Below, piece by piece: positions 1 through 64,000 of a stretch of DNA of 64,000 nucleotides. This DNA comes from an uncultured Myxococcales bacterium (lineage in GTDB: Bacteria; Myxococcota_A; Polyangia; Fen-1088), in contig CALAOV010000136.1 of the NCBI GenBank assembly GCA_937889515.1, forward strand, positions 1,061 through 65,060, read 5' to 3'. The notes below the pieces were generated by a model. The model searched no databases. It saw nothing but the letters and a program-made list of their open reading frames with translations, and was not told the DNA's origin. The position numbers and the translations under genes were made by a program. Position 1 is the stretch's first letter; every line of letters starts with the position of its first letter.

Positions 1-1
1 C

Positions 2-1120
2 GACCTGAACGGCGTGGTCTGGTTCCGCAAGACCTTCGACCTTCCGGCCGGCGCCGCGAGCGCCGCAGCGGAGCTGCAGCTGGGCATGGTCGACGACATC
101 GACACCACCTGGGTCAACGGCGTGAAGGTCGGAACCACCGTCGGGTACAACATGGTGCGGAGGTATCCCCTCGGCAGCGGCGTGCTCAAGCCCGGCCGCA
201 ACGTCGTCACCGTGCGCGTGCTCGACACCGGCGGCGGCGGTGGCATCTGGGGCGATCAGAAGCTGCAGGTCGTATTCGGGAAAATCTCACACGATGGCCA
301 GCACGCGGCAGAGCCGGACGCTGGCCAAGCGCCGCAGCCCATCATCCTGTCGGGTCCGTGGCGGTATCGAATCGGGATGAAACTGGAAGACGGTCCGCCG
401 CCGCCGATGGGTGTCACGGGCGATGTGGCCACACCCACCGTCCTTTACAACGGGATGATCGCGCCGCTCCTGCCCTACGCCATTGCCGGCGTGATCTGGT
501 ACCAGGGCGAAGCCAACGTGCATCGCGAGCAGCAGTACCGGACCCTGTTCCCCGCCCTGATCGCCGACTGGCGACAGTCCTGGGGCCAGGACTTCCCGTT
601 CCTGTTCGTTCAGATCGCCCCTCACCACGACATGACGCCCGAGCTGCGCGAGGCCCAGCTCCTGGCCTGGCAGCACACGCCGAAGACGGCGATGGTCGTC
701 ACGATGGATTGCGGCGACGCGACCGACATCCATCCCCCGCACAAACAGCCGGTCGGGGCGCGGTTGTCTCTGGCGGCGCGGGCGCTGGCCTACGGAGAAC
801 ACCTCGAATACTCCGGACCGGTCTTCGACACGATGAAGGTCGCGGGTGGAAAAGGAGCCGGCAAGGCGACGCTGAGTTTCACGCATCTCGGGCGCGGCCT
901 CGTCGCCAAGGGCGGCCCGCTCAAAGGTTTCACGATGGCCGGCGCCGACAAGGTGTTTCATCCCGCCCGGGCGCAGATCCGCGGCCACACGGTGGTGGTG
1001 ACGAGCGAGGCGGTGCCGCAGCCCGTGGCCGTCCGCTACGGCTGGGCCAACGTGCCGAACGGCAATCTTTTCAACAAGGCCGGCCTCCCCGCCCCGCCGT
1101 TCCGGAGCGATCCGAATTGA
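2..1120 (+). CDS. Sialate O-acetylesterase-like SGNH/DUF303 carbohydrate esterase, 5'-truncated at the window edge
   Basis: The ORF runs off the 5' end. It has the motifs VWFRKTFDLP, GVIWYQGEAN and TMDCGDATDIHPPHKQPVG, which are typical of the sialic-acid 9-O-acetylesterase family, and it sits next to glycoside hydrolase genes. Confidence 0.65.
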   Translation, partial: DLNGVVWFRKTFDLPAGAASAAAELQLGMVDDIDTTWVNGVKVGTTVGYNMVRRYPLGSGVLKPGRNVVTVRVLDTGGGGGIWGDQKLQVVFGKISHDGQHAAEPDAGQAPQPIILSGPWRYRIGMKLEDGPPPPMGVTGDVATPTVLYNGMIAPLLPYAIAGVIWYQGEANVHREQQYRTLFPALIADWRQSWGQDFPFLFVQIAPHHDMTPELREAQLLAWQHTPKTAMVVTMDCGDATDIHPPHKQPVGARLSLAARALAYGEHLEYSGPVFDTMKVAGGKGAGKATLSFTHLGRGLVAKGGPLKGFTMAGADKVFHPARAQIRGHTVVVTSEAVPQPVAVRYGWANVPNGNLFNKAGLPAPPFRSDPN

Positions 1121-1177
1121 GCCCGCCCGCGCGGCCCAGAGAAACGACGACGGACACCTTCGGGTTACACTACCGAA

Positions 1178-2209
1178 ATGGCCCGTCTAGCCCTGCTGGC
1201 GATATCTATCGTGACGTTACAGAGCTGCGGTGGCAGTGCACCGGCGCGATCGGTCGCGGACGCTTCGACGCCCGATGGCGCGCAACAGACTCGGGACAGT
1301 GCCGTCGCTGAGCGAGTGCAGCCGCTCTGGCTCGCGGAGAACAGCGGCAGCACCGACTACCTGTTCAGCATCTGGGGAAGCGGTCCCACCGATGTCTACG
1401 TCGCTGACGCGAACTACAACCCACCCCAGTCCGGTGGGATTCTCCACTCCACCGGAGACGGGACTTGGGTCAGGCAGACGAACGGGATTACGGGCCCCGT
1501 GCAGGCTGTTTGGGGAAGCGGCAGCAATGACATCTACGCGTCGAGCGCGGCGATGCTTCACTCGACGGGTGACGGCATCTGGACCCAGCAACCAACCGGT
1601 GTCGTCCAGACCACGTATGCAATCTGGGGCACCGGTCCCGACAACGTCTACATCGTCGGTGGGTATGACAATGTCGGGACCATCCTTCATTCTCCCGGCG
1701 ATGGTTCCTGGACCGTTCAGGCCACCGTCAACGCGAACCTGAACATGATCTGGGGAAGCGGCTCTACGGACATTTATGTCGTCGGGGTTGGCGAGATAGG
1801 CTCGACGTTCACCGGCGATATCTCCCGCAGCCAAGGAAACGGCACCTGGTCCAGTCAGACGCTGAATCCAAACCCTGGCACGAGCAACGTCTGGGGAAGC
1901 AGCAGCAGCGACGTGTACATAACGGGGCCCAGTGGATCGGTTCTCCACTCTGCGGGGGACGGGACATGGACCTCTGAATCGACGGGGCAACCGAACACAA
2001 ATGGCATCTACGCAATCTGGGGCAGTGGTCCGGACGACATCTACATCGGCGGCGATGGCGGTACGATTCTGCATATGACTGGCGGTGGTACGTGGACCAA
2101 AGAGAGCACACCCGGCGCCGATATCGTGATCCAGGCCATGTGGGGCAGCGGCCCCGACGACGTATACGCCGTCGGCAACGGAACGATTCTGCACCGTCGC
2201 ACCAACTAG
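1178..2209 (+). CDS. Secreted lipoprotein with about 8 tandem ~45-aa repeats (IWGSGxxDIYxVG ... ILHSxGDGTWT), beta-propeller-like
   Basis: It has a signal peptide with the lipobox LQSCGG and a clear internal periodicity of W-G-S-G/D-G-TW motifs. No catalytic motif was recognised. Confidence 0.55.
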   Translation: MARLALLAISIVTLQSCGGSAPARSVADASTPDGAQQTRDSAVAERVQPLWLAENSGSTDYLFSIWGSGPTDVYVADANYNPPQSGGILHSTGDGTWVRQTNGITGPVQAVWGSGSNDIYASSAAMLHSTGDGIWTQQPTGVVQTTYAIWGTGPDNVYIVGGYDNVGTILHSPGDGSWTVQATVNANLNMIWGSGSTDIYVVGVGEIGSTFTGDISRSQGNGTWSSQTLNPNPGTSNVWGSSSSDVYITGPSGSVLHSAGDGTWTSESTGQPNTNGIYAIWGSGPDDIYIGGDGGTILHMTGGGTWTKESTPGADIVIQAMWGSGPDDVYAVGNGTILHRRTN

Positions 2210-2236
2210 CGCCCGCCCGCCTCCTTCGACGGCCCG

Positions 2237-3913
2237 CTAGTAGGTTCCAACCACCACGCGAAGGATCTGCGGCTCCGAGGTGAAGTTGAGGCCCCAGTCG
2301 GTCTGGTCGCCGTTCCAGAGGCGGCGGAACTTGAACTTGCCGCTCTCGTAGGTCCCCTCCTCGACGCGCAGGTAGTCGCGCTGCTTCTTCGGCGCGGCGC
2401 CGGTCGTCTGGAAATCGACGCGGCAATGGACGCCGGCCACCAGAAACTGATTGTCGTCGAGTTGGGCGACGAAGGCGCCGCCGACGGGCTCGGCGTTCCC
2501 CGGCGGCTTGTCGCCGAATCCGAACTGCGGGAGGCCGTACGAGACGTTAACCTTCCAGCCGCCGATCTCCAGGCTCTGTGCGGGCGTCCCTTTCTTCTCG
2601 GCGACCCCTTTGACCTTCCCCTCGAAGCCGAGGCGGGCGAGCTCGCGCATCATCGGGCCGACGAGCTGGTAGTTGAGCGCGAACGGCGCCAGCGTCTCCT
2701 CGTTCGTCTTCTTGGCGCCGAGCGGAAAGTTCACGTAGTTCGTGACGTCGATCCCGAAGGGCGAGAACCCGAGCGTCTCGTGGCCGAGCGCGAGGAAGAA
2801 AAAGCGCGCGTACTGCGGCGCGTTCGAGATCTCGGGGATGAGGAGCGGATTGTCCGGCCGCCGGTAGAGCTCCATGACCTTGTCGACCTTGGTGTAGTCG
2901 TCCATGTAGATGTCGGGCGCCAGGAGGTCGAGCGCCGGCGCGGCCGCCTTCCATATGGGCAGCACGTCGTCGGTCGGACCGCCGCTCTCCCAGTTGACGA
3001 CGGGCCCCGGCGAGATCGGATCGCGGAGCGCGGCGTTCGCGTAAAGCGGCAGGGGATACTCGGCCTTGCCGGCGGCCGCCACCTCGCCGACGTAGCGGGC
3101 GACCGCCCACGCGTGGAAGAACTCGTCGGCGTCTTTGCCGAACGCTTCCTTCCAGCCCACATTGCTCACATTGCCCACGTTCCCCACATTGCCAATGTTC
3201 GCGCCGGCCGGCTTTTTCCCCATGGCGGCCAGGATCGGTGCCGGCACCGGAGCGTCGAACGCTTTCACCGCCGCCGGCGAGTAGTCGCGGACGGCCCCCC
3301 AGGTCCCCGATTCGTTCTCCACCTGCACCAGGATCACCGTGTGTTGCGGGTCGGTCTTCTTGAGATGGCGCATCAGCGCGACGAAGGCGCGCTTGTCCGC
3401 TTCGAGCATCTCGCTCGAGAACGGCGAGGCCGAGTCCACCGGGCGCCCGTCTGCGCGAAGCATCCTCACAAGCTTCTTCGGATCCTGCTTCATCCACAGC
3501 GGCATGTAGTGCGGGCTGCCGTTCTTCCAGGTCGCGAACCAGAGCAGGATCAGGTGAACGTCGTTCTTGCAGGATTGCGCGACGAGGGTATCCACCACCG
3601 AATAATCGAACGCTCCGGGTTTGGGCTCGAATTGTTCCCAGTAGACGGGCATCTCGACGGTGTTGGCGTGGATGGCTTTGATCGCCGGCCACACCTGCGG
3701 CAGCACGGCTGGCCAGGCGCTCGAGTTGTTCACCTGCGCGCCCAGGATCAGATACGGCGCGCCGTCGATGAGCAGGGCGTGGCGTCCATCCTTGTGCACC
3801 AGCCGAGGCAACGAATGATCAGTTGCCCACGCGGTCGCAGGGGCAGCAAGCAGGCCAACGAGGCCAATGAGACGGGCGAAACGGGGGAGCGAGCGTATGG
3901 TGGTCTTGCGCAT
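2237..3913 (-). CDS. Clan GH-A (GH35/GH42-like, DUF4978/DUF5597-type) glycoside hydrolase, putative beta-galactosidase
   Basis: It has an N-terminal signal peptide. The motif NTVEMPVYWEQFEPKPGAFDYS resembles the GH35/42 W-E-P region, and VQVENESG is a candidate NE acid/base motif. It also contains a (GNV)n loop repeat. Confidence 0.6.
   Translation of the reverse strand: MRKTTIRSLPRFARLIGLVGLLAAPATAWATDHSLPRLVHKDGRHALLIDGAPYLILGAQVNNSSAWPAVLPQVWPAIKAIHANTVEMPVYWEQFEPKPGAFDYSVVDTLVAQSCKNDVHLILLWFATWKNGSPHYMPLWMKQDPKKLVRMLRADGRPVDSASPFSSEMLEADKRAFVALMRHLKKTDPQHTVILVQVENESGTWGAVRDYSPAAVKAFDAPVPAPILAAMGKKPAGANIGNVGNVGNVSNVGWKEAFGKDADEFFHAWAVARYVGEVAAAGKAEYPLPLYANAALRDPISPGPVVNWESGGPTDDVLPIWKAAAPALDLLAPDIYMDDYTKVDKVMELYRRPDNPLLIPEISNAPQYARFFFLALGHETLGFSPFGIDVTNYVNFPLGAKKTNEETLAPFALNYQLVGPMMRELARLGFEGKVKGVAEKKGTPAQSLEIGGWKVNVSYGLPQFGFGDKPPGNAEPVGGAFVAQLDDNQFLVAGVHCRVDFQTTGAAPKKQRDYLRVEEGTYESGKFKFRRLWNGDQTDWGLNFTSEPQILRVVVGTY
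3158..3202 (-). repeat. 9-bp tandem repeat (CACATTGCC-like, about 5 units) encoding (GNV)n inside the GH35-like gene
   Basis: The DNA reads cacattgct cacattgcc cacgttccc cacattgcc aatgttcgc. It encodes ANIGNVGNVGNVSNVG. Confidence 0.6.
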
Positions 3914-3925
3914 GGATGATGTCTC

Positions 3926-5377
3926 CTACGGACGGCCACCAACGGTGATTTCGGTGATCGCCGGCTTGCCGTTGGCGGCGCGGATCTCGAAGCGAACGTA
4001 ACGCGCCGGCACCGGGCCGAAGGTGGCGACCTTCATCCTTCCGTCGGCCGGCCAGGTTCCGACGCTGGCCTCGCTGAAGGTGTCGCCATCGGCGCTGGTG
4101 GCAATCCGGTACGACGTGACGTTGCCGTCCTTGCTGCTCGCCTCGTGGTGGTAGCGCGGCACGACCCCGAGCCAGCCGACGTCCGGTTGCACCCGCCCGA
4201 GATCGAGTGTGATCGTCTGCGGCAACGCGCCCGTGGGCTGCCACATGCTGATGAAGTCGGTGTCGTTCTTGCCATCGATCGCGGCGTTTGCATCATCGCT
4301 GCTGGCCGTCGCCGACACCGGCGTGTAGGGGCGCTCGTTCTGCGGGGGCTGGGCCGGCAGCGGCGGACGCGCGCCGTTCGGCGTCCAGGCCGCGCCCACG
4401 TCCTGCAGCAGCTTGACGATCGCGGGGGCGAGCTTGCCGTCGCGGTTGGGCGGGCAGTTGAGCAGGAAATTGGTCCACTTCGGTTCCAGGTCTTCGAGGT
4501 GCTTGCTGACCACGTCCGAGACCGTCATCAGGCCGCCGACGTCGGGCGCCCAGAACCAGTCGTTGCCGCCGGTGGCATTCACCTTCTGCTCCTGCTGGGC
4601 CGGGTAGGTGTTGCCGGCCGGCGCCCACCCGCCCCGCGGCTCCTCGAAGTTGACGATGTCCATGTCCCAGGGGTCGGCCAGGTGCGCGTGATCGGTCAAC
4701 AGGCAGTTCGGTTGCAGCGACTTCACCAGGCCGCGGATCTCCTGGTACGCCATGGCGCTATGGCCCATCTGCCAGGACCAGCCGTCGATGATCAGGATCG
4801 GGATCGGACCGTAGTTGGTGAGCAACTCGGTGAGCTGCGTCTTGACGTAGGCCAGCTTGGCGGGCGTGAGGTGTCCGGCGCTGACGTCTTCGGTGGTGTC
4901 CCAGATCGAGTAATAGAGGCCCGGCAGCAGGCCCCGGCTGCGGAAGGCGTCCACGTATTCGCGCACGACGTCCCCCTGGCCGTTGCGCCAGGGGATGTGA
5001 CCGACGTTGAAATCGCTGGCGCGGCTCGGCCACAGCGCGAAGCCGTCGTGGTGGTGGGTGGTGAGCACGCCGTACTTCATCTTGGCGGCGACCGCGGCGT
5101 CGGCCCACTGGCCGGGATCGAGGCCGATCGGATTGAACTGCTTGATGTCCAGGTTCGGCTTCGACCACGAGCCGGTGTAGGTCAGGATCCCGAAGTGGAG
5201 GAACATCCCGAAGCGCAGGTCGACGAAATCGCGCTGAAGCTGTTCGAGCGGTTTGGCCGGCGCGGATTGGCTGTGGGTGCCGGCCGCAGGTGACGGTGGC
5301 TCGCGATGGGCGCAACAGGCCGGCAGCGGCGAGGCCAACACGGTTGCAAGCACCATCAATGGGGCGTGTCGGCTCAT
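3926..5377 (-). CDS. GH29 alpha-L-fucosidase with C-terminal F5/8 type C (discoidin/CBM32-like) domain
   Basis: It has a signal peptide. The core FGMFLHFGILTYTG...HHHDGFALWPS is the GH29 signature. The C-terminal SYRIATSADG...YVRFEIRA is a discoidin-like domain. Confidence 0.8.
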   Translation of the reverse strand: MSRHAPLMVLATVLASPLPACCAHREPPSPAAGTHSQSAPAKPLEQLQRDFVDLRFGMFLHFGILTYTGSWSKPNLDIKQFNPIGLDPGQWADAAVAAKMKYGVLTTHHHDGFALWPSRASDFNVGHIPWRNGQGDVVREYVDAFRSRGLLPGLYYSIWDTTEDVSAGHLTPAKLAYVKTQLTELLTNYGPIPILIIDGWSWQMGHSAMAYQEIRGLVKSLQPNCLLTDHAHLADPWDMDIVNFEEPRGGWAPAGNTYPAQQEQKVNATGGNDWFWAPDVGGLMTVSDVVSKHLEDLEPKWTNFLLNCPPNRDGKLAPAIVKLLQDVGAAWTPNGARPPLPAQPPQNERPYTPVSATASSDDANAAIDGKNDTDFISMWQPTGALPQTITLDLGRVQPDVGWLGVVPRYHHEASSKDGNVTSYRIATSADGDTFSEASVGTWPADGRMKVATFGPVPARYVRFEIRAANGKPAITEITVGGRP

Positions 5378-5492
5378 TCGCGCGACAGTGTACCCTCGCC
5401 TCGCCGCGGCGCGCGCGCGGAATATATGGAAGTTGCGCTAGCCACGCTCACCCCGTCGTGGAAATATCGCGGCCCTTCGAGGAGGTCCGTCC

Positions 5493-8363
5493 ATGCGAAT
5501 CGTGAAAGTCCTCATGCTGCTCGTCGCTGGCGTCGCACACGCGGGTCCGCGCGGTCCGGGCCACCCAGCTCCAGCGGGCGCGAAAGCAGACGTCCAGCGG
5601 GTGCCGGACGGCCTTCTCGTTCACCTCGGCGACGGCTTCCTCAAGCTCGAGGTCTGCGCGAGCGACGTCGTGCGCGTCGCGTACGCCAAGGACAAGACCT
5701 TCTTTGCCCGCAAGAGCCTGGCGACGTCGCCGAAGCGATGCGACGGCGCGAAGTGGGATCTCACCCAGGATGGCAAGACCGCGACGCTCGCCACGTCTAA
5801 GCTCCGCGTCCGCGTCGATCTCGGCACGGGCCGGGTCGCGTTCCTCGATTCGACCGGAACCGCAGTTCTCGAAGAAAAGGAGGGCGGCCGGACGATCATG
5901 CCGGCGATCGTCCAGGGAGAAAACACGCAGCACGTGCGACAGGAATGGATCCCGCACACCGACGAGGCACTCTACGGTCTGGGCGAAAACCAGCTCGGCC
6001 TCCTCAACCTGAAGGGCTACGACCTCGACCTCTGGCAGCACAACGGCACCCTGGTCGTTCCGTTCCTGGTGTCGAGCCGCGGCTGGGGCATCCTGTGGGA
6101 CAACACCTCGTTCACGCGATTCGGAGATCTGCGCGAGCTCGCGCCCATCCCCGCCGACCGCCTCTTCGACGCGCGCGGCAAGCGCGGCGGCCTCACCGGG
6201 TCGTACTACGGCGGCGCCGATTTCAAGCACCTGGTCGGCGAACGCGTCGACCGGGTCGTCGACATCGCGCTGTCCAGCAAGGAGCGAAAGCCCAACCAGC
6301 TCATCTATGCCGGCCTGCCCGAGGGCCCCGCCAGCGTGCGCTGGGCGGGAGAGGTCGAGGCCGAAGTGACGGGCGACTACACGTTCCAGACCTTCTCGAA
6401 CAGCGGCATCAAGGTCTGGATCGACGATCGGCTGGTCATCAACCACTGGCGCCAGGGCTGGTTGCCGTGGAAGGACGTAGCCAGGGTGCACCTCGAGGGC
6501 AAGCGCCGTCATAAGATCCGGCTCGAGTGGAGCAAGGATCAGAACATGGAGACGGTGCAGCTCCTCTGGAAGCCGCCGGCTCCGTCGACGACCCCCGCCG
6601 CGACCTCGCTCTGGTCGGAGGTCGGCGACGGCATCGACTACACCTTCGTTTACGGTCCGGAGATCGACAACGTCGTCGCCGGCTACCGGCGCGTCACCGG
6701 TCAGGCGCCGATGATTCCGCGCTGGGCGCTGGGCCTGTGGCAGAGCCGGCAGCGTTACGAGACCTCGAAAGCGAGCCTCGACGCCGTCGACGGCTTCCGC
6801 GCGCGCGGGATCCCCTTCGACAACATCGTCCAGGACTGGTTCTACTGGAAGGAAGACAGCTGGGGCTCGCACGAGTTCGACCCGGTCCGCTTTCCCGATC
6901 CGGACAAGTGGGTCCGCGACATCCACGCCCGGCATGCGCGCGTCATGATCTCGGTGTGGGGCAAGTTCTACCCGGGCACCAAGAACTTCGAGGAGATGCG
7001 CACGCACGGGTTCCTCTACCAGCGCAACTTGAGTGAAGGGCTGCGCGACTGGGTCGGCGACGGTGGCTACCCGTACACGTTTTACGACGCCTTCAATCCC
7101 GAGGCGGGGAAGCTGTTCTGGTCGCAGATGGAACGGACGCTGTTTCGCAAGCACGTCGATGCCTGGTGGCTGGACGCGCCGGAGCCGGACCTGCTGCCCA
7201 CGCCCACGCTCGACGGGCAGCGCACCCACATGAACCCGACGGCGCTCGGCTCCGGGCCACGCATGCTCAACGCCTACTCGCTCGTGAACAGCAAGACGAT
7301 CTACGAGGGGCAGCGCTCGGCGGCGCCGGACCAGCGCGTCTTCATCCTGACCCGCTCGGCTTTCGCGGGTAACCAGCACTACGGGGCGGCGGTCTGGTCG
7401 GGGGACATCACCTCGACCTGGACGGCGCTGCGCGCGCAGATCCCGGCGGGGCTCGGCCTGTCGGTCTCGGGGATCCCGTACTGGAGCATGGACATCGGCG
7501 GATTCGCAGTCCCGGCGCGCTTCGCGGCCGAGCACCCGACGCAGGAGGACGCCGAGGAGTGGCGCGAGCTGAACGTCCGCTGGTTCCAGTTCGGGACGTT
7601 CGTTCCGCTCCTGCGCGTGCACGGCGAGGCGCCCAAGCGCGAGATGTGGGAGCTGGGCGGCGAATTCCACGCGGCCTACAAGACCGAGCTGAAGTTCGAC
7701 CAGATCCGCTATCGCCTGCTGCCCTACGTCTACTCGCTGGCGGGCGCCGTCACGCACGACGGCAGCACGATCATGCGGCCGCTGGTCATGGACTTCCGCG
7801 GCGACGCCAAGGCGCGCGACGTGAGCGACGAGTACATGTTCGGGCCGGCGTTCCTGGTCAGCCCGGTCACCGCCTTCAAGGCGCGCAGCCGGAGCGTCTA
7901 TCTGCCGCACGCGACCGGCTGGTACGACTTCTGGAGCGGCGCCAGCGTGGCCGCGGGCAAGACGATCGACGTGCCCGCGCCTTATGACTCGATGCCCGTT
8001 CACGTCAAGGCCGGGGCGATCGTTCCGACCGGCCCCGAGATCGCCTACACCGACGAGAAACCCGCCGACCCGATCACGCTGTGGGTCTACACGGGCGCCG
8101 ACGGCGAGTTCACTTTGTATGAGGACGACGGTCTGACCTACGGCTACGAGAAGGGCGCGTCCGCGCGCATCCCCATCCGCTGGAACGACGCCACGAAGAC
8201 GCTCACCATCGGCAAGCGCGAGGGCGCGTTCCCGGGCATGCAGAAGGAGCGGACGTTCGACGTGGTGGTCGTGTCGAAGGGCAAGCCGGTCGGCTTCTCG
8301 TTTACGCCCAAGGCCGACAAGACGGTTCGGTACGCGGGGGCGGCGGTCGAGGTGAAGTTGTAG
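5493..8363 (+). CDS. GH31 alpha-xylosidase/alpha-glucosidase with inserted PA14 domain
   Basis: It has the signal peptide MRIVKVLMLLVAGVAHA. The PA14-like segment is GDYTFQTFSNSGIKVWIDDRLV. The GH31 catalytic regions WSGDITSTW and IVQDWFYWKED are present. At 956 aa it is typical of Xyl31A/YicI-like enzymes. Confidence 0.85.
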   Translation: MRIVKVLMLLVAGVAHAGPRGPGHPAPAGAKADVQRVPDGLLVHLGDGFLKLEVCASDVVRVAYAKDKTFFARKSLATSPKRCDGAKWDLTQDGKTATLATSKLRVRVDLGTGRVAFLDSTGTAVLEEKEGGRTIMPAIVQGENTQHVRQEWIPHTDEALYGLGENQLGLLNLKGYDLDLWQHNGTLVVPFLVSSRGWGILWDNTSFTRFGDLRELAPIPADRLFDARGKRGGLTGSYYGGADFKHLVGERVDRVVDIALSSKERKPNQLIYAGLPEGPASVRWAGEVEAEVTGDYTFQTFSNSGIKVWIDDRLVINHWRQGWLPWKDVARVHLEGKRRHKIRLEWSKDQNMETVQLLWKPPAPSTTPAATSLWSEVGDGIDYTFVYGPEIDNVVAGYRRVTGQAPMIPRWALGLWQSRQRYETSKASLDAVDGFRARGIPFDNIVQDWFYWKEDSWGSHEFDPVRFPDPDKWVRDIHARHARVMISVWGKFYPGTKNFEEMRTHGFLYQRNLSEGLRDWVGDGGYPYTFYDAFNPEAGKLFWSQMERTLFRKHVDAWWLDAPEPDLLPTPTLDGQRTHMNPTALGSGPRMLNAYSLVNSKTIYEGQRSAAPDQRVFILTRSAFAGNQHYGAAVWSGDITSTWTALRAQIPAGLGLSVSGIPYWSMDIGGFAVPARFAAEHPTQEDAEEWRELNVRWFQFGTFVPLLRVHGEAPKREMWELGGEFHAAYKTELKFDQIRYRLLPYVYSLAGAVTHDGSTIMRPLVMDFRGDAKARDVSDEYMFGPAFLVSPVTAFKARSRSVYLPHATGWYDFWSGASVAAGKTIDVPAPYDSMPVHVKAGAIVPTGPEIAYTDEKPADPITLWVYTGADGEFTLYEDDGLTYGYEKGASARIPIRWNDATKTLTIGKREGAFPGMQKERTFDVVVVSKGKPVGFSFTPKADKTVRYAGAAVEVKL

Positions 8364-8442
8364 GGCTCGTACTCGGGCGATCGGGACTGTCGAACCGCCC
8401 GCGGTGGCGGACTGCGCTCGCTCGCTGCCTATCGGCAGCTCG

Positions 8443-8766
8443 TCAGCGTCCGGCAACCATTCGGTCGTAATCTTCGTGGTTCCCGATCCAGTACCAGGTG
8501 ATCCCTTCACGCTTCAGGATGCCGACCGCTCGACAGTCGCGCGTCACGCGCACGGAATAGACGTGGCGGGCATCGTTCGACCCGCGGCCTCGTCGGCGAG
8601 AGCTTCGTCAGCCAACGCATTCAGAGCGTCCTGGGACTGCTCGAAACGGGCGGTTCCAGCCCTCCTCAGATGCGAGCTCGACCTGCAGCCAGTCCGCGAT
8701 GCGATCCTGCTCGTCCGGGGGAAGGGACGAGATCTTGGAGAAGACGCTATTGAGGGCCCGAGTCAC
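8443..8766 (-). pseudogene. Decayed type II TA remnant: antitoxin-like reading (LPPDEQDRIADWL...EEGWNR, frameshifted) followed by a C-terminal-only RelE/ParE-like toxin fragment
   Basis: Manual minus-strand translation gives ...ARHVYSVRVTRDCRAVGILKREGITWYWIGNHEDYDRMVAGR*, which reads as a RelE/ParE-superfamily C-terminus. It has no usable start. Upstream are antitoxin-like segments split across two frames. No intact ORF exists here. Confidence 0.35.
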
Positions 8767-8930
8767 TCTCCAAGAATACGATCCGAGCGGCCGCCGAACA
8801 AGCCATCGACCCGCGCGCGGAGCGAAAGCGTCGTGCTATGCCCGATTCTCCCCGGGCGACCTTCGCAGGCTATCGCGACGAGCCGTCGTCTGCGCTACGC
8901 TCCAGTTTCGGTTACGTCGCGGAGGCTCAG

Positions 8931-9317
8931 ATGAAGAGAGTCACAGGCATCGGGGGAATCTTCTTCCAGGCGCGCGATCCCGCCGGGTTGCAGGCTTGGT
9001 ACAAGAAGCATCTCGGCATCGACGTGCAGGAATGGGGCGGCGCAGCGTTCACCTGGACGGATGACGCGGGCAATCCCACGAAGGGAACAACCATCTGGTC
9101 TGTCGGCGCTGCCGGCGGCGATCACTTCGCGCCAAGCACCTCGACCTTCATGGTCAACTACCGCGTCGATGATCTGGCCGCCCTGCTTGCGGCGCTACGC
9201 GAAGAGGGCTGCAACGTGCTCGAGAAGACGGATGACTCCGAGTACGGCAAGTTTGGTTGGGTCATGGACCCTGAGGGCAACAAGGTCGAGCTCTGGCAGC
9301 CACCCGAAGGGCAATGA
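8931..9317 (+). CDS. VOC family protein (glyoxalase/bleomycin-resistance fold)
   Basis: The N-terminus is MKRVTGIGGIFFQARDP. A GGAGG RBS lies 6 nt upstream of the ATG at 8931. The 8838 start in the ORF track is probably an upstream extension. Confidence 0.65.
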   Translation: MKRVTGIGGIFFQARDPAGLQAWYKKHLGIDVQEWGGAAFTWTDDAGNPTKGTTIWSVGAAGGDHFAPSTSTFMVNYRVDDLAALLAALREEGCNVLEKTDDSEYGKFGWVMDPEGNKVELWQPPEGQ

Positions 9318-9324
9318 ATTCCCG

Positions 9325-9705
9325 CTAGCAGCGCACGATCCGCTCGTCCGGCACGCCCCAGCGGGCGATGTCCTTCGGATCGCTCGTCAGAACGACCGCG
9401 TCGCGATCGAGCGCGATGAGCGCCACGTGACCATCCACGACGTCTCTCGATCCGACCGCCGCCGCTAACGTGCCGATCCTGCGCGCCGTTTCGGGGTCGA
9501 GCGGTATTTCGGCGACGAGATCGCTGCCGAGGAAACGGGCGAGCCGCGCTTGGCGGCCGCCACCGCGCCAGACCTGAGCGACCACAGCCGAGCTGGTGGA
9601 GAGCGTCGTCATTTCTCGATCGGCCAGCAGGACGTATCCGCGAACGCTCGCCAGACCTCGGTCGAGCGCGATCAGCGCGCCGGCATCGAGGACGACATGT
9701 CTCAC
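9325..9705 (-). CDS. PIN-domain toxin (VapC-like)
   Basis: It has the motifs VVLDAGALIAL and VVLTSDPKDI, at the positions of the N-terminal and C-terminal acidic residues of PIN domains. It overlaps the upstream RHH gene by 4 bp. Confidence 0.75.
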   Translation of the reverse strand: MRHVVLDAGALIALDRGLASVRGYVLLADREMTTLSTSSAVVAQVWRGGGRQARLARFLGSDLVAEIPLDPETARRIGTLAAAVGSRDVVDGHVALIALDRDAVVLTSDPKDIARWGVPDERIVRC

Positions 9706-9989
9706 GCGGCCCGCCGGGCACCCGGTCGACCTGGACGACTCTTGATCACCTTCAGGACGGCCCCCCGGCTTAGCCCCAGTGCGCGCGCCATCGAGGCCAC
9801 CACTTCAGGCGGCGTCGGCTCGCGCCGCTCCAGCTCTTCGAGGTCGGCGACGAGATCGGCGCGGGCGCGGGCCTTGGCTCGGATCGCGTCGGCAATCCAG
9901 GCGCTCACGGACGGTGCGCGTCCGGCCCGGACCTCCGCCTCGGCCAAGCGCGCGAGGTCCTCATCGAGGCTGACGGTGATCCTACGCAT
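9702..9989 (-). CDS. Ribbon-helix-helix antitoxin (VapB/CopG-like)
   Basis: The N-terminus MRRITVSLDEDLARLAE is an RHH beta-strand plus helix. Its stop overlaps the PIN start codon. Confidence 0.7.
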   Translation of the reverse strand: MRRITVSLDEDLARLAEAEVRAGRAPSVSAWIADAIRAKARARADLVADLEELERREPTPPEVVASMARALGLSRGAVLKVIKSRPGRPGARRAA

Positions 9990-10012
9990 ACGTCAAGCAT
10001 ACTGATGTATGC
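9986..10012. promoter_or_regulatory. Operator-like direct and inverted repeats (GCATAC-n5-GCATAC-TGAT-GTATGC) overlapping the antitoxin start codon
   Basis: GCATAC TGAT GTATGC is a perfect palindrome at 9997-10012. A direct GCATAC copy lies at 9986-9991. Confidence 0.35.
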
Positions 10013-10073
10013 ACGGAGCCGCAACTGCACGCTAGGGCACGCCGGCGCTGCTAGTTCAAGCGCCCGCCCGCGG

Positions 10074-10691
10074 TCACTTGGTCGGCGGCGACTTGTTCAG
10101 GTTCGCGTCCTGAAACTCCTTCGCGTTGTTGCGGCTCGGGTAGGGCTGGGCGGGGACGGGCACGCCGAGGTGGGCGCACAGCGGTTCCCAACCGTCCCCC
10201 AGGTTGTGAACGAGCAGTCGCTCCGGCGGAACGGTCGCCCGCACGGCTTTCACGTTCTCCTCGTACAGCGCAATCGCATGATCGCGATCGGCCAGTCGGC
10301 CCCCGAAAACCTTGTCGCGAATCAGCGCGATTCCGAGCGACTCCGGCTCCACGCTCGTCTGGATACCCGCCACGATCGTCTTCTCGAAGCTCTGCCACCA
10401 GCTCTCGGCCGTCCGGTAGGTCAGCACGACCTTCGCGTCCGGATAGAACTCGACCAGCTCCCTCCAGTAGTACGCGGACGGCCAGTCGACGCAGGAGCCA
10501 TACCCGGCGAACAAGGCCTCCCAACCGAGCGGGGCGCCTTGCACGAATGCGCGCCACAGACGCTTCTGCTCCTCGTTCGCGATCACCTCGTACATATGGT
10601 GACACGGCCCAAATCCGAGGAGGTTGAGGGCCTCGCGCAGCGAGTCCGTGCCCGTTCGGCCAAACCCCGTCCCGATCACCCTGAGCGTCAT
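10074..10691 (-). CDS. Sulfotransferase-family protein
   Basis: IGTGFGRTGTDSL is a PAPS 5'-phosphosulfate-binding-loop-like motif. The size is about 205 aa. Confidence 0.55.
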   Translation of the reverse strand: MTLRVIGTGFGRTGTDSLREALNLLGFGPCHHMYEVIANEEQKRLWRAFVQGAPLGWEALFAGYGSCVDWPSAYYWRELVEFYPDAKVVLTYRTAESWWQSFEKTIVAGIQTSVEPESLGIALIRDKVFGGRLADRDHAIALYEENVKAVRATVPPERLLVHNLGDGWEPLCAHLGVPVPAQPYPSRNNAKEFQDANLNKSPPTK

Positions 10692-10880
10692 CCGGACAGC
10701 CTAACCGGATAGCCCTCACCGCCGCTACGGTAGTCCAGGGCGTCTGAGTGCCGCCACTCCGCCAAGCCGCTGCACGGCGAGGTCGTCGCCCGACTACTTC
10801 GGGTACAATCGCGCGGTCTTCTGGGGGGCGTCCGTTGGAGGCAGCATCGTCGCCCGGCGGCAGGACGAAGGAGGTTCGGC

Positions 10881-11909
10881 ATGACGCTTTCCAAGCACGC
10901 CTTTGCGCTGGTCGTCTTCTGTTCTCTTCCCACCTGGGCGGCCACGCCGGAGCGGCCGGGGGTCGGTGGGATCGAGACGATCGCTGAGCTGCCCGGATGG
11001 TGGCACGCTGGATCCAACCCTGCCGGTTACCTGGTGGACCTCGATCGCGCCGTCAGGCACCGTGGTCGGGCGAGCGCCCGTTTGAAGTCGAATGGCGACA
11101 GCCCGACAGGCTTTGGTTCGCTCATGCAGGTCTCGAGCGCCGATGAATATAGAGGCAAGAGGGTGCGCATGAGCGCCTGGGTCAAGTCCGACAAGGTCGT
11201 CAGCCATTCCGGCCTGTGGATGCGCGTGGACGGCCCGAGCGGTGACGCCACCAAGCCGCTCGCCTCCGACGCCATGCAAGACCGCGGCATCGTGGGGACG
11301 CGCGACTGGCAGAAATACGAAATCGTCCTCGATGTCCCGACCGAATCCGTGGACATCGCCTTCGGAGCCCATCTCTCCGGCAATGGGACGCTCTGGATCG
11401 ACGACGTGCAGTTCGAAGGCGTCGACGATCGCGTTCCGGTGACCAGACCCAACCCTGCGGCCCCGCCGCCGCGCGCGAGCAACCTCGACTTCGAGAACGC
11501 TCGAGCGGCGCCCGAGGACGCGATGCGGGAAATCCAGCGCTCTCACATCGAGGCGCACGTACCACCGCCGGTCGACTTCAATGGGATGCTGACCCGCGAT
11601 CTCAGCAGCTACTTCGCGGTCGCGCGGGCGCAGAAGGCGCCGACGATCGACTTCGAGTTGCTCCGGAACGGCCCCACCCAGGTCGGCGTGTCGTATCCCA
11701 AGTTCTACGTCTGGGTGCGCATCGCGGGTGGGATGTCCGCCGACGATCGGGGCGCCGCTCGAGTTGCGGCGGTCGATCGGAAACGGTTTGAGGTCACCGA
11801 CTTCGTTTCGGAGCGCACTATTCGTGGTGACCGAGATGGCATCCGCCGCATCTTCCCGGCGTCGGTGTGCGAGAGGATTCAGGCGAAGCTCGGGAAGGGA
11901 GCGCAATGA
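10881..11909 (+). CDS. Secreted hypothetical protein (jelly-roll-like N-terminal domain)
   Basis: It has the signal peptide MTLSKHAFALVVFCSLPTWAA. No family was recognised. Confidence 0.45.
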   Translation: MTLSKHAFALVVFCSLPTWAATPERPGVGGIETIAELPGWWHAGSNPAGYLVDLDRAVRHRGRASARLKSNGDSPTGFGSLMQVSSADEYRGKRVRMSAWVKSDKVVSHSGLWMRVDGPSGDATKPLASDAMQDRGIVGTRDWQKYEIVLDVPTESVDIAFGAHLSGNGTLWIDDVQFEGVDDRVPVTRPNPAAPPPRASNLDFENARAAPEDAMREIQRSHIEAHVPPPVDFNGMLTRDLSSYFAVARAQKAPTIDFELLRNGPTQVGVSYPKFYVWVRIAGGMSADDRGAARVAAVDRKRFEVTDFVSERTIRGDRDGIRRIFPASVCERIQAKLGKGAQ

Positions 11910-11963
11910 GGATGGCGCGCCGACGGCGTTGCCCCCGCGCCGGAGGGGTGTATACTTAGGCGT

Positions 11964-12212
11964 ATGCCGCGGATGCAGGTTTATCTGCCCGACGATCTCT
12001 ACGAACAGGTGAAGGACCAGCATCTGCCGGCCTCCGAATTGTTGCAGCAGGCGGTCAGGGCAGAGGTCCGGCGGCGTGAGTTGTTGGTCGCCAGCGACGC
12101 CTACATCGCGGAGCTGGCCGCACAGGTTGGCGCGCCCTCGGCCCGTGAGCGCGCCCGCGCCGCCGACTTCGCACGGCGGGCCGTCGCCCGTTCTCATCGC
12201 AAGGCCGGTTAG
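11964..12212 (+). CDS. Antitoxin (RHH/VapB-like)
   Basis: The N-terminus is MPRMQVYLPDDLYEQVK. It lies immediately upstream of the PIN gene. A GTATAC/GTATGC motif spans its start codon. Confidence 0.6.
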   Translation: MPRMQVYLPDDLYEQVKDQHLPASELLQQAVRAEVRRRELLVASDAYIAELAAQVGAPSARERARAADFARRAVARSHRKAG

Positions 12213-12218
12213 CGTCCG

Positions 12219-12599
12219 GTGTTGGTCCTCGATTCGGGCGGAGTTACCCGGCTCTCGGAGCGTTCGCGCCCCGCGCTGGCCTTGATCTTGGCCCTTCGCG
12301 AACAAGGCCTGTGGCCACCCACGGTGCCGGCCGTCGTCCTGGTCGAATGCCTTCAGGGCCACGCCGGTCGCGACGCGAACGAAAATCGATTTCTCAAGAC
12401 CTGCGATATCGTTGGACGGGTGCCGGAGTCGCTGGCGCGACGAGCGGCGCTGCTGCGACGATTGGCCCGTCGCGGTTCGGCCATCGATGCGCTCGTCGTG
12501 GCGAGCGCCGAGCCGGGCGGAACTGTGCTCACGTCGGATCCGGACGATCTCGGGGCACTGGCGAGGCACGCCGAGGATGTATCCATTGAAAGGGTGTGA
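12219..12599 (+). CDS. PIN-domain toxin (VapC-like), paralogous to 9325-9705
   Basis: It has the motifs VLVLDSGGV and VLTSDPDDL. It uses a TTG (or GTG at 12216) start. Confidence 0.7.
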   Translation: MLVLDSGGVTRLSERSRPALALILALREQGLWPPTVPAVVLVECLQGHAGRDANENRFLKTCDIVGRVPESLARRAALLRRLARRGSAIDALVVASAEPGGTVLTSDPDDLGALARHAEDVSIERV

Positions 12600-12654
12600 G
12601 GTCATGCCGAGCATGCGCTTGCTCGTACGGGTGAACGCTCGCTAAGGTGCCAAC

Positions 12655-13413
12655 ATGAAGGCGCCGCGCGTCCAGCTCATGGCGACCTGTCTCGCCGATG
12701 CGTTCTTCGACGACGTGGCGCGGGCGACCGTCGAGGTGCTGGAGCATCTCGGGTGCGAGGTGAGCTTTCCCGAAGACCAGACCTGCTGTAGCCAGCCGGC
12801 GTTCAACAGCGGGGATTGGCCGGCCGCCCGCCAGGTCGCGCGGCACTGCCTGCGGGTGTTCAACGACGCCGCGCCGGTGGTGGTTCCCTCGGGCTCCTGC
12901 GCGCGCATGGTGTCGCACGGCGCCCTGGTGCTCTTCGAAGGAGAGCCCGAGGTCGATCGAACCCAGGCAGCCGAGCTGGCGCAGCGCACCTGGGAGCTGG
13001 GCGATTTCGTGGTGCGCGGCCTCGGCGTGGTGCGGTGGCCGGGGCGCCTCGGCATGCGCCTGGCGTTTCATCGCTCGTGTCACTCGCGCGGAACGGCCTA
13101 CGCCGAGGGGGCGCTGACGCTGCTGCGGTCCATCGACGGGGTCGAGGTGGTCGAGATCGGTGAGGGCGAGCAGTGCTGCGGTTTCGGGGGAACGTTCTCC
13201 GTCGGTTTTCCGCAGATCTCGCGCGGCATGGGCACGCTCAAGATCGATCATGTGCTGGCGACGGCACCCGACGCGCTGGTCTCGGCCGACTCGAGCTGCC
13301 TCATGCACATCTCCGGCTTGGCCGACCGAACGGGGCGGCCGCTGCGAGCTCTCCACCTGGCGCAGGTGCTGCGCGACGCTCTGCGCGCGGCGAGCCCCGA
13401 GGTCCGCGCGTGA
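12655..13413 (+). CDS. lutA: L-lactate utilisation protein LutA, (Fe-S)-binding CCG-domain protein
   Basis: Cysteine motifs CLADAFF...CCSQP and CCGFGG are present. The gene is followed by lutB and lutC. Confidence 0.85.
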   Translation: MKAPRVQLMATCLADAFFDDVARATVEVLEHLGCEVSFPEDQTCCSQPAFNSGDWPAARQVARHCLRVFNDAAPVVVPSGSCARMVSHGALVLFEGEPEVDRTQAAELAQRTWELGDFVVRGLGVVRWPGRLGMRLAFHRSCHSRGTAYAEGALTLLRSIDGVEVVEIGEGEQCCGFGGTFSVGFPQISRGMGTLKIDHVLATAPDALVSADSSCLMHISGLADRTGRPLRALHLAQVLRDALRAASPEVRA

Positions 13414-14834
13414 GCCGTCATCAGGAACCCTTCGACAGCTTCGCCGCCGCCCAGAGCGAGTCGCGCCGAACCGCCGTGCGCCTCGGGAGCAAGGCCGGAC
13501 ACGAGAAGCGCACCGAGGTGTTGAACCGCGACTACCCGGGGTCGCCCTCTCGGGTCGACTCGTTGCGCCGCCTGGCCGGCGAGATCAAGCAGCACACCCT
13601 CGATCACCTGGACCTGTACCTCGAGCGCGCCCAGGCCCGCCTGGAGGCGAACGGCGCCAAGGTGCACTTCGCGGCCGACGCCGACGAGGCCTGCCGCACC
13701 GTGCTCGGCATCCTGCAGAGCCGCGGCGCCAAGCGGGTGGTCAAGACCAAGAGCATGGCCACCGAGGAGATCGAGCTGGGCGCGTTCCTCGAGCGCGAGG
13801 GCATCGAGTCGCTGGAGACCGATCTGGGCGAGTTCATCGTGCAGCTCGACGCCGATAAGCCCAGCCACATCGTCAAGCCGATCATGCACAAGGACCGGCG
13901 CGAGGTGGCGCGCACCTTCGAGGGGCACGGCCTCGGCGCCTACGACGACACGCCCGAGGTCATCACGCGGCGCGCGCGCGAGCACCTGCGGCGCAAGTAC
14001 CTGGAGGCGGACGTCGGCATCACGGGCGCGAACTTCATCTCGGCCGAGAGCGGCCGGCTGGTGCTGGTCACCAACGAGGGAAACTCCCGCTTCTGCCTGG
14101 CCGCCACCCGCTGTCACATCGCGCTCGTCGGGATCGAGAAGCTGGTGCCGCGCGATCGGGATCTCGGCGTGCTCCTGAATCTCCTGGCCCGCTCGGCCAC
14201 CGGGCAGGCGCTGTCGGTCTACACCGAATTCATCACCGGGCCGCGCGCCGCCTCGCAGCCCGACGGCCCCGACGAGATGCACGTCATCTTCGTCGACAAC
14301 GGCCGCAGCGAGATCCTGGCCGGCGACTGCCGCGAGATCCTGCGCTGCATTCGCTGCGGCGCCTGTCTCAACGTCTGCCCGGTTTACCGGCAGTCGAGCG
14401 GCCACGCCTACCGCGGCGTCTACTCCGGTCCGGTGGGCGCGGTGCTGACGCCGCTGCTGGCCGGCGAGGGGTTCAACCACTTCGCCGATCTGCCGCGCGC
14501 GTCCAGCCTCTGCGGTGCCTGCAACGAGGTCTGCCCGGTCGACATCCCCATCCCCGATCTCCTGCTGCGCCTGCGCGATCGCGGCAAGCGCGCCGGGGCC
14601 AAACCGGCCGCCGCCGCGCCGTCCATGAAGACGTTCGCCCGCCTGGCCTCGCGGTCCGCGACCTGGCGGCGCGCCTTGCGGGCCGGGCGGCTGCTCGGCT
14701 TGCTTCCCGGACCGTTGCGGCCGCGCGCGCTGCGCGTCTGGAGCGAAAACCACGTCCTGCCGCCCTGGCGCGGGGGAGCGTTCCGGGAGTGGTTTGCCAA
14801 GCGGAATCGCCCTCCCGTGGACGGAGCGGTCTGA
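13410..14834 (+). CDS. lutB: Lactate utilisation protein LutB (4Fe-4S ferredoxin-type iron-sulfur protein)
   Basis: CIRCGACLNVCPVY and CGACNEVCPV are ferredoxin motifs. A GTG start overlaps the lutA stop. The 13173 start in the ORF track is an out-of-context extension. Confidence 0.85.
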   Translation: MSRHQEPFDSFAAAQSESRRTAVRLGSKAGHEKRTEVLNRDYPGSPSRVDSLRRLAGEIKQHTLDHLDLYLERAQARLEANGAKVHFAADADEACRTVLGILQSRGAKRVVKTKSMATEEIELGAFLEREGIESLETDLGEFIVQLDADKPSHIVKPIMHKDRREVARTFEGHGLGAYDDTPEVITRRAREHLRRKYLEADVGITGANFISAESGRLVLVTNEGNSRFCLAATRCHIALVGIEKLVPRDRDLGVLLNLLARSATGQALSVYTEFITGPRAASQPDGPDEMHVIFVDNGRSEILAGDCREILRCIRCGACLNVCPVYRQSSGHAYRGVYSGPVGAVLTPLLAGEGFNHFADLPRASSLCGACNEVCPVDIPIPDLLLRLRDRGKRAGAKPAAAAPSMKTFARLASRSATWRRALRAGRLLGLLPGPLRPRALRVWSENHVLPPWRGGAFREWFAKRNRPPVDGAV

Positions 14835-14837
14835 TCG

Positions 14838-15458
14838 ATGGGCGACGCGCGCCAGCTGATCCTCGACCGCGTGAAGGCCGCGCTGGCGATCCTTCCCGAA
14901 AAAAAGCCGCTGCCCGAGTATCCGGCCGACGTCGCGCTGTCGCTCGGCGCCCCCGCCCCGGGCGATGCGGTGGCCGGCTTCCGCGAGCAACTGGAATCCG
15001 TTCGCGGCCGATCCTTCACCGACCCGGCTGCGCTGGGAGCTTGGCTCGCCGAGCAAGGGGCGACCCGGGGCTACTGCGATCCCGCGCTCGCCGGTTGGCT
15101 CGGAACGGCGCTGGGCGGTGACCTCGCCCTCGAGACCACGCTCGACCGCGATCGCATCGACGACTATCAATTCGGTATCACGCGCGCCTGGGGGGCGGTG
15201 GCCGAAACGGGGTCGCTGATTCTCGACGACGCCACCACGTCGCGCCGGCTAGGCGCGCTGGCGCCTTGGATCCACATCGCGGTCGTGGCCCCCGAGCGCA
15301 TCTTGCCCGACGTGGGGAGCGCCATCGCGGCGCTGGGGGACGATCCGAACGTGATCTTCTGCACAGGCCCGTCGAAGACCGCCGACGTGGAAGGGATCCT
15401 CATCGAAGGCGTACACGGCCCTGGCGAGCAGGTCGCCCTGATATACTCTCGAGCTTGA
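14838..15458 (+). CDS. lutC: Lactate utilisation protein LutC (LUD domain)
   Basis: It sits after lutB in the conserved lutABC order. The size and sequence fit the LUD domain. Confidence 0.8.
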   Translation: MGDARQLILDRVKAALAILPEKKPLPEYPADVALSLGAPAPGDAVAGFREQLESVRGRSFTDPAALGAWLAEQGATRGYCDPALAGWLGTALGGDLALETTLDRDRIDDYQFGITRAWGAVAETGSLILDDATTSRRLGALAPWIHIAVVAPERILPDVGSAIAALGDDPNVIFCTGPSKTADVEGILIEGVHGPGEQVALIYSRA

Positions 15459-15946
15459 TTCGTTCCCGCCGGAACCGGCGTTGCACGTACCTCACGCTCG
15501 CCATCGCAACGCTCACTCTCGGCTGCCACCCCGGGGTCGAGGCGCCGGGTGTGCCGCTCTACCCCAACGCCGAGACGACCCGGCTGCCGCGGACCCAGAT
15601 CGCCCTGGTCGCCGGTCCCATCGCGAAGATCGACGAAAAGGACGTGGCGGACCAGGGCGGGCGGTTCGAGCTCTTGCCGGGCTGTCACGTCGTCGAGCTG
15701 GACAGCCGGATGGTCCCAGACGGCAACAATCTGTCGGGTGGCATGTATTGGACCGGATCGTTCCCGAGAACGATTTACGCCATTCACATGAAGGCGGGCG
15801 CGCGGTACGAAATTCGGCGAGATATTTTCGCGGACGGGCAGACGGGCCGCCTCGTCCTATCGGCGAGCGAAGAAGAGCCGGGCGGAGCGATGACCGAGCT
15901 GGCTCCGGCGAAATCTGCGGAGGAGATCAAGGCCTGCAGGGAATAG
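15455..15946 (+). CDS. Hypothetical lipoprotein
   Basis: A TTG start overlaps the lutC stop. The signal peptide RSRRNRR...LTLGC carries a lipobox. Confidence 0.45.
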   Translation: MIRSRRNRRCTYLTLAIATLTLGCHPGVEAPGVPLYPNAETTRLPRTQIALVAGPIAKIDEKDVADQGGRFELLPGCHVVELDSRMVPDGNNLSGGMYWTGSFPRTIYAIHMKAGARYEIRRDIFADGQTGRLVLSASEEEPGGAMTELAPAKSAEEIKACRE

Positions 15947-16068
15947 GGGGCGACGGCGCGGGGGCCGTCCTCATCAATGGGGCGGACGAGCGTCGTGGGC
16001 CAGGTACATCCGCAACAGCAGCGTGTCCAGCTCCATCGACGTCTTTACGGGCCGAGGCCGCGTTGAAA

Positions 16069-16749
16069 CTAGAGATCGTCGACGCCACCGGCGGGTTTCG
16101 CCGGGGCCGTCCGGGTGTAGCCGGCGCTGCCGGGAACGAAATGAAACGGGTAGGAGACGTTCACGACCTCGCGTCCGAGCGGGTGGGGGAGCTCCCAGTG
16201 GGGGAACTCCCAGCGGCGGATCGCCGCCACCACGCAGCTTTCGACGCGCGGCGCGCGCAACGTCGAGTCCCGCAGCCGGGCGGCGACGACCGCACCCCGG
16301 AGCGAGATCGTGAACTCGAAGGTCGCCCAGCCGCCGAACGCGCGCTTCCTGACCAGCTCCAGCTCGTAGCAGTACTTCACCTCGTTGATGTGGCGCCGGA
16401 CGATACGGCGGACGATCTCCTTGTCGAGCGAGCCTTGGACGCTTGCGGACCCTGGGATCACGTCCGGCGGCCTCGCGATCCGCGGGCCTAGCCTGCCCGC
16501 TCCGCGGCTGAACCCGGAGCCGTTCCCGTCGGAGGGCTCGTGTTCGACGTGATCCGCCTCGGGCTCCGGCGCTTCGAGCGGTCCCACCTCCCCCGTCTCG
16601 AACCCGGGCGGGTGCAGTTTCCCTATCTCGTCGGGTGACGGGGCTGCCGCCGACCCTCCCTTGCCGCCGGGTACGCCCGGCGACGACGGCGCATTGAAGC
16701 AGGCCCCCAGCACGACGACGAGGGCGAAGGCTTTGGGCGGGCGTCTCAT
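16069..16749 (-). CDS. Lipoprotein with AgmX/PglI C-terminal domain (Myxococcota-type)
   Basis: The lipobox is VLGAC. The C-terminal block EIVRRIVRRHINEVKYCYELEL resembles the AgmX/PglI C-terminal domain. Confidence 0.55.
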   Translation of the reverse strand: MRRPPKAFALVVVLGACFNAPSSPGVPGGKGGSAAAPSPDEIGKLHPPGFETGEVGPLEAPEPEADHVEHEPSDGNGSGFSRGAGRLGPRIARPPDVIPGSASVQGSLDKEIVRRIVRRHINEVKYCYELELVRKRAFGGWATFEFTISLRGAVVAARLRDSTLRAPRVESCVVAAIRRWEFPHWELPHPLGREVVNVSYPFHFVPGSAGYTRTAPAKPAGGVDDL

Positions 16750-16837
16750 GCCAATCTCACGGCAACCTCACAAGAGACATCGCGGAAGCGCCGGGGTTCC
16801 CTGGCCTGCGTCGGGAAACATTCAACGCCCGCCCATG

Positions 16838-16936
16838 AAGCCACACGTCATCTGCCACATGATGGTCTCGCTGGACGGTCGCATTCATCCGAGCCGCTGG
16901 ACGGCGAGCCCGGACGGCAACCGCCAGGACTGGACG
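16838..16936 (+). pseudogene. Orphan 5' fragment (33 codons) duplicated from the RibD-C/DHFR-family gene at 19175
   Basis: It encodes MKPHVICHMMVSLDGRIHPSRWTASPDGNRQDW. The DNA is about 94% identical to 19175-19273 and then diverges. Confidence 0.45.
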
Positions 16937-16940
16937 ACGG

Positions 16941-17498
16941 TCACTGTTGTCTCGTGTCGAGGACGCAGTTTCGCGACGCTTCGAAGTCGCTCCGATCCCG
17001 ACACATCCGGCGCTGGTCAGGACTCGGCCGGGGCGGCAGTTCCGGGTCGACGACGGTCGCCGACGAAGGCTCCCCGGGCATGAACGTCCCACCGGCGTCT
17101 CCCGGCCGCGGGGTCCGGTAGACGATGCACGTCGCCGAATAGACTTGAAACGAGCTATCGAAATACGTCAGCCCAGTGGGTCTGGTCGTCGAGCTGGGAG
17201 CCGCGAGCAACAAGGCATCGCAGCCCTTCTCGCCGCCACTCTGACGCAAGGCCCAGATCAAACTGGCCGGCGTTTCGTAGCCTCCTCCACCCTCTTGAAT
17301 TGAGATGAGGCCGACGTCGACATGGGGCCGTTCCGGCGGCGTGCTGGAGAAGACCTGAATCTGTTCGGGCCTGCGCGCCTCGGGGTCGTGGGGCGGAGCG
17401 TTCAGCGGTGTGTACGTCACCGTGGTCTCGGCGCAGCCGCTGAGCCAAATACCGAGGACCAGCCCGCAGCGCAGCCAGCGGCTCGACGAAATCAACAT
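16941..17498 (-). CDS. Hypothetical lipoprotein
   Basis: The signal peptide is MLISSSRWLRCGLVLGIWLSGC. The longer 17564 start is probably an extension. Confidence 0.45.
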   Translation of the reverse strand: MLISSSRWLRCGLVLGIWLSGCAETTVTYTPLNAPPHDPEARRPEQIQVFSSTPPERPHVDVGLISIQEGGGGYETPASLIWALRQSGGEKGCDALLLAAPSSTTRPTGLTYFDSSFQVYSATCIVYRTPRPGDAGGTFMPGEPSSATVVDPELPPRPSPDQRRMCRDRSDFEASRNCVLDTRQQ

Positions 17499-17627
17499 GG
17501 CGTGGTCAACCGTTGCAAAACTATTGCCAGCGCGAGCCCCGTCTTCGTCGCCTGGCACACGCACTCAGTGAGGCCCGACCACCACACTCGACGCGCTTAC
17601 CAGCGCTTCGCGGTGTAAGATGTCCCT

Positions 17628-17846
17628 GTGACGCGAGCGCAACGAATACTCGAAGAGGTAGGCCAGCTTCCTCCGGACGAGCGGATGGACGTTCTGCGTG
17701 GCGTGGTCGGTCTCGTGGCGCCGTCGCTGTCCGCTGAGCAGGAAAATGGGATAGCGGAGGCCATGGACGAGGCCGATCGGGATGAGACGGTCGATGGTCC
17801 GGCGGCCCTCGCGGCGGCACGCCGACGAGCCCGCAGCGATGGCTAG
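17628..17846 (+). CDS. Putative addiction-module antitoxin-like protein (TIGR02574-like), no adjacent toxin
   Basis: ILEEVGQLPPDERMDVL resembles the LPxxER helix of that family. It is 72 aa. Confidence 0.45.
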   Translation: MTRAQRILEEVGQLPPDERMDVLRGVVGLVAPSLSAEQENGIAEAMDEADRDETVDGPAALAAARRRARSDG

Positions 17847-18406
17847 CGCCTCTCCAGGAACCCTCTGCCTTCGAATATCGCCGGCATCGCCTTTTCGATT
17901 CGCGCCACCCGCGTCGCCGACTGCTTGGCCGCCGCAAAGTGATAGAGGTAACTCCTCTGCCGCCCCGGCGTCAGCGCCTCGAAGGCGCGCTTGAAGCGCG
18001 GGTCCCCTCGGAACCGCTCCGTGAGCTCCTCGGGAACCGGAAAATCCGAGGTCTTCTTTTTCTCCATCCGCAGCCCGGCCTTCTCGACTGCGATGGCCTC
18101 GCGCACGTAGGCCTTGATGGTCGCCGCCTTCGCCGTGATGTCCTTAACGCTGGCGAACTTCATCACCCGCCCGGCGTGCACCTGACCGAGCTGCACCAGC
18201 ACCTTCTTGGGGTCCTTCAGCAGGGCGCCCTGAAAGAAGAGCAGCGCGAAGTACTCCTTGAAGCCCTGAATGATGACGATGTTCCTCCCATCCACCGTGT
18301 AGGTGGGCTTGGCCCACTTACACTCCTCCTTCATCGCCAAGCCGGCGAGCACCCGCCGCATCTCCGCGATCTCCGCCCGCCACCGCTCGCGATACGCCAT
18401 CTCCAT
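17843..18406 (-). CDS. YdeI/OmpD-associated (DUF1801-type) family protein
   Basis: The C-terminal PGRQRSYLYHFAAAKQSATRVARIEKA is typical of this family. Confidence 0.6.
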   Translation of the reverse strand: MEMAYRERWRAEIAEMRRVLAGLAMKEECKWAKPTYTVDGRNIVIIQGFKEYFALLFFQGALLKDPKKVLVQLGQVHAGRVMKFASVKDITAKAATIKAYVREAIAVEKAGLRMEKKKTSDFPVPEELTERFRGDPRFKRAFEALTPGRQRSYLYHFAAAKQSATRVARIEKAMPAIFEGRGFLERR

Positions 18407-18455
18407 GCCAGCGGCGTCTCCTTCAGTCGCGCGGCCTGTTCAGGCTGTCCCGGTC

Positions 18456-19049
18456 CTACTGGATGGTTGAGGGGCAGAGGTTCGGGCAGTTGGTGCTTGC
18501 GCAGGACTGCAGCGGGGCCAGCTCGGCGCCGGTGGCAGCCCCTGTGGCGTGCTGGATGTAGGCTTGGCAGCCCGAACTGTTCTCGCAAGCGTTGAACTGC
18601 TCGCAGCAGTACGTCGCCAGACAAGTGTTGCAGTCGGCGCTCGCCAAGGTGAAGGCGTCCGGGATCAACGTGCATGCTCCGCCGGCGCCCCCTGCGCCAG
18701 CTGCTCCGCTTGCGCCGGCGGTCGACTGACCACCTGTTCCACCGACGCCCCCGGCTCCGCCCGCTGCTTGGCCGCCAGAACCCGCTGCCGCACCGCCCGC
18801 GCCCGTCGCCTTTCCGGCCTCGCCCCCGGCGCCCGCTTGACCGGACACGCCACCGGCTCCGCCCGCGCCGGCCGGCTGAACGCAGAGGTTGGAGAGACAC
18901 TCCAATCCGGTGTCGCAGGTCCCGTTGCTGAAGCAGGGACCGCCGACGCTGCCGGCCGCCTTCGAGCTACTTCCGCAGCCCGCGAGCACCGCCGCGGTCA
19001 ACGTCACGCCAAACAGTGCTCCCAGTACACAACGCAAAGATAGCCTCAT
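18456..19049 (-). CDS. Lipoprotein with Gly/Ala-rich linker and Cys-rich C-terminal domain
   Basis: The lipobox is LAGCGS. A low-complexity AGGAGG tract is followed by a domain with 12 Cys. Confidence 0.5.
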   Translation of the reverse strand: MRLSLRCVLGALFGVTLTAAVLAGCGSSSKAAGSVGGPCFSNGTCDTGLECLSNLCVQPAGAGGAGGVSGQAGAGGEAGKATGAGGAAAGSGGQAAGGAGGVGGTGGQSTAGASGAAGAGGAGGACTLIPDAFTLASADCNTCLATYCCEQFNACENSSGCQAYIQHATGAATGAELAPLQSCASTNCPNLCPSTIQ

Positions 19050-19174
19050 TGCTCTCGACGCCTAACACGACGACGCGAAGGAGACAAGTTGCTGTCGCGG
19101 CACAGCAACCCAGCCCGCCAGGCCTCCCCGATTGGCCGCGGCAACCGCGGCGCTTCGGTGATATCAACGGCCGA

Positions 19175-19875
19175 ATGAAGCCGCACGTCATCTGCCACAT
19201 GATGGTCTCACTCGACGGTCGCATTCACCCGAGCCGCTGGACGGCCAGCCCGGACGGCAACCGCCAGGACTGGGGGAAGGTCTACGAAGACGTGCACGGC
19301 GCGCTGGCGGGTGACGCCTGGCTGGTCGGGCGCGTGACGATGGCGGAGATGAGCAAGGGGACGCCGCACCCACCGTCGCGTCCCGAGAAGGTCGCGCGGC
19401 CGCACCACTTCGCGAAGCGCGACGCCGTGACGTACGCGATCGCCTTCGACCGCTCGGGCAAGCTGCACTTCGCCAAGGCCGACATCGGCGGCGACCACGT
19501 CGTCGTGCTGCTCGGCCCGGGCGTGCCGGACGCCCACCTCGCGGAGCTGGCGGGCGACGGCGTGTCGTACGTCGTCGCGGCGGACGAGGAAATGGCGGCG
19601 CGGCCGCTGTTCGAGGTGCTCGGACGCGAGCTGGGCATCAAGCGGCGCTCGTCGAAGGCGGCGGCAACGTGAATGGGTCGCTGATGGCGGCGGGCGTGGT
19701 CGACGAGGTGAGTTTGCTAGTCGCGCCTGCCATCGACGGGGCGCTCGGGGTCACGGGGGTGTTCGAGGTGCCGGCGGCGGCGGGGCTCGCGGGCAAAGTG
19801 CGGCTAAGGTTCGTGGGGAGCGAGGCGCTCGCGCACGGGGTGGTGCGGCTGCGGTATGGGGTGGAACCGGGCTGA
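19175..19875 (+). pseudogene. RibD C-terminal domain / dihydrofolate-reductase-family reductase, disrupted by a +1 frameshift near 19640-19650
   Basis: The N-terminus MKPHVICHMMVSLDGRI and the segment GDAWLVGRVTMAEM match this family. The reading ends at ...ELGIKRRSSKAAAT*. The conserved LVEGGGNVNGSLMAAGVVDEVSLLVAP... continues in the +1 frame to 19875. Confidence 0.55.
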
Positions 19876-20022
19876 GGGCGACGGATGTCCCTGCGATCTA
19901 TAGTCCTCCGCGCGTGCGACCTCTCGCGACGTTCCGATCGAGGCTATGCCGTGGCCTATTCGAGAGCGTATCGCCGTCGACCTATGTGGGCCAATGGCCC
20001 CGGCGAGTGAGCGCAGAGTTTC

Positions 20023-22950
20023 TCAGTTAGCGGCGATTTCCTGAACCTGGCCCTTGCTTATTGCGTCGCGCACGACCTCACGCTCTTCGATAGGCAATTC
20101 CAATAGGGCCCGCTCATCGCCACTATCCCGGTAATTCAGTCCTACTCGCAGCATTTTAAGAGCGACCGCGCAATCCTCCGCCTCAGCAAGGCGTCTCTCT
20201 AAAGCAACACTAGCCTCTTTCCATTCGTGCCCGTTAGAAACGCGTATTGCCAGCGCGAGTATGACGAACCCTACGACTACGTTCGCGAACGCGTCCTCGG
20301 GCCCCCGGCTACCAAGTGCAGTCCTAACCTTCTCAACTGCTCGCACGGCCGCGTTTGGGCCTTTTCGCCGGAGCTCGACCTCGAGAAGGCCTATGATAGT
20401 CAAGGCTAGTAGCTGTGGTCCGGCATCCGAAAACACCTGGAATTCGCTCACGAACTGATTCAGCGCACCGTCGAATCCGTCGACAGCCGCTAGAGCGCGT
20501 AGATACTGCATTTTGACGATTGGGGATCCCGGCTCAAGGGTAATCGTCGTTCGCATGGCATCGAGTGCCGCCACAAAGTTTCCCCGCTGTTCTTCGATTT
20601 CGGCCATCCACTGCCACGCTCTAGCTCTCTCGGACGCTGACGGCCAGTCAGCATGGATCATGCGCCGGATCTCCCGTTCGCCCTCGGCGACCTTGCCGAT
20701 GTGAGTAAGCGCATGGATCTTCGTCAGCGTCGCAGATCCACTCCTGGGATCTATCGCCAAAGCCCTGTCAGCTGCTTGCGAAGCCTCAGCATACTCATGT
20801 TTAGCTTCGTACGCATTTGCCAGCTCTACCCATCCGTTAACCCAGTTTGGCTCGTCTTCAACCAGTCTTTGCATCTCGCTAACTGCCTCATCGACCCGAT
20901 CCAAGGCACGGAGAAGCTCACCCCGCGTTACCTTGTGCTCTCTCTCTCCTGGTTCGAGCTGCTCAAGACGAAGCAACGTCTCCAACGCCTCCGTCTCTCG
21001 GGAAAGCTCTCTCAGTAGGAATACTTTTCGATCCAGAACATACACGTCGTCCGGCTCGACCGAGAGTGCTCTATCGAGGTAGGTCAAAGCGTCCTCAGGA
21101 GTCCTTCCCAGTAACTCCGACATTGCGATATAGGGAAATATCGACTGGGGAAGGCGTTCAATGCCGCTCTGAGCTGCCGCGATGGCCTCATCGTGGCGCC
21201 CGCTCTTCTCAAGCGCCAGCGCCATAACGTAGTATGAATGAGCGTGCGTTGGATTAACATCCAACAATTTCCTTTCGCTCTCGATCGCCTCTTGGCACCG
21301 GTTAAGCGCCAAGAGAATCGTACCATGCAGGCAACTCGCACCCTTTGAAGTCGGATCTAGCTCCAGTGCTCGCGTAAGTTCGGTGAGAGCTTCGGGTGAC
21401 CTCTTCAAATCGTTGAGTGCATCTGCCTTCCGAAAGAAAAGGTAAGAATCGTTCGGATGTCGGATAAGTCCCCGTTTGGCCACTTCCAATGACGATGAAC
21501 TATTGCCGCGTCTCGATTCGATCAATGCCAGAGTGCCGAAGTCCTTGGCACTGCCGCGCTCACTTACGACTTGCTCCATCGCGCTGGCTGCCGCTACGAA
21601 ATCGCCCCTGTCGTAGCAGCGCTCCGCTTCATCGAAAAGAGCGGCCAGCAACGGCTCGGTACTGTCTCGTTCGCCTCGGTCGATAGCTTCCTCGAGATGA
21701 CAACGGTCTAGGAGATGACGATCGGTGGGCTCGTGTGAAATCGCCTCAAACCGGGTCTTAAGTTCCCTTAGCAAGAACCAACGCCGCAAGAAGTCCACAA
21801 ACAGCTCGAGATGTCTTGTGCGTTTGTCCTTTACCTCGAAGCACAGACGCATAAGTGGTTCTGCCAGTTCGCAGTATGTGTCACGACCCACCGACGTCCG
21901 TCGTACGAAGCCAAGTCGGGACAGCTCGCCTAGTTGCTTCGCCGCTGTCTGAGGAGAGATGAGGCATCGGTTGGCGACATCTTTAACCATGGTCGGAATG
22001 TGCTGCTGAGCGAGGAATTCAATGAGCTTTCGCTGTTGCGGCGCCAGTAGACGGATCCGATCCTGATAATAGGGCGTTAGGTCGTCGATCATCTTCATAA
22101 ACGGGGGGAAGAGATCGTCGAGCGACTCCCGGGTCAGGAAGTCCGACATCACGATATAGACTCGATGGAAGCCTCCGGCCAAATGGTGAATCGCCCTAGC
22201 ACGGGCTCGGCCCAGAGGTGAGTCCAGCGCGATAGCTAGATCCCGTCGGCCATCTAAAAGTGCCTTCTGCTTCAGCAGACTCAGAGCGCCTTCGAAGTCG
22301 AGCAATTCCAAACGCCGGATCGTGAAGAATCCGAAGAATGGCGATGATTGAAGTTTCATCCCGGCGAATAGTGCGGGACTTGTGGCTAAGATAGTCCAGA
22401 AGGGCTTTGACTGCATAAAGGCGCGCCAACGGTGCTGGCCCTCGGTTCCTAGTCCATCGAAGATATCGACGAGGTTTTCACAAATCAGAAGGAGAGTATC
22501 GTGTCCGACATACTCTGAGAGGAGAGACTCGGCGGTTTCGCGAGCGACCGTTGGAGAATGGGCGTGGAGGTCGTATAAACGATCTATTCTCTGCGTGAGG
22601 CCTGGTGTGGAGGACGCTAGGGCTTTGAGAATGCGGATGAGAAAGTCTAAATACGACGCGACTCCCCATTCCTCTTCATTGAGAAACGCGATTTTCAATT
22701 GCGAGCGCGCGGATGCCCAGCGGGCATCGTGAGTGAGTCGGTGGTGGAGGAGCTCAAGAAAATGCGTCTTACCGACCCCGCGCTGGCCGATAAGCAGGAA
22801 GAAGTGCTTCGCCCGTGTGGTCGCGGATTCGGCCAGCCTGCCGAGGATATTGTCGAGCAGTTCTGTTCGGCCGACGAAGAGACTATCGAGAGCCTCTGGA
22901 GTCATGTTCCCAGGGCTATAGCGAGAACTAGTGACGATCGCGCGACTCAT
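20023..22950 (-). CDS. Large P-loop NTPase (STAND/Arch_ATPase-like) with winged-helix and C-terminal TPR array
   Basis: FVGRTELLDNILGRL precedes the Walker A motif IGQRGVGKTHFL. The Walker-B-like motif is LLLICENL. A wHTH-like segment is MVKDVANRCLISPQTAAKQLGELSRLGFV. Multiple TPR-like helical repeats span residues ~450-900. The gene is about 57% GC against ~70% for the window. Confidence 0.7.
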   Translation of the reverse strand: MSRAIVTSSRYSPGNMTPEALDSLFVGRTELLDNILGRLAESATTRAKHFFLLIGQRGVGKTHFLELLHHRLTHDARWASARSQLKIAFLNEEEWGVASYLDFLIRILKALASSTPGLTQRIDRLYDLHAHSPTVARETAESLLSEYVGHDTLLLICENLVDIFDGLGTEGQHRWRAFMQSKPFWTILATSPALFAGMKLQSSPFFGFFTIRRLELLDFEGALSLLKQKALLDGRRDLAIALDSPLGRARARAIHHLAGGFHRVYIVMSDFLTRESLDDLFPPFMKMIDDLTPYYQDRIRLLAPQQRKLIEFLAQQHIPTMVKDVANRCLISPQTAAKQLGELSRLGFVRRTSVGRDTYCELAEPLMRLCFEVKDKRTRHLELFVDFLRRWFLLRELKTRFEAISHEPTDRHLLDRCHLEEAIDRGERDSTEPLLAALFDEAERCYDRGDFVAAASAMEQVVSERGSAKDFGTLALIESRRGNSSSSLEVAKRGLIRHPNDSYLFFRKADALNDLKRSPEALTELTRALELDPTSKGASCLHGTILLALNRCQEAIESERKLLDVNPTHAHSYYVMALALEKSGRHDEAIAAAQSGIERLPQSIFPYIAMSELLGRTPEDALTYLDRALSVEPDDVYVLDRKVFLLRELSRETEALETLLRLEQLEPGEREHKVTRGELLRALDRVDEAVSEMQRLVEDEPNWVNGWVELANAYEAKHEYAEASQAADRALAIDPRSGSATLTKIHALTHIGKVAEGEREIRRMIHADWPSASERARAWQWMAEIEEQRGNFVAALDAMRTTITLEPGSPIVKMQYLRALAAVDGFDGALNQFVSEFQVFSDAGPQLLALTIIGLLEVELRRKGPNAAVRAVEKVRTALGSRGPEDAFANVVVGFVILALAIRVSNGHEWKEASVALERRLAEAEDCAVALKMLRVGLNYRDSGDERALLELPIEEREVVRDAISKGQVQEIAAN

Positions 22951-24107
22951 GTCCGGTTCTCACGCCACCAGCGCTTCAGGAGCGGCCAGCGAAAGCCGTA
23001 TAGGCCGCCAGAGAGAGAGAGGTAATGGTCGCGCCGAAGATCGACGCATGTCGCTTTGACGTCCTCGTCAGTCCACTGGTCATTGCTGTGGCGTACGAGG
23101 TTTGTAAGTGTCTCGAGAGTGATGCCCCCGTCCGCACGGGCTATGGCATCTAGTACTGCCAGAGCCCGGGCTACCTCGGGAGCGTCATAGTGAGTCGAGA
23201 TGCGTTCAACGTAGTAGCCAAAGTTGGCGACGTCGTCATCGTCGGAGAGAAGCTTCGTAACCACGGCCTCGACGTCGGCGGCCATGGGTGCTCGTCCGAG
23301 GAGGCTAAGCTGGTCCACAAAGTGATGTACGTGGTACGGGTATCCTCCTGTAGCGTCGACGATCAACGCCGCCACGGCGGGTATATCAGGGGGTGGAGAA
23401 GGGAGGTGTCCAAGTGCCCTGGTGGCGACCTCTTCCGCTTCGGTTCGAATCATGGGCGGGACGGTTTCGAGCTGCATGTCGTTAATAGGTGCGTTTGAGT
23501 TGCCGGACTTTCTAAGGCCGCGCAGCACGAGATGGAGGCCAATGGACCCGTTGAGCAGAAACCGCAGTCGCGCGCCGTGCATCTGCCGGAGGTGTCTCAG
23601 GAGGTCCAGAAGCTCGATCGCTGTGTTAGGACCCTCTCGTTGGACGATGTTGTAAAGCATCAACGGAAATTCGTCCCAGATGAAGATCACCTTGTGATCG
23701 GGTTCCACTGCATCAAGGACATCCTCGATCGCCCCTGAGAGTAGGGCTTTCCATTTCGAAAAGGCTTGCGGGAGTTCGAGATTGCCGAGCTTTGTTGGCA
23801 GAAAGCCGTCCCAGACTTCGATGGCGCGTGCTTTGGCCCGCGCGGCCCGGGGTAGGTGGTCCCGAACCGTGCGATAGACGGATCGGACGAGCTCGAGGAC
23901 GCCATGAATGGCCTCGAGTTCTTGGAAGAAGGTGACCGCTCCGGTACGACCCTCCTCGTGCATTTTTAGGACGATGTGGGTTTTCCCGATTCGGCGCTCA
24001 GCTCCCAGAACGAGGCTCTGGCGCTCAAGGATCGTCCAGTAGCGGGCTACCTCGGCCGTGCGGCCGACAATTTCGTCGATGCTGAGATGGCCACCCGGAT
24101 TAATCAT
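22947..24107 (-). CDS. AAA+/Arch_ATPase-like P-loop NTPase, paralogous in its ATPase core to 20023-22950
   Basis: IVGRTAEVARYW precedes the Walker A motif LGAERRIGKTHI. The Walker B motif is VIFIWDEFP. It overlaps the downstream NTPase-TPR gene by 4 bp, and its GC is low. Confidence 0.7.
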   Translation of the reverse strand: MINPGGHLSIDEIVGRTAEVARYWTILERQSLVLGAERRIGKTHIVLKMHEEGRTGAVTFFQELEAIHGVLELVRSVYRTVRDHLPRAARAKARAIEVWDGFLPTKLGNLELPQAFSKWKALLSGAIEDVLDAVEPDHKVIFIWDEFPLMLYNIVQREGPNTAIELLDLLRHLRQMHGARLRFLLNGSIGLHLVLRGLRKSGNSNAPINDMQLETVPPMIRTEAEEVATRALGHLPSPPPDIPAVAALIVDATGGYPYHVHHFVDQLSLLGRAPMAADVEAVVTKLLSDDDDVANFGYYVERISTHYDAPEVARALAVLDAIARADGGITLETLTNLVRHSNDQWTDEDVKATCVDLRRDHYLSLSGGLYGFRWPLLKRWWRENRT

Positions 24108-24235
24108 GGTCGTAAAAATACGTTAAAAACGACGTACGTCAAGTACGTCGTACGTTGAAAATAACGTATATTGGCCGCCGGTTAGTAAGTTATTGAAATA
24201 CTGTATGTATTTGTTGGATACCGGGCGCCGGCTTT
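24108..24235 (-). promoter_or_regulatory. AT-rich promoter/operator region upstream of the NTPase operon, with ACGT-core imperfect palindromes
   Basis: The sequence TACGTTAAAAACGACGTACGT caagt ACGTCGTACGTTGAAAATAACGTA is the AT-richest stretch in the window. Confidence 0.3.
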
Positions 24236-24238
24236 CGG

Positions 24239-25027
24239 CTACCCCCGCCGCGTCTTCCTTCCGTACCCCAACTCCGCCCCCCCCGACAGCACGTGATCGA
24301 CCCCCGTCGTGAACGTCGCCTCCGCCGCCAAATACAGACACAGCCGCCCCGCCTCCTCGATCGTCCCCATCCGCCCGAGCAACTGCGCCGCCTCGCCCGA
24401 CGCGCGCGTCGCGGCCGGGTCGTCGGACGCGTCGATCGCTTCCTGCCAGAGCGGCGTGTACACATTCCCCGGCGAAACGGCGTTCACGCGGACCTCGTAC
24501 TCGGCCTCGTCGACCGCCAGCGCCTTGGTCAGTGCCGTGATCGCGCCCTTCGTCGCGACGTACGTCGTCGCGTGGAGCTGGCCGATGGCGCCGACGAGGC
24601 TGGACATGTTGATGATGTTGCCCTTCACCTTGCGCAGGTGGGGCAGGGCGAACTTGCAGGCGGCGAAGATGCTCACCAGGTTCAGGTCCAGCAGGTGGCG
24701 GAAGTCCTGCACGGAGAAGTCGTCGATCGGCTTGTGGTCCGGGTGCCAGCCGGCGTTGTTGATGAGGCAGTCGAGCCGCCCGAACTTTCCGACCGTCTCG
24801 TCGATCAGCGTGCGGACGTCGTCGACCTTGCTGACGTCGCACTGGACAAAGTGGGCGCGCCCGGGCCCGTGCGTGTTGAGGTGCGCCGCGACGGCCTGGC
24901 CGTCCTCGGCGTTGCGCGCGCAGAAGACGACGTCGGAGCCGCCCTCCTCGACGAAGGCGCGCACGCACCCGAAGCCGATCCCTTTGCTGCCGCCGGTGAC
25001 GACGACGACCTTGTCTTTGTAACGCAT
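24239..25027 (-). CDS. SDR-family oxidoreductase (candidate L-fucose 1-dehydrogenase)
   Basis: The Rossmann motif TGGSKGIGFG is present. The catalytic residues are S..Y..K (SSLVG...YVATK). It is the last gene of the sugar ABC transporter operon. Confidence 0.75.
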   Translation of the reverse strand: MRYKDKVVVVTGGSKGIGFGCVRAFVEEGGSDVVFCARNAEDGQAVAAHLNTHGPGRAHFVQCDVSKVDDVRTLIDETVGKFGRLDCLINNAGWHPDHKPIDDFSVQDFRHLLDLNLVSIFAACKFALPHLRKVKGNIINMSSLVGAIGQLHATTYVATKGAITALTKALAVDEAEYEVRVNAVSPGNVYTPLWQEAIDASDDPAATRASGEAAQLLGRMGTIEEAGRLCLYLAAEATFTTGVDHVLSGGAELGYGRKTRRG

Positions 25028-25275
25028 GGGTTCAGCCCCTCACCTGGGCAGCCGGAGCGATGGGTGGACACTCTGCAGACCTGTCGTAGAAAGAAAGCAT
25101 GGCAAAATATGCAGGCGTCGCGCTTTACGTGCTTGTGCTGGTAGCGGTCGTCGTCGGCGTGGACGTCGCGTTCTTCCGGAACCGGTTCTGGGAGCGGCTG
25201 ATGGTGAACGTTGGAATCGTCCTGGTGTTCGGGGCGTTCTACTTGAGGTTCCTGAAGCCTCCCGGCTGAGCGCGG

Positions 25276-26310
25276 TCATGCCGACCGCCGGTGGCGGAAG
25301 CGGTCCAACGCGACAGCCGCCACGATGATCGCCCCCGTCACGATCTCCTGCACCCAGTTGGGCCAGCCCATCTGCGAGCAGCCCGATTGAAGCGTTTGCA
25401 TGATGAGCGCGCCAATGAGCGCGCCCGCGATCGAACCCTCGCCGCCCGAGAGACTGCCGCCGCCGATGACGACCGCCGCGATGACGTTCAGCTCCAGGCC
25501 ATTGGCGCCGGTGGGGTCGCCGACCGTGAGGCGGGAGAACTGCATCAGGCCCGCGACGCCCGCGAAGAAACCGCCCAGGACGTAGACCGCCAGCTTGACC
25601 CGGGCGACCGGGATGCCGCAGAGGCGGGCGGCCTGCTCGTTGGAGCCGACCGCGAAGACGTGGCGGCCGAGGCGCGTGTAGAGCAGGAGGCCGCCGACCG
25701 CGAAGGCGAGGAGGAAGAGGAGCCAGACCCCCGCAGGAAAAAGCAGCCAGGCGCGGCCCGCGGGAAGACGCGCGAGGAGCTCGTTGAGCCAGGACGTGGG
25801 GGCGTCGATCTTCTGGTCGTGGGCGAGCCCCTTGGCGACACCACGGATCACCAGCATCGTGCCGAGCGTGACGATGAAGGGGACCAGGCGGAGGCGCGTG
25901 ACGAGGAGGCCGTTGAGCGCGCCGCAGGCGAGACCGGCGGCGAGGCCGCCGAGCGCGGCGAGGGTGGGGGGCGCGCCGGCGCGTAGAAGTCCGGCGATGA
26001 CCACCGTGGCGAGCGCGATGACCGCGCCGACCGAGAGGTCGATGCCGCCCGAGACGATCACGATGGTGGCGCCGAGGGCGGCCAGCGCGACGATCGTCGT
26101 TTGGCGGAGGATCGTCTCTAGATTCGCGGGGTCGGCGAAGCTGAGGCCGCGGGTGGCGGCGAGCAGCGCCGTGAAGAGGATGAAGACCGCCAGCAGGCCG
26201 GCCGCGGCGCCCAGGTTCTTGCGCAGGACCGGCGAGGCCATGAGACGCCGGGCCAGGCCGACGCGCGGCACGGGCGCCCCTCGGTTGTCGACGGTCGATT
26301 CGGCGGTCAT
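25276..26310 (-). CDS. Sugar ABC transporter permease (CUT2, RbsC-like)
   Basis: It has about 10 predicted TM segments. The ATG at 26310 overlaps the ATPase stop (ATGA). The 26412 start in the ORF track is an extension. Confidence 0.8.
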   Translation of the reverse strand: MTAESTVDNRGAPVPRVGLARRLMASPVLRKNLGAAAGLLAVFILFTALLAATRGLSFADPANLETILRQTTIVALAALGATIVIVSGGIDLSVGAVIALATVVIAGLLRAGAPPTLAALGGLAAGLACGALNGLLVTRLRLVPFIVTLGTMLVIRGVAKGLAHDQKIDAPTSWLNELLARLPAGRAWLLFPAGVWLLFLLAFAVGGLLLYTRLGRHVFAVGSNEQAARLCGIPVARVKLAVYVLGGFFAGVAGLMQFSRLTVGDPTGANGLELNVIAAVVIGGGSLSGGEGSIAGALIGALIMQTLQSGCSQMGWPNWVQEIVTGAIIVAAVALDRFRHRRSA

Positions 26311-27851
26311 GCGGCCTCGCTGTCGGTGTCGCTGCCCAGCGCCGCTTCGTGAACGAGCGAGGCTTCCGTCCACTCGGACGCCGGGCGCGCGGGGCCGAGG
26401 CGGCCGCGGCACATGACCGCGATCCGGTCGCAGACGCCGAGCAGCTCGGGGAGGTAGGAGGAGACCATGAGGACCGCCTTGGGCGGATCCTCGCGGGTCA
26501 CCAGGCCGTCGATGAGGTCGTAGATCTGCGCCTTCGACGCGACGTCGATGCCGCGGGTCGGCTCGTCGAGCAGCAGCACGTCGACGCCGTGGTGCAGGAG
26601 ACGGGCGATGGCGATCTTCTGTTGGTTGCCGCCGGAGAGCTCGCCGATCGGCTGGTCGGGGCCCTGGCAGCGCACGTCGAGCTGCGCGATCCAGCGCGCG
26701 GTCAGCGGGCGGAGCGCCGAGGGGCGGACGAGAGTGGGGACCTTCGACAATGTCAGGTTGTCGGTGACGCTAAGGCCGAGCGCGAGGCCCTCCTCCTTGC
26801 GGTTCTCGCTGACGAGCGCCATGCCTTGTGCCCAGCGGACGCCTGGTGTGGCGCTTCCGGAGTACGCGCCCAGCCTCACGCGGCCCGAGACAACCGGGTC
26901 GAGGCCCGCCAGCGCGCGCAGAAGCTCGGTGCGCCCGGCGCCGACCAGACCGGCGATCCCCAGCACCTCGCCGCGGTGGAGCGTGAAGCTGGCGCGCTCG
27001 GGCTTGCGGGCGCCGCGGAGGTCGGTCACTTCCAGCAGTGGCTCGCGCTTCCTGTCCACGTTGCGCGCCCCGCGCGGGTAGAGCTGCTCCACACGGCGGC
27101 CCACCATCAGGTCGACGATGACCGGGACCGTCGCCGTCGCCATCTCGCCGCCGCCGCGGGCGCCGCCAGCCCCGACCGTATGGCCGTCGCGCAGCACCGT
27201 GAACCGATCGGCCAGGCGCTGGGCCTCCTCGATGAAGTGCGTGATGTAGATGATGGCGTGCCCCTGCGCGCGCAGGCGGGCGATGAGGGCGAAGAGCGCC
27301 TCGGCGTCGGCTTGCGCCAGGCTGCTGGTCGGCTCATCGAGCACCAGGACGCGACAGCCGATCGCCACCGCGCGCGCGATCTCGACGATCTGCTGCGCGG
27401 CGATCGGGAGCGCGCCCGCGACGGCGCCGGGGCGGATGGCCGGGTGCTGCAGCTCCGCCAGCGCGCGCGCCGCGCGGTCGCGCATCGCGGCGCGATCGAG
27501 CAGGCCCCGACGCACTGGCTCGGCACCGAGCAGGATGTTGTCGGCCACGGTGAGGTGCGGCGCCAGCGACAGCTCCTGATAGATCATGGCGACGCCCGCG
27601 CGCCGCGCGTCCAGCGGCTCGGCCGGCGCGTAGGGGGCGCCGTCGATCCGCATCTCCCCCGCGTCCGGTTGGATGGCGCCCGACAGCACCTTCATGAGCG
27701 TGCTCTTGCCGGCGCCGTTCTGCCCCAGCAGCGCGTGCACCTCGCCCGACGCAACCACCAGATCGACGCCGCCCAGCGCCTGCGTCGCGCCGAAGCGCTT
27801 GCGCACGCCGCGCATTTCGAGCCGTGGTGCTGCGTCTACTCCTTCAGCCAT
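26307..27851 (-). CDS. Sugar ABC transporter ATP-binding protein (two fused NBDs, CUT2)
   Basis: Walker A GQNGAGKST, the signature LSGGNQQK and two NBD halves are present. Confidence 0.85.
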   Translation of the reverse strand: MAEGVDAAPRLEMRGVRKRFGATQALGGVDLVVASGEVHALLGQNGAGKSTLMKVLSGAIQPDAGEMRIDGAPYAPAEPLDARRAGVAMIYQELSLAPHLTVADNILLGAEPVRRGLLDRAAMRDRAARALAELQHPAIRPGAVAGALPIAAQQIVEIARAVAIGCRVLVLDEPTSSLAQADAEALFALIARLRAQGHAIIYITHFIEEAQRLADRFTVLRDGHTVGAGGARGGGEMATATVPVIVDLMVGRRVEQLYPRGARNVDRKREPLLEVTDLRGARKPERASFTLHRGEVLGIAGLVGAGRTELLRALAGLDPVVSGRVRLGAYSGSATPGVRWAQGMALVSENRKEEGLALGLSVTDNLTLSKVPTLVRPSALRPLTARWIAQLDVRCQGPDQPIGELSGGNQQKIAIARLLHHGVDVLLLDEPTRGIDVASKAQIYDLIDGLVTREDPPKAVLMVSSYLPELLGVCDRIAVMCRGRLGPARPASEWTEASLVHEAALGSDTDSEAA

Positions 27852-28822
27852 TTCTTGAAGTCGGGGTTGAGCAGCGCCTGCGCCGCCGGCGAAGTCATGT
27901 TCTCGCGGGTGATGAGCGTTGCGCCGGTGTCGATGCGCCTCTCCACCGGCTTACCCTGCAGGTGGTCGACCATCGCACTGACCGCCAGATAACCCATCTT
28001 GATCGGATCCTGCACCACCGTCGCGTTCAGGTGCCCCTTGGCCATGGCGTCCACCAGCTTGGGGGAGCTGTCGAACCCCACGAAGGCCACCTTGCCGGCG
28101 AAGCCGTCGTCCTCGAGCGCACGCAGCATGCCGAAGGCGGTCGACTCGTTGGGGCAGAAGATCCCCTGCACGGTCAGCGCGCCGTCGGATCCCTTGTGGG
28201 CGGTCAAGAGGTTCTCGCTGACCTTGAACGCGCTCTCCGTCGTGACGCCCCCGTACTGGTTGGAGCCGACCACCTCGATCCCCGGGACCGCGGCGATGGC
28301 GTCCAGGAATCCCTTCTCGCGTTCCGCCGTGCTCGCCGACCCTTCGGCGTAGCGGAGCATCATCACCTTGCCCTTGCCGCCCAGCAGCTTGGCCAGGTAC
28401 TCGCCCGCCAGCTGGCCGCCGCGGTGGTTGTCGGTGGCGACGAAGCTGACGATCTGGTCGGTCTTGATCTGCGAGTCGAAGGCGACCACGGGGATGCCGG
28501 CGCGGACCGCGTCGGTCACCACCGGCACCAGCGCGGCGTCGTCCAGCGGCGCCAGCACGATCCCCTTCACCCGCATGTTGATGAAGTTTTCGACCACCTG
28601 GGTCTGGTCCTCGCGGTCGTCCTCGCGCAGCGGGCCTTTCCAGATGACGTTTACCCCCAGCTCCTGCGAGGCCTTCTCGGCGCCGGCGTGCACCGACTTC
28701 CAGAACTCGTGCGTCGTCCCCTTGGGGATCACGGCGATGGCGTCGGTCGTTCGCTTCTTGCAACCCGCCCCGGCGCACAGGCCGAGCGCCAGCACGGCGA
28801 TACACGCGAGGCCTCGTTTCAT
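27836..28822 (-). CDS. Monosaccharide ABC transporter periplasmic substrate-binding lipoprotein
   Basis: The start is MKRGLACIAVLALGLCAGAGC, which carries a lipobox. It has the fold of a ribose/galactose-type SBP. The 636-aa version in the ORF track is an upstream extension. Confidence 0.8.
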   Translation of the reverse strand: MKRGLACIAVLALGLCAGAGCKKRTTDAIAVIPKGTTHEFWKSVHAGAEKASQELGVNVIWKGPLREDDREDQTQVVENFINMRVKGIVLAPLDDAALVPVVTDAVRAGIPVVAFDSQIKTDQIVSFVATDNHRGGQLAGEYLAKLLGGKGKVMMLRYAEGSASTAEREKGFLDAIAAVPGIEVVGSNQYGGVTTESAFKVSENLLTAHKGSDGALTVQGIFCPNESTAFGMLRALEDDGFAGKVAFVGFDSSPKLVDAMAKGHLNATVVQDPIKMGYLAVSAMVDHLQGKPVERRIDTGATLITRENMTSPAAQALLNPDFKKWLKE

Positions 28823-28897
28823 CGAGGCGGATAATAGGAGGTCCGCGAATTTCTGGACATGCCGATTTTCTCGGCGGCGTGCTAGAGAGGATCGGCT

Positions 28898-30070
28898 GTG
28901 GGCTCGGCCAACCGTTTTGGCGACGACCTCGACTTCCTGCAACGCCACACCGAGACGGTGGTGCTGTCGGAAGATGGCGGCGAGGCTCGCGTGGCGCTCT
29001 GTCCGGCGCTGCAGGGGCGCGTCGCGACCAGCACCACCGCGGGTCCCGCGGGACCGAGCTTCGGCTGGCTCAACCGCGAGCTGATCGGATCGCGGAAACG
29101 GGTCCCGCACATGAACATCTACGGCGGCGAGGATCGGTTCTGGCTGGGGCCCGAGGGCGGGCAGTTCGCGCTGTTCTTCGCGCCCGGCGCGCCGCAGGAT
29201 CTCGCGCACTGGCAGACGCCAGCCCCGATCGACGCCCAGCCGTTCACGCTGGTCGACAAAGCGCAGGACCGCGCCCTGCTTCGCAAGACGATGCGCCTCA
29301 CCAACGCGTCGGGCACGGTGTTCGACCTCGAGGTCGAGCGCGAGGTGCGGCTGTATCCCGCGGAGCGGACGTGGAACGAGGTGGGCGTGGCCCCGAGCCG
29401 TCGGGTCGCCGTCGTCGGGTTCGAGTCGCGCAACCGCATCACCAACCGGGACGCCGCGCCCTGGCGGTTCGACACCGGGCTCATCTCCATCTGGATCGCC
29501 GGCACCTTCTCGCCATCGCCGTCGACGATCGTCGTCGTGCCGTTCCGCCCGGGGCCGGATTCCGAGCTCGGCCCAGTGGTGAACGACCAGTACTTCGGCC
29601 GTCTGCCGCCCGATCGACTGGCCGTCAACGGGAGCACGATCTATTTCCGCGGCGACGGCCAGCGGCGCAGCAAGATCGGCGTCTCGCCCCGCCGCGCCCG
29701 GCCCGTCCTGGGAAGCTACGCCGCCAGCAACGATGCGGACGGCCACCTGCTGACGCTGGTGAACTACACGCAGCCCGCCGGAGCGCTCGACTACGTGAAT
29801 TCGCTCTGGGAGCGGCAGGACGCGCCCTACAAGGGCGACGCGATCAATAGTTACAACGATGGCCCGGCCGCGCCGGGTGCTGCACCCTTCGGCCCCTTCT
29901 ACGAGCTCGAGACGTCATCGCCCGCGCTGGCGCTCGTGCCCGGCGAATCGGCCGAGCACGTCCACCGCACGCTGCACTTCGTCGGCGCACCCGAGGACCT
30001 CGACGCCTTGGCGCGCGCGTCGCTCGGCGTCGGGATCGCCGACATCACCTCCGGCTTTGCGCCCGCATGA
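28898..30070 (+). CDS. Conserved hypothetical cytoplasmic protein, first gene of the L-fucose catabolic operon (function unassigned)
   Basis: It is 390 aa with no signal peptide. Its stop overlaps the amidohydrolase start. No family was recognised. It contains the segment NIYGGEDRFWLGPEGGQFALFF. Confidence 0.5.
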   Translation: MGSANRFGDDLDFLQRHTETVVLSEDGGEARVALCPALQGRVATSTTAGPAGPSFGWLNRELIGSRKRVPHMNIYGGEDRFWLGPEGGQFALFFAPGAPQDLAHWQTPAPIDAQPFTLVDKAQDRALLRKTMRLTNASGTVFDLEVEREVRLYPAERTWNEVGVAPSRRVAVVGFESRNRITNRDAAPWRFDTGLISIWIAGTFSPSPSTIVVVPFRPGPDSELGPVVNDQYFGRLPPDRLAVNGSTIYFRGDGQRRSKIGVSPRRARPVLGSYAASNDADGHLLTLVNYTQPAGALDYVNSLWERQDAPYKGDAINSYNDGPAAPGAAPFGPFYELETSSPALALVPGESAEHVHRTLHFVGAPEDLDALARASLGVGIADITSGFAPA

Positions 30071-30939
30071 CCAGCGAGATCCCCAGCTTCGTCGATGCGC
30101 ATGTCCACTTCTGGGACGCGGCACGCTTGCCTTATCCGTGGCTGGCGGCGGTGCCGGCCATCGCCGGCCCGCATACGCCGATCGAGCTGGCCACCGAGGC
30201 CGGCGCGCGGCTGCCGGCCGCGATCGTGTTTGTCGAGTCGGCGGTCGATCCGACGCGGGCGCGCGACGAAGTCCGCTGGGTCGAGACGCTGGCGACCGGC
30301 GAACCTCGGATCGCCGCCATCGTCGCGCAGGTGGCGGTCGACCGCGGCGGCGAGACCGAGGCGGCTCTGACGGCGCTCGCCGGCCAGGCGCGCGTGCGTG
30401 GCATCCGCCACAACATTCAGGATTGTCCCGAGCCCGATGCCTGCGTGCGCCCCGCGTTCGTCGCCGGCGTGCGAGGCGTGGGCGAGCGGGGCTGGACCTT
30501 CGATCTCTGCGTCAAGCCGCCGCAGCTCCCGGCCTGTATCGAGCTCGTGCGCGCCTGCCCGGGAACGTCGTTCGTTCTCGATCACGCCGGCAAGCCGGAC
30601 ATCCGGCGCGGGGCGCTGGATCCCTGGCGCACCCACATCGCGGAGCTGGCGCGCCTGCCCAACGTCGTCTGCAAGCTTTCGGGGCTGGTGACCGAGGCCG
30701 ATGCGGCGACCCGGACGCCGGCGGCGCTGCGCCCCTACGTCGATCATCTGCTGGCCTGTTTCGGGGCCGAGCGGCTGCTGTTCGGCAGCGACTGGCCCGT
30801 GGTCAACCTGGCGGCCAGCTACGGTCGTTGGCTCGAAACGGCGCTCGAGTTGCTCGAGCCTCTCTCGGCGGGCGAGCGCGCCGCCGTCATGGGCGACAAC
30901 ACGCGCCGAATCTACGGTCTCACCAGGGGGATGTCATGA
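30067..30939 (+). CDS. Amidohydrolase-2 family protein (L-fuconolactonase-like)
   Basis: FVDAHVHFWD is a metal-binding HxH motif. The gene sits in the operon context. Confidence 0.75.
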   Translation: MTSEIPSFVDAHVHFWDAARLPYPWLAAVPAIAGPHTPIELATEAGARLPAAIVFVESAVDPTRARDEVRWVETLATGEPRIAAIVAQVAVDRGGETEAALTALAGQARVRGIRHNIQDCPEPDACVRPAFVAGVRGVGERGWTFDLCVKPPQLPACIELVRACPGTSFVLDHAGKPDIRRGALDPWRTHIAELARLPNVVCKLSGLVTEADAATRTPAALRPYVDHLLACFGAERLLFGSDWPVVNLAASYGRWLETALELLEPLSAGERAAVMGDNTRRIYGLTRGMS

Positions 30940-31700
30940 CCACGCCGTTTCGACTCGACGGAAAGCATGCGGTGGTGACCGGCGCCGGCTCCGGCATCGG
31001 CCAGGCCATCGCGGAGCTGTTCGCGGCGCAGGGGGCGTCGGTGTTCGTGGTGGATCGCGACGAGCGGGCGGGCCTCGCCACCGTCGACGGGATCCGGGCC
31101 GCGGCGGGTCGCGCCGAGCTGGCGGTGGTCGACGTGGCGGACGAGGGCGCCGTGCTGGGGCTGGCGCGCGCTCTGCCGCCCGTCGAGATCCTGTCCGCCA
31201 ACGCCGGCATCGGTCACGTGGGCGATCTCTCGAACACCGCGGCCGCCGATCTCGACCGGCTGTATGCGGTCAACGTGCGGGGCGTCTTCAACTGCTGCAA
31301 GGCGTTTGCGCCGGGCATGATCGAACGCCGCCGAGGCAGCGTCATCAACATGGCCTCCATCGGCGGCATCGTGGCGGTGCGGCTGCGGCTGGCCTACACC
31401 ACCACCAAGTTTGCTGTGGTGGGCCTCACCAAGTCGCTGGCCCTCGACCATTCGCACACCGGCGTCCGGTTCAACTGCATCTGTCCCGGCCGCGTGGAGA
31501 CGCCGTTCGCCATGCAGCGGATCGCCGAGTCGCCCGATCCCGCGCAGGCCTATCGCGACATGGCGGGGACTCAGCTCACGGGACGGATGGCCAAGCCGGC
31601 GGAGATCGCCGCCGCCGCGCTCTACCTCGCCGCCGACGAGTCGGCCATGGTGACGGGGAGCAGCCTCATGATCGACGGCGGCTGGAGCGCTGGAAAATGA
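30936..31700 (+). CDS. SDR-family dehydrogenase (candidate 2-keto-3-deoxy-L-fuconate dehydrogenase)
   Basis: The Rossmann motif is TGAGSGIGQA. The catalytic residues are S..Y..K (MASIGG...YTTTK). It overlaps both neighbouring genes. Confidence 0.8.
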   Translation: MTTPFRLDGKHAVVTGAGSGIGQAIAELFAAQGASVFVVDRDERAGLATVDGIRAAAGRAELAVVDVADEGAVLGLARALPPVEILSANAGIGHVGDLSNTAAADLDRLYAVNVRGVFNCCKAFAPGMIERRRGSVINMASIGGIVAVRLRLAYTTTKFAVVGLTKSLALDHSHTGVRFNCICPGRVETPFAMQRIAESPDPAQAYRDMAGTQLTGRMAKPAEIAAAALYLAADESAMVTGSSLMIDGGWSAGK

Positions 31701-33055
31701 AACCGCGGAGCGAGAGCAAGAGCCAGAGCGAGAGCGACGGCGCGATCACCAGCTTGCGCGTCGTCGACGTGCGCTTTCCGACGTCGCGGCAGCTCGACGG
31801 GTCGGACGCCATGAACCCGGATCCGGACTACTCGGCAGCGTACGTGATCGTCGGGACCGATCGGGGCGACGGCCTCGAAGGGCACGGGCTCACCTTCACC
31901 ATCGGCCGCGGCACCGAGGTGGTGGTGGCGGGGATAAACGCGATCCGACCGTTGCTGCTCGGCCAACCTCTCGCCGCGTTCATCGAGGCGCCGGGCGCCT
32001 TCGTGGCGCAGCTCACCACCGGCGACAGCCAGCTTCGCTGGCTCGGTCCGGAGAAGGGGGTCATGCAGCTCGCCAATGCGGCGGTCGTGAACGCGCTGTG
32101 GGATCTGTGGGCGAAGATCGCCGGTAAGCCGCTGTGGAAGCTGCTTGCCGACATGAGCCCCGCCCAGATCGTCGAGCTGGTCGACTGGCGGTACCTGTCG
32201 GACGCGCTCACCCCCGACGAGGCCCGCCGCTCGCTCGACCGCCTGGTGCCCACCCGCGCCGCGCGCGAGGCCGAGCTGCGCGAGGTCGGCTACCCCGCGT
32301 ACACCACCTCGGTCGGATGGCTCGGTTACCCCGACGACAAGATCCGGCGCCTCTGCCGGGAGGCGCTCGACGCCGGCTTCACGCGCTTCAAGATCAAGGT
32401 GGGCGCCAACCGCGACGACGATGTCCGTCGCGCCGCGCTGGTGCGACAGGAGATCGGCCCCGACGGCGTTCTCATGATCGACGCCAATCAACGCTGGGAC
32501 GTGGGCCCGGCCATCGAGTGGGTGACCGCCCTGGCGCCCTCGAAGCCGCTCTGGATCGAAGAGCCGACCAGCCCCGACGACATCCTGGGGCACGCCGCGA
32601 TCGCCCGCGCGCTGGAGCCGCTCGGCATCGGCGTGGCCACCGGCGAGATGGTCTCGAACCGGGTGGTGTGGAAGCAGCTGCTGGCGGCGCGCGCGGTTTC
32701 GTTCTGCCAGCTCGACTTCTGCCGGATGGCCGGCGTCAACGAGATGGTGGCGACGCTGCTGCTCGCGGCGCGCTTCGGCGTCCCGGTCTGCCCCCACGCC
32801 GGCGGCGTCGGCCTCTGCGAATACGTGCAGCACGCGTCGATGTTCGACTATGTCGCGGTCAGTGCCGGGCTCGAGCGGCGGTCCATCGAATATGTCGATC
32901 ACCTGCACGAGCACTTCGTCGACCCTTGCGTGATCCGTAGCGGGTGCTATCAGGTTCCGACGGCGGCCGGGACCGGCATCACCATGAAACGCAGCTCGCT
33001 GGAGGCCTACAGCCATCCCGGCGGGTCGATCTGGAAGGAGATTCTCGCGACATGA
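31697..33055 (+). CDS. Enolase-superfamily dehydratase, L-fuconate dehydratase-like
   Basis: It is a 452-aa mandelate racemase/muconate-lactonizing-enzyme-type protein (KIKVG, IDANQRWD, EEP). Its size and context match FucD. Confidence 0.8.
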   Translation: MKPRSESKSQSESDGAITSLRVVDVRFPTSRQLDGSDAMNPDPDYSAAYVIVGTDRGDGLEGHGLTFTIGRGTEVVVAGINAIRPLLLGQPLAAFIEAPGAFVAQLTTGDSQLRWLGPEKGVMQLANAAVVNALWDLWAKIAGKPLWKLLADMSPAQIVELVDWRYLSDALTPDEARRSLDRLVPTRAAREAELREVGYPAYTTSVGWLGYPDDKIRRLCREALDAGFTRFKIKVGANRDDDVRRAALVRQEIGPDGVLMIDANQRWDVGPAIEWVTALAPSKPLWIEEPTSPDDILGHAAIARALEPLGIGVATGEMVSNRVVWKQLLAARAVSFCQLDFCRMAGVNEMVATLLLAARFGVPVCPHAGGVGLCEYVQHASMFDYVAVSAGLERRSIEYVDHLHEHFVDPCVIRSGCYQVPTAAGTGITMKRSSLEAYSHPGGSIWKEILAT

Positions 33056-33852
33056 AAATCGTTCGTTATCTCGACGGCGCGGGACGCGCGCACCACGGAA
33101 CCGAGGCGGACGGCCGCGTCCTGCAGATCGAAGGCGACATCTTCGGCGACCACGCGGTCACCAAGAAGACCGCCGAGGTCGCGCGCTTGCTGGCGCCGGT
33201 CGAGCCGAAGCAATTTCTTGGCATCGGCCTGAACTATCGACGCCACGCCGAGGAGACCAACGCCAAGATCCCCGAGTACCCGATCCTGTTCATGAAAGGC
33301 GTGAACGCCGTTGCCGATCCGGGCGGGCCGATCGTGATTCCGGGCCACCTGCCGAGCACCGAGGTCGACTACGAGTGCGAGCTGGCCGTCGTGATCGGAC
33401 GCGCGTGCAAGAACGTGTCACGGGAGCGGGCGCTCGACTACGTGCTCGGCTACACCTGCGCCAACGACGTCTCGGCCCGCGACTGGCAGATCCGCAACGG
33501 CAGCGGTCAGTGGTGCCGCGGCAAGACCTTCGACACCTTCGCGCCGCTCGGCCCTTGTCTCGTCACGCCCGACGAGATCCCCAATCCCAACGCGCTCAAG
33601 ATCGCCACCATCCTCAACGGCGAGCGCGTTCAGGATTGGACCACTTCCGACATGATCTTCGACGTGCCGCGCCTCATCGAGTTTCTGAGCGGCAGCACCA
33701 CGCTGGTGCCGGGCACCGTCATCTTGACCGGAACGCCCCACGGCGTCGGCATGGCCCGAAAGCCGCCCCGCTGGCTCAAGCCCGGCGACGTCGTCACCGT
33801 CGAGATCGAGGGGATCGGCCAGCTCACGAACCCGGTCGTCGCCGAGACGTGA
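33052..33852 (+). CDS. Fumarylacetoacetate hydrolase (FAH) family protein, 2,4-diketo-3-deoxy-L-fuconate hydrolase-like
   Basis: The motifs are GLNYRRHAEE and ECELAVVIG. Confidence 0.8.
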   Translation: MKIVRYLDGAGRAHHGTEADGRVLQIEGDIFGDHAVTKKTAEVARLLAPVEPKQFLGIGLNYRRHAEETNAKIPEYPILFMKGVNAVADPGGPIVIPGHLPSTEVDYECELAVVIGRACKNVSRERALDYVLGYTCANDVSARDWQIRNGSGQWCRGKTFDTFAPLGPCLVTPDEIPNPNALKIATILNGERVQDWTTSDMIFDVPRLIEFLSGSTTLVPGTVILTGTPHGVGMARKPPRWLKPGDVVTVEIEGIGQLTNPVVAET

Positions 33853-34063
33853 CATCCCGGGCGCGCGAGCGCCTGGCCCGCAGGGCGACCAGCAGCATCG
33901 CCGCGCCGAACGCCAGGAGCACGAGCCCCCAGTCGAGGTTGACGTTGATACCGAGCGAGTGCTCCGCGTAGATCCCCGGATCTGAGACGAGCCCGAAGCC
34001 GGCGAGCAACACGCCGAAGACCGAGAACATCAGGCCGATGGGCAACCGTACGTCGAGATCCAT
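33824..34063 (-). CDS. Small two-TM membrane protein downstream of the symporter gene
   Basis: It is 79 aa with two hydrophobic helices. It may be a small partner of the SSS transporter. Confidence 0.35.
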   Translation of the reverse strand: MDLDVRLPIGLMFSVFGVLLAGFGLVSDPGIYAEHSLGINVNLDWGLVLLAFGAAMLLVALRARRSRARDVTSRRRPGS

Positions 34064-34074
34064 GCGCGGTCACC

Positions 34075-35798
34075 TCACCAAAAGACGATGTTCAAGACCA
34101 GCGTCAGCGTCAACACCAGCAGACCGAGGATCGCCGGCCGCTTGTACCAGGCCACGTCGTCTTCCTTCGGTCGGGGCGTCAACGCGTAGACCAGGCCGGC
34201 CAGCTCCCCGTCGGATTTGCGCTGTCTGGTGGCGAGCGAAACGCCCACGGTGGCGATGAAGCAGGCGGAAAAAGCCCAGATCGCGGTCCAGAAGTTCTGC
34301 GCCATCTCGCTCGGATACTGGTGCAGCCCGGGGCCGAGAATCGACAACCAGCCGCCCTTGATTCCCACTTCGGCACCCGCCGCTAACGACAACCGTGGTG
34401 GGCGGCGGCGGCGGCGGTGCCGGCCAGAAGGCCGAAAAAGGCGCCATGTCCCGTCGTCCGCCGCCAGAACATCCCGAGCAGGAAGGTCGCGAACAGCGGC
34501 GCGTTCACAAAGGCGAACACCAGCTGCAGGACGTCCATGATGTTGTTGAACTTCGCCGCCGTGTAGGCACAGGCGATGCTCGCGGCGATCCCCGCGATCG
34601 TCGCGGCGCGCCCCACGGCCAGATAGTGGGCATCGCTGGCCTTCGGGCGGATGTACGCCTGATAGATGTCGTAGGTCCAGACGGTGTTGAAGGCGGTGAC
34701 GTTGCCCGCCATCCCCGACATGAACGAGGCAATCAGCGCCGTCAGCCCCAGACCCAGCAGGCCACTCGGGAAGTAGTGGGCGAGCATGGCCGGCACGACC
34801 ATGTCGTAGTTGAGGCTGCCGCCGTTGCTCGGAAGCGAGAAGTGCGCGCCGCCGCCCGCGTCGGTGGTCAGCGCGATGGCCAGCATTCCCGGCAGGATGA
34901 CCAGGAACGGGAACAGCATCTTGGGGAACGCGGCGATGATCGGCGTCCGCCGGGCCGCGCTCATGTCTTTGGCCGCCATGGCGCGCTGGACGACCAGGAA
35001 GTCGGTGCACCAGTAGCCAAACGACAGGACGAAGCCGAGACCCATGGCGAGCCCGAACCATTCGACGCCCATCGGGTTCGATTGCGCCGATCCGGCGAAT
35101 TTCCACGAGTGTGACCAGGCGCCCTCGGGCATTCCGTTGCGCGTGGCCACGACCGCCAGTCGGCTGGTGAGGCCAGACCAGCCGCCGACCTGCTTGAGAC
35201 CGAGCAGCACGAGCGGCAAGAAGCCGAACACGATCAGGAAGAACTGCAGAACCTCGTTGTAGATGGCGGAGCGCAGGCCGCCGGTGAAGGTGTAGACAAA
35301 CACGATCGCGCCCGAAGCGGCGATGCACAGATGCAGGTTCCAGCCCAGGATGGCGCGCAGCAGGGTCGCGAGCGCGTACATCGATATCCCCGAGGACATG
35401 ACGGTCATGCCGGCGAACGTCACGGCGTTGAGCCCGCGCGTCTTCTCGTCGAAACGCAGCTTGAGGTACTCGGGAACCGAGCGCGCCTTCGAGCCGTAGT
35501 AGAACGGCATCATGAAGACGGCCACGAACACCATGGCCGGGATGGCGCCCAGCCAATAGAAGTGGCTGGTCATGATCCCGTACTTCGCCCCGGAAGCCGC
35601 CATCCCCATCACTTCCTGCGCGCCGAGATTGGCGCCGATGAACCCGAGCGCGCAGATCCAGGCCGGCAGGGCCCGCCCCGACTCGAAGAAGTCCTTCGTC
35701 CCGCTGACGCCCTTCTTCACCACGAAGCCGATGCCGAGGACGAACGCGAAGTACACGATCAGCAGGCAGTAATCGATGACGCCGAGGTGTATGAGCAT
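34075..35798 (-). pseudogene. Sodium:solute symporter (SSS family) gene with a -1 frameshift near 34390-34395
   Basis: The N-terminal 470 aa (MLIHLGVIDYCLL...LAGTAAAAAHHG) lie in one frame. The C-terminal helix and tail (LSLAAGAEVGIKGGWL...LNIVFW*) lie in another. Restoring one T in GGTTG would join them. This could be a sequencing error. Confidence 0.6.
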
Positions 35799-35875
35799 CG
35801 GATTCTGGTTGCGGCGCGAATTTACTACGCATGGCGGCACGCAGCGGATACGATTTGCGGAAAGGTGAGGGCCCG

Positions 35876-36388
35876 ATGTCGTTTCATTTTGCTTATCCAA
35901 CAGTCATCCTCTGCGGCTTGGCCTGGCTCGGGTGCGCGAGCGTCCCGCTGGGCGCCACGACCGAGGAGCTCGCGCGGGCGCGCGACCAGACCGCACAGGG
36001 CGGGACGGTATTCGCGAACGAGTGCGCGAGCTGCCACGGCCAGCGCGGCGAAGGACTCGCGAACGCTGGGGCGATCCTGGGGCCGGCTGCCCTGCCCGAG
36101 TATCCGCGGAGCGAAGGCGTGGGCGACCCGACGGTCACCGACCCTCAGCTGATCCAGATCCAGGCGCAGTCGCGGCCCGCGGGTGCGGCCTGGCGGGACC
36201 CGTTTCGAAACGCCCAGGATCTGTACACCTTCACGACCACCCATCTGCCCAAATCTCATGCGAGCGCGCTCAAGGATGGCGACTACTGGGCCGTGGTGAG
36301 CTTCCTGCTCGCGGCACAGGGAGCGAGCTTGCCACAGGGCGGCATCGGGCCCACCAATGCGGCCTCGATACCAATTCCCAAGCGCTAA
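35876..36388 (+). CDS. c-type cytochrome lipoprotein
   Basis: The signal peptide with lipobox is CGLAWLGC. The heme-binding motif is CASCHG. Confidence 0.6.
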   Translation: MSFHFAYPTVILCGLAWLGCASVPLGATTEELARARDQTAQGGTVFANECASCHGQRGEGLANAGAILGPAALPEYPRSEGVGDPTVTDPQLIQIQAQSRPAGAAWRDPFRNAQDLYTFTTTHLPKSHASALKDGDYWAVVSFLLAAQGASLPQGGIGPTNAASIPIPKR

Positions 36389-36649
36389 CGGCGACTTGGG
36401 ATAGATGCCTCTGCGCGATCCTGTGGCGCCGGGGCGCTTCTGTCCCGGGCGCAATATTATTCGGAACGGCGAGAATGGTTTTGTTCGGCTTGGCGACGAT
36501 GTTATGAGAAGTTCCGGTTGCCTCAAGACACTAAAGAACAATTACCCCTTTCCGCCTTTGAGACTTGAACCTTCCCACTCCGGTATTCGTCTTCGATTCG
36601 CGCGGCTGGCCCGGCAAGCCCGCCTCCGGGTCGCTCCTTGACGGTTCGT

Positions 36650-38194
36650 ATGCGATTCCGTTGCGCGTTCGTCGTACCCGTCGCGCTGCTTCTCGTTTCT
36701 GGAGCAGCGCGCGCCGACGACGCTGCGTCCCCCGCGCCCGTCGAGGCAATTACTCCCCCCGCGCCGACCGATTCCTTGCCGGGATCGCCGACCCCTCCCG
36801 GTCTGGGATTATCGCCGGAGGCGCCGCCGGTGCCGCCGGCGCCGGGCGGGAGGGCTCCTTCATTCGGTGCGCCGACGGACGTCCGATCCTCGTCGTTTCG
36901 GATCGGGGGCCGGATCTACGGGTGGGAAGCGGTCGGGGTTGGAGAGAAACCAGGCAATCCGCCGCCGGGCTATTCCGGAACCCCCCTGCACGTCCCGATG
37001 CTCTCGGCGGGCAAGATTCCATTTTGGGGTGGGGCGGGCGGCAGCCTGAATATGCAATACGGCACGCCGGTCGTGACCGCCTTCGTCAGCTACTACTACC
37101 GCGTCAACAGCGAGTCGTTCCAGGGCTACACGAACCCGGGATCGGGGCCGGCCTTCGGCACGGCTTACCTGCTGTTGACGCCGGCGCCGATCAAGACCCT
37201 GCGACTGCAGTTCCGCATCGGCGCGCTCACGGAAGTGTATGCGGGACCTGGCCAGTGGGGGTGGGGCATCTTCGGGCCCATGCTGGCGCTCCGCGGCTAC
37301 GGCGAGACGACCACCGGCGAATGGGACCTGACGCGGGACGCGCGGGTCAGCTTCGTGCAGGGGCTGCTGGTCGTTCCCGGGGTGCCCGAGGACTTCGCGC
37401 GCGGCAACTACAACTCCTATATCGAGACGGGCGTCTCGAACTACGTGAACCACGCCCACCTTGGAATCGTTCTCAAGAATCAGTACACCTTCAAGCTGCA
37501 CTACGCGTCGGACCACGGAACGGACGACCGCAAGTACCTGCTGACCTTCCTGCGCACCCCGCCGCAAGACGGGCGGATGGACACCTATATCGCCGAGGCG
37601 CGCTGGCAGAGCTACCCCTGGGGACAGGTCGGGGTGAGCGGCGGTCTTTACGACTTCGTGCACGCCGCATCGGTCAGCGACGGCGTCTGGTGGGGCGTCG
37701 ACTTCACGCAAGGCGCCAAGGACATGATCAACAAGTTCCTGGGGCCGCAGAGCCTGGGAAACGGCAAGGTCGCCGTGGCCGGGGCGGAGTACAACTTCAG
37801 TCTCTCCAGCATTCTGTGGGCGCCGCGCACCTTCACGGGTCAGTCGGCAGACCTGCGGGTCGCCATCGCGGCGATGATCACGCGGACGGTCGCGACCGAC
37901 GACCCGAATTACAAGAACATGAACGGGTACTACTGCGGGCTCGAGACCGAGTACCGCATGTCGTCGCTGTTCAGCCTGACCTTCCAGGCCTACGGCGAGG
38001 ACCGCTACACCAACATCGGCACCTACAGCGTCTACAGCCTCAACCCGGGCGTCGCGTTCCACACCGATTGGCTCAGCACCGATCGCATTCAACTGATCTA
38101 CGGCCGGCGATTTTACAGCCAGGCCGCGGACCCCAACACGGCCCAGCCGCTCGACCGTAACATGATCGCGCTCGGCGGCTACCTCACCTTCTAA
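36650..38194 (+). CDS. Secreted protein, candidate outer-membrane beta-barrel, paralog 1
   Basis: It has the signal peptide MRFRCAFVVPVALLLVSGAARA and amphipathic beta-strand periodicity. The C-terminal residue is Phe (ALGGYLTF). Confidence 0.5.
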   Translation: MRFRCAFVVPVALLLVSGAARADDAASPAPVEAITPPAPTDSLPGSPTPPGLGLSPEAPPVPPAPGGRAPSFGAPTDVRSSSFRIGGRIYGWEAVGVGEKPGNPPPGYSGTPLHVPMLSAGKIPFWGGAGGSLNMQYGTPVVTAFVSYYYRVNSESFQGYTNPGSGPAFGTAYLLLTPAPIKTLRLQFRIGALTEVYAGPGQWGWGIFGPMLALRGYGETTTGEWDLTRDARVSFVQGLLVVPGVPEDFARGNYNSYIETGVSNYVNHAHLGIVLKNQYTFKLHYASDHGTDDRKYLLTFLRTPPQDGRMDTYIAEARWQSYPWGQVGVSGGLYDFVHAASVSDGVWWGVDFTQGAKDMINKFLGPQSLGNGKVAVAGAEYNFSLSSILWAPRTFTGQSADLRVAIAAMITRTVATDDPNYKNMNGYYCGLETEYRMSSLFSLTFQAYGEDRYTNIGTYSVYSLNPGVAFHTDWLSTDRIQLIYGRRFYSQAADPNTAQPLDRNMIALGGYLTF

Positions 38195-39750
38195 TGATGA
38201 TGAACCCGAACCGAAAGCACTCGACGATGCACACCGTCCTTTCGGCAACCCGGCGTTCGGGAATCATCTTCCTGGCCGTGCTCGCCGCCCCCGCGATGGC
38301 GTCGGCCGCCGTCGGCGGCGCGGACGACGGGGTTCCCAGGCTCGGCCTCGACCCCGGCGAGCCCCAGTCCCCCAGCCCGCCCCCGGCGGTCCCGTTCGGC
38401 GTCCACCCGGCCGAGTCGAAGGAGTACGTCCTCGATTTCCACGGGTACCTGCTGCTGCCCGCCTACCTTGGCCTGCACGAACGCGTGGACCCGCAGCCCG
38501 GACAGAGCAGCGAGGTCCTCCACTCGCCGCCGCTCGTTCCCCAGAACCTCCGGGACTTCCAGTACACGGGCGTCGTGCCGAGCCCCTGGCTGCAGCTCAA
38601 CTTCATCTACGGCAACTCGACGGTATCGGCCACGGTCATCGTGGCCGGCACCAGCGCCATAGACGCGGCGGGATACTACGACCCGGTCGCCCAGATGGGC
38701 GTGAACGACGCCTACCTGACGGTGAACGTCACCAAGTGGCTCGGCATCCCCCTCCAAGTAAACGTCGGCGCCCTGACGGGTCGATATGGCGCGATGGGCG
38801 GCTACGACGCCGGGCGCTACGGCACGCCGCTCATCGCCCGGACGAACACCGTCGGTGAGACGATCACGGGGAGCCTCAAGCTGGGCGGCGATCTCTTCCT
38901 CATGTTCGAGCAGGGGCTCGGTGGCCAGCTGGGGCGTCCCCCGATCGGCCTGGTGCCGGCGGGCTGGAACGACTTCGCGAACGCCAACGTGGGCGCGACC
39001 TTCGTCAACCACGCGCACGTCGGCCTCGCCTATGCGCAGCTCCTCCGTTTGGGCTTCCACTACCTGACCGCCTGGACGCAGGACGACCTCGCCGATGGTG
39101 GTGGAGGTCAGATACCCGACGGGCGGATCACGGTGCTGGGCGCCGACGTCAACCTGACCGCGGGACGCGCGGGTCATCTCTACTTCGGGGCGACCCACAC
39201 CTGGGCGACCAACGCGTCCACCGTGTCGGGTGCGATCGAGATCCTGAACGCGCGCGGCGGGCCGGAGCTGGTCGCGAATTACCTCGGTGCGCAGAGCAAC
39301 GGCAACGGCTCTCTGACCATCTTCGGCGGCCAGTACGATCTCAGCCTCGCGAGGCTGGTTTTCGGGCAATGGTACACGGGCAACAGCCCGGATGTCCTCA
39401 TCAGCTTGTTTGGCGTCGGGGCGAAGGTGAGCAGTCAGGACCCGGCACAAAACGGTGTGCTCAAGCTGAAGGGCGGCGTCGAGGCCACCTACACCTTCCA
39501 GTCCTGGATGGGTGTGTCGGAGCGGTTCGATCATGTTCGCGAAGACAACAGCGACTCGAAACAGGCCTTCACCAGTCTTTCGTCACGCCTCCTGTTCCAC
39601 ACCGGCTGGAGGAGCCGCAACGAGATCGCGCTCCAGTATGTCTACTTCGTCTACGGCAGCAGCGTGGAGGCCCTGACGGGGTATCCTCCGACCACGGAAG
39701 TGAACCCGGATCGTCAGGTCTTTTCCTTGACCGGGACCATCTGGTGGTAG
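38194..39750 (+). CDS. Secreted protein, candidate outer-membrane beta-barrel, paralog 2 (same length as paralog 1)
   Basis: It has a signal peptide. It shares the NHAHLG/NHAHVG block with paralog 1, and the C-terminal residue is Trp. The start overlaps the upstream stop (TAATG). Confidence 0.5.
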   Translation: MMMNPNRKHSTMHTVLSATRRSGIIFLAVLAAPAMASAAVGGADDGVPRLGLDPGEPQSPSPPPAVPFGVHPAESKEYVLDFHGYLLLPAYLGLHERVDPQPGQSSEVLHSPPLVPQNLRDFQYTGVVPSPWLQLNFIYGNSTVSATVIVAGTSAIDAAGYYDPVAQMGVNDAYLTVNVTKWLGIPLQVNVGALTGRYGAMGGYDAGRYGTPLIARTNTVGETITGSLKLGGDLFLMFEQGLGGQLGRPPIGLVPAGWNDFANANVGATFVNHAHVGLAYAQLLRLGFHYLTAWTQDDLADGGGGQIPDGRITVLGADVNLTAGRAGHLYFGATHTWATNASTVSGAIEILNARGGPELVANYLGAQSNGNGSLTIFGGQYDLSLARLVFGQWYTGNSPDVLISLFGVGAKVSSQDPAQNGVLKLKGGVEATYTFQSWMGVSERFDHVREDNSDSKQAFTSLSSRLLFHTGWRSRNEIALQYVYFVYGSSVEALTGYPPTTEVNPDRQVFSLTGTIWW

Positions 39751-39757
39751 GCGACAG

Positions 39758-40669
39758 ATGAGCTTCAGGCGGACATCGGAGGTGTTTCTCTTCGCTCTCG
39801 GGGGCGCGTTCGGATGCAACGCCTATCCGACGCTGAGGCCCGTCCCGGTCGACTGCACCGCCGACGCCGCGTACGACATCCAGTACATCTATACCTTCGA
39901 CACGGTTGCTTCGACCAACTTCTATGGCTCCGGCGACCACCTCGACGCCGACGTCTCTACGGCGCCGGTGATTCAACCCCTCACCGACGGTCCTCGCTGC
40001 GGCAGCACGAATGCGCTCCTGCTCCACACGGACCACAACGACGATTGGGGATCGCTGTTCGGGATCTACTCCTTCGGACCGAGGCCCGAATCCGCCTACC
40101 AGGGGCTGTCGTTCTGGGCGCGCTCTCCGGGCAACACCAGCAAGGCCTTCACGGTCTTGCTCGACGACACGAACACGGAGAACCTGGCGCAGCCCGCGAT
40201 GTGCAGCCTCGACGCCGGCACGCCCCCGAGCCCGGTAGATGGCGGCTCGGCCGTCTGCAAGAACTACTGTATGCCCGACGGGGGAACCGGCGGGGCGTCG
40301 TACGCCATCAATACGTTGACCGGCCAGCCCATCGGAGGCGTGACCACCAATGCGCCTCCGCCCGACGCGTGCGGAAACAGCTACTACGTCGTGGCACAGG
40401 TAACGTCCGGTTGGCAGTTTTACACCTTTCCGTTCACGGCGTTCCGACAGCTCGCGGAGCCGAATCGGGTGCCCAATGCCAATTTTCCCGACACGGAGTC
40501 GACGCCCGGAACCCACCTCCTGACCTCCGCTTTGATGGGCCTCACCTTCCGCATGCCGCCGGAGGCGGACATGAACCTCTGGCTCAGCCATCTGGGCTTC
40601 TACCGCCCCAAGGTGGGTGGGGGTGGCGATGGGGCCGTCGATGCGCCAAAGGATGTGACAGGGCAGTGA
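39758..40669 (+). CDS. Hypothetical lipoprotein
   Basis: The lipobox is LGGAFGC. It sits in the GH74 operon. Confidence 0.45.
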   Translation: MSFRRTSEVFLFALGGAFGCNAYPTLRPVPVDCTADAAYDIQYIYTFDTVASTNFYGSGDHLDADVSTAPVIQPLTDGPRCGSTNALLLHTDHNDDWGSLFGIYSFGPRPESAYQGLSFWARSPGNTSKAFTVLLDDTNTENLAQPAMCSLDAGTPPSPVDGGSAVCKNYCMPDGGTGGASYAINTLTGQPIGGVTTNAPPPDACGNSYYVVAQVTSGWQFYTFPFTAFRQLAEPNRVPNANFPDTESTPGTHLLTSALMGLTFRMPPEADMNLWLSHLGFYRPKVGGGGDGAVDAPKDVTGQ

Positions 40670-40742
40670 GCGCAATTTATACGCAAACGAATCGCGTTAC
40701 GCCTCGAGGGCGTCGAGGGTGACAGTGGGGCTGAACTAGAAA

Positions 40743-41666
40743 ATGAAGGGAGCAATTTTCATGAGCACGAATCTTCGAGTTGAAAATCTACTGGGAATTC
40801 TTTTCGTCGGCTGCGGGCTTCTCGCCTGCACGACTCAGGCGGCCCCAACCGGAACCGGCGGCAGCGGAGCCGGGACCAGCGGCAGCGGAACCGGCGGTGG
40901 TGGCGGCGGGACCACGGGCACCGCCGGCGCCGGCGGTGGTGCATACGCGGCGAGTGATGGCGTGCTGTGCCTCCCGCCCGCGGCGACCGGTCTCATAACC
41001 AACTTCACCTACGCGCCGGCGGACGGCGCCACCCCCGTGACGGATCAGGTGGCCTTCGGAGACAATACGACGACGTTGTCGGGCGGTGAGTTCGTCTATC
41101 CCAACGCGTCTTCGACCAGCGCGTACAAGCTCGTCTCCGACGTGACCGGCAGCAACTGGCATATCACCGCACCGGCCATGGTCGGCGACTACTCGGGGTT
41201 CGGGTTTTTCTTCCAGTCGGGCTCCGCCGGCTGCAACCATATCAATGCGACGGGCTTCAAGGGGATCTCGTTCACCATCTCCGGCACGGTGCAGGGTGGC
41301 TCGCTCACATTCGAGGTCGATACCTTGAACGACACCATCAAACCGGCATGGCTCACGGCCCACGCCGGCACTCCGGGAGCCACCGACCCCGGCGCTTGCG
41401 ATCCCGGTGGCACGGCCGCGACCACTCAGTACACGCAGACTGTTTGCGTGGAGCCCACCACGGCCATCACGGTCGGCTCGACTCCGACCACGGTGAACGT
41501 GTTGTGGAGCCAATTCACGAACGGCAAGACGGACCCGAGCCCGGTACCGACCGATATCGTCGGCATCCGTTGGGTGCTTCCTGTGCCGGCGCAAATCGGT
41601 ACGGCCACCGTCGTGACGTATCCGCTCGACATCACGGTCGACAACATCACGTTCATTCCCAATTGA
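40743..41666 (+). CDS. Hypothetical lipoprotein with Gly-rich linker, possibly carbohydrate-binding
   Basis: The lipobox is LFVGCGLLAC. A Gly/Thr/Ser linker is followed by a beta-sandwich-like domain. Confidence 0.45.
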   Translation: MKGAIFMSTNLRVENLLGILFVGCGLLACTTQAAPTGTGGSGAGTSGSGTGGGGGGTTGTAGAGGGAYAASDGVLCLPPAATGLITNFTYAPADGATPVTDQVAFGDNTTTLSGGEFVYPNASSTSAYKLVSDVTGSNWHITAPAMVGDYSGFGFFFQSGSAGCNHINATGFKGISFTISGTVQGGSLTFEVDTLNDTIKPAWLTAHAGTPGATDPGACDPGGTAATTQYTQTVCVEPTTAITVGSTPTTVNVLWSQFTNGKTDPSPVPTDIVGIRWVLPVPAQIGTATVVTYPLDITVDNITFIPN

Positions 41667-41671
41667 CGCCG

Positions 41672-42382
41672 ATGTCGCGTGGGTTGACCGCAACCGCATG
41701 GCTCGCCGTCCTCGCTCTGGGGACGGCGGGCTGTCTCTGCCCTTGCCCCAATGGGGTCATGGCGGCCGCGCCGGCGACCGCCGGGGGGGCGATTCCGGGC
41801 GCCGCCGCGATGCCCGCCGCCGGCGGCAGGCCGGTCGCGACGGGCGGCCGGCTCGTGATCTGGGACGGAGACGGAGCGGGAAACGGAGCACAGGGGTGGG
41901 ACGCTTGCGACCCGAAGGCCGGCTGCAGCAAGGTCGGGATCGATTCGGGTAGCGGCACCAGCGGCAGCACCAGCATCAAGATGCACGGCGACGGGCCGGG
42001 GTATCTCGGGATGGGCTGGAACCTGTTCGGGTGGTACCCGGAAAACGCCGGGGTCGACCTGGGGCCGTATACCCATCTGACGTTCCAGATCCGCGTTGAG
42101 GCGAAATCGCCCGCCGACGCGCCGGACCCTGGCTCCGTCGGCGTGTTGCTGGGATGCAGCCGGAACAAGAACGACAGCGCGACCGTCACCGTCGAAAGGT
42201 ACGCGAAGGGATTCACGGACGGGAAATGGCACAAGGTCGAGATCCCGATCGCGATGTTCACCAAGGGAGCGGGCTCCAAGTTCGACCTGCAGTCGTTCTG
42301 GGAGTTTAGGATTGCCACCTGGAGCGCCGCGGCCCGCCACTTCAACATCTACATCGACGACATCGCCGCCGAAAAGCAGTGA
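41672..42382 (+). CDS. Lipoprotein with CBM-like domain
   Basis: The lipobox is LGTAGC. The domain reads IWDGDGAGNGAQGWDAC...FWEFRIATW. Its stop overlaps the GH74 start. Confidence 0.45.
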   Translation: MSRGLTATAWLAVLALGTAGCLCPCPNGVMAAAPATAGGAIPGAAAMPAAGGRPVATGGRLVIWDGDGAGNGAQGWDACDPKAGCSKVGIDSGSGTSGSTSIKMHGDGPGYLGMGWNLFGWYPENAGVDLGPYTHLTFQIRVEAKSPADAPDPGSVGVLLGCSRNKNDSATVTVERYAKGFTDGKWHKVEIPIAMFTKGAGSKFDLQSFWEFRIATWSAAARHFNIYIDDIAAEKQ

Positions 42383-44733
42383 CAGTGGTGGGCCGCCACG
42401 GTCACCCGCGTCCTATCTTCTCCGCGGTCTGGGTGGCGGTCGCCGCGTGGCTGGGCATTTGCGTGGCGTGCGTCGATACCGGGCGCTCCGCTCCGGCGGA
42501 CGCCTCCGCCGGGCCGGGCCCCGTGCAGCCCGTCACCTGTGCGCCGGCACCGCCCGTCGCGTACTCCGGCAATGCCGTCATCCCCTCGGGCGATACGGCG
42601 ATGGCCGGCCCCTACGCGTGGAAGAACGCCGTCATCAAAGGTGGGGGCTTCGTCAGCGGCATCATCACGAGCCCAGCGCTCAAGGGACTCGTCTTCGCGC
42701 GGACGGACGTCGGAGGCGCCTACCGTTTCGACCCCGCCAACCAGCGCTGGACGCCGCTCACCGATTGGGTCGGGCATAGCACTCCGGGGCTCGTCGGGAT
42801 CGAGAGCATTGCGGTGGACCCGGTCGATCCCAACAAGGTCTATGTCGCGGCGGGGCAGTACCTCGGCTCCGGCAACGGCACGATCCTGAGCTCGACCGAC
42901 ATGGGACGCACCTGGAACCAGAACAACATTTCCGCGCCCATGGGCGGCAACGCGGACGGGCGCTCGATGGGTGAGCGGCTGGCGGTCGATCCCAACCTGC
43001 CCAGCACGTTGTACTTCGGCTCGCGCAACGCGGGCCTGTGGAAGAGCACGGACTCCGCGCAGACCTGGACGCAACTTGCGGGTTCCCCATCTGTCGACGG
43101 CGTAGGTGCCGGCAACAGCCCAGGGACGGGGTACGGGTTGACGTTCGTGGTGTTCGATCCGCAGAGCGGCTCGCCGGGAAGCGCTACCCCGGCGATCTAC
43201 GTCGGCGTCGGCACGACCACTGGGCCTAGCCTCTATCGTTCCACCGACGCCGGCGCGACCTGGGCCGCGGTCGTGGGGACGCCCGCCGGCATGATGCCGC
43301 ACCATGCGGTCCTGGATGGCTGCGGCGACCTCTACCTCACGTACAACAACGGCTCTGGTCCCAACAGCGTGACCGCCGGCGCCGTCTGGCGATACACGCC
43401 GCCGATCGGGCTCTGGACCAACGTGAGCCCTCCCGGCGGTGGCTTCGGTTTCGGCGGAATTTCAGCCGACGCCGCTCATCCGGGAACGCTGCTCGTCACG
43501 ACGATCGACGACTGGTCGCCCGGCGCGGTCTACCGGACCATCGACGGCGGCGCGAGCTGGACGCCACTTCCCGGCGCGTCGCACGGGAATGTGGCGGGCG
43601 CGCAATGGCTCTACTGGCACACCAGCAACCTGCCCGCGATGGGCTGGATGGGCGACATCGAAATCGACCCCTTCGATTCAAACCATGCCCTCTTCATCAC
43701 GGGCCAAGGCCTCTGGTCGAGCGACGACGTCACGACGGCCGACAGCGGCGGCGCGACCAGCTGGACCTTCGCCGACGACGGTCTCGAGGAGACGGTCGTG
43801 CTCGACCTCGCCAGCCCTCCGGCTATCGCTCCGGCCGTCGTCGCCCCCCTGCTGAGCGGGGTCGGCGACATCGGCGGGTTCCGGCACGACGACCTCACCG
43901 TCTCGCCCACGAGCGGCATGTCCGCCAATCCGATCTTTGGCAACACGAGCAGCCTCGACTTCGCCGAGAGCGCGCCGCTCGTCGTCGCGCGCGTGGGCAC
44001 GGCTTCGTCGTCCCCCAAGCAAACCGGCGCCTATTCCACGGACGGAGGCACGAGCTGGACGGCCTTCGCCAACCTTCCGACGGCAACCGGAAGCACCACG
44101 CCGAACTCGGGATCGATCGCGGTCGCGGCCGATGGCAGCACCTTCGTCTGGGTTCCGAAGAGCGGCACGCCCTCTTACACGACGGACAAAGGCACGACCT
44201 GGACGGCGTCGACGGGCCTCACGTCGGGCGCGCTGGTGGCCTCCGACCGGGTCAATCCTTCCAAGTTCTACGCGAGCGGCCGGGGCACGATGCTCGTGAA
44301 CACCGACGGCGGCCAGACGTTCAAGGCGACCACGGCCACCTCGTCCGGGCGGCCGCGCCCCGTGTTTGGCATCGAGGGGGACGTTTGGGCGTCCACAAGC
44401 AGCGGCCTGATGCGCTCGCAGGACTCGGGCGCGACCTGGCAGCCGGTGGCCGGGGCGACCGGCGCCAGCGCGGTGGGCTTCGGGATTCCGGCGACGCCAG
44501 GAGCCTACCCGGCCGTATTCCTGGCGGGCTCCGTGATGCTCCCCGGCTCCGCCACCGCTGTCTGGGGCATTTACCGCTCCGACGACGCCGCGATGAATTG
44601 GCAACGAATCGACGATCCGCAGCACCAGTTCGGGAGCATCGGCGTCCTGGCCGGCGACCGCAACCAGTACGGCCGGGTCTATCTCGGCACCGGCGGGCGG
44701 GGAATCGTCTATGGCGATCCGCAACCGCAATAG
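42379..44733 (+). CDS. GH74-family (xyloglucanase-type) BNR/Asp-box twin-propeller lipoprotein
   Basis: The N-terminal block WKNAVIKGGGFVSGIITSP...VFARTDVGGAYRFD is GH74-like. There are multiple SxDxGxTW repeats. It is 784 aa. Confidence 0.75.
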   Translation: MTVVGRHGHPRPIFSAVWVAVAAWLGICVACVDTGRSAPADASAGPGPVQPVTCAPAPPVAYSGNAVIPSGDTAMAGPYAWKNAVIKGGGFVSGIITSPALKGLVFARTDVGGAYRFDPANQRWTPLTDWVGHSTPGLVGIESIAVDPVDPNKVYVAAGQYLGSGNGTILSSTDMGRTWNQNNISAPMGGNADGRSMGERLAVDPNLPSTLYFGSRNAGLWKSTDSAQTWTQLAGSPSVDGVGAGNSPGTGYGLTFVVFDPQSGSPGSATPAIYVGVGTTTGPSLYRSTDAGATWAAVVGTPAGMMPHHAVLDGCGDLYLTYNNGSGPNSVTAGAVWRYTPPIGLWTNVSPPGGGFGFGGISADAAHPGTLLVTTIDDWSPGAVYRTIDGGASWTPLPGASHGNVAGAQWLYWHTSNLPAMGWMGDIEIDPFDSNHALFITGQGLWSSDDVTTADSGGATSWTFADDGLEETVVLDLASPPAIAPAVVAPLLSGVGDIGGFRHDDLTVSPTSGMSANPIFGNTSSLDFAESAPLVVARVGTASSSPKQTGAYSTDGGTSWTAFANLPTATGSTTPNSGSIAVAADGSTFVWVPKSGTPSYTTDKGTTWTASTGLTSGALVASDRVNPSKFYASGRGTMLVNTDGGQTFKATTATSSGRPRPVFGIEGDVWASTSSGLMRSQDSGATWQPVAGATGASAVGFGIPATPGAYPAVFLAGSVMLPGSATAVWGIYRSDDAAMNWQRIDDPQHQFGSIGVLAGDRNQYGRVYLGTGGRGIVYGDPQPQ

Positions 44734-44754
44734 CGGCACAACCAAAGGGCAAAA

Positions 44755-47073
44755 ATGACGATGACGAGAAGACTTTCCTGGACGGTGTCGTTGGCAGCGA
44801 TCGCGACGGCGTTGGCTCAACCCGGCTGCAAGGTGTGCGAGTGCACCGCCGCCGCGGCGACGCCGGTCAGCGCCGCGACGGCGGCAGCGTCCGCGCAGGC
44901 GCCGGGCGCATCCGCGGCGACGCCCGCCGGCGGCGGCCTGACCGGCAAGGTGGCCTACAACTGGAAGAACGTCGCCATCCTCGGCGGGGGATTCGTCAGC
45001 GGTATCGTCTTCAGTCCCGTCGAGAAGGATCTGGTCTATGCCCGCACCGACGTGGGCGGCGCGTATCGGTTCAACGCGGCCGACAAGACCTGGATCCCGC
45101 TGACCGACCAGCTCGGGCGCGATTCGAACTTCTTCGGCATCGAAAGCCTCGCGGCCGATCCGGTCGACGCCAACAAGGTGTACCTGGCCGGGGGCACCTA
45201 CACCGGGTCCTGGGTCGGCAACGGCGCCATCCTCCGCTCGAACGATCGCGGCGACACCTGGCAGACCATCGACATGCCCGTCAAGATGGGCGGCAACGAG
45301 AACGGCCGCTCGATGGGCGAACGGCTCGCCATCGACCCCAACCTGCCCAGCATTCTCTACTTCGGGTCACGTAAAGCCGGCCTCTGGAAGAGCGCGGACT
45401 CGGGGTCGACCTGGGCGAAGGTCGACAGCTTCTCGGCCTCCGACAACGACAAGGGAATCGGCATCCCGCTGGTCCTGTTCGACAAGCGCAGCGGCACCAA
45501 TGGCAAGGCCACGCCGACCCTCTACACCGCCGTCGCCAACAACGCGGGCAGCCTCTACCGCAGCACCGACGCCGGCGCGACCTGGAAGCTGGTGCCCAAG
45601 CAGCCGACGGACCTGATGGTCAGCCACGCGCAGTTCGACTCCGCCGGCGCGCTGTACCTCAGCTACCAAAATGGGCCCGGCCCCAACGACGTGACGGACG
45701 GCGCGGTCTGGAAGTACGATCCCAAGGCCGAGAAGTTCACGGACATCACGCCTTCCGCCCCAAAGGGCGACGACAAGTTCGGCTACGGCGGGCTGTCGCT
45801 CGACGCCGCGCACCCGGGCACGATCATGGTCAGCACCATCGACCGGTGGACCAAGGGGGACGAGATTTACCGGACGACCGACGCCGGCAAAAAATGGAAA
45901 GCGCTCTTGCCCAAAGTCGTCCGTGACGACGCCGGCGCGAAGTATCTCTACTGGCACAAGTCAGAGCCGATCGGTCGGGGCTGGATGGGCGACATCGACA
46001 TCGATCCGTTCAACCCGGGGCGCGCGATGTACGTGACCGGGGCGGGGATCTGGGCCACCGAGGACGCGACCGCCGCGGATTCGGACAAGCCCACCCACTG
46101 GACCTTCCTGGACCGCGGGCTCGAGGAAACGGTCATCAAAGACCTGGTGAGCCCCCCGGCGGGACCGCCGCTGCTGAGCGCGATGGGCGATCTCTGCGGC
46201 TTCCGGCACGACGACCTCGGCGTGCCCTCGAAAGACGGGATGTTCGACAATCCGCTCTGCGGCTCGGCCAGCGGAATCGACGTCGCCTGGAGCAAACCGG
46301 AGATCGTCGCGCGCGTCGGCTGGGCCGACAAGCAGCGATGGGGAGCCACCTCCGCCGACGGCGGCAAGACCTGGACGCCTTTCAAATCCGTGCCCAAGGG
46401 CAAGGGCGCCGGCTCGATCGCGATGTCGGCGGACGGCACGGCCCTCGTGTGGGCGCCCCTGGAAGGGCCGGTCGTCTTTTCAAAGGACCAGGGCGCGACC
46501 TGGGCCCGCGCCGAGGGGCTCCCGGACGCGGAGCCATCTCCGGACTGGGCGCCGGTACCCTTCAGGCCGGCCGCCGACCGAGTGAACGGCAAGAAGTTTT
46601 ACGTGCTCGACGCCAAGGGCGGGCAGGCGTTCACCAGCGTGGACGGCGGGGCCCACTTCACCGCTTCGCCGACCGGGCTGCCCGCGCTGGCCGACTACCA
46701 GTTCGGCTCTTCCTCGGCGCAGGCCACCCCCGGGATCGAGGGCGACGTGTGGCTCACCAACTTCAAAGAGCTCAACCACTCGACCGATTCGGGCAAGACC
46801 TACGAGGCGATCTCGGGCGTGAGCGAGGCCTATGCCTTCGGCTTCGGCAAGGCGGCCGACGGCAAGAAATATCCGGCGCTGTATCTCATCGGCAAGATCG
46901 GCGACGTGGTGGGCTTCTTCCGCTCCGACGACGTCGGCGCCACCTGGGTGAGGGTCAACGACGACCAGCACCAGTACGGCTTCTGCGGCGTCATCATCGG
47001 CGACCCCCGGGTGTACGGCCGCGTCTACGTGGGAACCGGCGGCCGCGGGATCGTGTACGGCGAGCCGAAGTAG
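44755..47073 (+). CDS. GH74-family (xyloglucanase-type) BNR twin-propeller lipoprotein, paralog
   Basis: The N-terminal block is WKNVAILGGGFVSGIVFSPVEKDLVYARTDVGGAYRFN. The blocks are collinear with the upstream paralog. Confidence 0.75.
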   Translation: MTMTRRLSWTVSLAAIATALAQPGCKVCECTAAAATPVSAATAAASAQAPGASAATPAGGGLTGKVAYNWKNVAILGGGFVSGIVFSPVEKDLVYARTDVGGAYRFNAADKTWIPLTDQLGRDSNFFGIESLAADPVDANKVYLAGGTYTGSWVGNGAILRSNDRGDTWQTIDMPVKMGGNENGRSMGERLAIDPNLPSILYFGSRKAGLWKSADSGSTWAKVDSFSASDNDKGIGIPLVLFDKRSGTNGKATPTLYTAVANNAGSLYRSTDAGATWKLVPKQPTDLMVSHAQFDSAGALYLSYQNGPGPNDVTDGAVWKYDPKAEKFTDITPSAPKGDDKFGYGGLSLDAAHPGTIMVSTIDRWTKGDEIYRTTDAGKKWKALLPKVVRDDAGAKYLYWHKSEPIGRGWMGDIDIDPFNPGRAMYVTGAGIWATEDATAADSDKPTHWTFLDRGLEETVIKDLVSPPAGPPLLSAMGDLCGFRHDDLGVPSKDGMFDNPLCGSASGIDVAWSKPEIVARVGWADKQRWGATSADGGKTWTPFKSVPKGKGAGSIAMSADGTALVWAPLEGPVVFSKDQGATWARAEGLPDAEPSPDWAPVPFRPAADRVNGKKFYVLDAKGGQAFTSVDGGAHFTASPTGLPALADYQFGSSSAQATPGIEGDVWLTNFKELNHSTDSGKTYEAISGVSEAYAFGFGKAADGKKYPALYLIGKIGDVVGFFRSDDVGATWVRVNDDQHQYGFCGVIIGDPRVYGRVYVGTGGRGIVYGEPK

Positions 47074-47128
47074 CTCGGGATATCGCGTGCACCTGTTCAA
47101 CGGGCAGCCCCGTTGCCATGCTTGAGCG

Positions 47129-47620
47129 ATGGCGGCCAAGAGCGATCGCGTGGTGGCGCTCATCGGGGTGTTCAAGCTGTTCAAGGCCGCGCTGCTGATC
47201 GCCCTCGGGATCGCGGGCCTGGTGGCGGCCCCGAGCGATCTGGCCCATGAAGCCCGGCACCTCATCACCTGGTTGGGTATATCGCCCGGCCGTCACACGC
47301 TGGCGCGTTTTCTGGGCAAGCTCGGCTCGTTCGACGACCAGATGGCGCGAAAGCTCGCGGTGGCGTCGCTCTGCTACGCAGCGGTGTTCCTGGTCGAAGG
47401 CATCGGGCTTCTGAGCAAGCAACGGTGGGCCGAATGGCTGACGGCGGTGGTGACCGCTTCGTTCATCCCTATCGAAATCTATGAAGCCGTAGAGCGCTTC
47501 GGCCCCGGCAAGATCGTGGCCCTGCTCTTGAACCTGGTCATCTTGATCTACTTGGTGTGGCGGCGGCTCAGGGAATCACGAAGCGTCGGCCACCGTCTGG
47601 GGCGCCTGCTCGACTCTTGA
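47129..47620 (+). CDS. DUF2127-like integral membrane protein
   Basis: It has 4 predicted TM helices. The N-terminus is MAAKSDRVVALIGVFKLFKAALL. Confidence 0.45.
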   Translation: MAAKSDRVVALIGVFKLFKAALLIALGIAGLVAAPSDLAHEARHLITWLGISPGRHTLARFLGKLGSFDDQMARKLAVASLCYAAVFLVEGIGLLSKQRWAEWLTAVVTASFIPIEIYEAVERFGPGKIVALLLNLVILIYLVWRRLRESRSVGHRLGRLLDS

Positions 47621-47982
47621 CGGGCGCCTTCCAAACCGAGATGGTCGGCTGCAGGAGACCGCCATGATGTCCCGCCCCCGAGTCCGGTTCCTCGTTCTGT
47701 GCTCGCTATGTTCGTCCTTGGCTACCGCAATTTCCGGATGCGCGACCTCGCGCCCGGCCGCGCCCGCGACCTCAGACGCACTTTCTGTCGATCATCTGAA
47801 AATGGGACCGTCGCGGTACGAGACCGGCCGCGTCGCGCCGATGAGCGTCTCGAACCCCAACAGCGCGACGTCGCCAGCACGCGTGGGAGAGCTGCGCGAA
47901 TCGCCGCCGCGTCCCGCCGCAGGCGCGCACCGCCGGCACCGTCGATCGAACGGTACCCGGGCGCGAGATCCGCTCGCGCTTC

Positions 47983-48465
47983 GTGGCGCCTGACTCGCGG
48001 CGGTCACGATCTGACCGCCCGCCGCCGGCCTCCGCTTGCTACAGTGCGACCTTGGGTCGCCTGCTAGCCCCCGGTGCGCTTCTCCTCGCTTGCGGCCTCG
48101 CCGCGTGCGCGACCGCCGACGTCGACCCACGAACCGCCTCGCTCGCCGACAGCGGAAAGACCGAGCTGTTCTGGACCAGCCTCAAGGCGACCTACCACGG
48201 GCGCATGAACGACGAGGGGGACGACGAGGTGATCCAGGGCGGGATCGCGATGGGCGGCGAGGTGTGCGAGGCCCAGACGCTCGACGTGACCAAGGTCTGC
48301 GCGCGGCCGGATGCCGCCGGTGATCTCCACGAGATCCGCTGCCGGATGCAGTGCAAGGCCCACGGTTCGAAGCCCGGGCCGACGCTGGCCCGCGCGACGC
48401 TCTTCGTGGGCGGCCGTCCGGTGGAGCTGCAGCTCGACCGCATCGAGACGATCACCAAGCCGTAG
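47983..48465 (+). CDS. Hypothetical lipoprotein
   Basis: The lipobox is LLLACGLAAC. No family was recognised. Confidence 0.35.
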   Translation: MAPDSRRSRSDRPPPASACYSATLGRLLAPGALLLACGLAACATADVDPRTASLADSGKTELFWTSLKATYHGRMNDEGDDEVIQGGIAMGGEVCEAQTLDVTKVCARPDAAGDLHEIRCRMQCKAHGSKPGPTLARATLFVGGRPVELQLDRIETITKP

Positions 48466-48530
48466 CCGGCAGGACCTTTTCAAGGGCCGCGAGTGGTGGT
48501 ACGAACGAGGTGGCAAGCGCGAGGTTCACC

Positions 48531-48839
48531 ATGGACGAGCAAGGAATCTACTGCCCCCAGTGCCGCGCCTACGTGCACTTCTGGTCCCTCTCCGAAGGCG
48601 GTCGCCCGCCCGCCGGTAGCGGCGTACAGGGGATCGTGCCGGGCACCCCCATTGAGATGCCCCAGAGCTGCAAGCAGTGCGGCTACCAGAGCACCTACAA
48701 GACCTCCGACCTTCGCACGCGAAGGGTCCCGACCCAGCCCGTCATGGCGGCCATGCTGAGCCCCGAGGCGCGGCGGGCGTCGACGATCGACGTGCAGCCG
48801 GCGCTGGGCGACAAGAAGGCCTCGGTTCCGACGTCGTGA
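48531..48839 (+). CDS. Small zinc-ribbon protein
   Basis: CPQC...CKQC is a four-Cys ribbon. Confidence 0.3.
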   Translation: MDEQGIYCPQCRAYVHFWSLSEGGRPPAGSGVQGIVPGTPIEMPQSCKQCGYQSTYKTSDLRTRRVPTQPVMAAMLSPEARRASTIDVQPALGDKKASVPTS

Positions 48840-49497
48840 TCCGACGCCTGCCCGCGGGCTCCGCCGCCGCTACGGGCCCGTGCGAACGAAGGTGAAACCG
48901 TCTTAGACGACCTCGGAGCGCGCCGGTCAAGACTGCCCGCGATTCCGCCGATGATGGGATCGAGACCCGACCGTGCGTGCGCCGCTTGTCCGCCGCTCCC
49001 GACCGGGCCGGCGCGCCGCGACGGCCGTGCTGCTCATGCTCGTCACGTGCGCCCCGCTCTCCCGGTCGTCCTTCGCCGTCGAGGCCGTCCCACCGCCGCG
49101 CGCGGCGCCTCCCGCGAACGGCAGGGACGTCGTCGCGTTGCGCTACGAGATCTTCGGTGTGAGCCGGCCCCTCGTGTTGACCCCGCTGGCGCTCTTCGCC
49201 GACCGCGGGTCCGCCGCGGGACCCAACCGGCTTCATCACCTACAGTTGGCGGCGCCCAATCCGACCCGACACAACCTGCGAGCCCCCGAGCCGGCGGGAC
49301 CCGTGTTGCTGAGCCTCGATCTCAGCCTGCGCTATCTCCGGTTGGCGGTTCACGGCGACTACCGGGCCGGGCTCCTGCCCTTCCTCGGCACCTCGACCAC
49401 CTCGCTGGGCGGCCTGCGCCTCCGATTCTGAGCCGAGCGCGAGACCGGCGACGCCCCAACCGTCGCCAGACGACGTCGAGCGTGCCGGCTTGCCGGA

Positions 49498-52400
49498 CTA
49501 GCGTCGCCGCGCCGCAGACGGACGCCGGCGCCGCGTCGCGAGCAGCAGGCCCAATGCCAGGAGGATCGTCACCGCGAGCGTGCCGGTCGCGCTGCCGAAG
49601 CCGGAGGTCAGCTCGCACCCGCAGCCACCGCCGCCGGGCGTGGGGGGCATGCCCGCCAGCGCCACCGGAATGCTGATCGAGGCGGTGTTGCCGAGCGAAT
49701 CGGTGACGCGGATGACGTCGGTGCCGGCGTGGGACCCCGCCGTGTAGGCGCCGGTGCCGGCGACGACGGTGCCGCCGGAGCCGGAGCTGACGACGGTCCA
49801 GACGAACCCGGTGCCGCTGCCGCCGCTGGCCGCGAGCGCGATGTTCTGGCCCGTCTTGACGGTCCCCGCGACCGGCGCGATGGTGACGCCGGGGCCGACC
49901 TGGACGGTGATGGTCACGGTGGCGCCGTTGGCGTCGGTCACGGTGATGACGTCGGTGGTGTTGCCGGCGGAGCCGGCGGTGTAGACGCCGGTGGCCGCGT
50001 TGATGCTGCCGCCCGAGCCGTTGGTGGTGAGCGCGTACATGAGGGGCGCCGCGCCGCCCGAGACCGCGATGGCCAGCGAGCCGCCCGGCGGAGAGGTGGT
50101 GGTCGCGACCGTGGCCGACAGCGCGGCGGCGACGTGGACCTGGGCGGTTGCCGTATTTCCGAGCGAATCGGTGACGGTCACGACGTCGGTCCCGCCGCCC
50201 AGCGCACCGACGCTGTAAGCGCCGGTATTGGGAGCGATGGTTCCGTGCGAAGCGTTGGCGGTCAGCGCGAAGGTGTAGCCGGCCCCGCTGCCGCCGCTGA
50301 CCGTGAAGGTCATCTGCGCGAGCGGCGCGGCGTCCACCACGGCCGGCATCAGGTGAAGGCCATCGCCCACGGTGATGGTGGCATGCGCCGAGTTGTGAAG
50401 CGTGTCGGTCACGGTCACGACGTCCTGAACGTTTCCCGCCGAGCCGGCGGTGTAGCTTCCCGTCGACGCGCCGATGGTCGCGCCGGACGCGTTGGTGGTG
50501 AGGACGAAGGTAAAGCCGGTCCCACTGCCGCCCGCCGCCGTGAAGACCACCTGACCGCGCGGGGCCACCGTCGGCGCCGCCGGGTTCATCGTCAGGGCGC
50601 CACCGACCGCGATGGACGCGCTCGCGGTGTTGCCGAGCGAGTCGGTCGCCAATACCCCGTCGACCACGTCGGTGATGCTGCCGGCCGTGTACAGGCCGGT
50701 CGTGGCGTCGAGCGTGCCGCCCGAAGCGTTGGCGGTGAAGGTGTAGCGGTAGCCCGTGCCACTGCCTCCGACCGCCACCAGCGTGAGCGTGCCGCCGGGC
50801 GGCGCGGCCAGGGCGGCCGGGGTGATGGAGACCCCGGGACCGACGTGGATCGTCAGCGTGGCGGTGTTGCCGAAGGGGTCGGTTGCCTCGATCACGTCGG
50901 CGGAGCTCCCGGTGTCGCCCGCGGTGTAGACGCCGGTGGTGGCCACGATGTTGCCGCCCGAGCCGTTGGTGTGCAGGGTGAAGGTGTAGCCGCCGCCCAC
51001 GCCGCCCACCGCCAGGAAGGTGGCCGCGCCGCGCGGCGGGACCAAGCTGGTGGAGGCCGTCAGCGTGATACCCGGGCCGACCGTGACCGTGACCGTATCG
51101 GTATTGCCGAGCGAGTCGGTCACCGTCACGACGTCGGTCGTGCTGCCGGTCGGTCCGGCGGTGTAAAGGCCGCTGGCATTCACCCCACCCGTCGAGGCGT
51201 TGGTGGTCAGCGCGAACCGATACCCGGTCCCGCTGCCACCGGCGGAGGTGAGCTGGATGGTGCCGAGCGGTGCGGTGCTCGCCGAGGGTGGCAGCACGGT
51301 CAATCCCGGTCCGATGGCGACGGAGACGGTCGCGGTCGCGCCGAGCGAGTCGGTGACCGACAGGACGTCGGTGACGTTCGGAACCAGGCCGGCGGTGTAG
51401 ACGCCGCTCGCGGGATCGACGCTGCCGCCCGATTGGTTGTCGGCGAAGGAATAGACATAGCCGGTGCCGCTGCCGGCGAACGCCACCAGGGTGAGCTTTT
51501 CGCGGGGGGCGACGGTCGCGCCGGCCGGGCCGAGAACCAGGTGCCCGCCCACGGCGATGGACACCGACGCGCTGTTGCCGAGCGAGTCGGTCACCGTTAC
51601 GAGATCGACGACGCCGCCCTTGGCGCCCGCGGCGTAGGCACCGCTGGCGGGATTGATGCTACCGCCCGACTGGTTGTCCGCGAGGACGAAGACGTAGCCG
51701 GTGCCGCTGCCGTCGGTGGCGCCGAACGCGATGGCACCGAGCGGCGCCGTCGCGGGCTGTGCGGGGCTGATGGCGACGCCGCGGCCGACGTTGACGACCA
51801 CGTTGGTCACCGCGCCGTTGTGATCCGCAATCAGGATCACGTCGGTGCTGTCGGGGTTGGACCCCGCGGTGTAGGCGCCCGTGGCGGGATCGATGCTGCC
51901 GCCCGAGCCGTTGCCGGAGATGGAAAAGACGTAGGCCGGGGCTCCGCCGCTAACCGCGATAGTCAGGCTGGCCCGCGGCGCCGCGGACAGCGTACCGGCC
52001 GCGGCGACCAGGGCCGCCGTGACGGTGATGGTGGCGGTGGCGGTGTTGCCCAGCGCATCCAGCACGGTGACCACGTCGACCACGTTGCCGATCCCGCCGG
52101 CGGCGTAGACGCCGGTCAGCGGGTCGATGCTACCGCCCGAAAGATTGGACGACAGCGCGAAGTTATATCCGGAACCGGTGCCGCCCGAGACCGCCAGGGT
52201 CTGCTGACCGAGGGGGGCGAGCGTGACGGCAGCCGGGGTGACCGCGAGCCCCGGACCGACCGTGATGGTGACGGTGCTGTGATTGCCCAGAGGGTCGACC
52301 ACCGACAGCACGTCGGTGGCGGAGCCGATCGCGCCCGCGGTGTACGCGCCGGTCGCGGCGTCGACCGTGCCGCCGGAGGGGTGGCTGGTGAGCGTGAAGA

Positions 52401-55400
52401 CATAGCCCGCGCCGCTGCCACCCGTGGCGGTGAAGGCCTGCGAACCACGGGGTGGCGTGGTCAGAGACGACGGGGACACCGCGACTCCCCCGCCCACCGA
52501 GATGTTGACGGTCCCGGAGTTGCCGAGCGAGTCGGTCACGGTCACCAGATCGGTGCTACTGGCAATGCTGCCCGCCACGTACACGCCGGTGAGGAGGCCG
52601 ATCGTTCCGCCCGAAGCGTTGCCGAGGATCGCGAAGGTGTAGCCGGTGCCGCTGCCGCCGCTGGCGGACAGGGTGATGGTCCCGCGCGGCGCGATGGACG
52701 GCGCCGGAGGGGCCACGGTGACACCTACACCGACGGTGACATTGGCGGCGGCGACGTTACCTAGCCCGTCGGTGACCGTGACCACGTCGGTAACGCCGGG
52801 GGCGGCGCCGGCGACGTACACGCCGCTGACGGAGTTGATCGTTCCGCCCGACGCGTTGGCGCCGATAGCGAAGACGAAGCCCGCCCCGCTGCCGCCCGAG
52901 GCGCTGAAGGTCAGTGTCCCGCGCGGCGGCGTCTGCGTGGCGTTGGCCGTCAGGGCGACGCCCGCGCCCACGACGATGCTGGCCGTCGCCGAATTGCCGA
53001 CCGAATCGGTGACGGTGATGATGTCGGTGACGCTGTCGTTCTGGCCCGCGACATAGTGCCCGCCCGCGTCGATGGTGCCGCCCGAGCGGTTGGTCGAGAT
53101 CGCGAAGATGAGACCGATGCCGCTTCCACCCGCGGTGGTGAACGTCGCCGAGCCGCGCGGCGCGACCTGGGTCGGGGCCGACGACAGGCTGAGCGCGGCG
53201 CCCACGGTGATGTTGGCGTGGGCCGTGTGGGCCTGGTTGTCGGTGACGGTGATGACGTCGGTGACCTGGGGGGTGGCGCCCGCGGTGTAGACGCCCGTCG
53301 TCGGATCGATCGATCCGCCCGAAGGCGCGCTCTGCATCGTGAAGACGTAGCCGGCGGTGCTGCCGCCCGCCGCCGTGAAGGTGACCGATCCGCGCGGCGC
53401 GACCGCGGCGCTGGCCGGGCTCAGCGTGATGGGCGCCTGGTTGGTCAGCGCGAAGGCGGCCTTGAGCGCGACGCCGACGGCGGACGCGGTGACCGTGTAG
53501 TTGCCGGCGGTGGCGTTGGCGGTGGCGGTGACGCTGGCGACGCCCGAGGCGTTGGTGGTGGCGGTGGCGCCACCGAGCGCGGCCGAGGCGCCCGAGGTCG
53601 GGGCCAGGAACGTGACCGTGGCGCCATTGACCGGGTTGCCGTTGCCGTCGACGACGCGCGCGGCGAGCGGCGCGGCAAACGCCGCGCCGACGAGCGCGAT
53701 CTGGCCGTTGCCGCTGCTGACCGCGATCGATCCGGGCGCGCCCGCCACGTTGGTGAGCATCGCGGCGACGCTGGCGCCGGCCGGGATCGACGCCGAGACG
53801 GCGTAGCTGCCGGCGATGGTGTTGGCGGTGGCGGCGGTCTGGGCCAGGCCGCTGGCGTCGGTGACGGCCATCGGGCTGCCCAAGGTGGCGGAGGCGCTGC
53901 CCGCCGCCGGCGCGCCGAAGGTCACGGTCGCGCCCACGATCGGGTTCAACGACGCGTCCGTCACGCGCACCACGATGGGCGCGCCGAAGACGGCTCCGAC
54001 GGTCGCGCTCTGGGGGCTGCCGCTCACCAGCGTGACCAGCGAAGCGGCGCCCGCCAGGTTGGTGAGCGCGAAGGCGGCGGGCGTGGCGACGCTGGGCGCG
54101 GTCGCGCTCACGCTGTAGGAACCGGCGACGGTGTTGGCGGTGGCGGTGACGCTGGCCTGACCGGAGGCGTTCGTCGTCACCGTCGTCGCGGAGACTCCCG
54201 CCGAAGCGCCGCTCGTCGGGGGCGCGAAGGTGACGACGACGTTCGGCAGCGGAAAGCCCGTGCCGTCCTTGACCACTGCGGTCAACGTGGCGAAGGTGCC
54301 CAGCAGAGCCGCGCTCTGACCGCTGCCGCTGACGACGGTGATCGAGCTCGGCGCGCCGAGGTTGCGCAGGCTGAAGCTGGTCGACGCGGACGTCCCGCTC
54401 ACGGTAGCGGTGACGGCATACGCGCCGGCGGTGGCATTGGCGGTCGCGGTCAGGGAGGCGATGCCCGAGGCGTTGGTGGTGGCCGATGCGGCCAGCGTCG
54501 CCGAGGCGCCCGAGCCGGGAGCGGCGAAGAGGACCGTCGCACCCGACAGGGGGGTGCCACCGGCGTTGGTGACCAGCACCGCCAGGCCCGATCCGAACAT
54601 GGCGCCGGTGAGCGCCGTCTGATTGTTGCCCGCCGACACCACGATGAGCGGCGCGGAGAAGGTCGCCGAGATGGTGTGGCTCGCGGTCACGTTGCTGAAC
54701 GTGAAGGTCGCCACCGCGCCCACCGAGACCCCGTCGACCAGAACGCTGGCGATCGCAAAGCTCGTGCTGGGTGTGATGGTGAAGGCCTGCGACTGTCCCT
54801 GGATGACGGTGCTGACGCCGGCCGGTGCGATAGCGCCGTTGGCGCCCGCCGACGCGGTGATGGTGAAGGTGGGGACCAGCGAGACGGTCAGGTTCTTGGT
54901 CCCGGAGAGCTGCAGGACGGGATCGCCGGCCATGCCGCCGTACTCGACCACCGACCCGAGCGTGCTGGTGGCCGGCAGGTCGTTCCACAGGCCCCCGACG
55001 TAAAATTGCGCCCAGTTCTCGGCGCCGCCCGAATTGTTGGGCTCACCCGGATTCCAGTTGGCGTAGGCGCCCCCGAAGGCGGATCCGTTCGACAAGCCCG
55101 TCCAGAACTGGGTTCCGGCACCGGCGTTCGCGAGCCCCTCGGGTCCGGTCACCCAGCGCCAGGTTCCCTCCACCGCCGCGTCGCTGGCCCCGATCCATCC
55201 CGTCGCGGCGAGCTTTCCGTTGATGAAGGTATCCTCTCCCGCGCTGGTCACCGTGGCGAGGTAACCCTGCAGGCCGTAGTACGTGCGCGCCGCCGCGACC
55301 GGCTTGGCCGCGGTCCAGCTCAGGTTGCTGTTGACGAACTCGTAGTAATGGCCGGTCCCCGGATAGAAGAGGCTGCTGGCGCCGATCGAGAAAGTGACCT

Positions 55401-55833
55401 GACGGGCCTGGGTGTTGGGGGCGGCGCCCGCCGTGTTGTTGTAGGTGACCGAACGGAGCACGGTCTGGTAGATGGTGACCGCCGCCTGGCCGGAGAGCGT
55501 CAGGATGCCGGTCGCGGCCACGAACGAGCCCGTCACCCCGCCCTGCGCCGTGAAGCTCAGGTTGTCCTGTCCGTTCACGTACCCGGTCGAGATCGACACC
55601 TGCACGCCGGTGATTTCGGAGGCGTCGGAGATGGTCAGCGACAGGGTCGGATCCACCACCACGGGGGCGGATTGCGCGACATAGATCGTCGCGCCCGCCG
55701 ACACCGTCAGAACCGGCGCCGTACCCGTGACGACGGCGCTCTTCACCTGGATGACGCCGTCGCCCGAGCCGTCACCCGCGCGCCCGCAGGCCGCCAGTGA
55801 CACGGCCAGGAGCAGAGCGACGCCCCACCCCAT
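49498..55833 (-). CDS. Giant (2112 aa) cell-surface protein: lipoprotein signal, C-type-lectin-like domain, Big-type Ig repeats, about 18 novel ~75-aa repeats, MYXO-CTERM tail
   Basis: The start is MGWGVALLLAVSLAACG. The CTLD motifs are WIGASDAAVEGTWRWV, WNPGEPNN and WNDLP. The Big_1-like repeats read ATANATAGAYAVTATVSG. The tandem unit is APRGSxTFTAxGGSGxGYxFxLxxNxSGGxIDxxTGVYTAGxxxxxTDVVTVTDSLGNTATATITVGPG. The C-terminus GCGCELTSGFG...LLLATRRRR is a MYXO-CTERM-like tail. Confidence 0.8.
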   Translation of the reverse strand: MGWGVALLLAVSLAACGRAGDGSGDGVIQVKSAVVTGTAPVLTVSAGATIYVAQSAPVVVDPTLSLTISDASEITGVQVSISTGYVNGQDNLSFTAQGGVTGSFVAATGILTLSGQAAVTIYQTVLRSVTYNNTAGAAPNTQARQVTFSIGASSLFYPGTGHYYEFVNSNLSWTAAKPVAAARTYYGLQGYLATVTSAGEDTFINGKLAATGWIGASDAAVEGTWRWVTGPEGLANAGAGTQFWTGLSNGSAFGGAYANWNPGEPNNSGGAENWAQFYVGGLWNDLPATSTLGSVVEYGGMAGDPVLQLSGTKNLTVSLVPTFTITASAGANGAIAPAGVSTVIQGQSQAFTITPSTSFAIASVLVDGVSVGAVATFTFSNVTASHTISATFSAPLIVVSAGNNQTALTGAMFGSGLAVLVTNAGGTPLSGATVLFAAPGSGASATLAASATTNASGIASLTATANATAGAYAVTATVSGTSASTSFSLRNLGAPSSITVVSGSGQSAALLGTFATLTAVVKDGTGFPLPNVVVTFAPPTSGASAGVSATTVTTNASGQASVTATANTVAGSYSVSATAPSVATPAAFALTNLAGAASLVTLVSGSPQSATVGAVFGAPIVVRVTDASLNPIVGATVTFGAPAAGSASATLGSPMAVTDASGLAQTAATANTIAGSYAVSASIPAGASVAAMLTNVAGAPGSIAVSSGNGQIALVGAAFAAPLAARVVDGNGNPVNGATVTFLAPTSGASAALGGATATTNASGVASVTATANATAGNYTVTASAVGVALKAAFALTNQAPITLSPASAAVAPRGSVTFTAAGGSTAGYVFTMQSAPSGGSIDPTTGVYTAGATPQVTDVITVTDNQAHTAHANITVGAALSLSSAPTQVAPRGSATFTTAGGSGIGLIFAISTNRSGGTIDAGGHYVAGQNDSVTDIITVTDSVGNSATASIVVGAGVALTANATQTPPRGTLTFSASGGSGAGFVFAIGANASGGTINSVSGVYVAGAAPGVTDVVTVTDGLGNVAAANVTVGVGVTVAPPAPSIAPRGTITLSASGGSGTGYTFAILGNASGGTIGLLTGVYVAGSIASSTDLVTVTDSLGNSGTVNISVGGGVAVSPSSLTTPPRGSQAFTATGGSGAGYVFTLTSHPSGGTVDAATGAYTAGAIGSATDVLSVVDPLGNHSTVTITVGPGLAVTPAAVTLAPLGQQTLAVSGGTGSGYNFALSSNLSGGSIDPLTGVYAAGGIGNVVDVVTVLDALGNTATATITVTAALVAAAGTLSAAPRASLTIAVSGGAPAYVFSISGNGSGGSIDPATGAYTAGSNPDSTDVILIADHNGAVTNVVVNVGRGVAISPAQPATAPLGAIAFGATDGSGTGYVFVLADNQSGGSINPASGAYAAGAKGGVVDLVTVTDSLGNSASVSIAVGGHLVLGPAGATVAPREKLTLVAFAGSGTGYVYSFADNQSGGSVDPASGVYTAGLVPNVTDVLSVTDSLGATATVSVAIGPGLTVLPPSASTAPLGTIQLTSAGGSGTGYRFALTTNASTGGVNASGLYTAGPTGSTTDVVTVTDSLGNTDTVTVTVGPGITLTASTSLVPPRGAATFLAVGGVGGGYTFTLHTNGSGGNIVATTGVYTAGDTGSSADVIEATDPFGNTATLTIHVGPGVSITPAALAAPPGGTLTLVAVGGSGTGYRYTFTANASGGTLDATTGLYTAGSITDVVDGVLATDSLGNTASASIAVGGALTMNPAAPTVAPRGQVVFTAAGGSGTGFTFVLTTNASGATIGASTGSYTAGSAGNVQDVVTVTDTLHNSAHATITVGDGLHLMPAVVDAAPLAQMTFTVSGGSGAGYTFALTANASHGTIAPNTGAYSVGALGGGTDVVTVTDSLGNTATAQVHVAAALSATVATTTSPPGGSLAIAVSGGAAPLMYALTTNGSGGSINAATGVYTAGSAGNTTDVITVTDANGATVTITVQVGPGVTIAPVAGTVKTGQNIALAASGGSGTGFVWTVVSSGSGGTVVAGTGAYTAGSHAGTDVIRVTDSLGNTASISIPVALAGMPPTPGGGGCGCELTSGFGSATGTLAVTILLALGLLLATRRRRPSAARRR
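49700..54600. repeat. Long array of imperfect ~225-bp in-frame tandem repeats inside the giant surface-protein gene
   Basis: Recurrent GTGACGGTCACGACGTCGGT-like blocks and periodic codon structure are visible. The repeats make the antisense frames stop-free. Confidence 0.7.
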
Positions 55834-56038
55834 CGCGCGGCCGGGGCGGGCGCGTGCCGCGATCGATTCTCGGTGGCGGTCGAGTCGAGCGCCCGAGTGG
55901 GTAAGAAGTGAACCTACACGAACAAGGCGGAACTCGGCGTCGGGTTGATGCACGAGTATGAAGTAAGGCCGGAAACAATTTCGATCTTGAACCCAGCTGC
56001 TACCGGTTTGAATTGGTCTGCTATTTGTCGTTGATCGT

Positions 56039-56917
56039 TCATTGCCGCGCCCGCAGGAAGGCGCCGGGGGTGACGAAGTAGCGCCGTTTGAAAAGACGCG
56101 ACAGGTGCGCCTGATCGGCAAACCCCGAGCACGAGGCCGCATCGGCGATGGATCCCCCGTCGGCGAGAAACTCGTGGGCGTGCTCGAGGCGGCGGCGCAT
56201 CACGAACGCATGCGGCGTTTCGCCGGTCGTTCGCTTGAACTCGCGGGAAAAATGCGCGGGCGAGAGCCCACTTCCGCGCGCCAGGAACTTGACGGTGATC
56301 CGCTCGGCCAGGCGTTCGTCCACCAGGGCGCAGGTGACCGCCAGGCGTTGCCCGGTAAATGCATCTGCCGGTGCGGCAATCAGATCGAACAACCCACCCA
56401 GTCGGGCCACCAGCGCCAGCACCAGGGCGTCGCGGTAGGATCGACCCGACGCCCCGCCGGTCGCCGCTTCGTGCAGGAGCGCCAGCACGACCGCGGCGAG
56501 CGGCTCGTCGCGCAGGCCGTGCATCGGCACCACGCGGAGGTCGGTGCCGAGCACGCGCCGGATCTTGTCGAGAGAGACCTCGACCGCACCCCACGCCGAT
56601 GCTCCGCTCCGAAGGTTGAACGCGGCGCCGGCGGGCAAGATCACGAAGCATCCCGTCCCAATGGTCACCGGGTGGAACCCGTCGATGTCTTTGGTCTCCA
56701 TGACCAAGGGATCCTGGAGATTGAGCCCCAGCCAGTGTCCGGCGATCGCGCCGTGCTCGCCTTTGAAATGGCTGCTCACCCCCCGCTCGACCACCACCCC
56801 GTCCCAGCCCAAGGCGCGGCTCGAAGCCCCGACCACCGGATCCAGGAAGACCACCGGGCGCGGGCGATCGGTCCGAAACTCGAAGAAGTCCAACGCCAAC
56901 TCTGGTCCCCCGTCCAT
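56039..56917 (-). CDS. AraC-family transcriptional regulator (cupin N-terminal domain)
   Basis: The C-terminal region has an HTH_AraC-like fold (LARGSGLSPAHFSREFKRTTGETPHAF...IADAASCSGFADQAHLSRLFKRRY). Confidence 0.7.
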   Translation of the reverse strand: MDGGPELALDFFEFRTDRPRPVVFLDPVVGASSRALGWDGVVVERGVSSHFKGEHGAIAGHWLGLNLQDPLVMETKDIDGFHPVTIGTGCFVILPAGAAFNLRSGASAWGAVEVSLDKIRRVLGTDLRVVPMHGLRDEPLAAVVLALLHEAATGGASGRSYRDALVLALVARLGGLFDLIAAPADAFTGQRLAVTCALVDERLAERITVKFLARGSGLSPAHFSREFKRTTGETPHAFVMRRRLEHAHEFLADGGSIADAASCSGFADQAHLSRLFKRRYFVTPGAFLRARQ

Positions 56918-57150
56918 TCCATGACTCCCCGCCCCCCAGCTTGGTGTCGCGCCGCCGCGTGACCAATCACGCAACGATCGACGTTACGTACACGCAGACT
57001 GGTTATAGCCGAACGCCATCCAGCGGCCACCTATGTTTGGTGCCCTTCCTTCGGCGCCCTTCTTTGGTGCCTTCGAGAACGTTGGATATACTCGCTCGAG
57101 CTTGGGTTGAAAGGCCGCAAATTGGTGCGCCCCTACGTCGGAGCCCCCTG

Positions 57151-58491
57151 TCAGAAGAAGATGTGACAGACCACGCCGAAGAGCGGAACCAGGATCGCGA
57201 ACGACCACAGCGTGTACCCGAAGAAGCTGGGCATCCGCACATGGTGTTGCTCGGCGATCGCCTTGACCATGAAGTTCGGTCCGTTGCCGATGTAGGTGAT
57301 CGCCCCCATGAATACGGCGCCGCAAGAGACCGCCGCGAGCAGATGTTGACCGGATGGATGGGCGGCCAGGCCGCCCAGGTCGTCGAGCGATAGCACCCCG
57401 CCGCCGCTGTTCGTCACGCCGACCGCCAGCGAGGCAAAGGTCAGATAGGTGGGGGCATTGTCGAGGACGCTCGATAGCGCCCCGGACGCCCAGAAGAACT
57501 GCCAAGGCTTGGTGATTCCGAGCGACGCGCCCCGCTCCCCGAGAAACGAGAGAGCGGGAATCATCGTGACGAACACGCCGATGAAAACGACCGCAACCTC
57601 GATGATCGGCCCCCAGTTGAAGCGGTTCGCCTCATGAACCTCCCGGCCCGTCGAAGCGAGCGACAAGGCGCCGCAGCCCAGCAGCCCCAGAATCTGGATC
57701 AGCGAGCGCAGATAGGAGTCACCGAACAGGCGTGTGCCGTAGCTCCCCATCACGAACACCACGACGACGATGCCGAGCAGCCAAAACAGGTTGATCCCGC
57801 CATCCAACCGGAGCGGCTCCTGCGGCGCGCTGGGATGCAGCGACACCACGCCGGCCTTGTGGGGTTTTCGCCGTTCGCGGGTGGCGATGACGCGGTCGAG
57901 AATTGCGAACAGGACCAGCAGGACCCCGTTGACGAGAGCCCAGGGCGCGGCGAGCCGCAGGGTCCAGGTGAAGGGGACACCCCGCAGGAAGCCCAGGAAC
58001 AGCGGGGGATCGCCGAGCGGCGTCAGCAGGCCCGCGCCGTTGGAAACGATGAAGATGAAGAAGACGACCATGTGGGTCGTGTACGCGCGCTGCTGATTGG
58101 CGCGAAGCAGTGGGCGGATCAGCAGCACCGACGCGCCGGTGGTGCCGATGAGGCTTCCGAGGATCGCGCCCGCGGCCAGGAACGCCGTGTTGACCAGGGT
58201 CGTTCCGACCAGCGATCCCCGCAGGTAGATCCCGCCCGAGATGGTAAACAGCGCACCCAGGAGCGCGATGAACGAGACATAATCACAGCCGGTTCTGAGC
58301 AGCATCTGGCCGCCCCCGGCGCGCACGCCGACCAGATAGATCAGCACCGGCGCCGACACCACCGCCGCGACGATCAGCTTGTTGCGGTTGTGCTCCCAGA
58401 AGGCACTGAAGAACAGCGGCAAGGTCGCGATCAGCAGGAGGTAGAAGCCGAAAGGCGCGACCGCCCAGATGGGTGTGGGGTACGTCATCAA
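57151..58491 (-). CDS. NhaD/ArsB-superfamily Na+/H+ antiporter-like permease
   Basis: It has about 11 TM helices. The family motifs are GNGPNFMV and PLGDPPLFLGFL. Confidence 0.65.
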   Translation of the reverse strand: MMTYPTPIWAVAPFGFYLLLIATLPLFFSAFWEHNRNKLIVAAVVSAPVLIYLVGVRAGGGQMLLRTGCDYVSFIALLGALFTISGGIYLRGSLVGTTLVNTAFLAAGAILGSLIGTTGASVLLIRPLLRANQQRAYTTHMVVFFIFIVSNGAGLLTPLGDPPLFLGFLRGVPFTWTLRLAAPWALVNGVLLVLFAILDRVIATRERRKPHKAGVVSLHPSAPQEPLRLDGGINLFWLLGIVVVVFVMGSYGTRLFGDSYLRSLIQILGLLGCGALSLASTGREVHEANRFNWGPIIEVAVVFIGVFVTMIPALSFLGERGASLGITKPWQFFWASGALSSVLDNAPTYLTFASLAVGVTNSGGGVLSLDDLGGLAAHPSGQHLLAAVSCGAVFMGAITYIGNGPNFMVKAIAEQHHVRMPSFFGYTLWSFAILVPLFGVVCHIFF

Positions 58492-59327
58492 TGCTGGAGG
58501 TAAAGAGGGATCTCAGTCTGTTCGACCACGCCCCGGGTGACCGAACCGGAGAAGAGCTCGCGCAAGCGACCCCGGGTGAAGGCGCCCATGACCATCAGGC
58601 CCGCGCCGAGATCCCCGGCCAGCTTGAACAGGGCGTCGATGTTCGAGAGTACCGAAACGATGTTGTGCGCGGTCGCGGCCACGTTCGCGGCGCGGAGCAT
58701 GGCGACTGCCCGCTCGGACAGCTCCCGGGCGACGACGCCGTTGTCGTCCACCGTGGCGACATGGATGGCGCGACCTTGGGCGATGCCACTGGCCGCAAAG
58801 CTGGTGATGGCCCGCTTGGCCGCGTTGCTACCGTCGTAGGCGACCAGCACCGTGTGGCCGAGCTCCAGCTCCGTCGTCTCTGGAACCAGCAGCACGGGGC
58901 GCATCGCCTTGTGCAAGATGGCGTTGAGGGTCCGGCTGTCGTGCTCTTCGGTCTCGAAGCGGAAATTGGCGTCCCTTCCAATCACCGTGAGGTGGTGTGC
59001 TTCCATTTCGGTCAAGATGCTCTCCGCCGGGCGACCGACGATCTCGAGCGATCGGGCGGGCACCCCCGCCGCGCGGCAGCGCCCTTCGAAGAGCGCGACC
59101 CAGTCATCGGCCAGCCTCTTGGCATCGGCGACCAGTGTTTCGTCCCGATCGTGCTTGTAGCTCGATCCTCCGATGCCCGTCGGAGTCCCGGCGCGAATGT
59201 CCGGCTCGTCGATGATCGCCAGTCCGGCCATCTGGGCCTCGCAGGCCCGCGCGATGCCAATCGCGATGCGGGTGGCCGCCTCGGTGCTCGGCGAGCCTTC
59301 CAGGCAAACGAGAATGTCTTTGATCAT
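58488..59327 (-). CDS. Universal stress protein (tandem UspA domains)
   Basis: It has two UspA halves. The ATP-binding-like motif is MGAFTRGRLRELFSGSVT. It overlaps the nhaD-like start by 4 bp. Confidence 0.7.
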   Translation of the reverse strand: MIKDILVCLEGSPSTEAATRIAIGIARACEAQMAGLAIIDEPDIRAGTPTGIGGSSYKHDRDETLVADAKRLADDWVALFEGRCRAAGVPARSLEIVGRPAESILTEMEAHHLTVIGRDANFRFETEEHDSRTLNAILHKAMRPVLLVPETTELELGHTVLVAYDGSNAAKRAITSFAASGIAQGRAIHVATVDDNGVVARELSERAVAMLRAANVAATAHNIVSVLSNIDALFKLAGDLGAGLMVMGAFTRGRLRELFSGSVTRGVVEQTEIPLYLQH

Positions 59328-60204
59328 GGGGGCATCATAAGAAGCTGGGCCAGGCCCCTTTCGCCGCCGCGTCCATCCCCAGCCAGCAGGTGCATGTCTT
59401 GATGTACGGAGTCGAGTTGCGATAGCGCCTGAGCCGAAGCGTGAACCTGTCCCCGGGTCTCCGCGGTGAACTCGGAAAACAGGCGCTCCTGCTCGACCGT
59501 GGCGCTCGACATGGAAAGACCCACGATCGCCGACCAGGCCACCAACACGATCGCAATGCCCACCCACGTCCTCAAGGCAGGACCATCCTACCCGGGTTTC
59601 GTGGATGGCCGCCTTCCCCAATCGCCGGGGCCTTCGTCTGCCGCCCCTCGAAACGAGGCGTGGCGCGGTGGTCGGGACGAGGAGTCGGCAGGCGAGGAGT
59701 CGGCCAAAAGATGGTACCCCCGCCTGGCAGGCCGCTCACGCACGAGGCGAATCGTCGGCGCGTGAGGTGCGGCTCATCCCCGCGGCGGTCAACATTCCCG
59801 CCAGCGACAGCACCGCGAATCCAACGATGCCGGGCGCCATGGACTCCGCGAAACCGACCATGAGACAAGCGGTCACCTGCATCGAGGGTCCGCACCGCTC
59901 GATTCCATGGTGACCGACGGCGGCCAGATCGGCACACATTCCCCCCCCGATCGAGAGCAGCGTCGCGGCCCCCATGCAGAGGATGAATCCCAGCCGCCGA
60001 CGTTCGCCGCGAACCGCAAACAGCGCGGCGGACGCGAACGTCGCGAAGCCGAAAACCGCCACGAACAGCATCGGGCCACCGCCCTGCCGAAGCAGATCGA
60101 ACATTGGATGCCTCCTTCCAGTTTCTCGACAGAACGCGCGGCTCGGCGATCTGTGACGCTCAGTTTTTCTGTCACACGATCGCCCGGCATGCGTTGATCC
60201 AGGC

Positions 60205-60786
60205 GTGGGAGGTCAGACCGACGCCCAGATGATTGCCGGCCTGCGGGCCGGTGCCCCGGAGGCGTTCGACGCCGCGTACGCGGCGCACAAGGATATCGTC
60301 TACCGGTTTCTCCTCGGTCTCTGCCGGCAGAGGGCATTGGCCGAGGACCTGTTCCAGGAGACGTGGCTGCGTCTCGCCCGCCACGCGCCCGGCCTTCGGC
60401 CCGACACCAACCTGCGGGCTTGGTTGTGTACGGTGGCCCGCAACCTGTACCGCAGCCACGCGCGCTGGGCCCTTCTGGATGTTCGCGCGCTGGCCGCGCT
60501 CGAGCGGTGGTGGTACCTGGAAGCGGCGCCCGCGCCCGAGGATCGTCTGACCGCGGCGGCGGCGCTGTCGCGGCTCGCGACGGCCTTCGCCGATCTCCCG
60601 CCGGCGTTTCGCGAGGTGTTGTTGCTGGCGGTCGGCGAAGGCCTGCCGCAGGAGCAGGTGGCCCGCGTTCTCGGGATCTCACACGATGCGGTTCGGCAGC
60701 GGCTCGCGCGGGCCCGTGGGGCGCTGGCCAGCCGGGTTTCCCTGGAGGACGGAAGATGGAACGGGACGATCTCCTCGACGATTTGA
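60205..60786 (+). CDS. ECF-type RNA polymerase sigma-70 factor
   Basis: The region 2 motif is DLFQETWLRLAR. The region 4 HTH is GLPQEQVARVLGISHDAVRQRLARAR. Confidence 0.75.
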   Translation: MGGQTDAQMIAGLRAGAPEAFDAAYAAHKDIVYRFLLGLCRQRALAEDLFQETWLRLARHAPGLRPDTNLRAWLCTVARNLYRSHARWALLDVRALAALERWWYLEAAPAPEDRLTAAAALSRLATAFADLPPAFREVLLLAVGEGLPQEQVARVLGISHDAVRQRLARARGALASRVSLEDGRWNGTISSTI

Positions 60787-60992
60787 AACATGCGCTGGCG
60801 GCTCCGCCCCTCGATCCGGGCGTGGATGCGCGCGTTCGGGGGCTCGCGCACCAGGTCCTGGCGAAGAACCGGCGGGGGTCCCGGTCGCTGACGCGCGCCC
60901 TCGTTCGCTTCGCGACGCCGACCGCCGTCGTATCGGCGATCGCGGTCTATCTGGGCTGGGTCGCTCGTTTTCTGGTCGTTCTGTCGCGCTGA
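60756..60992 (+). CDS. Putative anti-sigma factor (single C-terminal TM)
   Basis: It overlaps the end of the sigma gene and has a C-terminal hydrophobic helix. It is 78 aa. Confidence 0.35.
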   Translation: MERDDLLDDLKHALAAPPLDPGVDARVRGLAHQVLAKNRRGSRSLTRALVRFATPTAVVSAIAVYLGWVARFLVVLSR

Positions 60993-61152
60993 CATTCGGA
61001 CATCCGCATCGCCCGGGGACAGAACCGGAAGTGTCGCGCCGTTCCTCAGAAAACTGATGCGGGCGGCTCGGTACAGATGAGAGAATCGGCCCCGTCATCC
61101 GTTTTCGCGCTGGCACGAATCCTGATGGTGCCTCGGAGTGGAGGAGTCAGAA

Positions 61153-61488
61153 ATGCCCGGATCGCCGACCGACCGACCCAAATATCTGGTCTGCGCCCGG
61201 GCGCTCGCCCTCGTCTCGGGGCTGGCCGCGGGTGCGAACGGCTGTGGCAGCACATTGCCCGGCGGCCCGACCGACGGCGGGCCGAAGGACGGCAGCCAGG
61301 ATCTGGTCTCCGTGCCGTATGACGGCGGCGTCGTGGGTCTCCGGATCAACCCCGACGCCAGCGCGGCCTACGACGGCGGCATCATGGGGAGCCTACCTAA
61401 TCCCGACGCGCAGGCCGGCTCGGACGCTCAGACCACCCCCTACGACGGCGGCTTCTTTGGCGTCCGGATCAACCCCGACGCGCACTAG
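61153..61488 (+). CDS. Small lipoprotein with three PYDGGxxGxRINPDA repeats
   Basis: A GGAGG RBS lies upstream. The lipobox is LAAGANGCGS. It has three degenerate 25-aa repeats. Confidence 0.4.
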   Translation: MPGSPTDRPKYLVCARALALVSGLAAGANGCGSTLPGGPTDGGPKDGSQDLVSVPYDGGVVGLRINPDASAAYDGGIMGSLPNPDAQAGSDAQTTPYDGGFFGVRINPDAH

Positions 61489-61549
61489 AGCTGACGGCGG
61501 CGCGACCGATCTCGGTGCCGTCGCGTCAGCCGAAACTGCCGGAGGCTGG

Positions 61550-62341
61550 ATGGCGGTCGAGGCCGAGCGGCGGCGCCGCCGGCCGGCGCCCGCTCGGCGG
61601 CGGTCGGCGACGTTCGATCCCGGGCCGTATGCGCCCGAGGCGCTGACCCGGGCGCGCCACCTGTGGACCGTGCGGGCCACCGCCGAGCACGGGTCGGCGT
61701 TGATCTTCGCCGGCCTCCTGCCGTTCGCTCTTGAGGCCCGGGTCAACCTCGACACGCAGACCATCCTCGTGGGGATGGCCGAGGACGAGCTGCGCCACGC
61801 GGCGATCTGCACCGCCGTCGCGCGCCGCCTCGGGGGCGACCCTCCGCCGGCGGCGCCGGCGCCGATACCGCGCAGCGCGCGTCCCATCGAGGAACAGTTT
61901 CTGTGTCACGTCATCTACGGCAACTGCCTGACCGAGACGGTGAACACCGCCCGCCTGGTCGACGCGGCCGAACAGGCGCGCGATCCATTCATGCGAGCCG
62001 CGCTGCTGGAGCTCCTCGCCGACGAGATCCGCCACGCCAAGTTCGGCTTCGTCCTGTTGGCCGACTGGGCGTCCTGGATCGAAGCGCATCCGGAGACGCG
62101 ACAGGCGATCGATCGGTTTCTTCCCGAGGCGTTCGCGGCCCTCGAGCGGACGTTGTCGGGCGTGGGCGCGTCGCGCGCGGGGTTCGGAGCCGACGACCTC
62201 GCCCTCGGCAGCCCAGATCCCGCACGTCTGGCGGAGGTTTTCTACCGCACCGTGGAAGAAGCGGTCCTCCCCGGATTGCAACGCGCGGGCTTTGCAGCCT
62301 CGGCAGCCTGGCAGGCTCGCCCGGGCCGGGCCGGCGCCTAG
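61550..62341 (+). CDS. Ferritin-like superfamily protein
   Basis: The helical EExxH-like motifs are AEDELRHAAIC and LADEIRHAKFGF. A GGAGG RBS precedes the start. Confidence 0.45.
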   Translation: MAVEAERRRRRPAPARRRSATFDPGPYAPEALTRARHLWTVRATAEHGSALIFAGLLPFALEARVNLDTQTILVGMAEDELRHAAICTAVARRLGGDPPPAAPAPIPRSARPIEEQFLCHVIYGNCLTETVNTARLVDAAEQARDPFMRAALLELLADEIRHAKFGFVLLADWASWIEAHPETRQAIDRFLPEAFAALERTLSGVGASRAGFGADDLALGSPDPARLAEVFYRTVEEAVLPGLQRAGFAASAAWQARPGRAGA

Positions 62342-62392
62342 TCCGCTCTTCGGCCCCGGGGACGTCGAGCGCTTGCTAAGCTCCAAACACCG

Positions 62393-63196
62393 ATGACCTC
62401 GGACGCCCGTGACTTTTCCAGCATCAGCCCGTCCGCCAAGTCGTTGCTGATCATCAAGTCGCAGACGTCGATCCCCTTCGCCCGCGACGCCGCCCGGCTG
62501 GCCTTCGGGGCGGAGCGCGTCGAGGCGGCGCTGGCGGAGATGCGCCGCGAGCCCATCACCGGACTGCGCCTGCAACATTTCGAGAGCCGGTACCGGAGCC
62601 TCGACACGCTGTTGGCGGAGACCGGCCTGCCCCGCGTGCTCGAGCTCGGGGCCGGGCTTTCGTTCCGGGGCCTCGACCTGGCGCGGCGCGCGGGAATTCA
62701 TTACCTCGACACCGATCTCCCCGCGATCTCGGCGCTGAAGGCCGATCTGGTCGCCCAGCTCCACCCCGGGCCGCTCGCCGGTGAGCTGGAGGTGCTGGCG
62801 CTCGATGCGCTGGATCCGCTCGCCTTCCGAACCGCCGCGGCCCGCCTGGCGCCGGGCCCGATCGCCGTCGTCAACGAAGGCCTCCTCGTCTATTTGGACG
62901 ATGCCGAGAAGAGCCGGTTGGCGGCGAACATCCGAGACACGCTCGGCCACACCGGTGGTGTCTGGATGACGGCCGACGTGTACGTGCGCGGCCCGGCCGA
63001 TCGCCGCCCGTCACTCGGCGCGCGAGGGCAGGCGTTCTTGGACCTGCACCGCGTCGAGCAGAACAAGTTTGCCAGCTGGGAAGCCGCTGCGAGCTTCTTC
63101 ACCGGCGAAGGCTTCGTCATTCGCCGCCGGCTCGCCCCGTCTGACGACCCGCAGCACGTGCGCGAGTCCTGGGTGCTGGCGTTGCCGTCGGCTTAG
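62393..63196 (+). CDS. Class I SAM-dependent methyltransferase (TcmP/LCM-like O-methyltransferase)
   Basis: Motif I is VLELGAGLSFRG. The acidic residue after beta2 is in HYLDTDL. Confidence 0.65.
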   Translation: MTSDARDFSSISPSAKSLLIIKSQTSIPFARDAARLAFGAERVEAALAEMRREPITGLRLQHFESRYRSLDTLLAETGLPRVLELGAGLSFRGLDLARRAGIHYLDTDLPAISALKADLVAQLHPGPLAGELEVLALDALDPLAFRTAAARLAPGPIAVVNEGLLVYLDDAEKSRLAANIRDTLGHTGGVWMTADVYVRGPADRRPSLGARGQAFLDLHRVEQNKFASWEAAASFFTGEGFVIRRRLAPSDDPQHVRESWVLALPSA

Positions 63197-63299
63197 ATCG
63201 GCTTGGATCGGCCTTCCGTGAAGGTTTTGGGTCGCCGCTGCCCTTGCCCTAGAGCGAGCGCAAAACCGACCGGCAGTCCCCACTGGAGGTTCGATCGTC

Positions 63300-64000
63300 A
63301 TGACGTCTCATCTCGCGCGCAGGTGTCTTTTCACCATCGGCCTGGCCTCTCTCGTCGCGGCATGCGGCAGCGATCCGATGACGGGCGGCTCCGGGACTGG
63401 GGGCTCGGGAAACGGCGGCGTGACCGGCTTGGCGGGTCGAGCTGCGACCGGGGGCACGGGGGGCGCCGGCGGCTCGACCTCGACCGGTGGAACCGTTGGT
63501 AGCGGTGGCGTCACCTCCGCCGGAGGGGCCACCGCGACGGGCGGCTCGTCGTCGGGCGGCGGTGTGACAGGCGCGGCCGGTGTGACAGGCGCGGCCGGTG
63601 TGACAGGTTCGGCCGGCGTGACAGGCTCGGGCGGCGTCGCAGGCTCGGGCGGCGTGAAGGGTTCGGGCGGCGTCACCGGATCGGGCGGCGTGAAGGGTTC
63701 GGGCGGCGTCACCGGATCGGGCGGCGGCGTGGCTGGGACCGGCGGCACGCACGCCTCGGGTGGTACGACCGGCTCGGGTGGCGCAGCGGGCTTGGGCGGT
63801 GACACCGGATCGGGCGGCACCACAGGCGCAGGCGGAGCCGCCGGGAAGGGGGGCTCGACCGGGGCCGGCGGCTCGACGCATGTGGGAGTTTGGAATGTGA
63901 TGCCTCTCGGCGATTCGGTCACCGAGTCGACCTGCTACCCGCAGATAACCTACGAGCAACTGAAGGCGGGCAATCATTCGAATTTTCAGTTCGTGGGAAC
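63300..64000 (+). CDS. Lipoprotein with Gly-rich tandem-repeat linker and SGNH/GDSL-hydrolase domain start, 3'-truncated at the window edge
   Basis: The start is MTSHLARRCLFTIGLASLVAACGS. The linker is about 180 aa of GSGGVTG-type repeats, followed by VWNVMPLGDSVTES (a GDS(L) block). There is no stop before the window end. Confidence 0.5.
   Translation, partial: MTSHLARRCLFTIGLASLVAACGSDPMTGGSGTGGSGNGGVTGLAGRAATGGTGGAGGSTSTGGTVGSGGVTSAGGATATGGSSSGGGVTGAAGVTGAAGVTGSAGVTGSGGVAGSGGVKGSGGVTGSGGVKGSGGVTGSGGGVAGTGGTHASGGTTGSGGAAGLGGDTGSGGTTGAGGAAGKGGSTGAGGSTHVGVWNVMPLGDSVTESTCYPQITYEQLKAGNHSNFQFVG
63520..63730 (+). repeat. Perfect and near-perfect 21/36-bp tandem repeats in the Gly-rich linker
   Basis: GGCGCGGCCGGTGTGACA occurs three times in a row. 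GGTTCGGGCGGCGTCACCGGATCGGGCGGCGTGAAG is exactly duplicated. Confidence 0.75.

Follow-up and report, generated by a model that had tools for sequence, protein, structure and literature searches.

A RibD_C-family gene and a copy of its 5' end lie in an accessory region

The stretch of DNA analyzed here (the window) is 64,000 nucleotides long and comes from an uncultured Myxococcales bacterium. On its plus strand, at 19158-19875, it carries a reductase pseudogene of the RibD_C family, with a leader at 19158-19174, an ATG at 19175 and a stop codon at 19873-19875. Upstream of it, on the same strand at 16822-16942, we found a relic of the 5' end of a gene of this family, which comprises a leader of at least 13 nt, an ATG at 16835 and codons 1-36 (MKPHV...NRQDWTTV). 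A search of the whole window detected no second RibD_C paralogue.

Between the two copies lie a 186-aa lipoprotein gene (16941-17501, minus strand, ATG at 17501, lipobox LSGC), a small cassette (17588-17840, plus strand, its junctions read against the relative L172) with a 72-aa ORF at 17628-17846, an intact 187-aa gene of the YdeI/OmdA and DUF1801 families (17843-18406, minus strand; Pfam PF13376, 8e-19, and PF08818, 6e-16) and a Gly/Ala- and Cys-rich lipoprotein gene of 197 aa (18456-19049, minus strand, lipobox LAGC). Neither lipoprotein matched a Pfam family. To the left, a junction of 20 nt (16802-16821) separates the relic from the conserved upstream region of an AgmX/PglI-type lipoprotein gene (16069-16749, minus strand). 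To the right, an island on the minus strand (20023-24107) encodes a 975-aa AAA_16/HTH/TPR protein and a 386-aa protein. GC content falls to 0.55-0.59 at 20001-24000, compared with about 0.68 on either side, in line with the original prediction of a low-GC island beside a frameshifted gene.

A single-base deletion disrupts the reductase gene

Compared with its relatives, the RibD_C gene lacks one T from the CTG codon 158, between 19646 and 19647: the relatives read AAGCGGCTGCTCGTC at this point, while the window reads AAGCGGC-GCTCGTC. Frame 0 now runs as ...ELGIKRRSSKAAAT* into a premature stop at 19670-19672, so that translation ends eight codons after the lesion and the truncated product has 165 aa. 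The LVEGGGNVNGSLMAAGVVDE... tail continues in the -1/+2 frame (frame index 2), which holds the last 76 codons, from CTC at 19648 up to the stop at 19873-19875. The loss of frame that had been proposed near 19645 is therefore real, and only the frame assigned to the C-terminus (+1) needs correction.

The frameshift destroys the conserved LLVEGGGN motif, which we aligned to the solved reductase 6p8c, and the last 76 residues are lost. At the lesion site, the pattern GI(K/Q/E/D)RL(L/I)(V/L)EGGG was present in all 14 aligned homologues, and no single intact frame that includes the (L/V)EGGG motif runs through 19175-19875. Because this motif is out of frame and a stop lies at 19670-19672, we consider the locus a pseudogene of the PF01872 family. 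Judged from the destroyed motif, the 165-aa product is almost certainly inactive.

We also considered that the split might be functional, either through a programmed -1 frameshift or through termination-reinitiation yielding 165-aa and 68-aa products that assemble into an active enzyme. The first ORF does end in a stop that overlaps the GTG start of the second (GTGA, 19669-19672), and the homologous gene in L072 has its interruption no more than 15 nt away and terminates at the same stop. However, that common stop is merely the first one in its frame, and the LLVEGGGN motif is missing from both products. Reading of the sequence at 19637-19650 revealed no slippery heptamer (X XXY YYZ), and the two-frame layout is not conserved, since essentially all orthologues are encoded in a single frame. 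This makes a functional split extremely improbable.

The frameshift is present in other assemblies

Single-base indels are commonly artefactual, and the DNA at this locus is very GC-rich. Moreover, indels in the RibD_C gene of two long-read relatives (L064 and L170) are probably errors. The frameshift could thus be an artefact of sequencing or assembly that hides an intact gene, and a homopolymer error near 19645 had been put forward as the point to exclude. The lost T, however, sits in CGG-CTG-CTC, outside any homopolymer, and the exact 165-aa product is also encoded on contigs of three other assemblies (ENA ERZ923665, ENA ERZ27262737 and JGI 3300039467). These metagenome contigs are 99.95-99.98% identical to the window, with zero differences across 16612-21945; outside this segment, SNPs separate them from the window and from each other. 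We infer that the three assemblies are independent from their differing sample accessions and differing SNPs. Contig names beginning with k127_ and k141_ point to short-read k-mer assemblies, and an intact version of the window allele was absent from a collection of 15 billion proteins.

Because the three other assemblies match base for base and the lost base has no homopolymer around it, we conclude that the frameshift is not a sequencing error, and an intact gene behind it is highly improbable. Within the population sampled, the deletion has become fixed. With the deletion repeated in three other assemblies and the orthologues intact, the gene is a genuine pseudogene. The original prediction was open to refutation by resequencing that removed the frameshift and by relatives that shared the fragment arrangement; it survived on both counts, as independent assemblies keep the frameshift and relatives carry an intact gene without the fragment. 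A 198-aa protein (P0143) was examined as a candidate N-terminally truncated RibD_C copy and rejected, as its truncation reflects a long-read indel.

The pseudogene is young and belongs to a family of unknown substrate

Our search retrieved 2651 RibD_C homologues, the top 120 of which are mostly 233 aa long, and full-length ORFs are present at about 40 of 44 Polyangia loci. In the window the frameshift is the sole lesion of the gene, and comparison with its intact relatives gives a dN/dS of 0.12-0.17, against a range of 0.07-0.21 when intact genes are compared with one another. Since dN/dS is unchanged and intact 233-aa orthologues are abundant, inactivation of the gene is recent. An independent deletion of 1 nt is found in L072, 15 nt downstream of the window lesion; some lineages, such as L072, can dispense with the gene.

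The repaired 233-aa protein scores 67 bits against Pfam PF01872 (gathering cut-off 24.1) and covers profile positions 1-196 of 197, which places it in this family. Its closest solved relative is the archaeal-type 2,5-diamino-6-ribosylamino-4(3H)-pyrimidinone 5'-phosphate reductase (PDB 6p8c), to which it aligns over residues 1-221, including the region of the EGG motif. To assess a role in the riboflavin pathway, we used the curated cut-offs of NCBIfam TIGR00227, TIGR01508 and NF010663. Unlike true riboflavin-pathway reductases, the window protein lies well below every one of them (48.4 vs 150, 41.1 vs 186 and 23.3 vs 184), and its gene is frameshifted as well. Given scores so far under the cut-offs, we regard it as a PF01872 member of unknown substrate and no demonstrated RibD. 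Upstream of the gene we found no FMN riboswitch or other Rfam family, and scanning 15500-25000 against Rfam (E<=1) returned a single, meaningless 13-bit match.

The upstream relic probably represents a different allele

The first 100 bp or so of the gene had been described as duplicated 2.3 kb upstream, from position 16838. The duplication is real, although the relic's ATG lies 3 nt earlier, at 16835: between positions 16835-16933 and 19175-19273 there are 5 differences in 99 sites (94.9% identity), and both stretches encode the same 33 residues. In a repeat search the two copies matched over 108 nt at 93% and lay 2340 nt apart. BLAST between the paralogues gave an E value of about 3e-39, and tblastn matched residues 1-36 to the relic at 94% (E 4e-20). 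Similarity reaches beyond these 99 sites at both ends, into the leader by about 13 nt (from 16822) and over three further codons (to 16942). The upstream copy had been thought to degenerate after this point. Instead, it is cut off at 16942, where it stops abruptly against the 3' end of the 186-aa lipoprotein gene with no degeneration. On its left side, homology to the region upstream of the AgmX-like gene in L174, L001 and L090 stops at about 16801, and homology to RibD_C leaders begins at about 16820-16822.

The differences between the two copies are informative on their origin. The direct repeats are on the same strand, 2340 nt apart, and the gene orders of the window and L010 (lipoprotein/YdeI/lipoprotein) are cyclic permutations that duplication and deletion could produce. 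This would be accounted for, with no foreign allele, if the 5' end had been duplicated locally in tandem and the upstream copy had then undergone deletion and neutral decay. However, such decay is expected to affect every codon position and to bring indels or stops, while all five differences in codons 1-33 are synonymous third-position changes (P about 0.004 if codon positions are equally hit). In addition, two of the five are unique to the full copy and hence arose on its side, one is unique to the relic and two are polymorphisms common to other alleles. At codons 34-35 the relic reads WTTV and the full copy WGKV, both natural allele states, and the TT of the relic matches the alleles of L095, L097 and L019. 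The rest of the interval also holds no duplicated part. Local duplication with decay is therefore unlikely.

Thus, local duplication and decay do not appear to explain the relic, whose sequence suggests that it is the remnant of a different allele of the RibD_C gene. Only about 108 nt carry this allele signal, and the 2-8 differences that separate the relic from other alleles over 93-108 nt give no discrimination among candidate donors. The same sequence pattern would also arise if the gene had been duplicated in situ and ordinary homologous recombination had then replaced the allele of the full copy. We also tested the 5' block for extra constraint at the nucleotide level, such as a hidden RNA or an att site. 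Synonymous diversity is 0.32-0.34 in codons 1-30 and about 0.36 in the rest of the gene; the two are the same, and the 5' block is therefore conserved at the protein level only.

The intervening genes are native neighbors joined at new junctions

The block at 16941-19049 had been offered as a possible simple indel relative to an intact gene. This did not hold, as in the closest relatives, L172 and L010, these lipoprotein and YdeI genes natively lie upstream of the intact RibD_C gene, and in L010 so does the second lipoprotein gene. The YdeI gene is 92-96% identical in nucleotide sequence to those of L172, L010 and L012, and the 197-aa lipoprotein gene is 77.6% identical to its counterpart in L010. 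The 186-aa lipoprotein gene has orthologues in L172 (84.9% nt) and L010 (86.4%), to which it aligns only from about 16953 onwards: its last three to four native codons have been replaced, and its stop (16941-16943) overlaps the end of the relic. What is odd in the window with respect to L172 and L010 is thus the 121-nt relic and the cassette of about 250 nt (17588-17840), which occupies a gap between the lipoprotein and YdeI genes that is only 20 nt in L172.

The original list of the 2.3-kb content was right as to the two lipoprotein genes, the YdeI-like gene and the small gene; its term antitoxin-like for the last rests on context and a weak match. The 72-aa ORF had no Pfam or PADLOC match, and BLASTP aligned it weakly to an Unstab_antitox protein (E=0.015). 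A homologue precedes ParE, overlapping the start of the ParE gene, in L001 and L174 (90.8% nt). Others lie just after RibD_C in L010, L172 and L093 (about 80%) and just before the RibD_C fragment in L012. No toxin gene adjoins the ORF in the window, L010 or L172. From this context and the single pairwise match, the ORF is possibly an orphan antitoxin.

The layout could also reflect insertion of a mobile element, either of a transposon that made a target-site duplication or of an integrative island supplying a replacement 5' end, with the repeats as attL and attR. Direct repeats do flank a 2.2-kb block of accessory genes, and breakpoints at nt 94-108 of the gene recur in L012 and L171. Several observations argue against it. 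At 108-121 nt and 93-95% identity, the repeat is too long and too inexact for a target-site duplication, and in L172 and L010 the block genes natively neighbor the intact gene. Gene tables list no transposase or integrase within about 10 kb on either side or, for integrases, in 16943-19161 itself, and there are no terminal inverted repeats and no tRNA. Neither a transposon with its target-site duplication nor a site-specific integrative island fits the repeats, and we consider a mobile element very unlikely.

The locus is part of a hypervariable interval

The interval is bounded by conserved LutABC genes on the AgmX side and by SDR/ABC-transporter genes on the other, and its content differs in every relative examined. 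The variable genes of the relatives include ParE cassettes, Fic, DUF433/DUF5615 and 4-5 kb of extra genes. In L001 the slot of the low-GC island is taken by a 60-aa protein plus Fic, and in L090 by a DUF433/DUF5615 pair. The flanks of the island gave only chance-level repeat matches, PADLOC returned only marginal matches for its proteins, and a promoter and terminator scan found nothing above shuffled expectation. No tRNA or tmRNA was detected in the whole window.

Relative to L172 and L010, the window has at least five junctions within 2.4 kb. L012 carries a RibD_C 5' fragment (nt 1-94) together with a degenerate third copy, and in L171 the RibD_C gene is fused from about nt 95. The L171 contig shows odd inverted self-matches and may be chimeric, which makes it weak evidence.

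A model of recombination scarring followed by pseudogenization

Taken together, we favor, with a probability of roughly 0.7, two layers of ordinary genome decay, namely recombination scarring and then pseudogenization, in a recombination-prone accessory region on the chromosome of a soil bacterium of the Polyangia (Myxococcota). Recombination scarring is also the best reading of what had been proposed as scarring from insertion or recombination events. At 16942 a truncated copy of a different allele is joined to non-homologous DNA, as in a scar of illegitimate recombination. Our model suggests that a second copy or allele of the RibD_C gene diverged while still functional, and that recombination then took place with DNA of a related lineage, in which the conserved 5' block would have served as the homologous anchor. 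An illegitimate joint would have formed at the 3' end of the lipoprotein gene, through homology-facilitated illegitimate recombination or through unequal exchange followed by deletion, so that the resident 5' end stayed in place and a complete copy was retained 2.3 kb downstream. Separate events would have brought in the low-GC island and the cassette with the 72-aa gene. The RibD_C gene itself was inactivated recently, when codon 158 lost one T. We expect no function for either the relic or the split gene.

No microhomology could be clearly assigned at the joints, each of which has 10-20 nt matching neither side. L172 and L010 have a plausible donor-like gene order with no exact match. We tried to link the window, L010, L172 and L012 through a one-step history (circular permutation, or tandem duplication and deletion), and no single event fits. 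Because no such link was found and no sampled relative has the pre-event arrangement, the exact order of events is not reconstructable.

Homology-facilitated illegitimate recombination, or sequential displacement, has been proposed for the T6SS effector-immunity arrays of Vibrio cholerae and for Rhs loci, where module displacement leaves orphaned genes and gene ends (PMC5361080, citing de Vries & Wackernagel 2002 and Prudhomme et al. 2002). As in that process, a conserved gene segment would act as the anchor here and incoming modules would displace resident DNA; orphaned small genes and truncated ends lie beside a complete copy, and the arrays are heterogeneous, with duplication alone insufficient to account for them. 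In contrast, the anchor in the window is a housekeeping-type reductase gene and not a toxin locus, and there is only one relic. The mechanism proposed here is also read from the sequence pattern. The locus further resembles integration hotspots for toxin-antitoxin and defense genes, as varied cassettes (ParE/Unstab_antitox, Fic, DUF433/DUF5615 and the low-GC NTPase-TPR island) lie between the conserved LutABC and SDR/ABC-transporter genes. Unlike known hotspots, it is marked by no recombinase, tRNA or att-like repeats. With its truncated second allele, orphaned small gene and low-GC island, it is a well-documented example of how an accessory-gene hotspot is remodeled without mobile-element machinery in large, GC-rich myxobacterial genomes.

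For annotation, the gene at 19175-19875 should be recorded as a genuine, population-fixed pseudogene, neither as a riboflavin biosynthesis reductase nor as two short ORFs, and the ORF at 16835-17083 should not be called a gene.

A new biological question would arise only if the recurrent breakpoint at nt 94-108 were non-random. It is conceivable, if rather doubtful, that the first 95-108 nt of the RibD_C gene are a preferred recombination anchor or breakpoint for the exchange of accessory cassettes in soil Polyangia. If this were true, and not a coincidence of where conservation ends, the segment would be a recombinase-independent docking site that organizes a hypervariable toxin-antitoxin and defense hotspot, and the relic, which keeps its leader and start codon, might then promote antisense transcription of the lipoprotein gene next to it. 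The breaks nearly coincide, at about nt 108 in the window relic, nt 94 in the L012 relic and about nt 95 in the L171 fusion, and all three are joined to lipoprotein genes.

A one-base deletion truncates the RibD_C-family reductase gene

Frame 0 of the full copy (ATG 19175, to 19875) closes with ...ELGIKRRSSKAAAT at the stop 19670-19672, and the C-terminal tail LVEGGGNVNG...GVEPG sits in frame index 2. With one residue restored, the repaired 233-aa protein matched Pfam RibD_C from end to end (67 bits). At the lesion site, all 14 aligned homologues carry GI(K/Q/E/D)RL(L/I)(V/L)EGGG, and the DNA reads AAGCGGCTGCTCGTC in relatives and AAGCGGC-GCTCGTC in the window. The missing base is the T of CTG in codon 158, lost between 19646 and 19647. 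The frameshift of the original prediction is therefore real, but the conserved C-terminus continues in -1/+2, not in the +1 frame; the homopolymer error considered near 19645 does not apply, as the lost T lies outside any homopolymer. The TGA stop of the truncated N-terminal ORF overlaps a GTG opening a 68-aa C-terminal ORF (GTGA, 19669-19672). This mimics a translational-coupling junction and is probably coincidental, because that reading frame meets its first stop at this TGA.

In independent sequence data, the deletion was kept: contigs of three other sample accessions (ENA ERZ923665, 66 kb; ENA ERZ27262737; JGI 3300039467) encode the identical 165-aa truncated product. Over 10-20 kb they match the window at 99.95-99.98% identity, with zero differences among them and the window across 16612-21945, and SNPs at 12500, 21937 and 26337-29023 distinguish them both from one another and from the window. 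As the deletion is shared despite SNPs elsewhere, at least four sequence versions carry the deletion, the upstream relic and the whole arrangement, and an artefactual frameshift is ruled out. An intact form of exactly this allele was absent from a collection of 15 billion proteins. Nearly all SNPs against two near-identical contigs, L004 and L005, cluster within about 1.1 kb (26337-27486) in the gene for the ABC-transporter ATPase; L004 has 10 of its 11 SNPs there and is identical to the window over about 17 kb (9175-26336). The cluster suggests a tract of homologous recombination or a mix of strains at this gene.

Through the frameshift the protein loses the LLVEGGGN motif and its last 76 residues, a region with a counterpart in the alignment to the solved reductase 6p8c, so that reductase function would be lost. 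Inactivation is recent. The full copy has no further stop or indel, and dN/dS of the repaired gene against intact relatives is 0.12-0.17 (the restored base was placed a few nt off, affecting one codon), compared with 0.07-0.21 among intact genes, so nearly all divergence accumulated under purifying selection. The repaired protein scored far under every NCBIfam cut-off for true riboflavin-pathway reductases, and no riboswitch was found before the gene. We therefore class the enzyme only as a RibD_C-family member, not as a demonstrated riboflavin-pathway reductase, which makes loss of its gene plausible. In a Polyangia MAG (SMAG_U6141, L072 3002-3704, 85% identity), the gene has independently lost a single nucleotide, GGGCGGCGGC to GGGGGCGGC, 15 nt downstream of the window lesion; this deletion leads to the same TGA stop and likewise to a 165-aa product. 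This suggests that some lineages can do without the gene.

The upstream copy is a truncated relic of a second gene version

The predicted duplication of the reductase 5' end was confirmed. Across their first 99 nt, the two copies show 5 mismatches and specify an identical stretch of 33 residues, a repeat search detected a 108-nt match at 93% identity whose two members lie 2340 nt apart, and BLAST recovered the paralogous pair at E ~3e-39, far beyond chance. The upstream ATG lies at 16835, 3 nt before the start initially given (16838), and the repeat extends further, through a leader of about 13 nt (from 16822) and three more codons, ending at 16942.

The upstream copy had been described as degenerating. 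Instead, it is a truncated relic with a sharp end: homology to the RibD_C gene breaks off at 16942, and from about 16953 on the sequence is the 3' end of an opposite-strand lipoprotein gene, whose last codons differ from the orthologues at two related loci (L172 and L010) and whose present stop (16941-16943) overlaps the relic end. All five differences in codons 1-33 are third-position and synonymous, with a probability of ~(1/3)^5 = 0.004 were changes spread evenly over the three codon positions. Set against other alleles, the full copy alone carries two of the five and the relic alone one; the remaining two are polymorphisms that other alleles share. At codons 34-36, the relic has WTTV and the full copy WGKV, both states being present in intact orthologues. 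Synonymous-only differences and natural allele states thus indicate that the copies diverged while both were functional, as alleles or xenologues, and the relic has decayed very little since its truncation.

The reductase gene lies in a hypervariable interval

The window is GC-rich (~0.65-0.72), and its proteins find their best matches in MAGs labelled Polyangia, Polyangiaceae or Myxococcales. Relatives keep the flanks at 84-90% nucleotide identity, with LutABC and an AgmX-like gene on the left and SDR and an ABC transporter on the right. The AgmX/PglI-type lipoprotein gene (16069-16749, minus strand; lipobox LGAC) matches the myxobacterial AgmX/PglI C-terminal domain NF033768 at 85 bits, which together with the best protein matches places the window in a genome of soil Polyangia (Myxococcota). 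Its product, a short stand-alone version of this domain adjoining the LutABC genes, is also akin to the C-terminus of the gliding motility protein GltG (NF033760, 98 bits, far under the 650 cut-off).

Between these flanks, the interval differs in every relative examined. Loci L001, L002 and L174 carry genes for a 256-aa protein, Unstab_antitox, a 74-aa protein, ParE, RibD_C, a 60-aa protein and Fic; L090 has a small membrane protein, RibD_C and a DUF5615/DUF433 pair. L172 has proteins of 459, 490 and 447 aa, pyrophosphatase, lipoprotein, YdeI, 227 aa, 194 aa, Unstab_antitox, ParE, RibD_C, 71 aa and 78 aa, and L010 has two lipoproteins, YdeI, about 2 kb, RibD_C and a 72-aa gene. In the closest relatives, L172 and L010, the lipoprotein and YdeI genes (in L010 also the second lipoprotein gene) natively lie upstream of the intact RibD_C gene. 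Thus, the 2.3 kb between the copies is not one clean insertion.

Two features set the window apart: the relic, and a cassette of about 250 nt (17588-17840) carrying a 72-aa ORF (17628-17846, plus strand), located at a point where 20 nt separate the lipoprotein gene from the YdeI gene in L172. Homologues of 71-75 aa (window 17588-17846; L001 9050-9274; L010 8725-8943; L172 10750-10965; L012 7067-7294), without a Pfam family, share 80-91% nucleotide identity and occur in four contexts around RibD_C: before ParE, right after RibD_C, immediately ahead of a RibD_C fragment, and in the gap separating the lipoprotein gene from YdeI. Judged by these positions, the gene behaves like a mobile or often recombined small gene.

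The low-GC island (20023-24107, minus strand, GC 0.55-0.59) occupies the slot of the 60-aa and Fic genes in L001 and of the DUF433/DUF5615 pair in L090. It encodes a 975-aa AAA_16 ATPase/HTH/many-TPR protein and a co-directional 386-aa protein, for which no family match was found. PADLOC matches are marginal (SoFic, 8e-5; IetS, 1.6e-3); the two could be an uncharacterised STAND-like defence pair.

Recombination probably accounts for the arrangement

The locus combines a recent pseudogene with the remnant of a gene copy, both within a hypervariable accessory region; it is an ordinary but nicely documented case. The proposed recombination scarring was supported, with corrections to the reading frame, to the coordinates, to how the relic is understood and to the single-insertion idea. 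At least five junctions fall within 2.4 kb, indicating several events. Searches of the locus yielded no transposase, integrase, terminal inverted repeats, short exact target duplication or tRNA, and no repeats flanking the island, so that transposition and site-specific integration are both disfavoured.

The topology runs from a resident 5' end through non-homologous DNA to a complete copy of another allele. We infer a double exchange in which one crossover would be homologous, either inside the gene or past it, and the second joint would be illegitimate, inside the resident gene; the relic would then stem from homology-facilitated illegitimate recombination. Alternatively, the gene may have been duplicated in situ and the full copy then replaced by another allele. 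Homology-facilitated illegitimate recombination has also been proposed for the displacement arrays of Vibrio T6SS and Rhs loci, which leave orphan genes and truncated gene ends (PMC5361080).

Other partial copies occur. The long-read MAG MFD06714.bin.2.117 (L012), where some indels may be errors, holds three RibD_C-derived pieces within 3.4 kb: a 5' fragment (7277-7384, nt 1-94), an intact copy (8001-8702) and a degenerate, frameshifted third copy (9845-10625). The fragment, 97% identical to the window relic, lies directly behind the 75-aa gene, and a lipoprotein gene separates it from the intact copy. In L171 (ENA ERZ1759910, 1454-2398), a 2.5-kb contig with suspicious inverted self-matches that may be chimeric, a lipoprotein-like N-terminus (111 aa, lipobox AGGC) is fused in-frame to RibD_C beginning at about nt 95 (about codon 32). 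The breakpoints at nt 94-108 fall where a strongly conserved N-terminal block ends, amino-acid identity dropping from 0.91-0.95 to 0.58 at codons 31-40. Synonymous diversity in the block is not reduced, so the block hides no nucleotide-level element. A non-random recombination breakpoint at nt 94-108 is a possibility, and the only mildly novel aspect of the locus.

What the first reader, a model, noticed from the sequence alone, without database searches (positions are those of the whole stretch)
19876..24240. Low-GC island carrying a two-gene operon of paralogous P-loop NTPases (NTPase-only, and NTPase-wHTH-TPR): candidate undescribed STAND-like defence/signalling module
This ~4.4-kb block is about 55-58% GC in a window that otherwise runs at 68-72%. 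It ends in the AT-richest stretch of the window. It holds only two genes, which overlap by 4 bp. One is a 386-aa NTPase (Walker A LGAERRIGKT, Walker B IFIWDEFP). The other is a 975-aa protein whose N-terminal NTPase has the same VGRT..-WalkerA / hhhhDE/CE layout, followed by a winged-helix-like segment and a long TPR array. An NTPase + wHTH + TPR architecture is what STAND sensors such as Avs/AVAST use (established), but here there is no fused or neighbouring nuclease, protease or other effector, and the partner is a second NTPase. The island lies in a TA-rich accessory stretch, next to a frameshifted housekeeping-type gene whose 5' end is duplicated 2.3 kb away, which suggests a past insertion or rearrangement. 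I do not recognise it as a named defence system. It could equally be a regulatory NTPase pair, so the defence role is inference only.
Basis: partly seen in the sequence, partly recalled or inferred. Interest (0 to 1): 0.8.

Follow-up and report, generated by a model that had tools for sequence, protein, structure and literature searches.

The report
Mobile self-regulated two-ATPase sensor cassette
The low-GC island is real and carries a widespread, horizontally transferred, uncharacterised pair of ATPase genes that comes with its own deeply conserved promoter-operator, which points to a self-regulating DNA-binding sensor switch whose biological role (phage defence is plausible but unproven) is still unknown.

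Summary
Two translationally coupled genes on the minus strand, A (386 aa, 22947-24107) and B (975 aa, 20023-22950), lie in a compositionally foreign block.

The pair is an obligate cassette. A is directly followed by B in about 72 of 78 genome loci from at least 10 phyla. No third gene is conserved. The cassette usually has lower GC than its flanks, and cross-phylum identities reach 83%.

A folds like PF01637, ORC/Cdc6 and STAND ATPases and has a canonical Walker B motif. B has a degenerate Walker B, an ArsR/MarR-type winged helix, a variable TPR array and a conserved C-terminal helical domain.

The new result is a cis element. Upstream of A there are 3-6 tandem 16-bp units (core palindrome TTGACGTACGTCAA) that build the -35 and -10 boxes. 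They occur in 57 of 66 loci, about 550-fold enriched over the rest of the loci. Distant relatives carry different palindromes together with a different B recognition helix. This points to autoregulation by B.

No effector domain, PADLOC match, phage copy or close plasmid copy was found. Known defence genes lie nearby in 4 of 12 fully annotated contexts, which is suggestive only. I rate it a new variant of a known kind, interest about 0.6.

The parts
24111..24174 (-). Promoter-operator: four tandem 16-bp units (CCAATATACGTTATTT / TCAACGTACGACGTAC / TTGACGTACGTCGTTT / TTAACGTATTTTTACG). The -35 TTGACG is at 24142-24137 and the -10 TATTTT at 24120-24115. Only 7 nt separate the -10 from the ATG, so a leaderless transcript is predicted.
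   Evidence: Sequence. Three copies at exactly 16-nt spacing (D4). Promoter scan hit TTGACG-16-TATTTT. The same element lies upstream of A in 57/66 loci, at 7.7/kb against 0.014/kb elsewhere.
24175..24238 (.). AT-rich spacer between the operator array and the stop codon of the convergently flanking SDR gene. With the operator it forms the AT-richest stretch of the window.
   Evidence: Minimum GC: 24113-24212 is 0.34 and 24155-24214 is 0.32. The AT-richness is not conserved in relatives.
22947..24107 (-). Gene A, 386 aa. Conserved N-terminal INPGG..VGR motif; Walker A [AG]ERR[IL]GKT (nt 23979-24002); canonical Walker B hhhhWDE (nt 23670-23687); conserved disordered loop at aa 203-216; helical domain with GGFPY; C-terminal winged helix with a DHY motif and a Trp/Arg-rich last helix (nt 22950-23183).
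22051..22899 (-). Gene B, aa 18-300: NTPase plus helical domain. Walker A GxRGxGKTH is intact. Walker B is hhhhC-E-N, with no Asp-Glu pair. Conserved loop at aa 193-211.
   Evidence: The profile's best PDB sequence hits for this part are ORC4 (5.5e-6), Cdc6, RFC and RuvB. AAA_16 scores 28.9 bits, below the cut-off.
21829..22050 (-). Gene B, aa 301-374: ArsR/SmtB/MarR-type winged helix with a nearly invariant recognition helix SxQTAAKQ(L/I)GEL and a GRxT(Y/F) wing. This is the proposed operator-binding domain.
   Evidence: PDB profile hits SmtB 1.2e-5, NmtR, CzrA, MarR and AspA. NCBIfam ArsR/SmtB 4.3e-5. MarR_2 and HTH_5 score above the Pfam cut-off in short-B relatives. Conservation and co-variation with the operator.
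20461..21714 (-). Gene B, aa 413-830: TPR superhelix of about 11 repeats, the putative ligand sensor. It varies in length across the family or is absent.
   Evidence: Pfam TPR families from 3.5e-25. AF2 helical repeats with pLDDT >90. Family B lengths run from 418 to 1192 aa. Within one clade the NOD is 65-90% identical and the TPR/C-terminal part 45-58%. Short-B cassettes lack the array.
20026..20460 (-). Gene B, aa 831-975: conserved C-terminal all-helical domain (W910, Y940, LLxLPxExR) with no family match.
   Evidence: Invariant columns. Helices 837-974. No Pfam or PADLOC hit.
19876..20022 (.). 3' intergenic spacer between the stop of B and the end of the frameshifted RibD_C-like gene. It is the left edge of the compositional island. 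No terminator was predicted on the minus strand.

Best explanation
The island is one copy of a self-contained, horizontally mobile, autoregulated two-gene cassette.

Shown:
- A and B are inherited together and are translationally coupled.
- The cassette carries its own sigma-70-type promoter. This promoter is built from tandem 16-bp units with the palindromic core TTGACGTACGTCAA.

Inferred:
- The ArsR/MarR-type winged helix of B binds these units. Because they cover the -35, the spacer and the -10, B represses the operon.
- A (canonical Walker A/B) and B (nucleotide-binding, but with a degenerate Walker B) form a hetero-oligomeric ORC/STAND-like NTP switch. In it B is the sensing and DNA-binding subunit, through its TPR array, and A is the catalytic partner.
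- Ligand binding to the TPR array changes the oligomeric or DNA-bound state.

Reasoning on the output: no effector domain and no conserved third gene exist. The output must therefore come from A-B themselves, through DNA binding or transcription control and/or NTP turnover.

Most likely role (inference from mobility, patchy distribution and partial co-location with restriction-modification (RM), Abi and TIR genes): a conflict or defence-type sensor, rather than a regulator of a host pathway.
For: - Co-occurrence: A is immediately followed by B in about 72 of 78 genome loci. Only the A and B clusters recur among 4818 flanking ORFs. Pairwise identities of A and of the B NOD correlate at r = 0.96. 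One 1150-aa protein is an A-B fusion.
- Operator: the core lies within 200 nt upstream of A in 57 of 66 loci, about 550-fold enriched over the rest of the loci. The consensus shows a 16-bp period and contains the -35 and -10.
- Metagenome scan: of 28 exact two-unit operator matches, 17-19 lie next to A/B. These include a B-only cassette and very divergent short-B cassettes.
- B winged helix: it resembles SmtB, ArsR and MarR. The recognition helix is near-invariant wherever the ACGT operator is present. It differs in the Moraxella and Clostridium relatives, which carry other promoter palindromes, and in L064, which has a variant operator.
- Walker asymmetry between A and B.
- Mobility: GC3 of 0.60 and 0.67 against at least 0.80 for the host genes. 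The cassette has lower GC than its flanks in 44 of 59 loci. Identity between Gamma-, Alphaproteobacteria and Acidobacteriota reaches 78-83%. On one contig the cassette sits inside an HGD-D/BcrAD gene cluster.
- Defence context: RM, Abi or TIR genes lie within about 5 kb in 4 of 12 fully annotated contexts. A distant A-like plus B-like pair sits in an operon with a PD-Lambda-4_A / Avs4-N-like protein.
Against: - No binding, ATPase or phenotype data exist. B as the operator binder rests on conservation, on one B-only cassette (two contigs) and on three co-variation cases.
- There is no effector domain, PADLOC match or Avs model hit.
- The nearest-neighbour tallies are dominated by housekeeping genes, and 5 of 12 full contexts show no defence, TA or mobile-element genes.
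- The cassette is absent from 2.9 M viral contigs and 50,697 phage records, and nearly absent from 72,556 plasmids.
- The TPR region is only moderately divergent, unlike hypervariable sensors.
- Orphan operator arrays in front of unrelated genes fit a regulon at least as well as they fit relics.
Confidence: 0.45

Rival explanations
1. Signal-sensing transcription factor with a host regulon (MalT/LAL- or RRNPP-like logic). The TPR array of B senses a small molecule or peptide. The A-B oligomer then binds arrays of the 16-bp unit at its own and at unlinked promoters, and controls host genes. The cassette is not an immune system.
For: - DNA-binding wHTH plus TPR plus NTPase in one protein.
- Arrays of direct repeats at a promoter, as with MalT boxes.
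- Genuine multi-unit arrays without adjacent A/B in at least 5 distinct metagenome contigs. One lies directly upstream of a ManC-like nucleotidyltransferase and one upstream of an ECF sigma factor.
- No effector.
- Many housekeeping neighbourhoods.
Against: - The cassette moves between phyla without any target genes. A transcription factor that arrives without a regulon has nothing to regulate.
- Operator matches elsewhere in the roughly 1.2 Mb of flanking DNA are at chance level: 17 seen, about 20 expected by my own calculation.
- Within the 64-kb window there is one exact core, at the cassette's own promoter, and a single one-mismatch unit at 43138.
- The array covers the -35 and -10 of a near-consensus promoter, which indicates repression rather than activation.
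- The orphan arrays may be relics of lost cassettes.
Confidence: 0.25
2. Canonical Avs-like abortive-infection sensor. The TPR array of B recognises a phage protein, oligomerisation follows, and a cryptic effector kills or arrests the cell. Candidates for that effector are the C-terminal domain of B, the Trp/Arg-rich C-terminal helix of A, runaway ATP hydrolysis by A, or a recruited host enzyme. The operator only keeps expression low.
For: - HGT signature.
- RM, Abi or TIR neighbours in 4 of 12 contexts.
- A distant relative is linked to an Avs4-N / PD-Lambda-4_A-like protein.
- The C-terminal domain of B is conserved and unassigned.
Against: - In published Avs families the effector is a recognisable domain and is required for cell death (PMC13581612, section 11). 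No such domain is present here.
- Short-B cassettes lack the sensor array altogether yet keep A, the NOD-wHTH and the operator.
- There are no Avs HMM hits.
- The sensor is only moderately divergent.
Confidence: 0.2
3. Initiator-iteron module of an integrated or defunct replicon. The ORC/Cdc6-like AAA+-wHTH proteins bind adjacent iterons next to an AT-rich unwinding region. The rep-like gene is autorepressed, as in iteron plasmids and in archaeal orc1-ORB origins.
For: - ORC/Cdc6 and PF01637 are the closest structural and sequence neighbours.
- There are 3-6 tandem direct repeats next to the gene.
- In the window, the AT-richest stretch abuts the repeats.
Against: - There is no close homologue on 72,556 plasmids or in viral collections.
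- No replication, partition or mobility genes are conserved nearby.
- The AT-rich stretch is not conserved in relatives.
- The repeats coincide exactly with the promoter hexamers.
- A TPR sensor is not a feature of initiators.
Confidence: 0.04

Closest known systems
Antiviral STAND NTPases (Avs/AVAST) and bacterial NLR-like proteins
   Same: P-loop NTPase followed by a helical and winged-helix module and a long TPR-type sensor. Patchy distribution, horizontal transfer and atypical composition. Occasional location next to RM/Abi genes.
   Different: No N-terminal or neighbouring effector. An obligate second NTPase subunit. A sequence-type (ArsR/MarR-like) DNA-binding winged helix and a conserved operator. 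No match to any Avs or other PADLOC model. The TPR array is dispensable in some relatives.
MalT / LAL / AfsR-type STAND transcription regulators
   Same: NTPase plus TPR-like sensor plus DNA binding. Binding sites occur as arrays of short direct repeats at promoters. Oligomerisation-dependent logic is plausible.
   Different: The DNA-binding domain is a MarR/ArsR-like wHTH placed between NTPase and TPR, not a C-terminal LuxR HTH or an N-terminal SARP. The array overlaps the -35 and -10, a repressor geometry. There is no adjacent regulated pathway. A partner NTPase is present. No family HMM match.
ORC/Cdc6 initiators and PF01637 'archaeal ATPase' proteins (PDB 2qen, 2fna)
   Different: No replicon context. 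Pfam PF01637 is not reached by the window proteins: A has no hit, and distant relatives score 28.5-32.8 bits against a cut-off of 33.2. The TPR sensor is absent from these families.
Paired sensor/helper NLRs (plant RGA5/RGA4-type pairs, animal NAIP-NLRC4) - analogy only, from general knowledge
   Same: Two genetically linked paralogous NTPases. One carries the recognition domain and the other is a more conserved partner.
   Different: Independent lineage. The partner carries no signalling or pore-forming domain. Nothing is known about oligomer formation here.
Iteron-Rep autoregulation in plasmids - analogy in cis logic, from general knowledge
   Same: Tandem 16-22-bp repeats and a palindrome overlapping the promoter of the gene whose product binds them.
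   Different: Not found on plasmids. The proteins are P-loop NTPases with a TPR array, not Rep proteins.

Membership tests
Avs / antiviral STAND | NTPase module of NBD, helical domain and winged helix | tested here: met
Avs / antiviral STAND | C-terminal repeat sensor of at least 400 aa | tested here: met
   B aa 413-830 is a TPR superhelix. It is variable or absent in relatives.
Avs / antiviral STAND | Fused or adjacent effector domain (nuclease, protease, SIR2, TIR and similar) | tested here: not met
   No such domain in A or B. No conserved third gene in 78 loci.
Avs / antiviral STAND | Match to Avs or other defence-system profile HMMs | tested here: not met
   PADLOC-DB v2: the best hits are E 1.6e-3 and 7.9e-5, over the wHTH only. 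DefenseFinder was not available.
Avs / antiviral STAND | Statistical association with known defence genes | tested here: inconclusive
   4 of 12 fully annotated contexts have RM, Abi or TIR genes within about 5 kb. Tallies of 246 nearest ORFs show only a few defence-type hits. The published null is 1.5% (PMC13581612), but the methods are not equivalent.
Avs / antiviral STAND | Phage-protein-triggered oligomerisation and cell death | not testable with these tools
   Needs co-expression screens and plaque assays.
MalT / LAL / AfsR STAND regulators | Dedicated LuxR-type (C-terminal) or SARP (N-terminal) DNA-binding domain | tested here: not met
   No LuxR/GerE or SARP hit. BTAD is only at E 0.016 and lies within the TPR region. 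The DNA-binding candidate is an internal ArsR/MarR-like wHTH.
MalT / LAL / AfsR STAND regulators | Linked regulated pathway genes | tested here: not met
   Flanks differ in every locus.
ORC/Cdc6 - PF01637 ATPase_2 | Profile match above the family threshold | tested here: not met
   A has no Pfam hit. For B, AAA_16 scores 28.9 against a cut-off of 32.6. Distant A-like relatives reach ATPase_2 at 28.5 and 32.8 bits against 33.2.
ORC/Cdc6 - PF01637 ATPase_2 | AAA+-like core followed by a C-terminal winged helix (fold) | tested here: met
ArsR/SmtB-MarR winged-helix DNA-binding domains (B aa 301-374) | Sequence-profile similarity to the family | tested here: met
   PDB hits SmtB 1.2e-5, NmtR, CzrA, CadC and MarR. 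MarR_2 at 31.3 bits (cut-off 27) and HTH_5 at 24.3 bits (cut-off 22) in the short-B relative L107. For the window protein itself the scores are sub-threshold (MarR_2 19 bits).
ArsR/SmtB-MarR winged-helix DNA-binding domains (B aa 301-374) | Binds a palindromic operator at its own promoter | not testable with these tools
   Inferred from operator conservation and co-variation. Needs EMSA or footprinting.

The most novel reading that the evidence does not exclude
A previously unrecognised class of prokaryotic immune or conflict sensor. It is an effector-less, paired ORC/STAND-like NTPase system, with a sensor subunit B and a catalytic helper subunit A, analogous to paired NLRs. Its output is DNA binding or transcriptional reprogramming through a portable 16-bp iterated operator that has travelled with the cassette across more than 10 phyla.
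Probability: 0.25. Interest if true: 0.85.

Novelty: new variant of a known kind. Interest (0 to 1): 0.6.

Why it matters
The cassette is widespread: 586 50%-identity clusters at E<=1e-30 and at least 10 phyla. It is under strong purifying selection and is repeatedly transferred between phyla. It has no Pfam family for A, no name, and no description that I could find in the literature searched.

It does not fit the accepted rule that STAND-type sensors act through a recognisable effector domain. So it is either a new output mode for NLR-like machines or a mobile regulatory switch of unknown purpose.

The conserved operator gives an immediate experimental handle, through EMSA, reporter assays and ChIP. 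Cultured carriers exist: Archangium gephyra, A. violaceum Cb vi76, Sorangium sp. So ce394 and Lyngbya confervoides BDU141951. The question is therefore directly testable.

Tried and rejected
- PADLOC, NCBIfam and Pfam scans of A and B gave no system or family assignment beyond TPR and sub-threshold AAA_16/wHTH.
- The PDB sequence profile of A gave only P-loop-level Clp hits. The full-length B profile and a Foldseek search of the B model were swamped by TPR proteins.
- Clustering all ORFs within 10 kb either side in 82 loci, to find a conserved third gene or effector, found nothing outside A/B and their shadow frames.
- Phage or plasmid carriage: none in IMG/VR or INPHARED. Only three plasmid relatives, at 22-24% identity.
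- Operator in viruses: the two-unit pattern gave 3 contigs, which appear to be overlapping pieces of one sequence, with a single unit pair each. The 14-bp palindrome gave 60 single sites and no arrays. This looks like chance occurrence, although no expected number was computed.
- Flanking direct or inverted repeats that would mark an insertion mechanism: none convincing.
- Rfam: no RNA family in 16-26 kb.
- Literature: no description of this pair was found in the STAND survey (PMC13581612), in the NTP-dependent conflict-system survey (PMC7159879) or in four keyword searches. Supplementary tables were not available, so membership of one of the 589 published STAND clades could not be checked.
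- The AFDB fold library was unavailable.
- The inserts that interrupt gene A in L062 and L076 could not be identified.
- hhalign of the A and B profiles aligned only the wHTH region, so paralogy of the NTPase domains is not proven by sequence.

Full report
**1. Observation**

The two minus-strand ORFs exist exactly as described. Gene A is 22947-24107 (386 aa) and gene B is 20023-22950 (975 aa). They overlap by the 4-nt ATGA.

The block is compositionally foreign:
- GC is 0.53-0.59 in 500-nt windows, against 0.64-0.75 around it.
- The 2-kb bins give 0.559 and 0.573, against 0.65-0.73 for the rest of the window.
- GC3 is 0.60 and 0.67, against 0.80-0.98 for every other gene.
- The three most deviant 2-kb tetranucleotide windows of the 64 kb all fall in 20-24 kb (z 2.9-3.8).
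- The AT-richest 100 nt of the window is 24113-24212, at 34% GC.

The flanks are ordinary metabolic genes. On the right lie an SDR gene and a sugar ABC transporter. On the left lie a RibD_C-like gene, a YdeI/OmdA gene and LUD-domain genes. The RibD_C-like gene is frameshifted near 19672. Its first roughly 120 nt are duplicated 2.34 kb away at 90% identity. No tRNA and no Rfam family lie nearby. Identical copies of the locus occur on three soil-metagenome contigs, and all three carry the cassette.

**2. The proteins**

A has no Pfam, NCBIfam or PADLOC family, yet it belongs to a tight family:
- A 26-sequence alignment has 63% mean column identity.
- An exhaustive HMM search of 1.84 billion representatives finds 586 clusters at E<=1e-30 and 1791 at E<=1e-10. 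Nearly all are 380-400 aa long.
- A therefore has the ORC/STAND-type layout of P-loop core, helical domain and C-terminal winged helix.
- Its Walker A ([AG]ERR[IL]GKT) and Walker B (hhhhWDE) are invariant.

B (model pLDDT 85.4) has the same element order in its first roughly 375 residues. This includes a conserved disordered loop after the fourth strand. Then come about 11 TPRs and a conserved helical C-terminal domain.
- Its Walker A is intact, but its Walker B is hhhh[C/I/V/A/M]-E-N, without an Asp-Glu pair. From this I infer nucleotide binding with weak hydrolysis. Such asymmetry is typical of heteromeric AAA+ assemblies.
- A profile of the B N-terminal part is closest by sequence to ORC4/Cdc6/RFC in its NTPase region.
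- In residues 300-375 the same profile is closest to ArsR/SmtB, MarR and AspA DNA-binding winged helices.
- In short relatives this domain passes the Pfam MarR_2 and HTH_5 cut-offs.
- hhalign aligns A and B only over the winged helix. The collinear architecture supports 'paralogous'; sequence does not prove it.

**3. The pair is an obligate, mobile cassette**

In 78 GTDB-representative genome loci from many phyla, B starts at or within a few tens of bases of the stop of A in about 72. The phyla are Myxococcota, Gamma-, Alpha- and Betaproteobacteria, Acidobacteriota, Planctomycetota, Cyanobacteria, Verrucomicrobiota, Gemmatimonadota, Bacteroidota (Rhodothermaceae), Binatia and others. The exceptions are contig ends or visibly disrupted copies.

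Further evidence for a co-inherited unit:
- Clustering all 4818 ORFs of these loci recovers only A, B and their shadow frames as recurrent. No third gene is conserved.
- Pairwise identities of A and of the B NOD correlate at r = 0.96.
- One representative is an A-B fusion of 1150 aa.

Evidence for mobility:
- The cassette has more than 3 GC points less than its flanks in 44 of 59 loci. The mean is -5.1 and the extreme -17.
- A is 78-83% identical between Gammaproteobacteria, Paracoccaceae and Vicinamibacterales MAGs.
- Flanks differ everywhere. On one contig the cassette sits inside an HGD-D/BcrAD gene cluster.

The cassette is absent from IMG/VR and from phage records. Among plasmids only 22-24% relatives exist.

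**4. New finding: a conserved promoter-operator**

It consists of tandem 16-bp units with the consensus ..TACGtC....TTGACGTACGTcA.aattg.CGTAT.aT. The central unit supplies a -35 TTGACG inside the perfect palindrome TTGACGTACGTCAA. The next unit supplies the -10 (CG)TATAAT, 16 nt downstream.

- The 11-mer core (at most 1 mismatch) lies within 200 nt of the A start in 57 of 66 non-redundant loci. Its density there is 7.7 per kb, against 0.014 per kb elsewhere. The 17 hits elsewhere compare with about 20 expected by chance, by my own calculation.
- The window copy is 24111-24174, with four units. Three of them were found independently at exactly 16-nt spacing. The promoter scan reports TTGACG-16-TATTTT at 24142-24115.
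- Only 7 nt separate the -10 from the ATG and there is no Shine-Dalgarno sequence, so a leaderless mRNA is predicted. The same holds in myxobacterial relatives. Most other relatives have a GGAGG leader.
- Some loci carry 5-6 or more units (L012, L078).
- An exact two-unit pattern scan of the metagenome collection returned 28 contigs, of which 17-19 are A/B cassettes. They include cassettes whose A is only 27-31% identical and whose B lacks the TPR array (431-493 aa). They also include a B-only cassette in which an 868-aa B follows the operator directly.

**5. Who binds the operator**

This section is inference. The recognition helix of B, (S/T)xQT..(K/S)Q(L/I)..L, and its wing GRxT(Y/F) are almost invariant in every locus that has the ACGT operator. 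That includes the very divergent short-B forms.

The distant Moraxella and Clostridium plasmid relatives also have an A-like gene followed by a B-like NTPase-wHTH gene.
- They carry different promoter palindromes. Moraxella has a triple AACTATA-N4-TATAGTT with TTGACT in the middle copy. Clostridium has TTGACAAAACAATTTTTGTCAA.
- They also have a different helix start, SKT or SKE.
- L064, which has a variant operator, has ENS at that position.

By contrast, the third helix of A's winged helix is acidic and variable. It ends in a DHY motif that resembles the nucleotide-contacting MHD histidine of NB-ARC proteins; this resemblance rests on general knowledge and was not tested. B is therefore the likely operator-binding subunit. 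Because the array covers the -35, the spacer and the -10, binding should repress.

**6. Function**

No effector domain is present in A or B, and none is encoded nearby in any locus. This separates the cassette from published Avs families. In those families, effector mutation abolishes activity (PMC13581612).

Neighbourhood evidence for defence is mixed:
- Among 246 nearest and second-nearest flanking ORFs, only a few hit integrase, PIN, AbiL, methylase or PDC-type models. Most are housekeeping genes.
- In the 12 contexts with full Pfam annotation, four have RM, Abi or TIR genes within about 5 kb. They are L001 (TIR_2), L003 (type III-like methylase plus helicase), L180 (two AbiEii, PIN-FitA, integrase) and L182 (MmeI).
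- Two more contexts have TA toxins and several have transposases. Five have nothing of the kind.
- Against the published null of 1.5% within 5 kb this looks enriched. However, n is small and the criteria are not equivalent.
- A distant A-like plus B-like pair shares an operon with a protein matching PD-Lambda-4_A (5.6e-127) and the Avs4 N-terminus (2.3e-67).

On the other side, multi-unit operator arrays occur without adjacent A/B on at least five metagenome contigs. One lies upstream of a ManC-like gene and one upstream of an ECF sigma gene. These could be regulon sites or relics of lost cassettes.

A cassette that moves between phyla without target genes is hard to reconcile with a dedicated host regulator. 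That is why I rank a self-contained conflict or defence-type switch first (0.45). The regulon-type transcription factor is second (0.25). A canonical Avs-like system with a cryptic effector is third (0.2). An initiator-iteron replicon remnant comes last (0.04).

**7. Comparison and novelty**

- The cassette works like a STAND/ORC-type NTP switch with a TPR sensor.
- It fails the Avs membership tests on effector and on HMM match.
- It fails the MalT/AfsR tests on DNA-binding-domain type and on a linked pathway.
- It does not reach the PF01637 threshold.
- I found no description of the pair or of the operator in the papers searched. I could not check the supplementary clade tables of the 2026 STAND survey.

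I classify it as a new variant of a known kind: a paired, effector-less NTPase sensor with its own portable operator.

**8. Verdict**

- Observation: confirmed.
- Interest: about 0.6.
- Most novel reading not excluded: a new class of effector-less paired NLR-like immunity acting through DNA binding (probability about 0.25, interest 0.85 if true).

Noticed in passing
window 16822-16942 and 19164-19282; 19016-19875: The RibD_C-like gene next to the island is frameshifted near 19672. Its first roughly 120 nt (identical first 32 codons, MKPHVICHMMVSLDGRIHPSRWTASPDGNRQDW) are duplicated 2.34 kb upstream at 90% identity. The upstream copy continues into unrelated sequence. The 2.3-kb segment between the copies holds a YdeI/OmdA gene and hypothetical genes, so it may be a separate insertion or rearrangement.
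   Followed up: partly
L106:221-300; L110:140-215 (=L102); L100:770-811 (=L113); L101:60-110; L089:430-470: Genuine multi-unit copies of the 16-bp operator array occur with no A or B gene detectable nearby. One lies directly upstream of a ManC-like nucleotidyltransferase (L106). One lies upstream of a small ORF and an ECF sigma-DUF3738 gene (L110). They could be regulon sites or relics of lost cassettes.
   Followed up: partly
L105:8267-9029 and L108:1602-4233: A B-only cassette: an 868-aa B-type protein (NTPase, MarR-like wHTH, TPR) follows the operator directly. No A gene was detected on the 5-kb contig.
   Followed up: partly
L104:306-2767; L107:3580-6221 (=L115); L098; L111: Very divergent cassettes (A 27-31% identical) have a B of only 431-493 aa that lacks the TPR array. 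They still keep the exact ACGT operator.
   Followed up: partly
L083:3826-10868 (Moraxella osloensis plasmid AP031474.1): A distant A-like gene and a B-like NTPase-wHTH gene (709 aa) overlap a 1248-aa gene that matches PD-Lambda-4_A and the Avs4 N-terminus. A gene of more than 1500 aa follows. The promoter carries its own triple palindrome AACTATA-N4-TATAGTT.
   Followed up: partly
L062:10609-14433; L076:10567-12857; L061; L079: Decayed copies. Gene A is interrupted by inserts of 3.8 kb and 2.3 kb that carry an unidentified ORF of about 480-495 aa (no PDB sequence match). In two other MAGs the cassette is truncated.
   Followed up: partly
L010-L043, L073, L074 (OZ/OY/CBD and SB/RHO/COS/CAR MAGs): One clade of cassettes is 65-83% identical across Gammaproteobacteria, Paracoccaceae, Vicinamibacterales, Bryobacterales and Rhodothermaceae MAGs. 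Several bin names look like marine-sponge microbiome bins. The source was not verified.
   Followed up: no
L012 upstream of 10001; L078 upstream of 10001: Expanded operator arrays: at least six tandem copies of AGACTTGACGTGCGCC in L012 and five TTGACGTAT units in L078, against three or four in most loci.
   Followed up: no
L184:13779-15017; L179:14085-15326: In two loci an extra gene of about 412 aa follows B. In L184 it overlaps the stop of B and has no Pfam hit. In L179 it is a TPR protein. These may be split-off C-terminal parts of B.
   Followed up: no
window 43138-43148: A single one-mismatch copy of the operator core (TTGACGTTCGT) with no neighbouring units. It is probably a chance match.
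   Followed up: no

Follow-up and report, generated by a model that had tools for sequence, protein, structure and literature searches.

DUF6786, a family with a predicted galactose-mutarotase-like fold and a probable, partly conserved active site: a candidate L-fucose/D-arabinose mutarotase encoded in a myxobacterial fuconate operon

Gene content of the locus

The window, i.e., the whole 64-kb stretch of DNA from an uncultured Myxococcales bacterium that was analysed here, contains at 28898-30070 of the plus strand an open reading frame of 390 amino acids with a GTG start, which we confirm as it was described in the first-pass annotation. A Shine-Dalgarno-like GAGAGGA lies 6-12 nt 5' of the start, and an in-frame TAG at 28883-28885, 12 nt 5' of the GTG, leaves no space for an N-terminal leader. 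The N-terminus of the protein (VGSANRFGDDLDFLQRH) is polar, without a hydrophobic stretch, and therefore has no signal peptide, which bears out the earlier description. The protein belongs to the Pfam family DUF6786, and its gene has the following surroundings:

24239..25027, minus strand: SDR, HSD17B14-like L-fucose/D-arabinose 1-dehydrogenase (FucA), last gene of the transporter operon; Pfam adh_short, E 1e-53
25276..26310, minus strand: ABC permease (BPD_transp_2); Pfam PF02653, E 1.2e-49
26307..27851, minus strand: ABC transporter ATPase with two ABC_tran domains; Pfam ABC_tran, E 9.6e-49, two stretches
27836..28831, minus strand: periplasmic sugar-binding lipoprotein of the CUT2 type, its gene facing away from that of DUF6786; Pfam Peripla_BP_4, E 6.5e-71
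28832..28897, no strand: divergent intergenic region of 66 nt between the sugar-binding protein (SBP) gene and the DUF6786 gene
28898..30070, plus strand: cytoplasmic DUF6786 protein of 390 aa, with a galactose-mutarotase-like supersandwich as its predicted fold; candidate mutarotase or pyranase for L-fucose/D-arabinose
30067..30939, plus strand: Amidohydro_2 lactonase (FucB-like L-fucono-lactonase); Pfam PF04909, E 8.6e-53
30936..31700, plus strand: SDR, L-2-keto-3-deoxyfuconate (L-KDF) 4-dehydrogenase-like (FucF); PDB matches
31697..33055, plus strand: L-fuconate dehydratase (FucC/FucD, enolase superfamily); Pfam MR_MLE_N/C
33052..33852, plus strand: FAH-family hydrolase (FucG-like 2,4-diketo-3-deoxy-L-fuconate hydrolase); Pfam FAA_hydrolase, E 8.2e-77

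The TGA of the DUF6786 gene (30068-30070) overlaps the ATG of the lactonase gene (30067-30069) in an ATGA at 30067-30070, in agreement with the earlier claim that the gene comes first in its operon and that its stop overlaps the lactonase start. Further ATGA overlaps occur at 30936-30939, at 31697-31700, where the ATG of the dehydratase gene (31697) overlaps the stop of the FucF-like SDR gene, and at 33052-33055. With an ATGA at every junction, the five genes form a tightly coupled operon, of which the DUF6786 gene is the first cistron.

The divergent SBP gene is 66 nt away. Alignment of this intergenic region with the same region of three relatives with proteins of 64-76% identity (L001, L002 and L084) reveals two conserved blocks, GAATTTCTGGACATGCCGATTT (28847-28868) and CGTGCTAGAGA (28879-28889), and an imperfect inverted repeat is found at 28861-28872/28885-28896. 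The conserved blocks are probably a shared promoter/operator.

The neighbours are identified by Pfam and PDB matches, upholding the recognition of lactonase, dehydratase, dehydrogenase and hydrolase steps in the first-pass annotation. The lactonase scores 178 bits with the NCBIfam FuconLaconase model, which is under the equivalog cut-off, and its best PDB match is 4dlf/4do7 (E 9.4e-35), which we take to be the Burkholderia L-fucono-1,5-lactonase BmulJ_04915. The BmulJ_04915 lactonase is named in PMC11293516. The best PDB matches of the FucF-like SDR are human BDH2/DHRS6 (2ag5, E 2.8e-49) and the 8y11/8xwk/8y4j set (E ~4e-42); 8Y11 is the L-KDFDH of H. huttiense, and BDH2 is a homologue of L-KDFDH (PMC11199699). 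The dehydratase matches human ENOSF1 (4a35, E 1.9e-166) and the L-fuconate dehydratase of Xanthomonas (1yey, E 6.3e-159), and the FAH-family hydrolase scores 212 bits, again under the cut-off, with the NCBIfam model of 2,4-didehydro-3-deoxy-L-rhamnonate hydrolase. On the other side of the DUF6786 gene, the FucA-like SDR is closest in the PDB to human HSD17B14 (E 3.4e-86, 292 bits, with other SDRs at 140 bits or less). HSD17B14 is an L-fucose dehydrogenase that accepts pyranose forms, with L-fucose ahead of D-arabinose and D-arabinose ahead of L-galactose (PMC11293516).

The likely start of the permease, judged from the translation, is the ATG at 26310-26308, which overlaps the stop of the ATPase gene. 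The SBP, with the N-terminus MKRGLACIAVLALGLCAGAGC as read from the sequence, has its best PDB match in 4wut (E 1e-46), a structure that holds D-fucose. We do not assign a specificity on the basis of this match, because D-fucose is of the wrong enantiomeric series for the pathway and an E-value of 1e-46 is too weak for transfer.

Homologues of FucA, FucB, FucC, FucF and FucG and a CUT2 ABC importer are thus all found around the DUF6786 gene and, as identified by homology, these neighbours encode the whole non-phosphorylating L-fucose/D-arabinose pathway.

A vacant mutarotase slot

The published bacterial pathway consists of FucM (mutarotase), FucA, FucB, FucC, FucF and FucG (PMC11199699), and the locus in the window has every one of these steps except FucM. 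The close homologues and the ABC importer link it to the non-phosphorylating L-fucose clusters of Xanthomonas, Burkholderia and Herbaspirillum and to the mammalian HSD17B14/ENOSF1/BDH2 set; it differs from these in having neither FucM nor FucU, and in having a DUF6786 gene at the head of the operon. No homologue of FucU, RhaM/FucM, GalM, YeaD, YphB or YihR was detected in the window and in 83 related loci, and tblastn searches of the same sequences with E. coli FucU and RhaM returned chance-level matches only. The operon has no unassigned gap able to hold a mutarotase gene.

The DUF6786 family

The first-pass annotation had left the protein unassigned and recognised no motif in it. This does not stand, as there is a full-length match to Pfam DUF6786 (PF20583), at 475 bits, the gathering cut-off being 27 (E 1.5e-142), that covers residues 6-385 of the protein and positions 2-374 of the 376 in the model. 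The family is large: at least 6,996 homologues were found at E <= 1e-5 among 8,000 candidates scored, and clustering at 50% identity leaves 1,522 representatives that match DUF6786. The coding status of the open reading frame is certain in view of this Pfam E-value and this number of homologues. The closest relatives come from records labelled Polyangia or 'uncultured proteobacterium', and further homologues are found in MAGs labelled Planctomycetota, Verrucomicrobiota, Acidobacteriota/Aminicenantes, KSB1, Rhodothermales and Polyangia, with 52-60% identity between the window protein and those from other phyla.

DUF6786 is a catalogued family, and a function assigned to it would be new. Neither DUF6786 nor PF20583 is mentioned in the open-access PMC and bioRxiv papers searched, no NCBIfam model matches the protein, and searches of the PDB with the window sequence or with a profile of 66 diverse members retrieved nothing relevant and no epimerase. 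The protein contains no GH Pfam domain; GH domains occur as separate neighbours or as fusion partners only.

Predicted fold and active site

An AlphaFold2 model of the protein, built on 37 homologues, is nearly all beta, with a mean pLDDT of 89.8 and a pTM of 0.91. Its structural matches include Slr1438, KPN_04629, E. coli YphB, YeaD, the yeast hexose-6-phosphate mutarotase and GalM, and Foldseek gave the same top matches at E-values of 2.7e-10 to 1e-6. As modelled, the DUF6786 protein has the galactose-mutarotase-like beta-supersandwich fold. The GGEDRFWLGPEGG segment, which had been thought faintly reminiscent of aldose epimerases, is the most conserved motif of the family, and the AlphaFold2/Foldseek check substantiated the hint by returning a mutarotase-type fold.

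At the sequence level this likeness disappears. None of the 66 diverse DUF6786 members matches Pfam Aldose_epim (PF01263), even at E <= 10, and hhalign comparisons of the DUF6786 profile with single E. coli GalM, YeaD and YphB sequences and with an alignment of four paralogues gave probabilities of about 5% or lower, with the C-terminal Glu strand alone aligned consistently and the N-terminal half mis-registered. The mapping of residues therefore rests on motifs and on the order of secondary structure elements, not on a three-dimensional superposition. Motif YGGEDRFWLGPEG of DUF6786 is similar to RGGVPVCWPWFG of YeaD, and FYELET corresponds to FVCVET of YeaD, FFCLEP of YphB and LALESE of GalM, that is, to the strand with the catalytic Glu; hhalign also pairs FYELET with the YphB and GalM strands, at low probabilities. 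The reference for the catalytic base is Glu309 in E. coli GalM and Glu304 in the L. lactis enzyme, both in the C-terminal strand. In the 66 members, E336 is invariant and E338, within FYELET, is at least 90% conserved; D253, within FRGDG, is likewise invariant. By strand order, D253 is a plausible counterpart of the GalM Asp. It appears from these motifs and the strand order that the active-site Glu of mutarotases (E338) is kept, and probably also the Asp (D253).

The histidines are a different matter. The catalytic His (H175 in MTNHVYF of GalM; ALHTYF in YeaD) has no conserved counterpart in DUF6786 under either plausible alignment: the candidate positions, I196 and T247, are both variable, and residues 105-353 contain no invariant or near-invariant His, the only near-invariant ones being H354 and H360. 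The first histidine of mutarotases corresponds to Tyr75 or Asn/His104. As the catalytic His is missing, the chemistry of GalM is not simply transferable to DUF6786. The family has instead a residue set of its own, with R80, R148, N183, D253 and E336 invariant and R41, K259, R240, H354 and H360 near-invariant; the conserved Arg/Lys residues (R41, R80, R148, R240 and K259) could point to an anionic or larger ligand.

We conclude that DUF6786 belongs to the mutarotase fold superfamily as a family of its own, outside PF01263, and that its active site is conserved in part. From the members of PF01263 (GalM, the YeaD/YMR099c hexose-6-phosphate mutarotase, the YihR sulfoquinovose mutarotase, YphB (3nre) and Slr1438 (3k25)) it is set apart by the lack of detectable sequence homology, by about 100 additional residues, including an extra N-terminal helix and insertions, by the loss of conservation at the catalytic and positioning histidines, and by the export or lipoprotein signals that most of its members carry. 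YphB and Slr1438 are themselves uncharacterised members of the aldose 1-epimerase family.

The absence of the canonical catalytic His would also fit a protein that binds sugar without converting it, i.e., a periplasmic or cytoplasmic carrier or sensor that passes the sugar to a transporter, a dehydrogenase or a regulator, and supersandwich domains are in fact often non-catalytic, as in the P1 domain of YidC and the N-terminal domains of glycoside hydrolases. We find this very improbable: identity of 52-60% across phyla, together with a dense set of invariant polar residues that includes the mutarotase-type Glu, is an enzyme-like pattern, a catabolic operon with a stop/start overlap at every junction begins with this gene, and a dedicated SBP is already encoded at the locus.

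Genomic context of DUF6786 in relatives and in other phyla

The fuconate operon is not the general setting of DUF6786, an idea that we rejected since only two (L001 and L002) of the 80 genome loci share it; a separate look-up found it also in the close relative L084/L085. In relatives with 64-69% identity, the DUF6786 gene is divergent from SBP/ABC genes and has an HSD17B14-like SDR gene nearby. In L084 an opposite-strand gene lies between the DUF6786 and lactonase genes, and in the P0082 locus the lactonase and dehydratase genes are not nearby and the transporter linkage is kept. Within the clade of the window, DUF6786 keeps two stable partners, the divergent SBP/ABC transporter and the HSD17B14-like SDR. 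This linkage, seen also where the lactonase and dehydratase genes are separated or not nearby, ties DUF6786 to the free-sugar end of the pathway.

The same observations bear on the alternative that the protein acts later, on an acidic intermediate, for example as an isomerase of L-fucono-1,5-/1,4-lactones or as a sugar-acid epimerase. Such a role would be in keeping with the overlap between the DUF6786 stop and the lactonase start and with conserved Arg/Lys residues that could bind a carboxylate. The known lactonase family, however, reportedly takes both lactone ring sizes, the coupling to the lactonase gene is not conserved (L084, P0082) while the transporter linkage persists, and most homologues are exported and have genes for glycosidases and sugar importers, but none for sugar-acid enzymes, as neighbours. 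Thus, even though the unstable 1,5-lactone is converted by rearrangement into the 1,4-lactone (PMC11293516), we consider this alternative quite improbable.

A hydrophobic leader is present in 73 of 78 DUF6786 homologues, 43 of which also have a lipobox-like motif, and it is absent only in the clade of the window. Fucose- or arabinose-related genes occur near DUF6786 in 22 of the 80 loci (14 of 40 among the loci of at least 12 kb); the context of the other 58 is uninformative. GH172 is found within 11-13 of the 80 loci and ExoMA2-like GH116 within 8-9. The one GH116 neighbour tested (L021) is closer to an exo-beta-D-arabinofuranosidase (8ic6, E 5e-78) than to beta-glucosidases (1e-18 to 1e-22), and the one GH172 neighbour tested (L017) matches structures of D-arabinofuranosidase and of alpha-fructofuranosidase. 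A FucP-like MFS gene is located directly downstream in five loci of Verrucomicrobiota and Acidobacteriota (L017, L022, L062, L067 and L048); L022 has FucK-like, FucA-like and FucP-like genes and GH172. In a KSB1 locus (L059), the DUF6786, SBP, ATPase and permease genes are consecutive and are accompanied by GH172 and a FucI-family isomerase. In E. coli, FucP, FucI, FucK and FucA serve both L-fucose and D-arabinose, and the context partners of DUF6786 all handle one or the other of these sugars. The exo-D-arabinofuranosidases of GH172 and GH116 yield just one furanose anomer each, and this anomer subsequently mutarotates (PMC10509167); fucoidan loci of marine Planctomycetota also carry GH116 and GH172 (PMC11685898).

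Two other associations were set aside. The SDR in a DUF6786-SDR fusion (P0121), which might have been a mutarotase-dehydrogenase, is just 30-34% identical to either SDR of the window, and the fusion has a signal peptide; and the conserved neighbours in Pirellulales (aspartate kinase, phosphoglycerate mutase and homoserine dehydrogenase) are taken to reflect synteny of the lineage rather than functional linkage.

Fusions of DUF6786 with GH172 occur in either order, and there are also fusions with a GH43/32-like domain. Fusion or adjacency to GH domains is equally consistent with a hydrolase or an accessory domain as with a mutarotase. DUF6786 might then be a new exo-glycosidase or lyase that has adopted the supersandwich scaffold and acts, alongside GH172/GH116, on small D-arabinofuranosyl, L-fucosyl or fructofuranosyl glycosides, the copy in the window cleaving an imported glycoside in the cytoplasm. 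The fusions and the adjacency, the export signals and the many acidic residues of DUF6786 speak for such an activity; a cytoplasmic copy behind a CUT2 importer of the monosaccharide type speaks against it, as does the fold, which matches enzyme-type mutarotases better. We regard a glycosidase or lyase as unlikely.

Proposed function

We propose, giving it an even chance of being correct, that DUF6786 is a new, non-canonical mutarotase or pyranase for sugars of the L-galacto configuration. The reaction is suggested by the fold, by E338 and the probable D253, by the vacant slot in the pathway and by the transporter linkage, and the putative substrate class by the neighbours in the window and in other phyla. 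What these contexts have in common is a free sugar of the L-galacto configuration, at a stage after its release or import and ahead of the first enzyme of catabolism, for which a mutarotase is the most economical reading. The proposal upholds in part the roles suggested in the first-pass annotation, namely a mutarotase or epimerase, a lactone isomerase or a new accessory step. The window protein would be a distant relative of aldose 1-epimerases that works in the cytoplasm on the free sugar at the entry to the pathway. It would probably speed the exchange of anomers of L-fucose, D-arabinose or L-galactose, and possibly also that of furanose and pyranose forms, would supply the pyranose anomer to the HSD17B14-like 1-dehydrogenase, and would stand in for the FucU or FucM/RhaM mutarotase of the known L-fucose pathways. 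The exported DUF6786 proteins, often lipoproteins, would have this function in the periplasm, where they would act on sugar freshly released by GH172/GH116 furanosidases and prior to its uptake via FucP-like or CUT2 transporters.

A different scope is conceivable, though rather unlikely in our estimate. The whole family may be specific to furanose sugars, as a pyranase-mutarotase of D-arabinofuranose/L-fucofuranose or as a new glycosidase, with an active site that keeps the mutarotase Glu and replaces the catalytic His. It would then form, with GH172 and ExoMA2-type GH116, a conserved periplasmic module that harvests D-arabinan (from actinobacterial cell walls) or furanosidic fucose in Planctomycetota, Verrucomicrobiota, Acidobacteriota and Myxococcota.

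With respect to known systems, the proposed mutarotase would share with the L-fucose mutarotases of the FucU/RbsD and FucM/RhaM(RhaU) types an accessory role at step 0, and it is likewise encoded with transporter and pathway genes. The latter enzymes, however, have small unrelated folds (104 aa in RhaM, 140 aa in FucU), whereas DUF6786 has 390 aa, a different fold and no similarity to them in tblastn searches. NanM (YjhT) is an exported, periplasmic sialic-acid mutarotase that converts the anomer released by a glycosidase into the form that is taken up, and so offers a precedent for what we propose that most DUF6786 proteins, the exported ones, do; it differs in being a beta-propeller and in its substrate, and the DUF6786 copy in the window is cytoplasmic.

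Implications

If the proposal is true, DUF6786 adds to the mutarotases of L-fucose/D-arabinose a third type that is not orthologous to the others and whose active site, on a known scaffold, is non-canonical, and the mutarotase scaffold can work without the canonical catalytic histidine. Lineages with neither FucU nor FucM would thereby have the missing step 0 of the oxidative L-fucose/D-arabinose pathway. A function for DUF6786 would also be an annotation for at least 7,000 proteins, or about 1,500 clusters at 50% identity, the carriers of which are abundant degraders of glycans in soil, sediment and sea: PVC bacteria, Acidobacteriota, KSB1, Rhodothermales and Polyangia. That DUF6786 is repeatedly paired with D-arabinofuranosidases of GH172 and ExoMA2-like GH116 suggests a harvest of D-arabinose or related furanosides in these phyla. 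This is relevant to how cell walls of the mycobacterial type, and possibly fucoidan, are turned over.

Operon organization and the divergent intergenic region

Translational coupling across the five-gene L-fucose/D-arabinose operon headed by the DUF6786 gene is unusually uniform, with an ATGA stop/start overlap at each of the four gene junctions (positions 30067, 30936, 31697 and 33052; window 30067-33055). In the 66-nt region between this operon and the divergent transporter operon, comparison with three other loci of DUF6786 homologues (L001, L002 and L084) reveals two preserved blocks, GAATTTCTGGACATGCCGATTT and CGTGCTAGAGA (window 28847-28889); both are kept even though the proteins of these loci are just 64-76% identical. 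To judge from the sequence, the blocks probably form an operator/promoter common to both operons, and TGGACA followed by TAGAGA could place a transcription start nearly at the GTG of the DUF6786 gene.

The transporter operon begins and ends with the following genes:

27836-28831, minus strand, sugar-binding lipoprotein
24239-25027, minus strand, second SDR, last gene of the operon

The closest structural relative of the lipoprotein is 4wut (E 1e-46), which a list in a preprint gives as one of the few PDB entries with D-fucose, a sugar of the enantiomeric series opposite to that of the adjoining L-fuconate enzymes. This similarity is too weak for transfer of specificity.

Neighboring open reading frames

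Other genes and long ORFs on either side of the sugar locus are listed here:

20023-22950, minus strand, 975-aa AAA_16 and TPR protein, start overlapped by the stop of the 386-aa ORF
22947-24107, minus strand, 386-aa ORF downstream of the second SDR
34075-35832, minus strand, long ORF
35331-36152, plus strand, long ORF
36565-38160, plus strand, long ORF
38194-39750, plus strand, long ORF
39758-40669, plus strand, long ORF
40743-41666, plus strand, long ORF
42379-44733, plus strand, 784-aa protein with BNR/Sortilin-Vps10 repeats, downstream of the sugar locus
49498-56142, minus strand, 2,214-aa ORF

A Pfam search of the 386-aa ORF gave no match; it and the AAA_16/TPR protein (20023-24107) could be paired in a regulatory or STAND-type role, with no relation to the sugar locus. 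None of the six long ORFs tested in window 34075-41666 matched Pfam at E <= 0.001, and some may be wrong-frame ORFs in high-GC sequence.

DUF6786 homologs and related loci

In the 690-aa homolog P0121, a signal peptide and DUF6786 are followed by a classical SDR domain at the C-terminus. Export would be odd for an NAD(P)-dependent SDR, so the gene call may have fused two genes, or the protein may be a true oxidoreductase of the periplasm. In several loci of Planctomycetota (L003-L018, Pirellulales and relatives), DUF6786 lies divergently to a conserved gene block that encodes a homoserine dehydrogenase, a phosphoglycerate mutase-like protein, an aspartate kinase and an SNase-like nuclease. Its position beside this housekeeping block looks like lineage synteny, not a functional operon.

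Among the nearest structural relatives of the DUF6786 protein is E. coli YphB (3nre), whose uncharacterized operon (locus L083, E. coli K-12 2673816-2679367) also includes yphC, encoding a Zn-dehydrogenase, and yphDEF, encoding a CUT2 ABC transporter. The window locus shares this architecture.

Human HSD17B14 is by a wide margin the top PDB match of the second SDR (E 3.4e-86, 292 bits), which is a candidate bacterial L-fucose/D-arabinose 1-dehydrogenase. The ENOSF1-like gene matches ENOSF1 at E 1.9e-166, and the HSD17B14-like, ENOSF1-like and BDH2-like set of the window is a gene-for-gene counterpart of the proposed mammalian pathway of L-fucose degradation.
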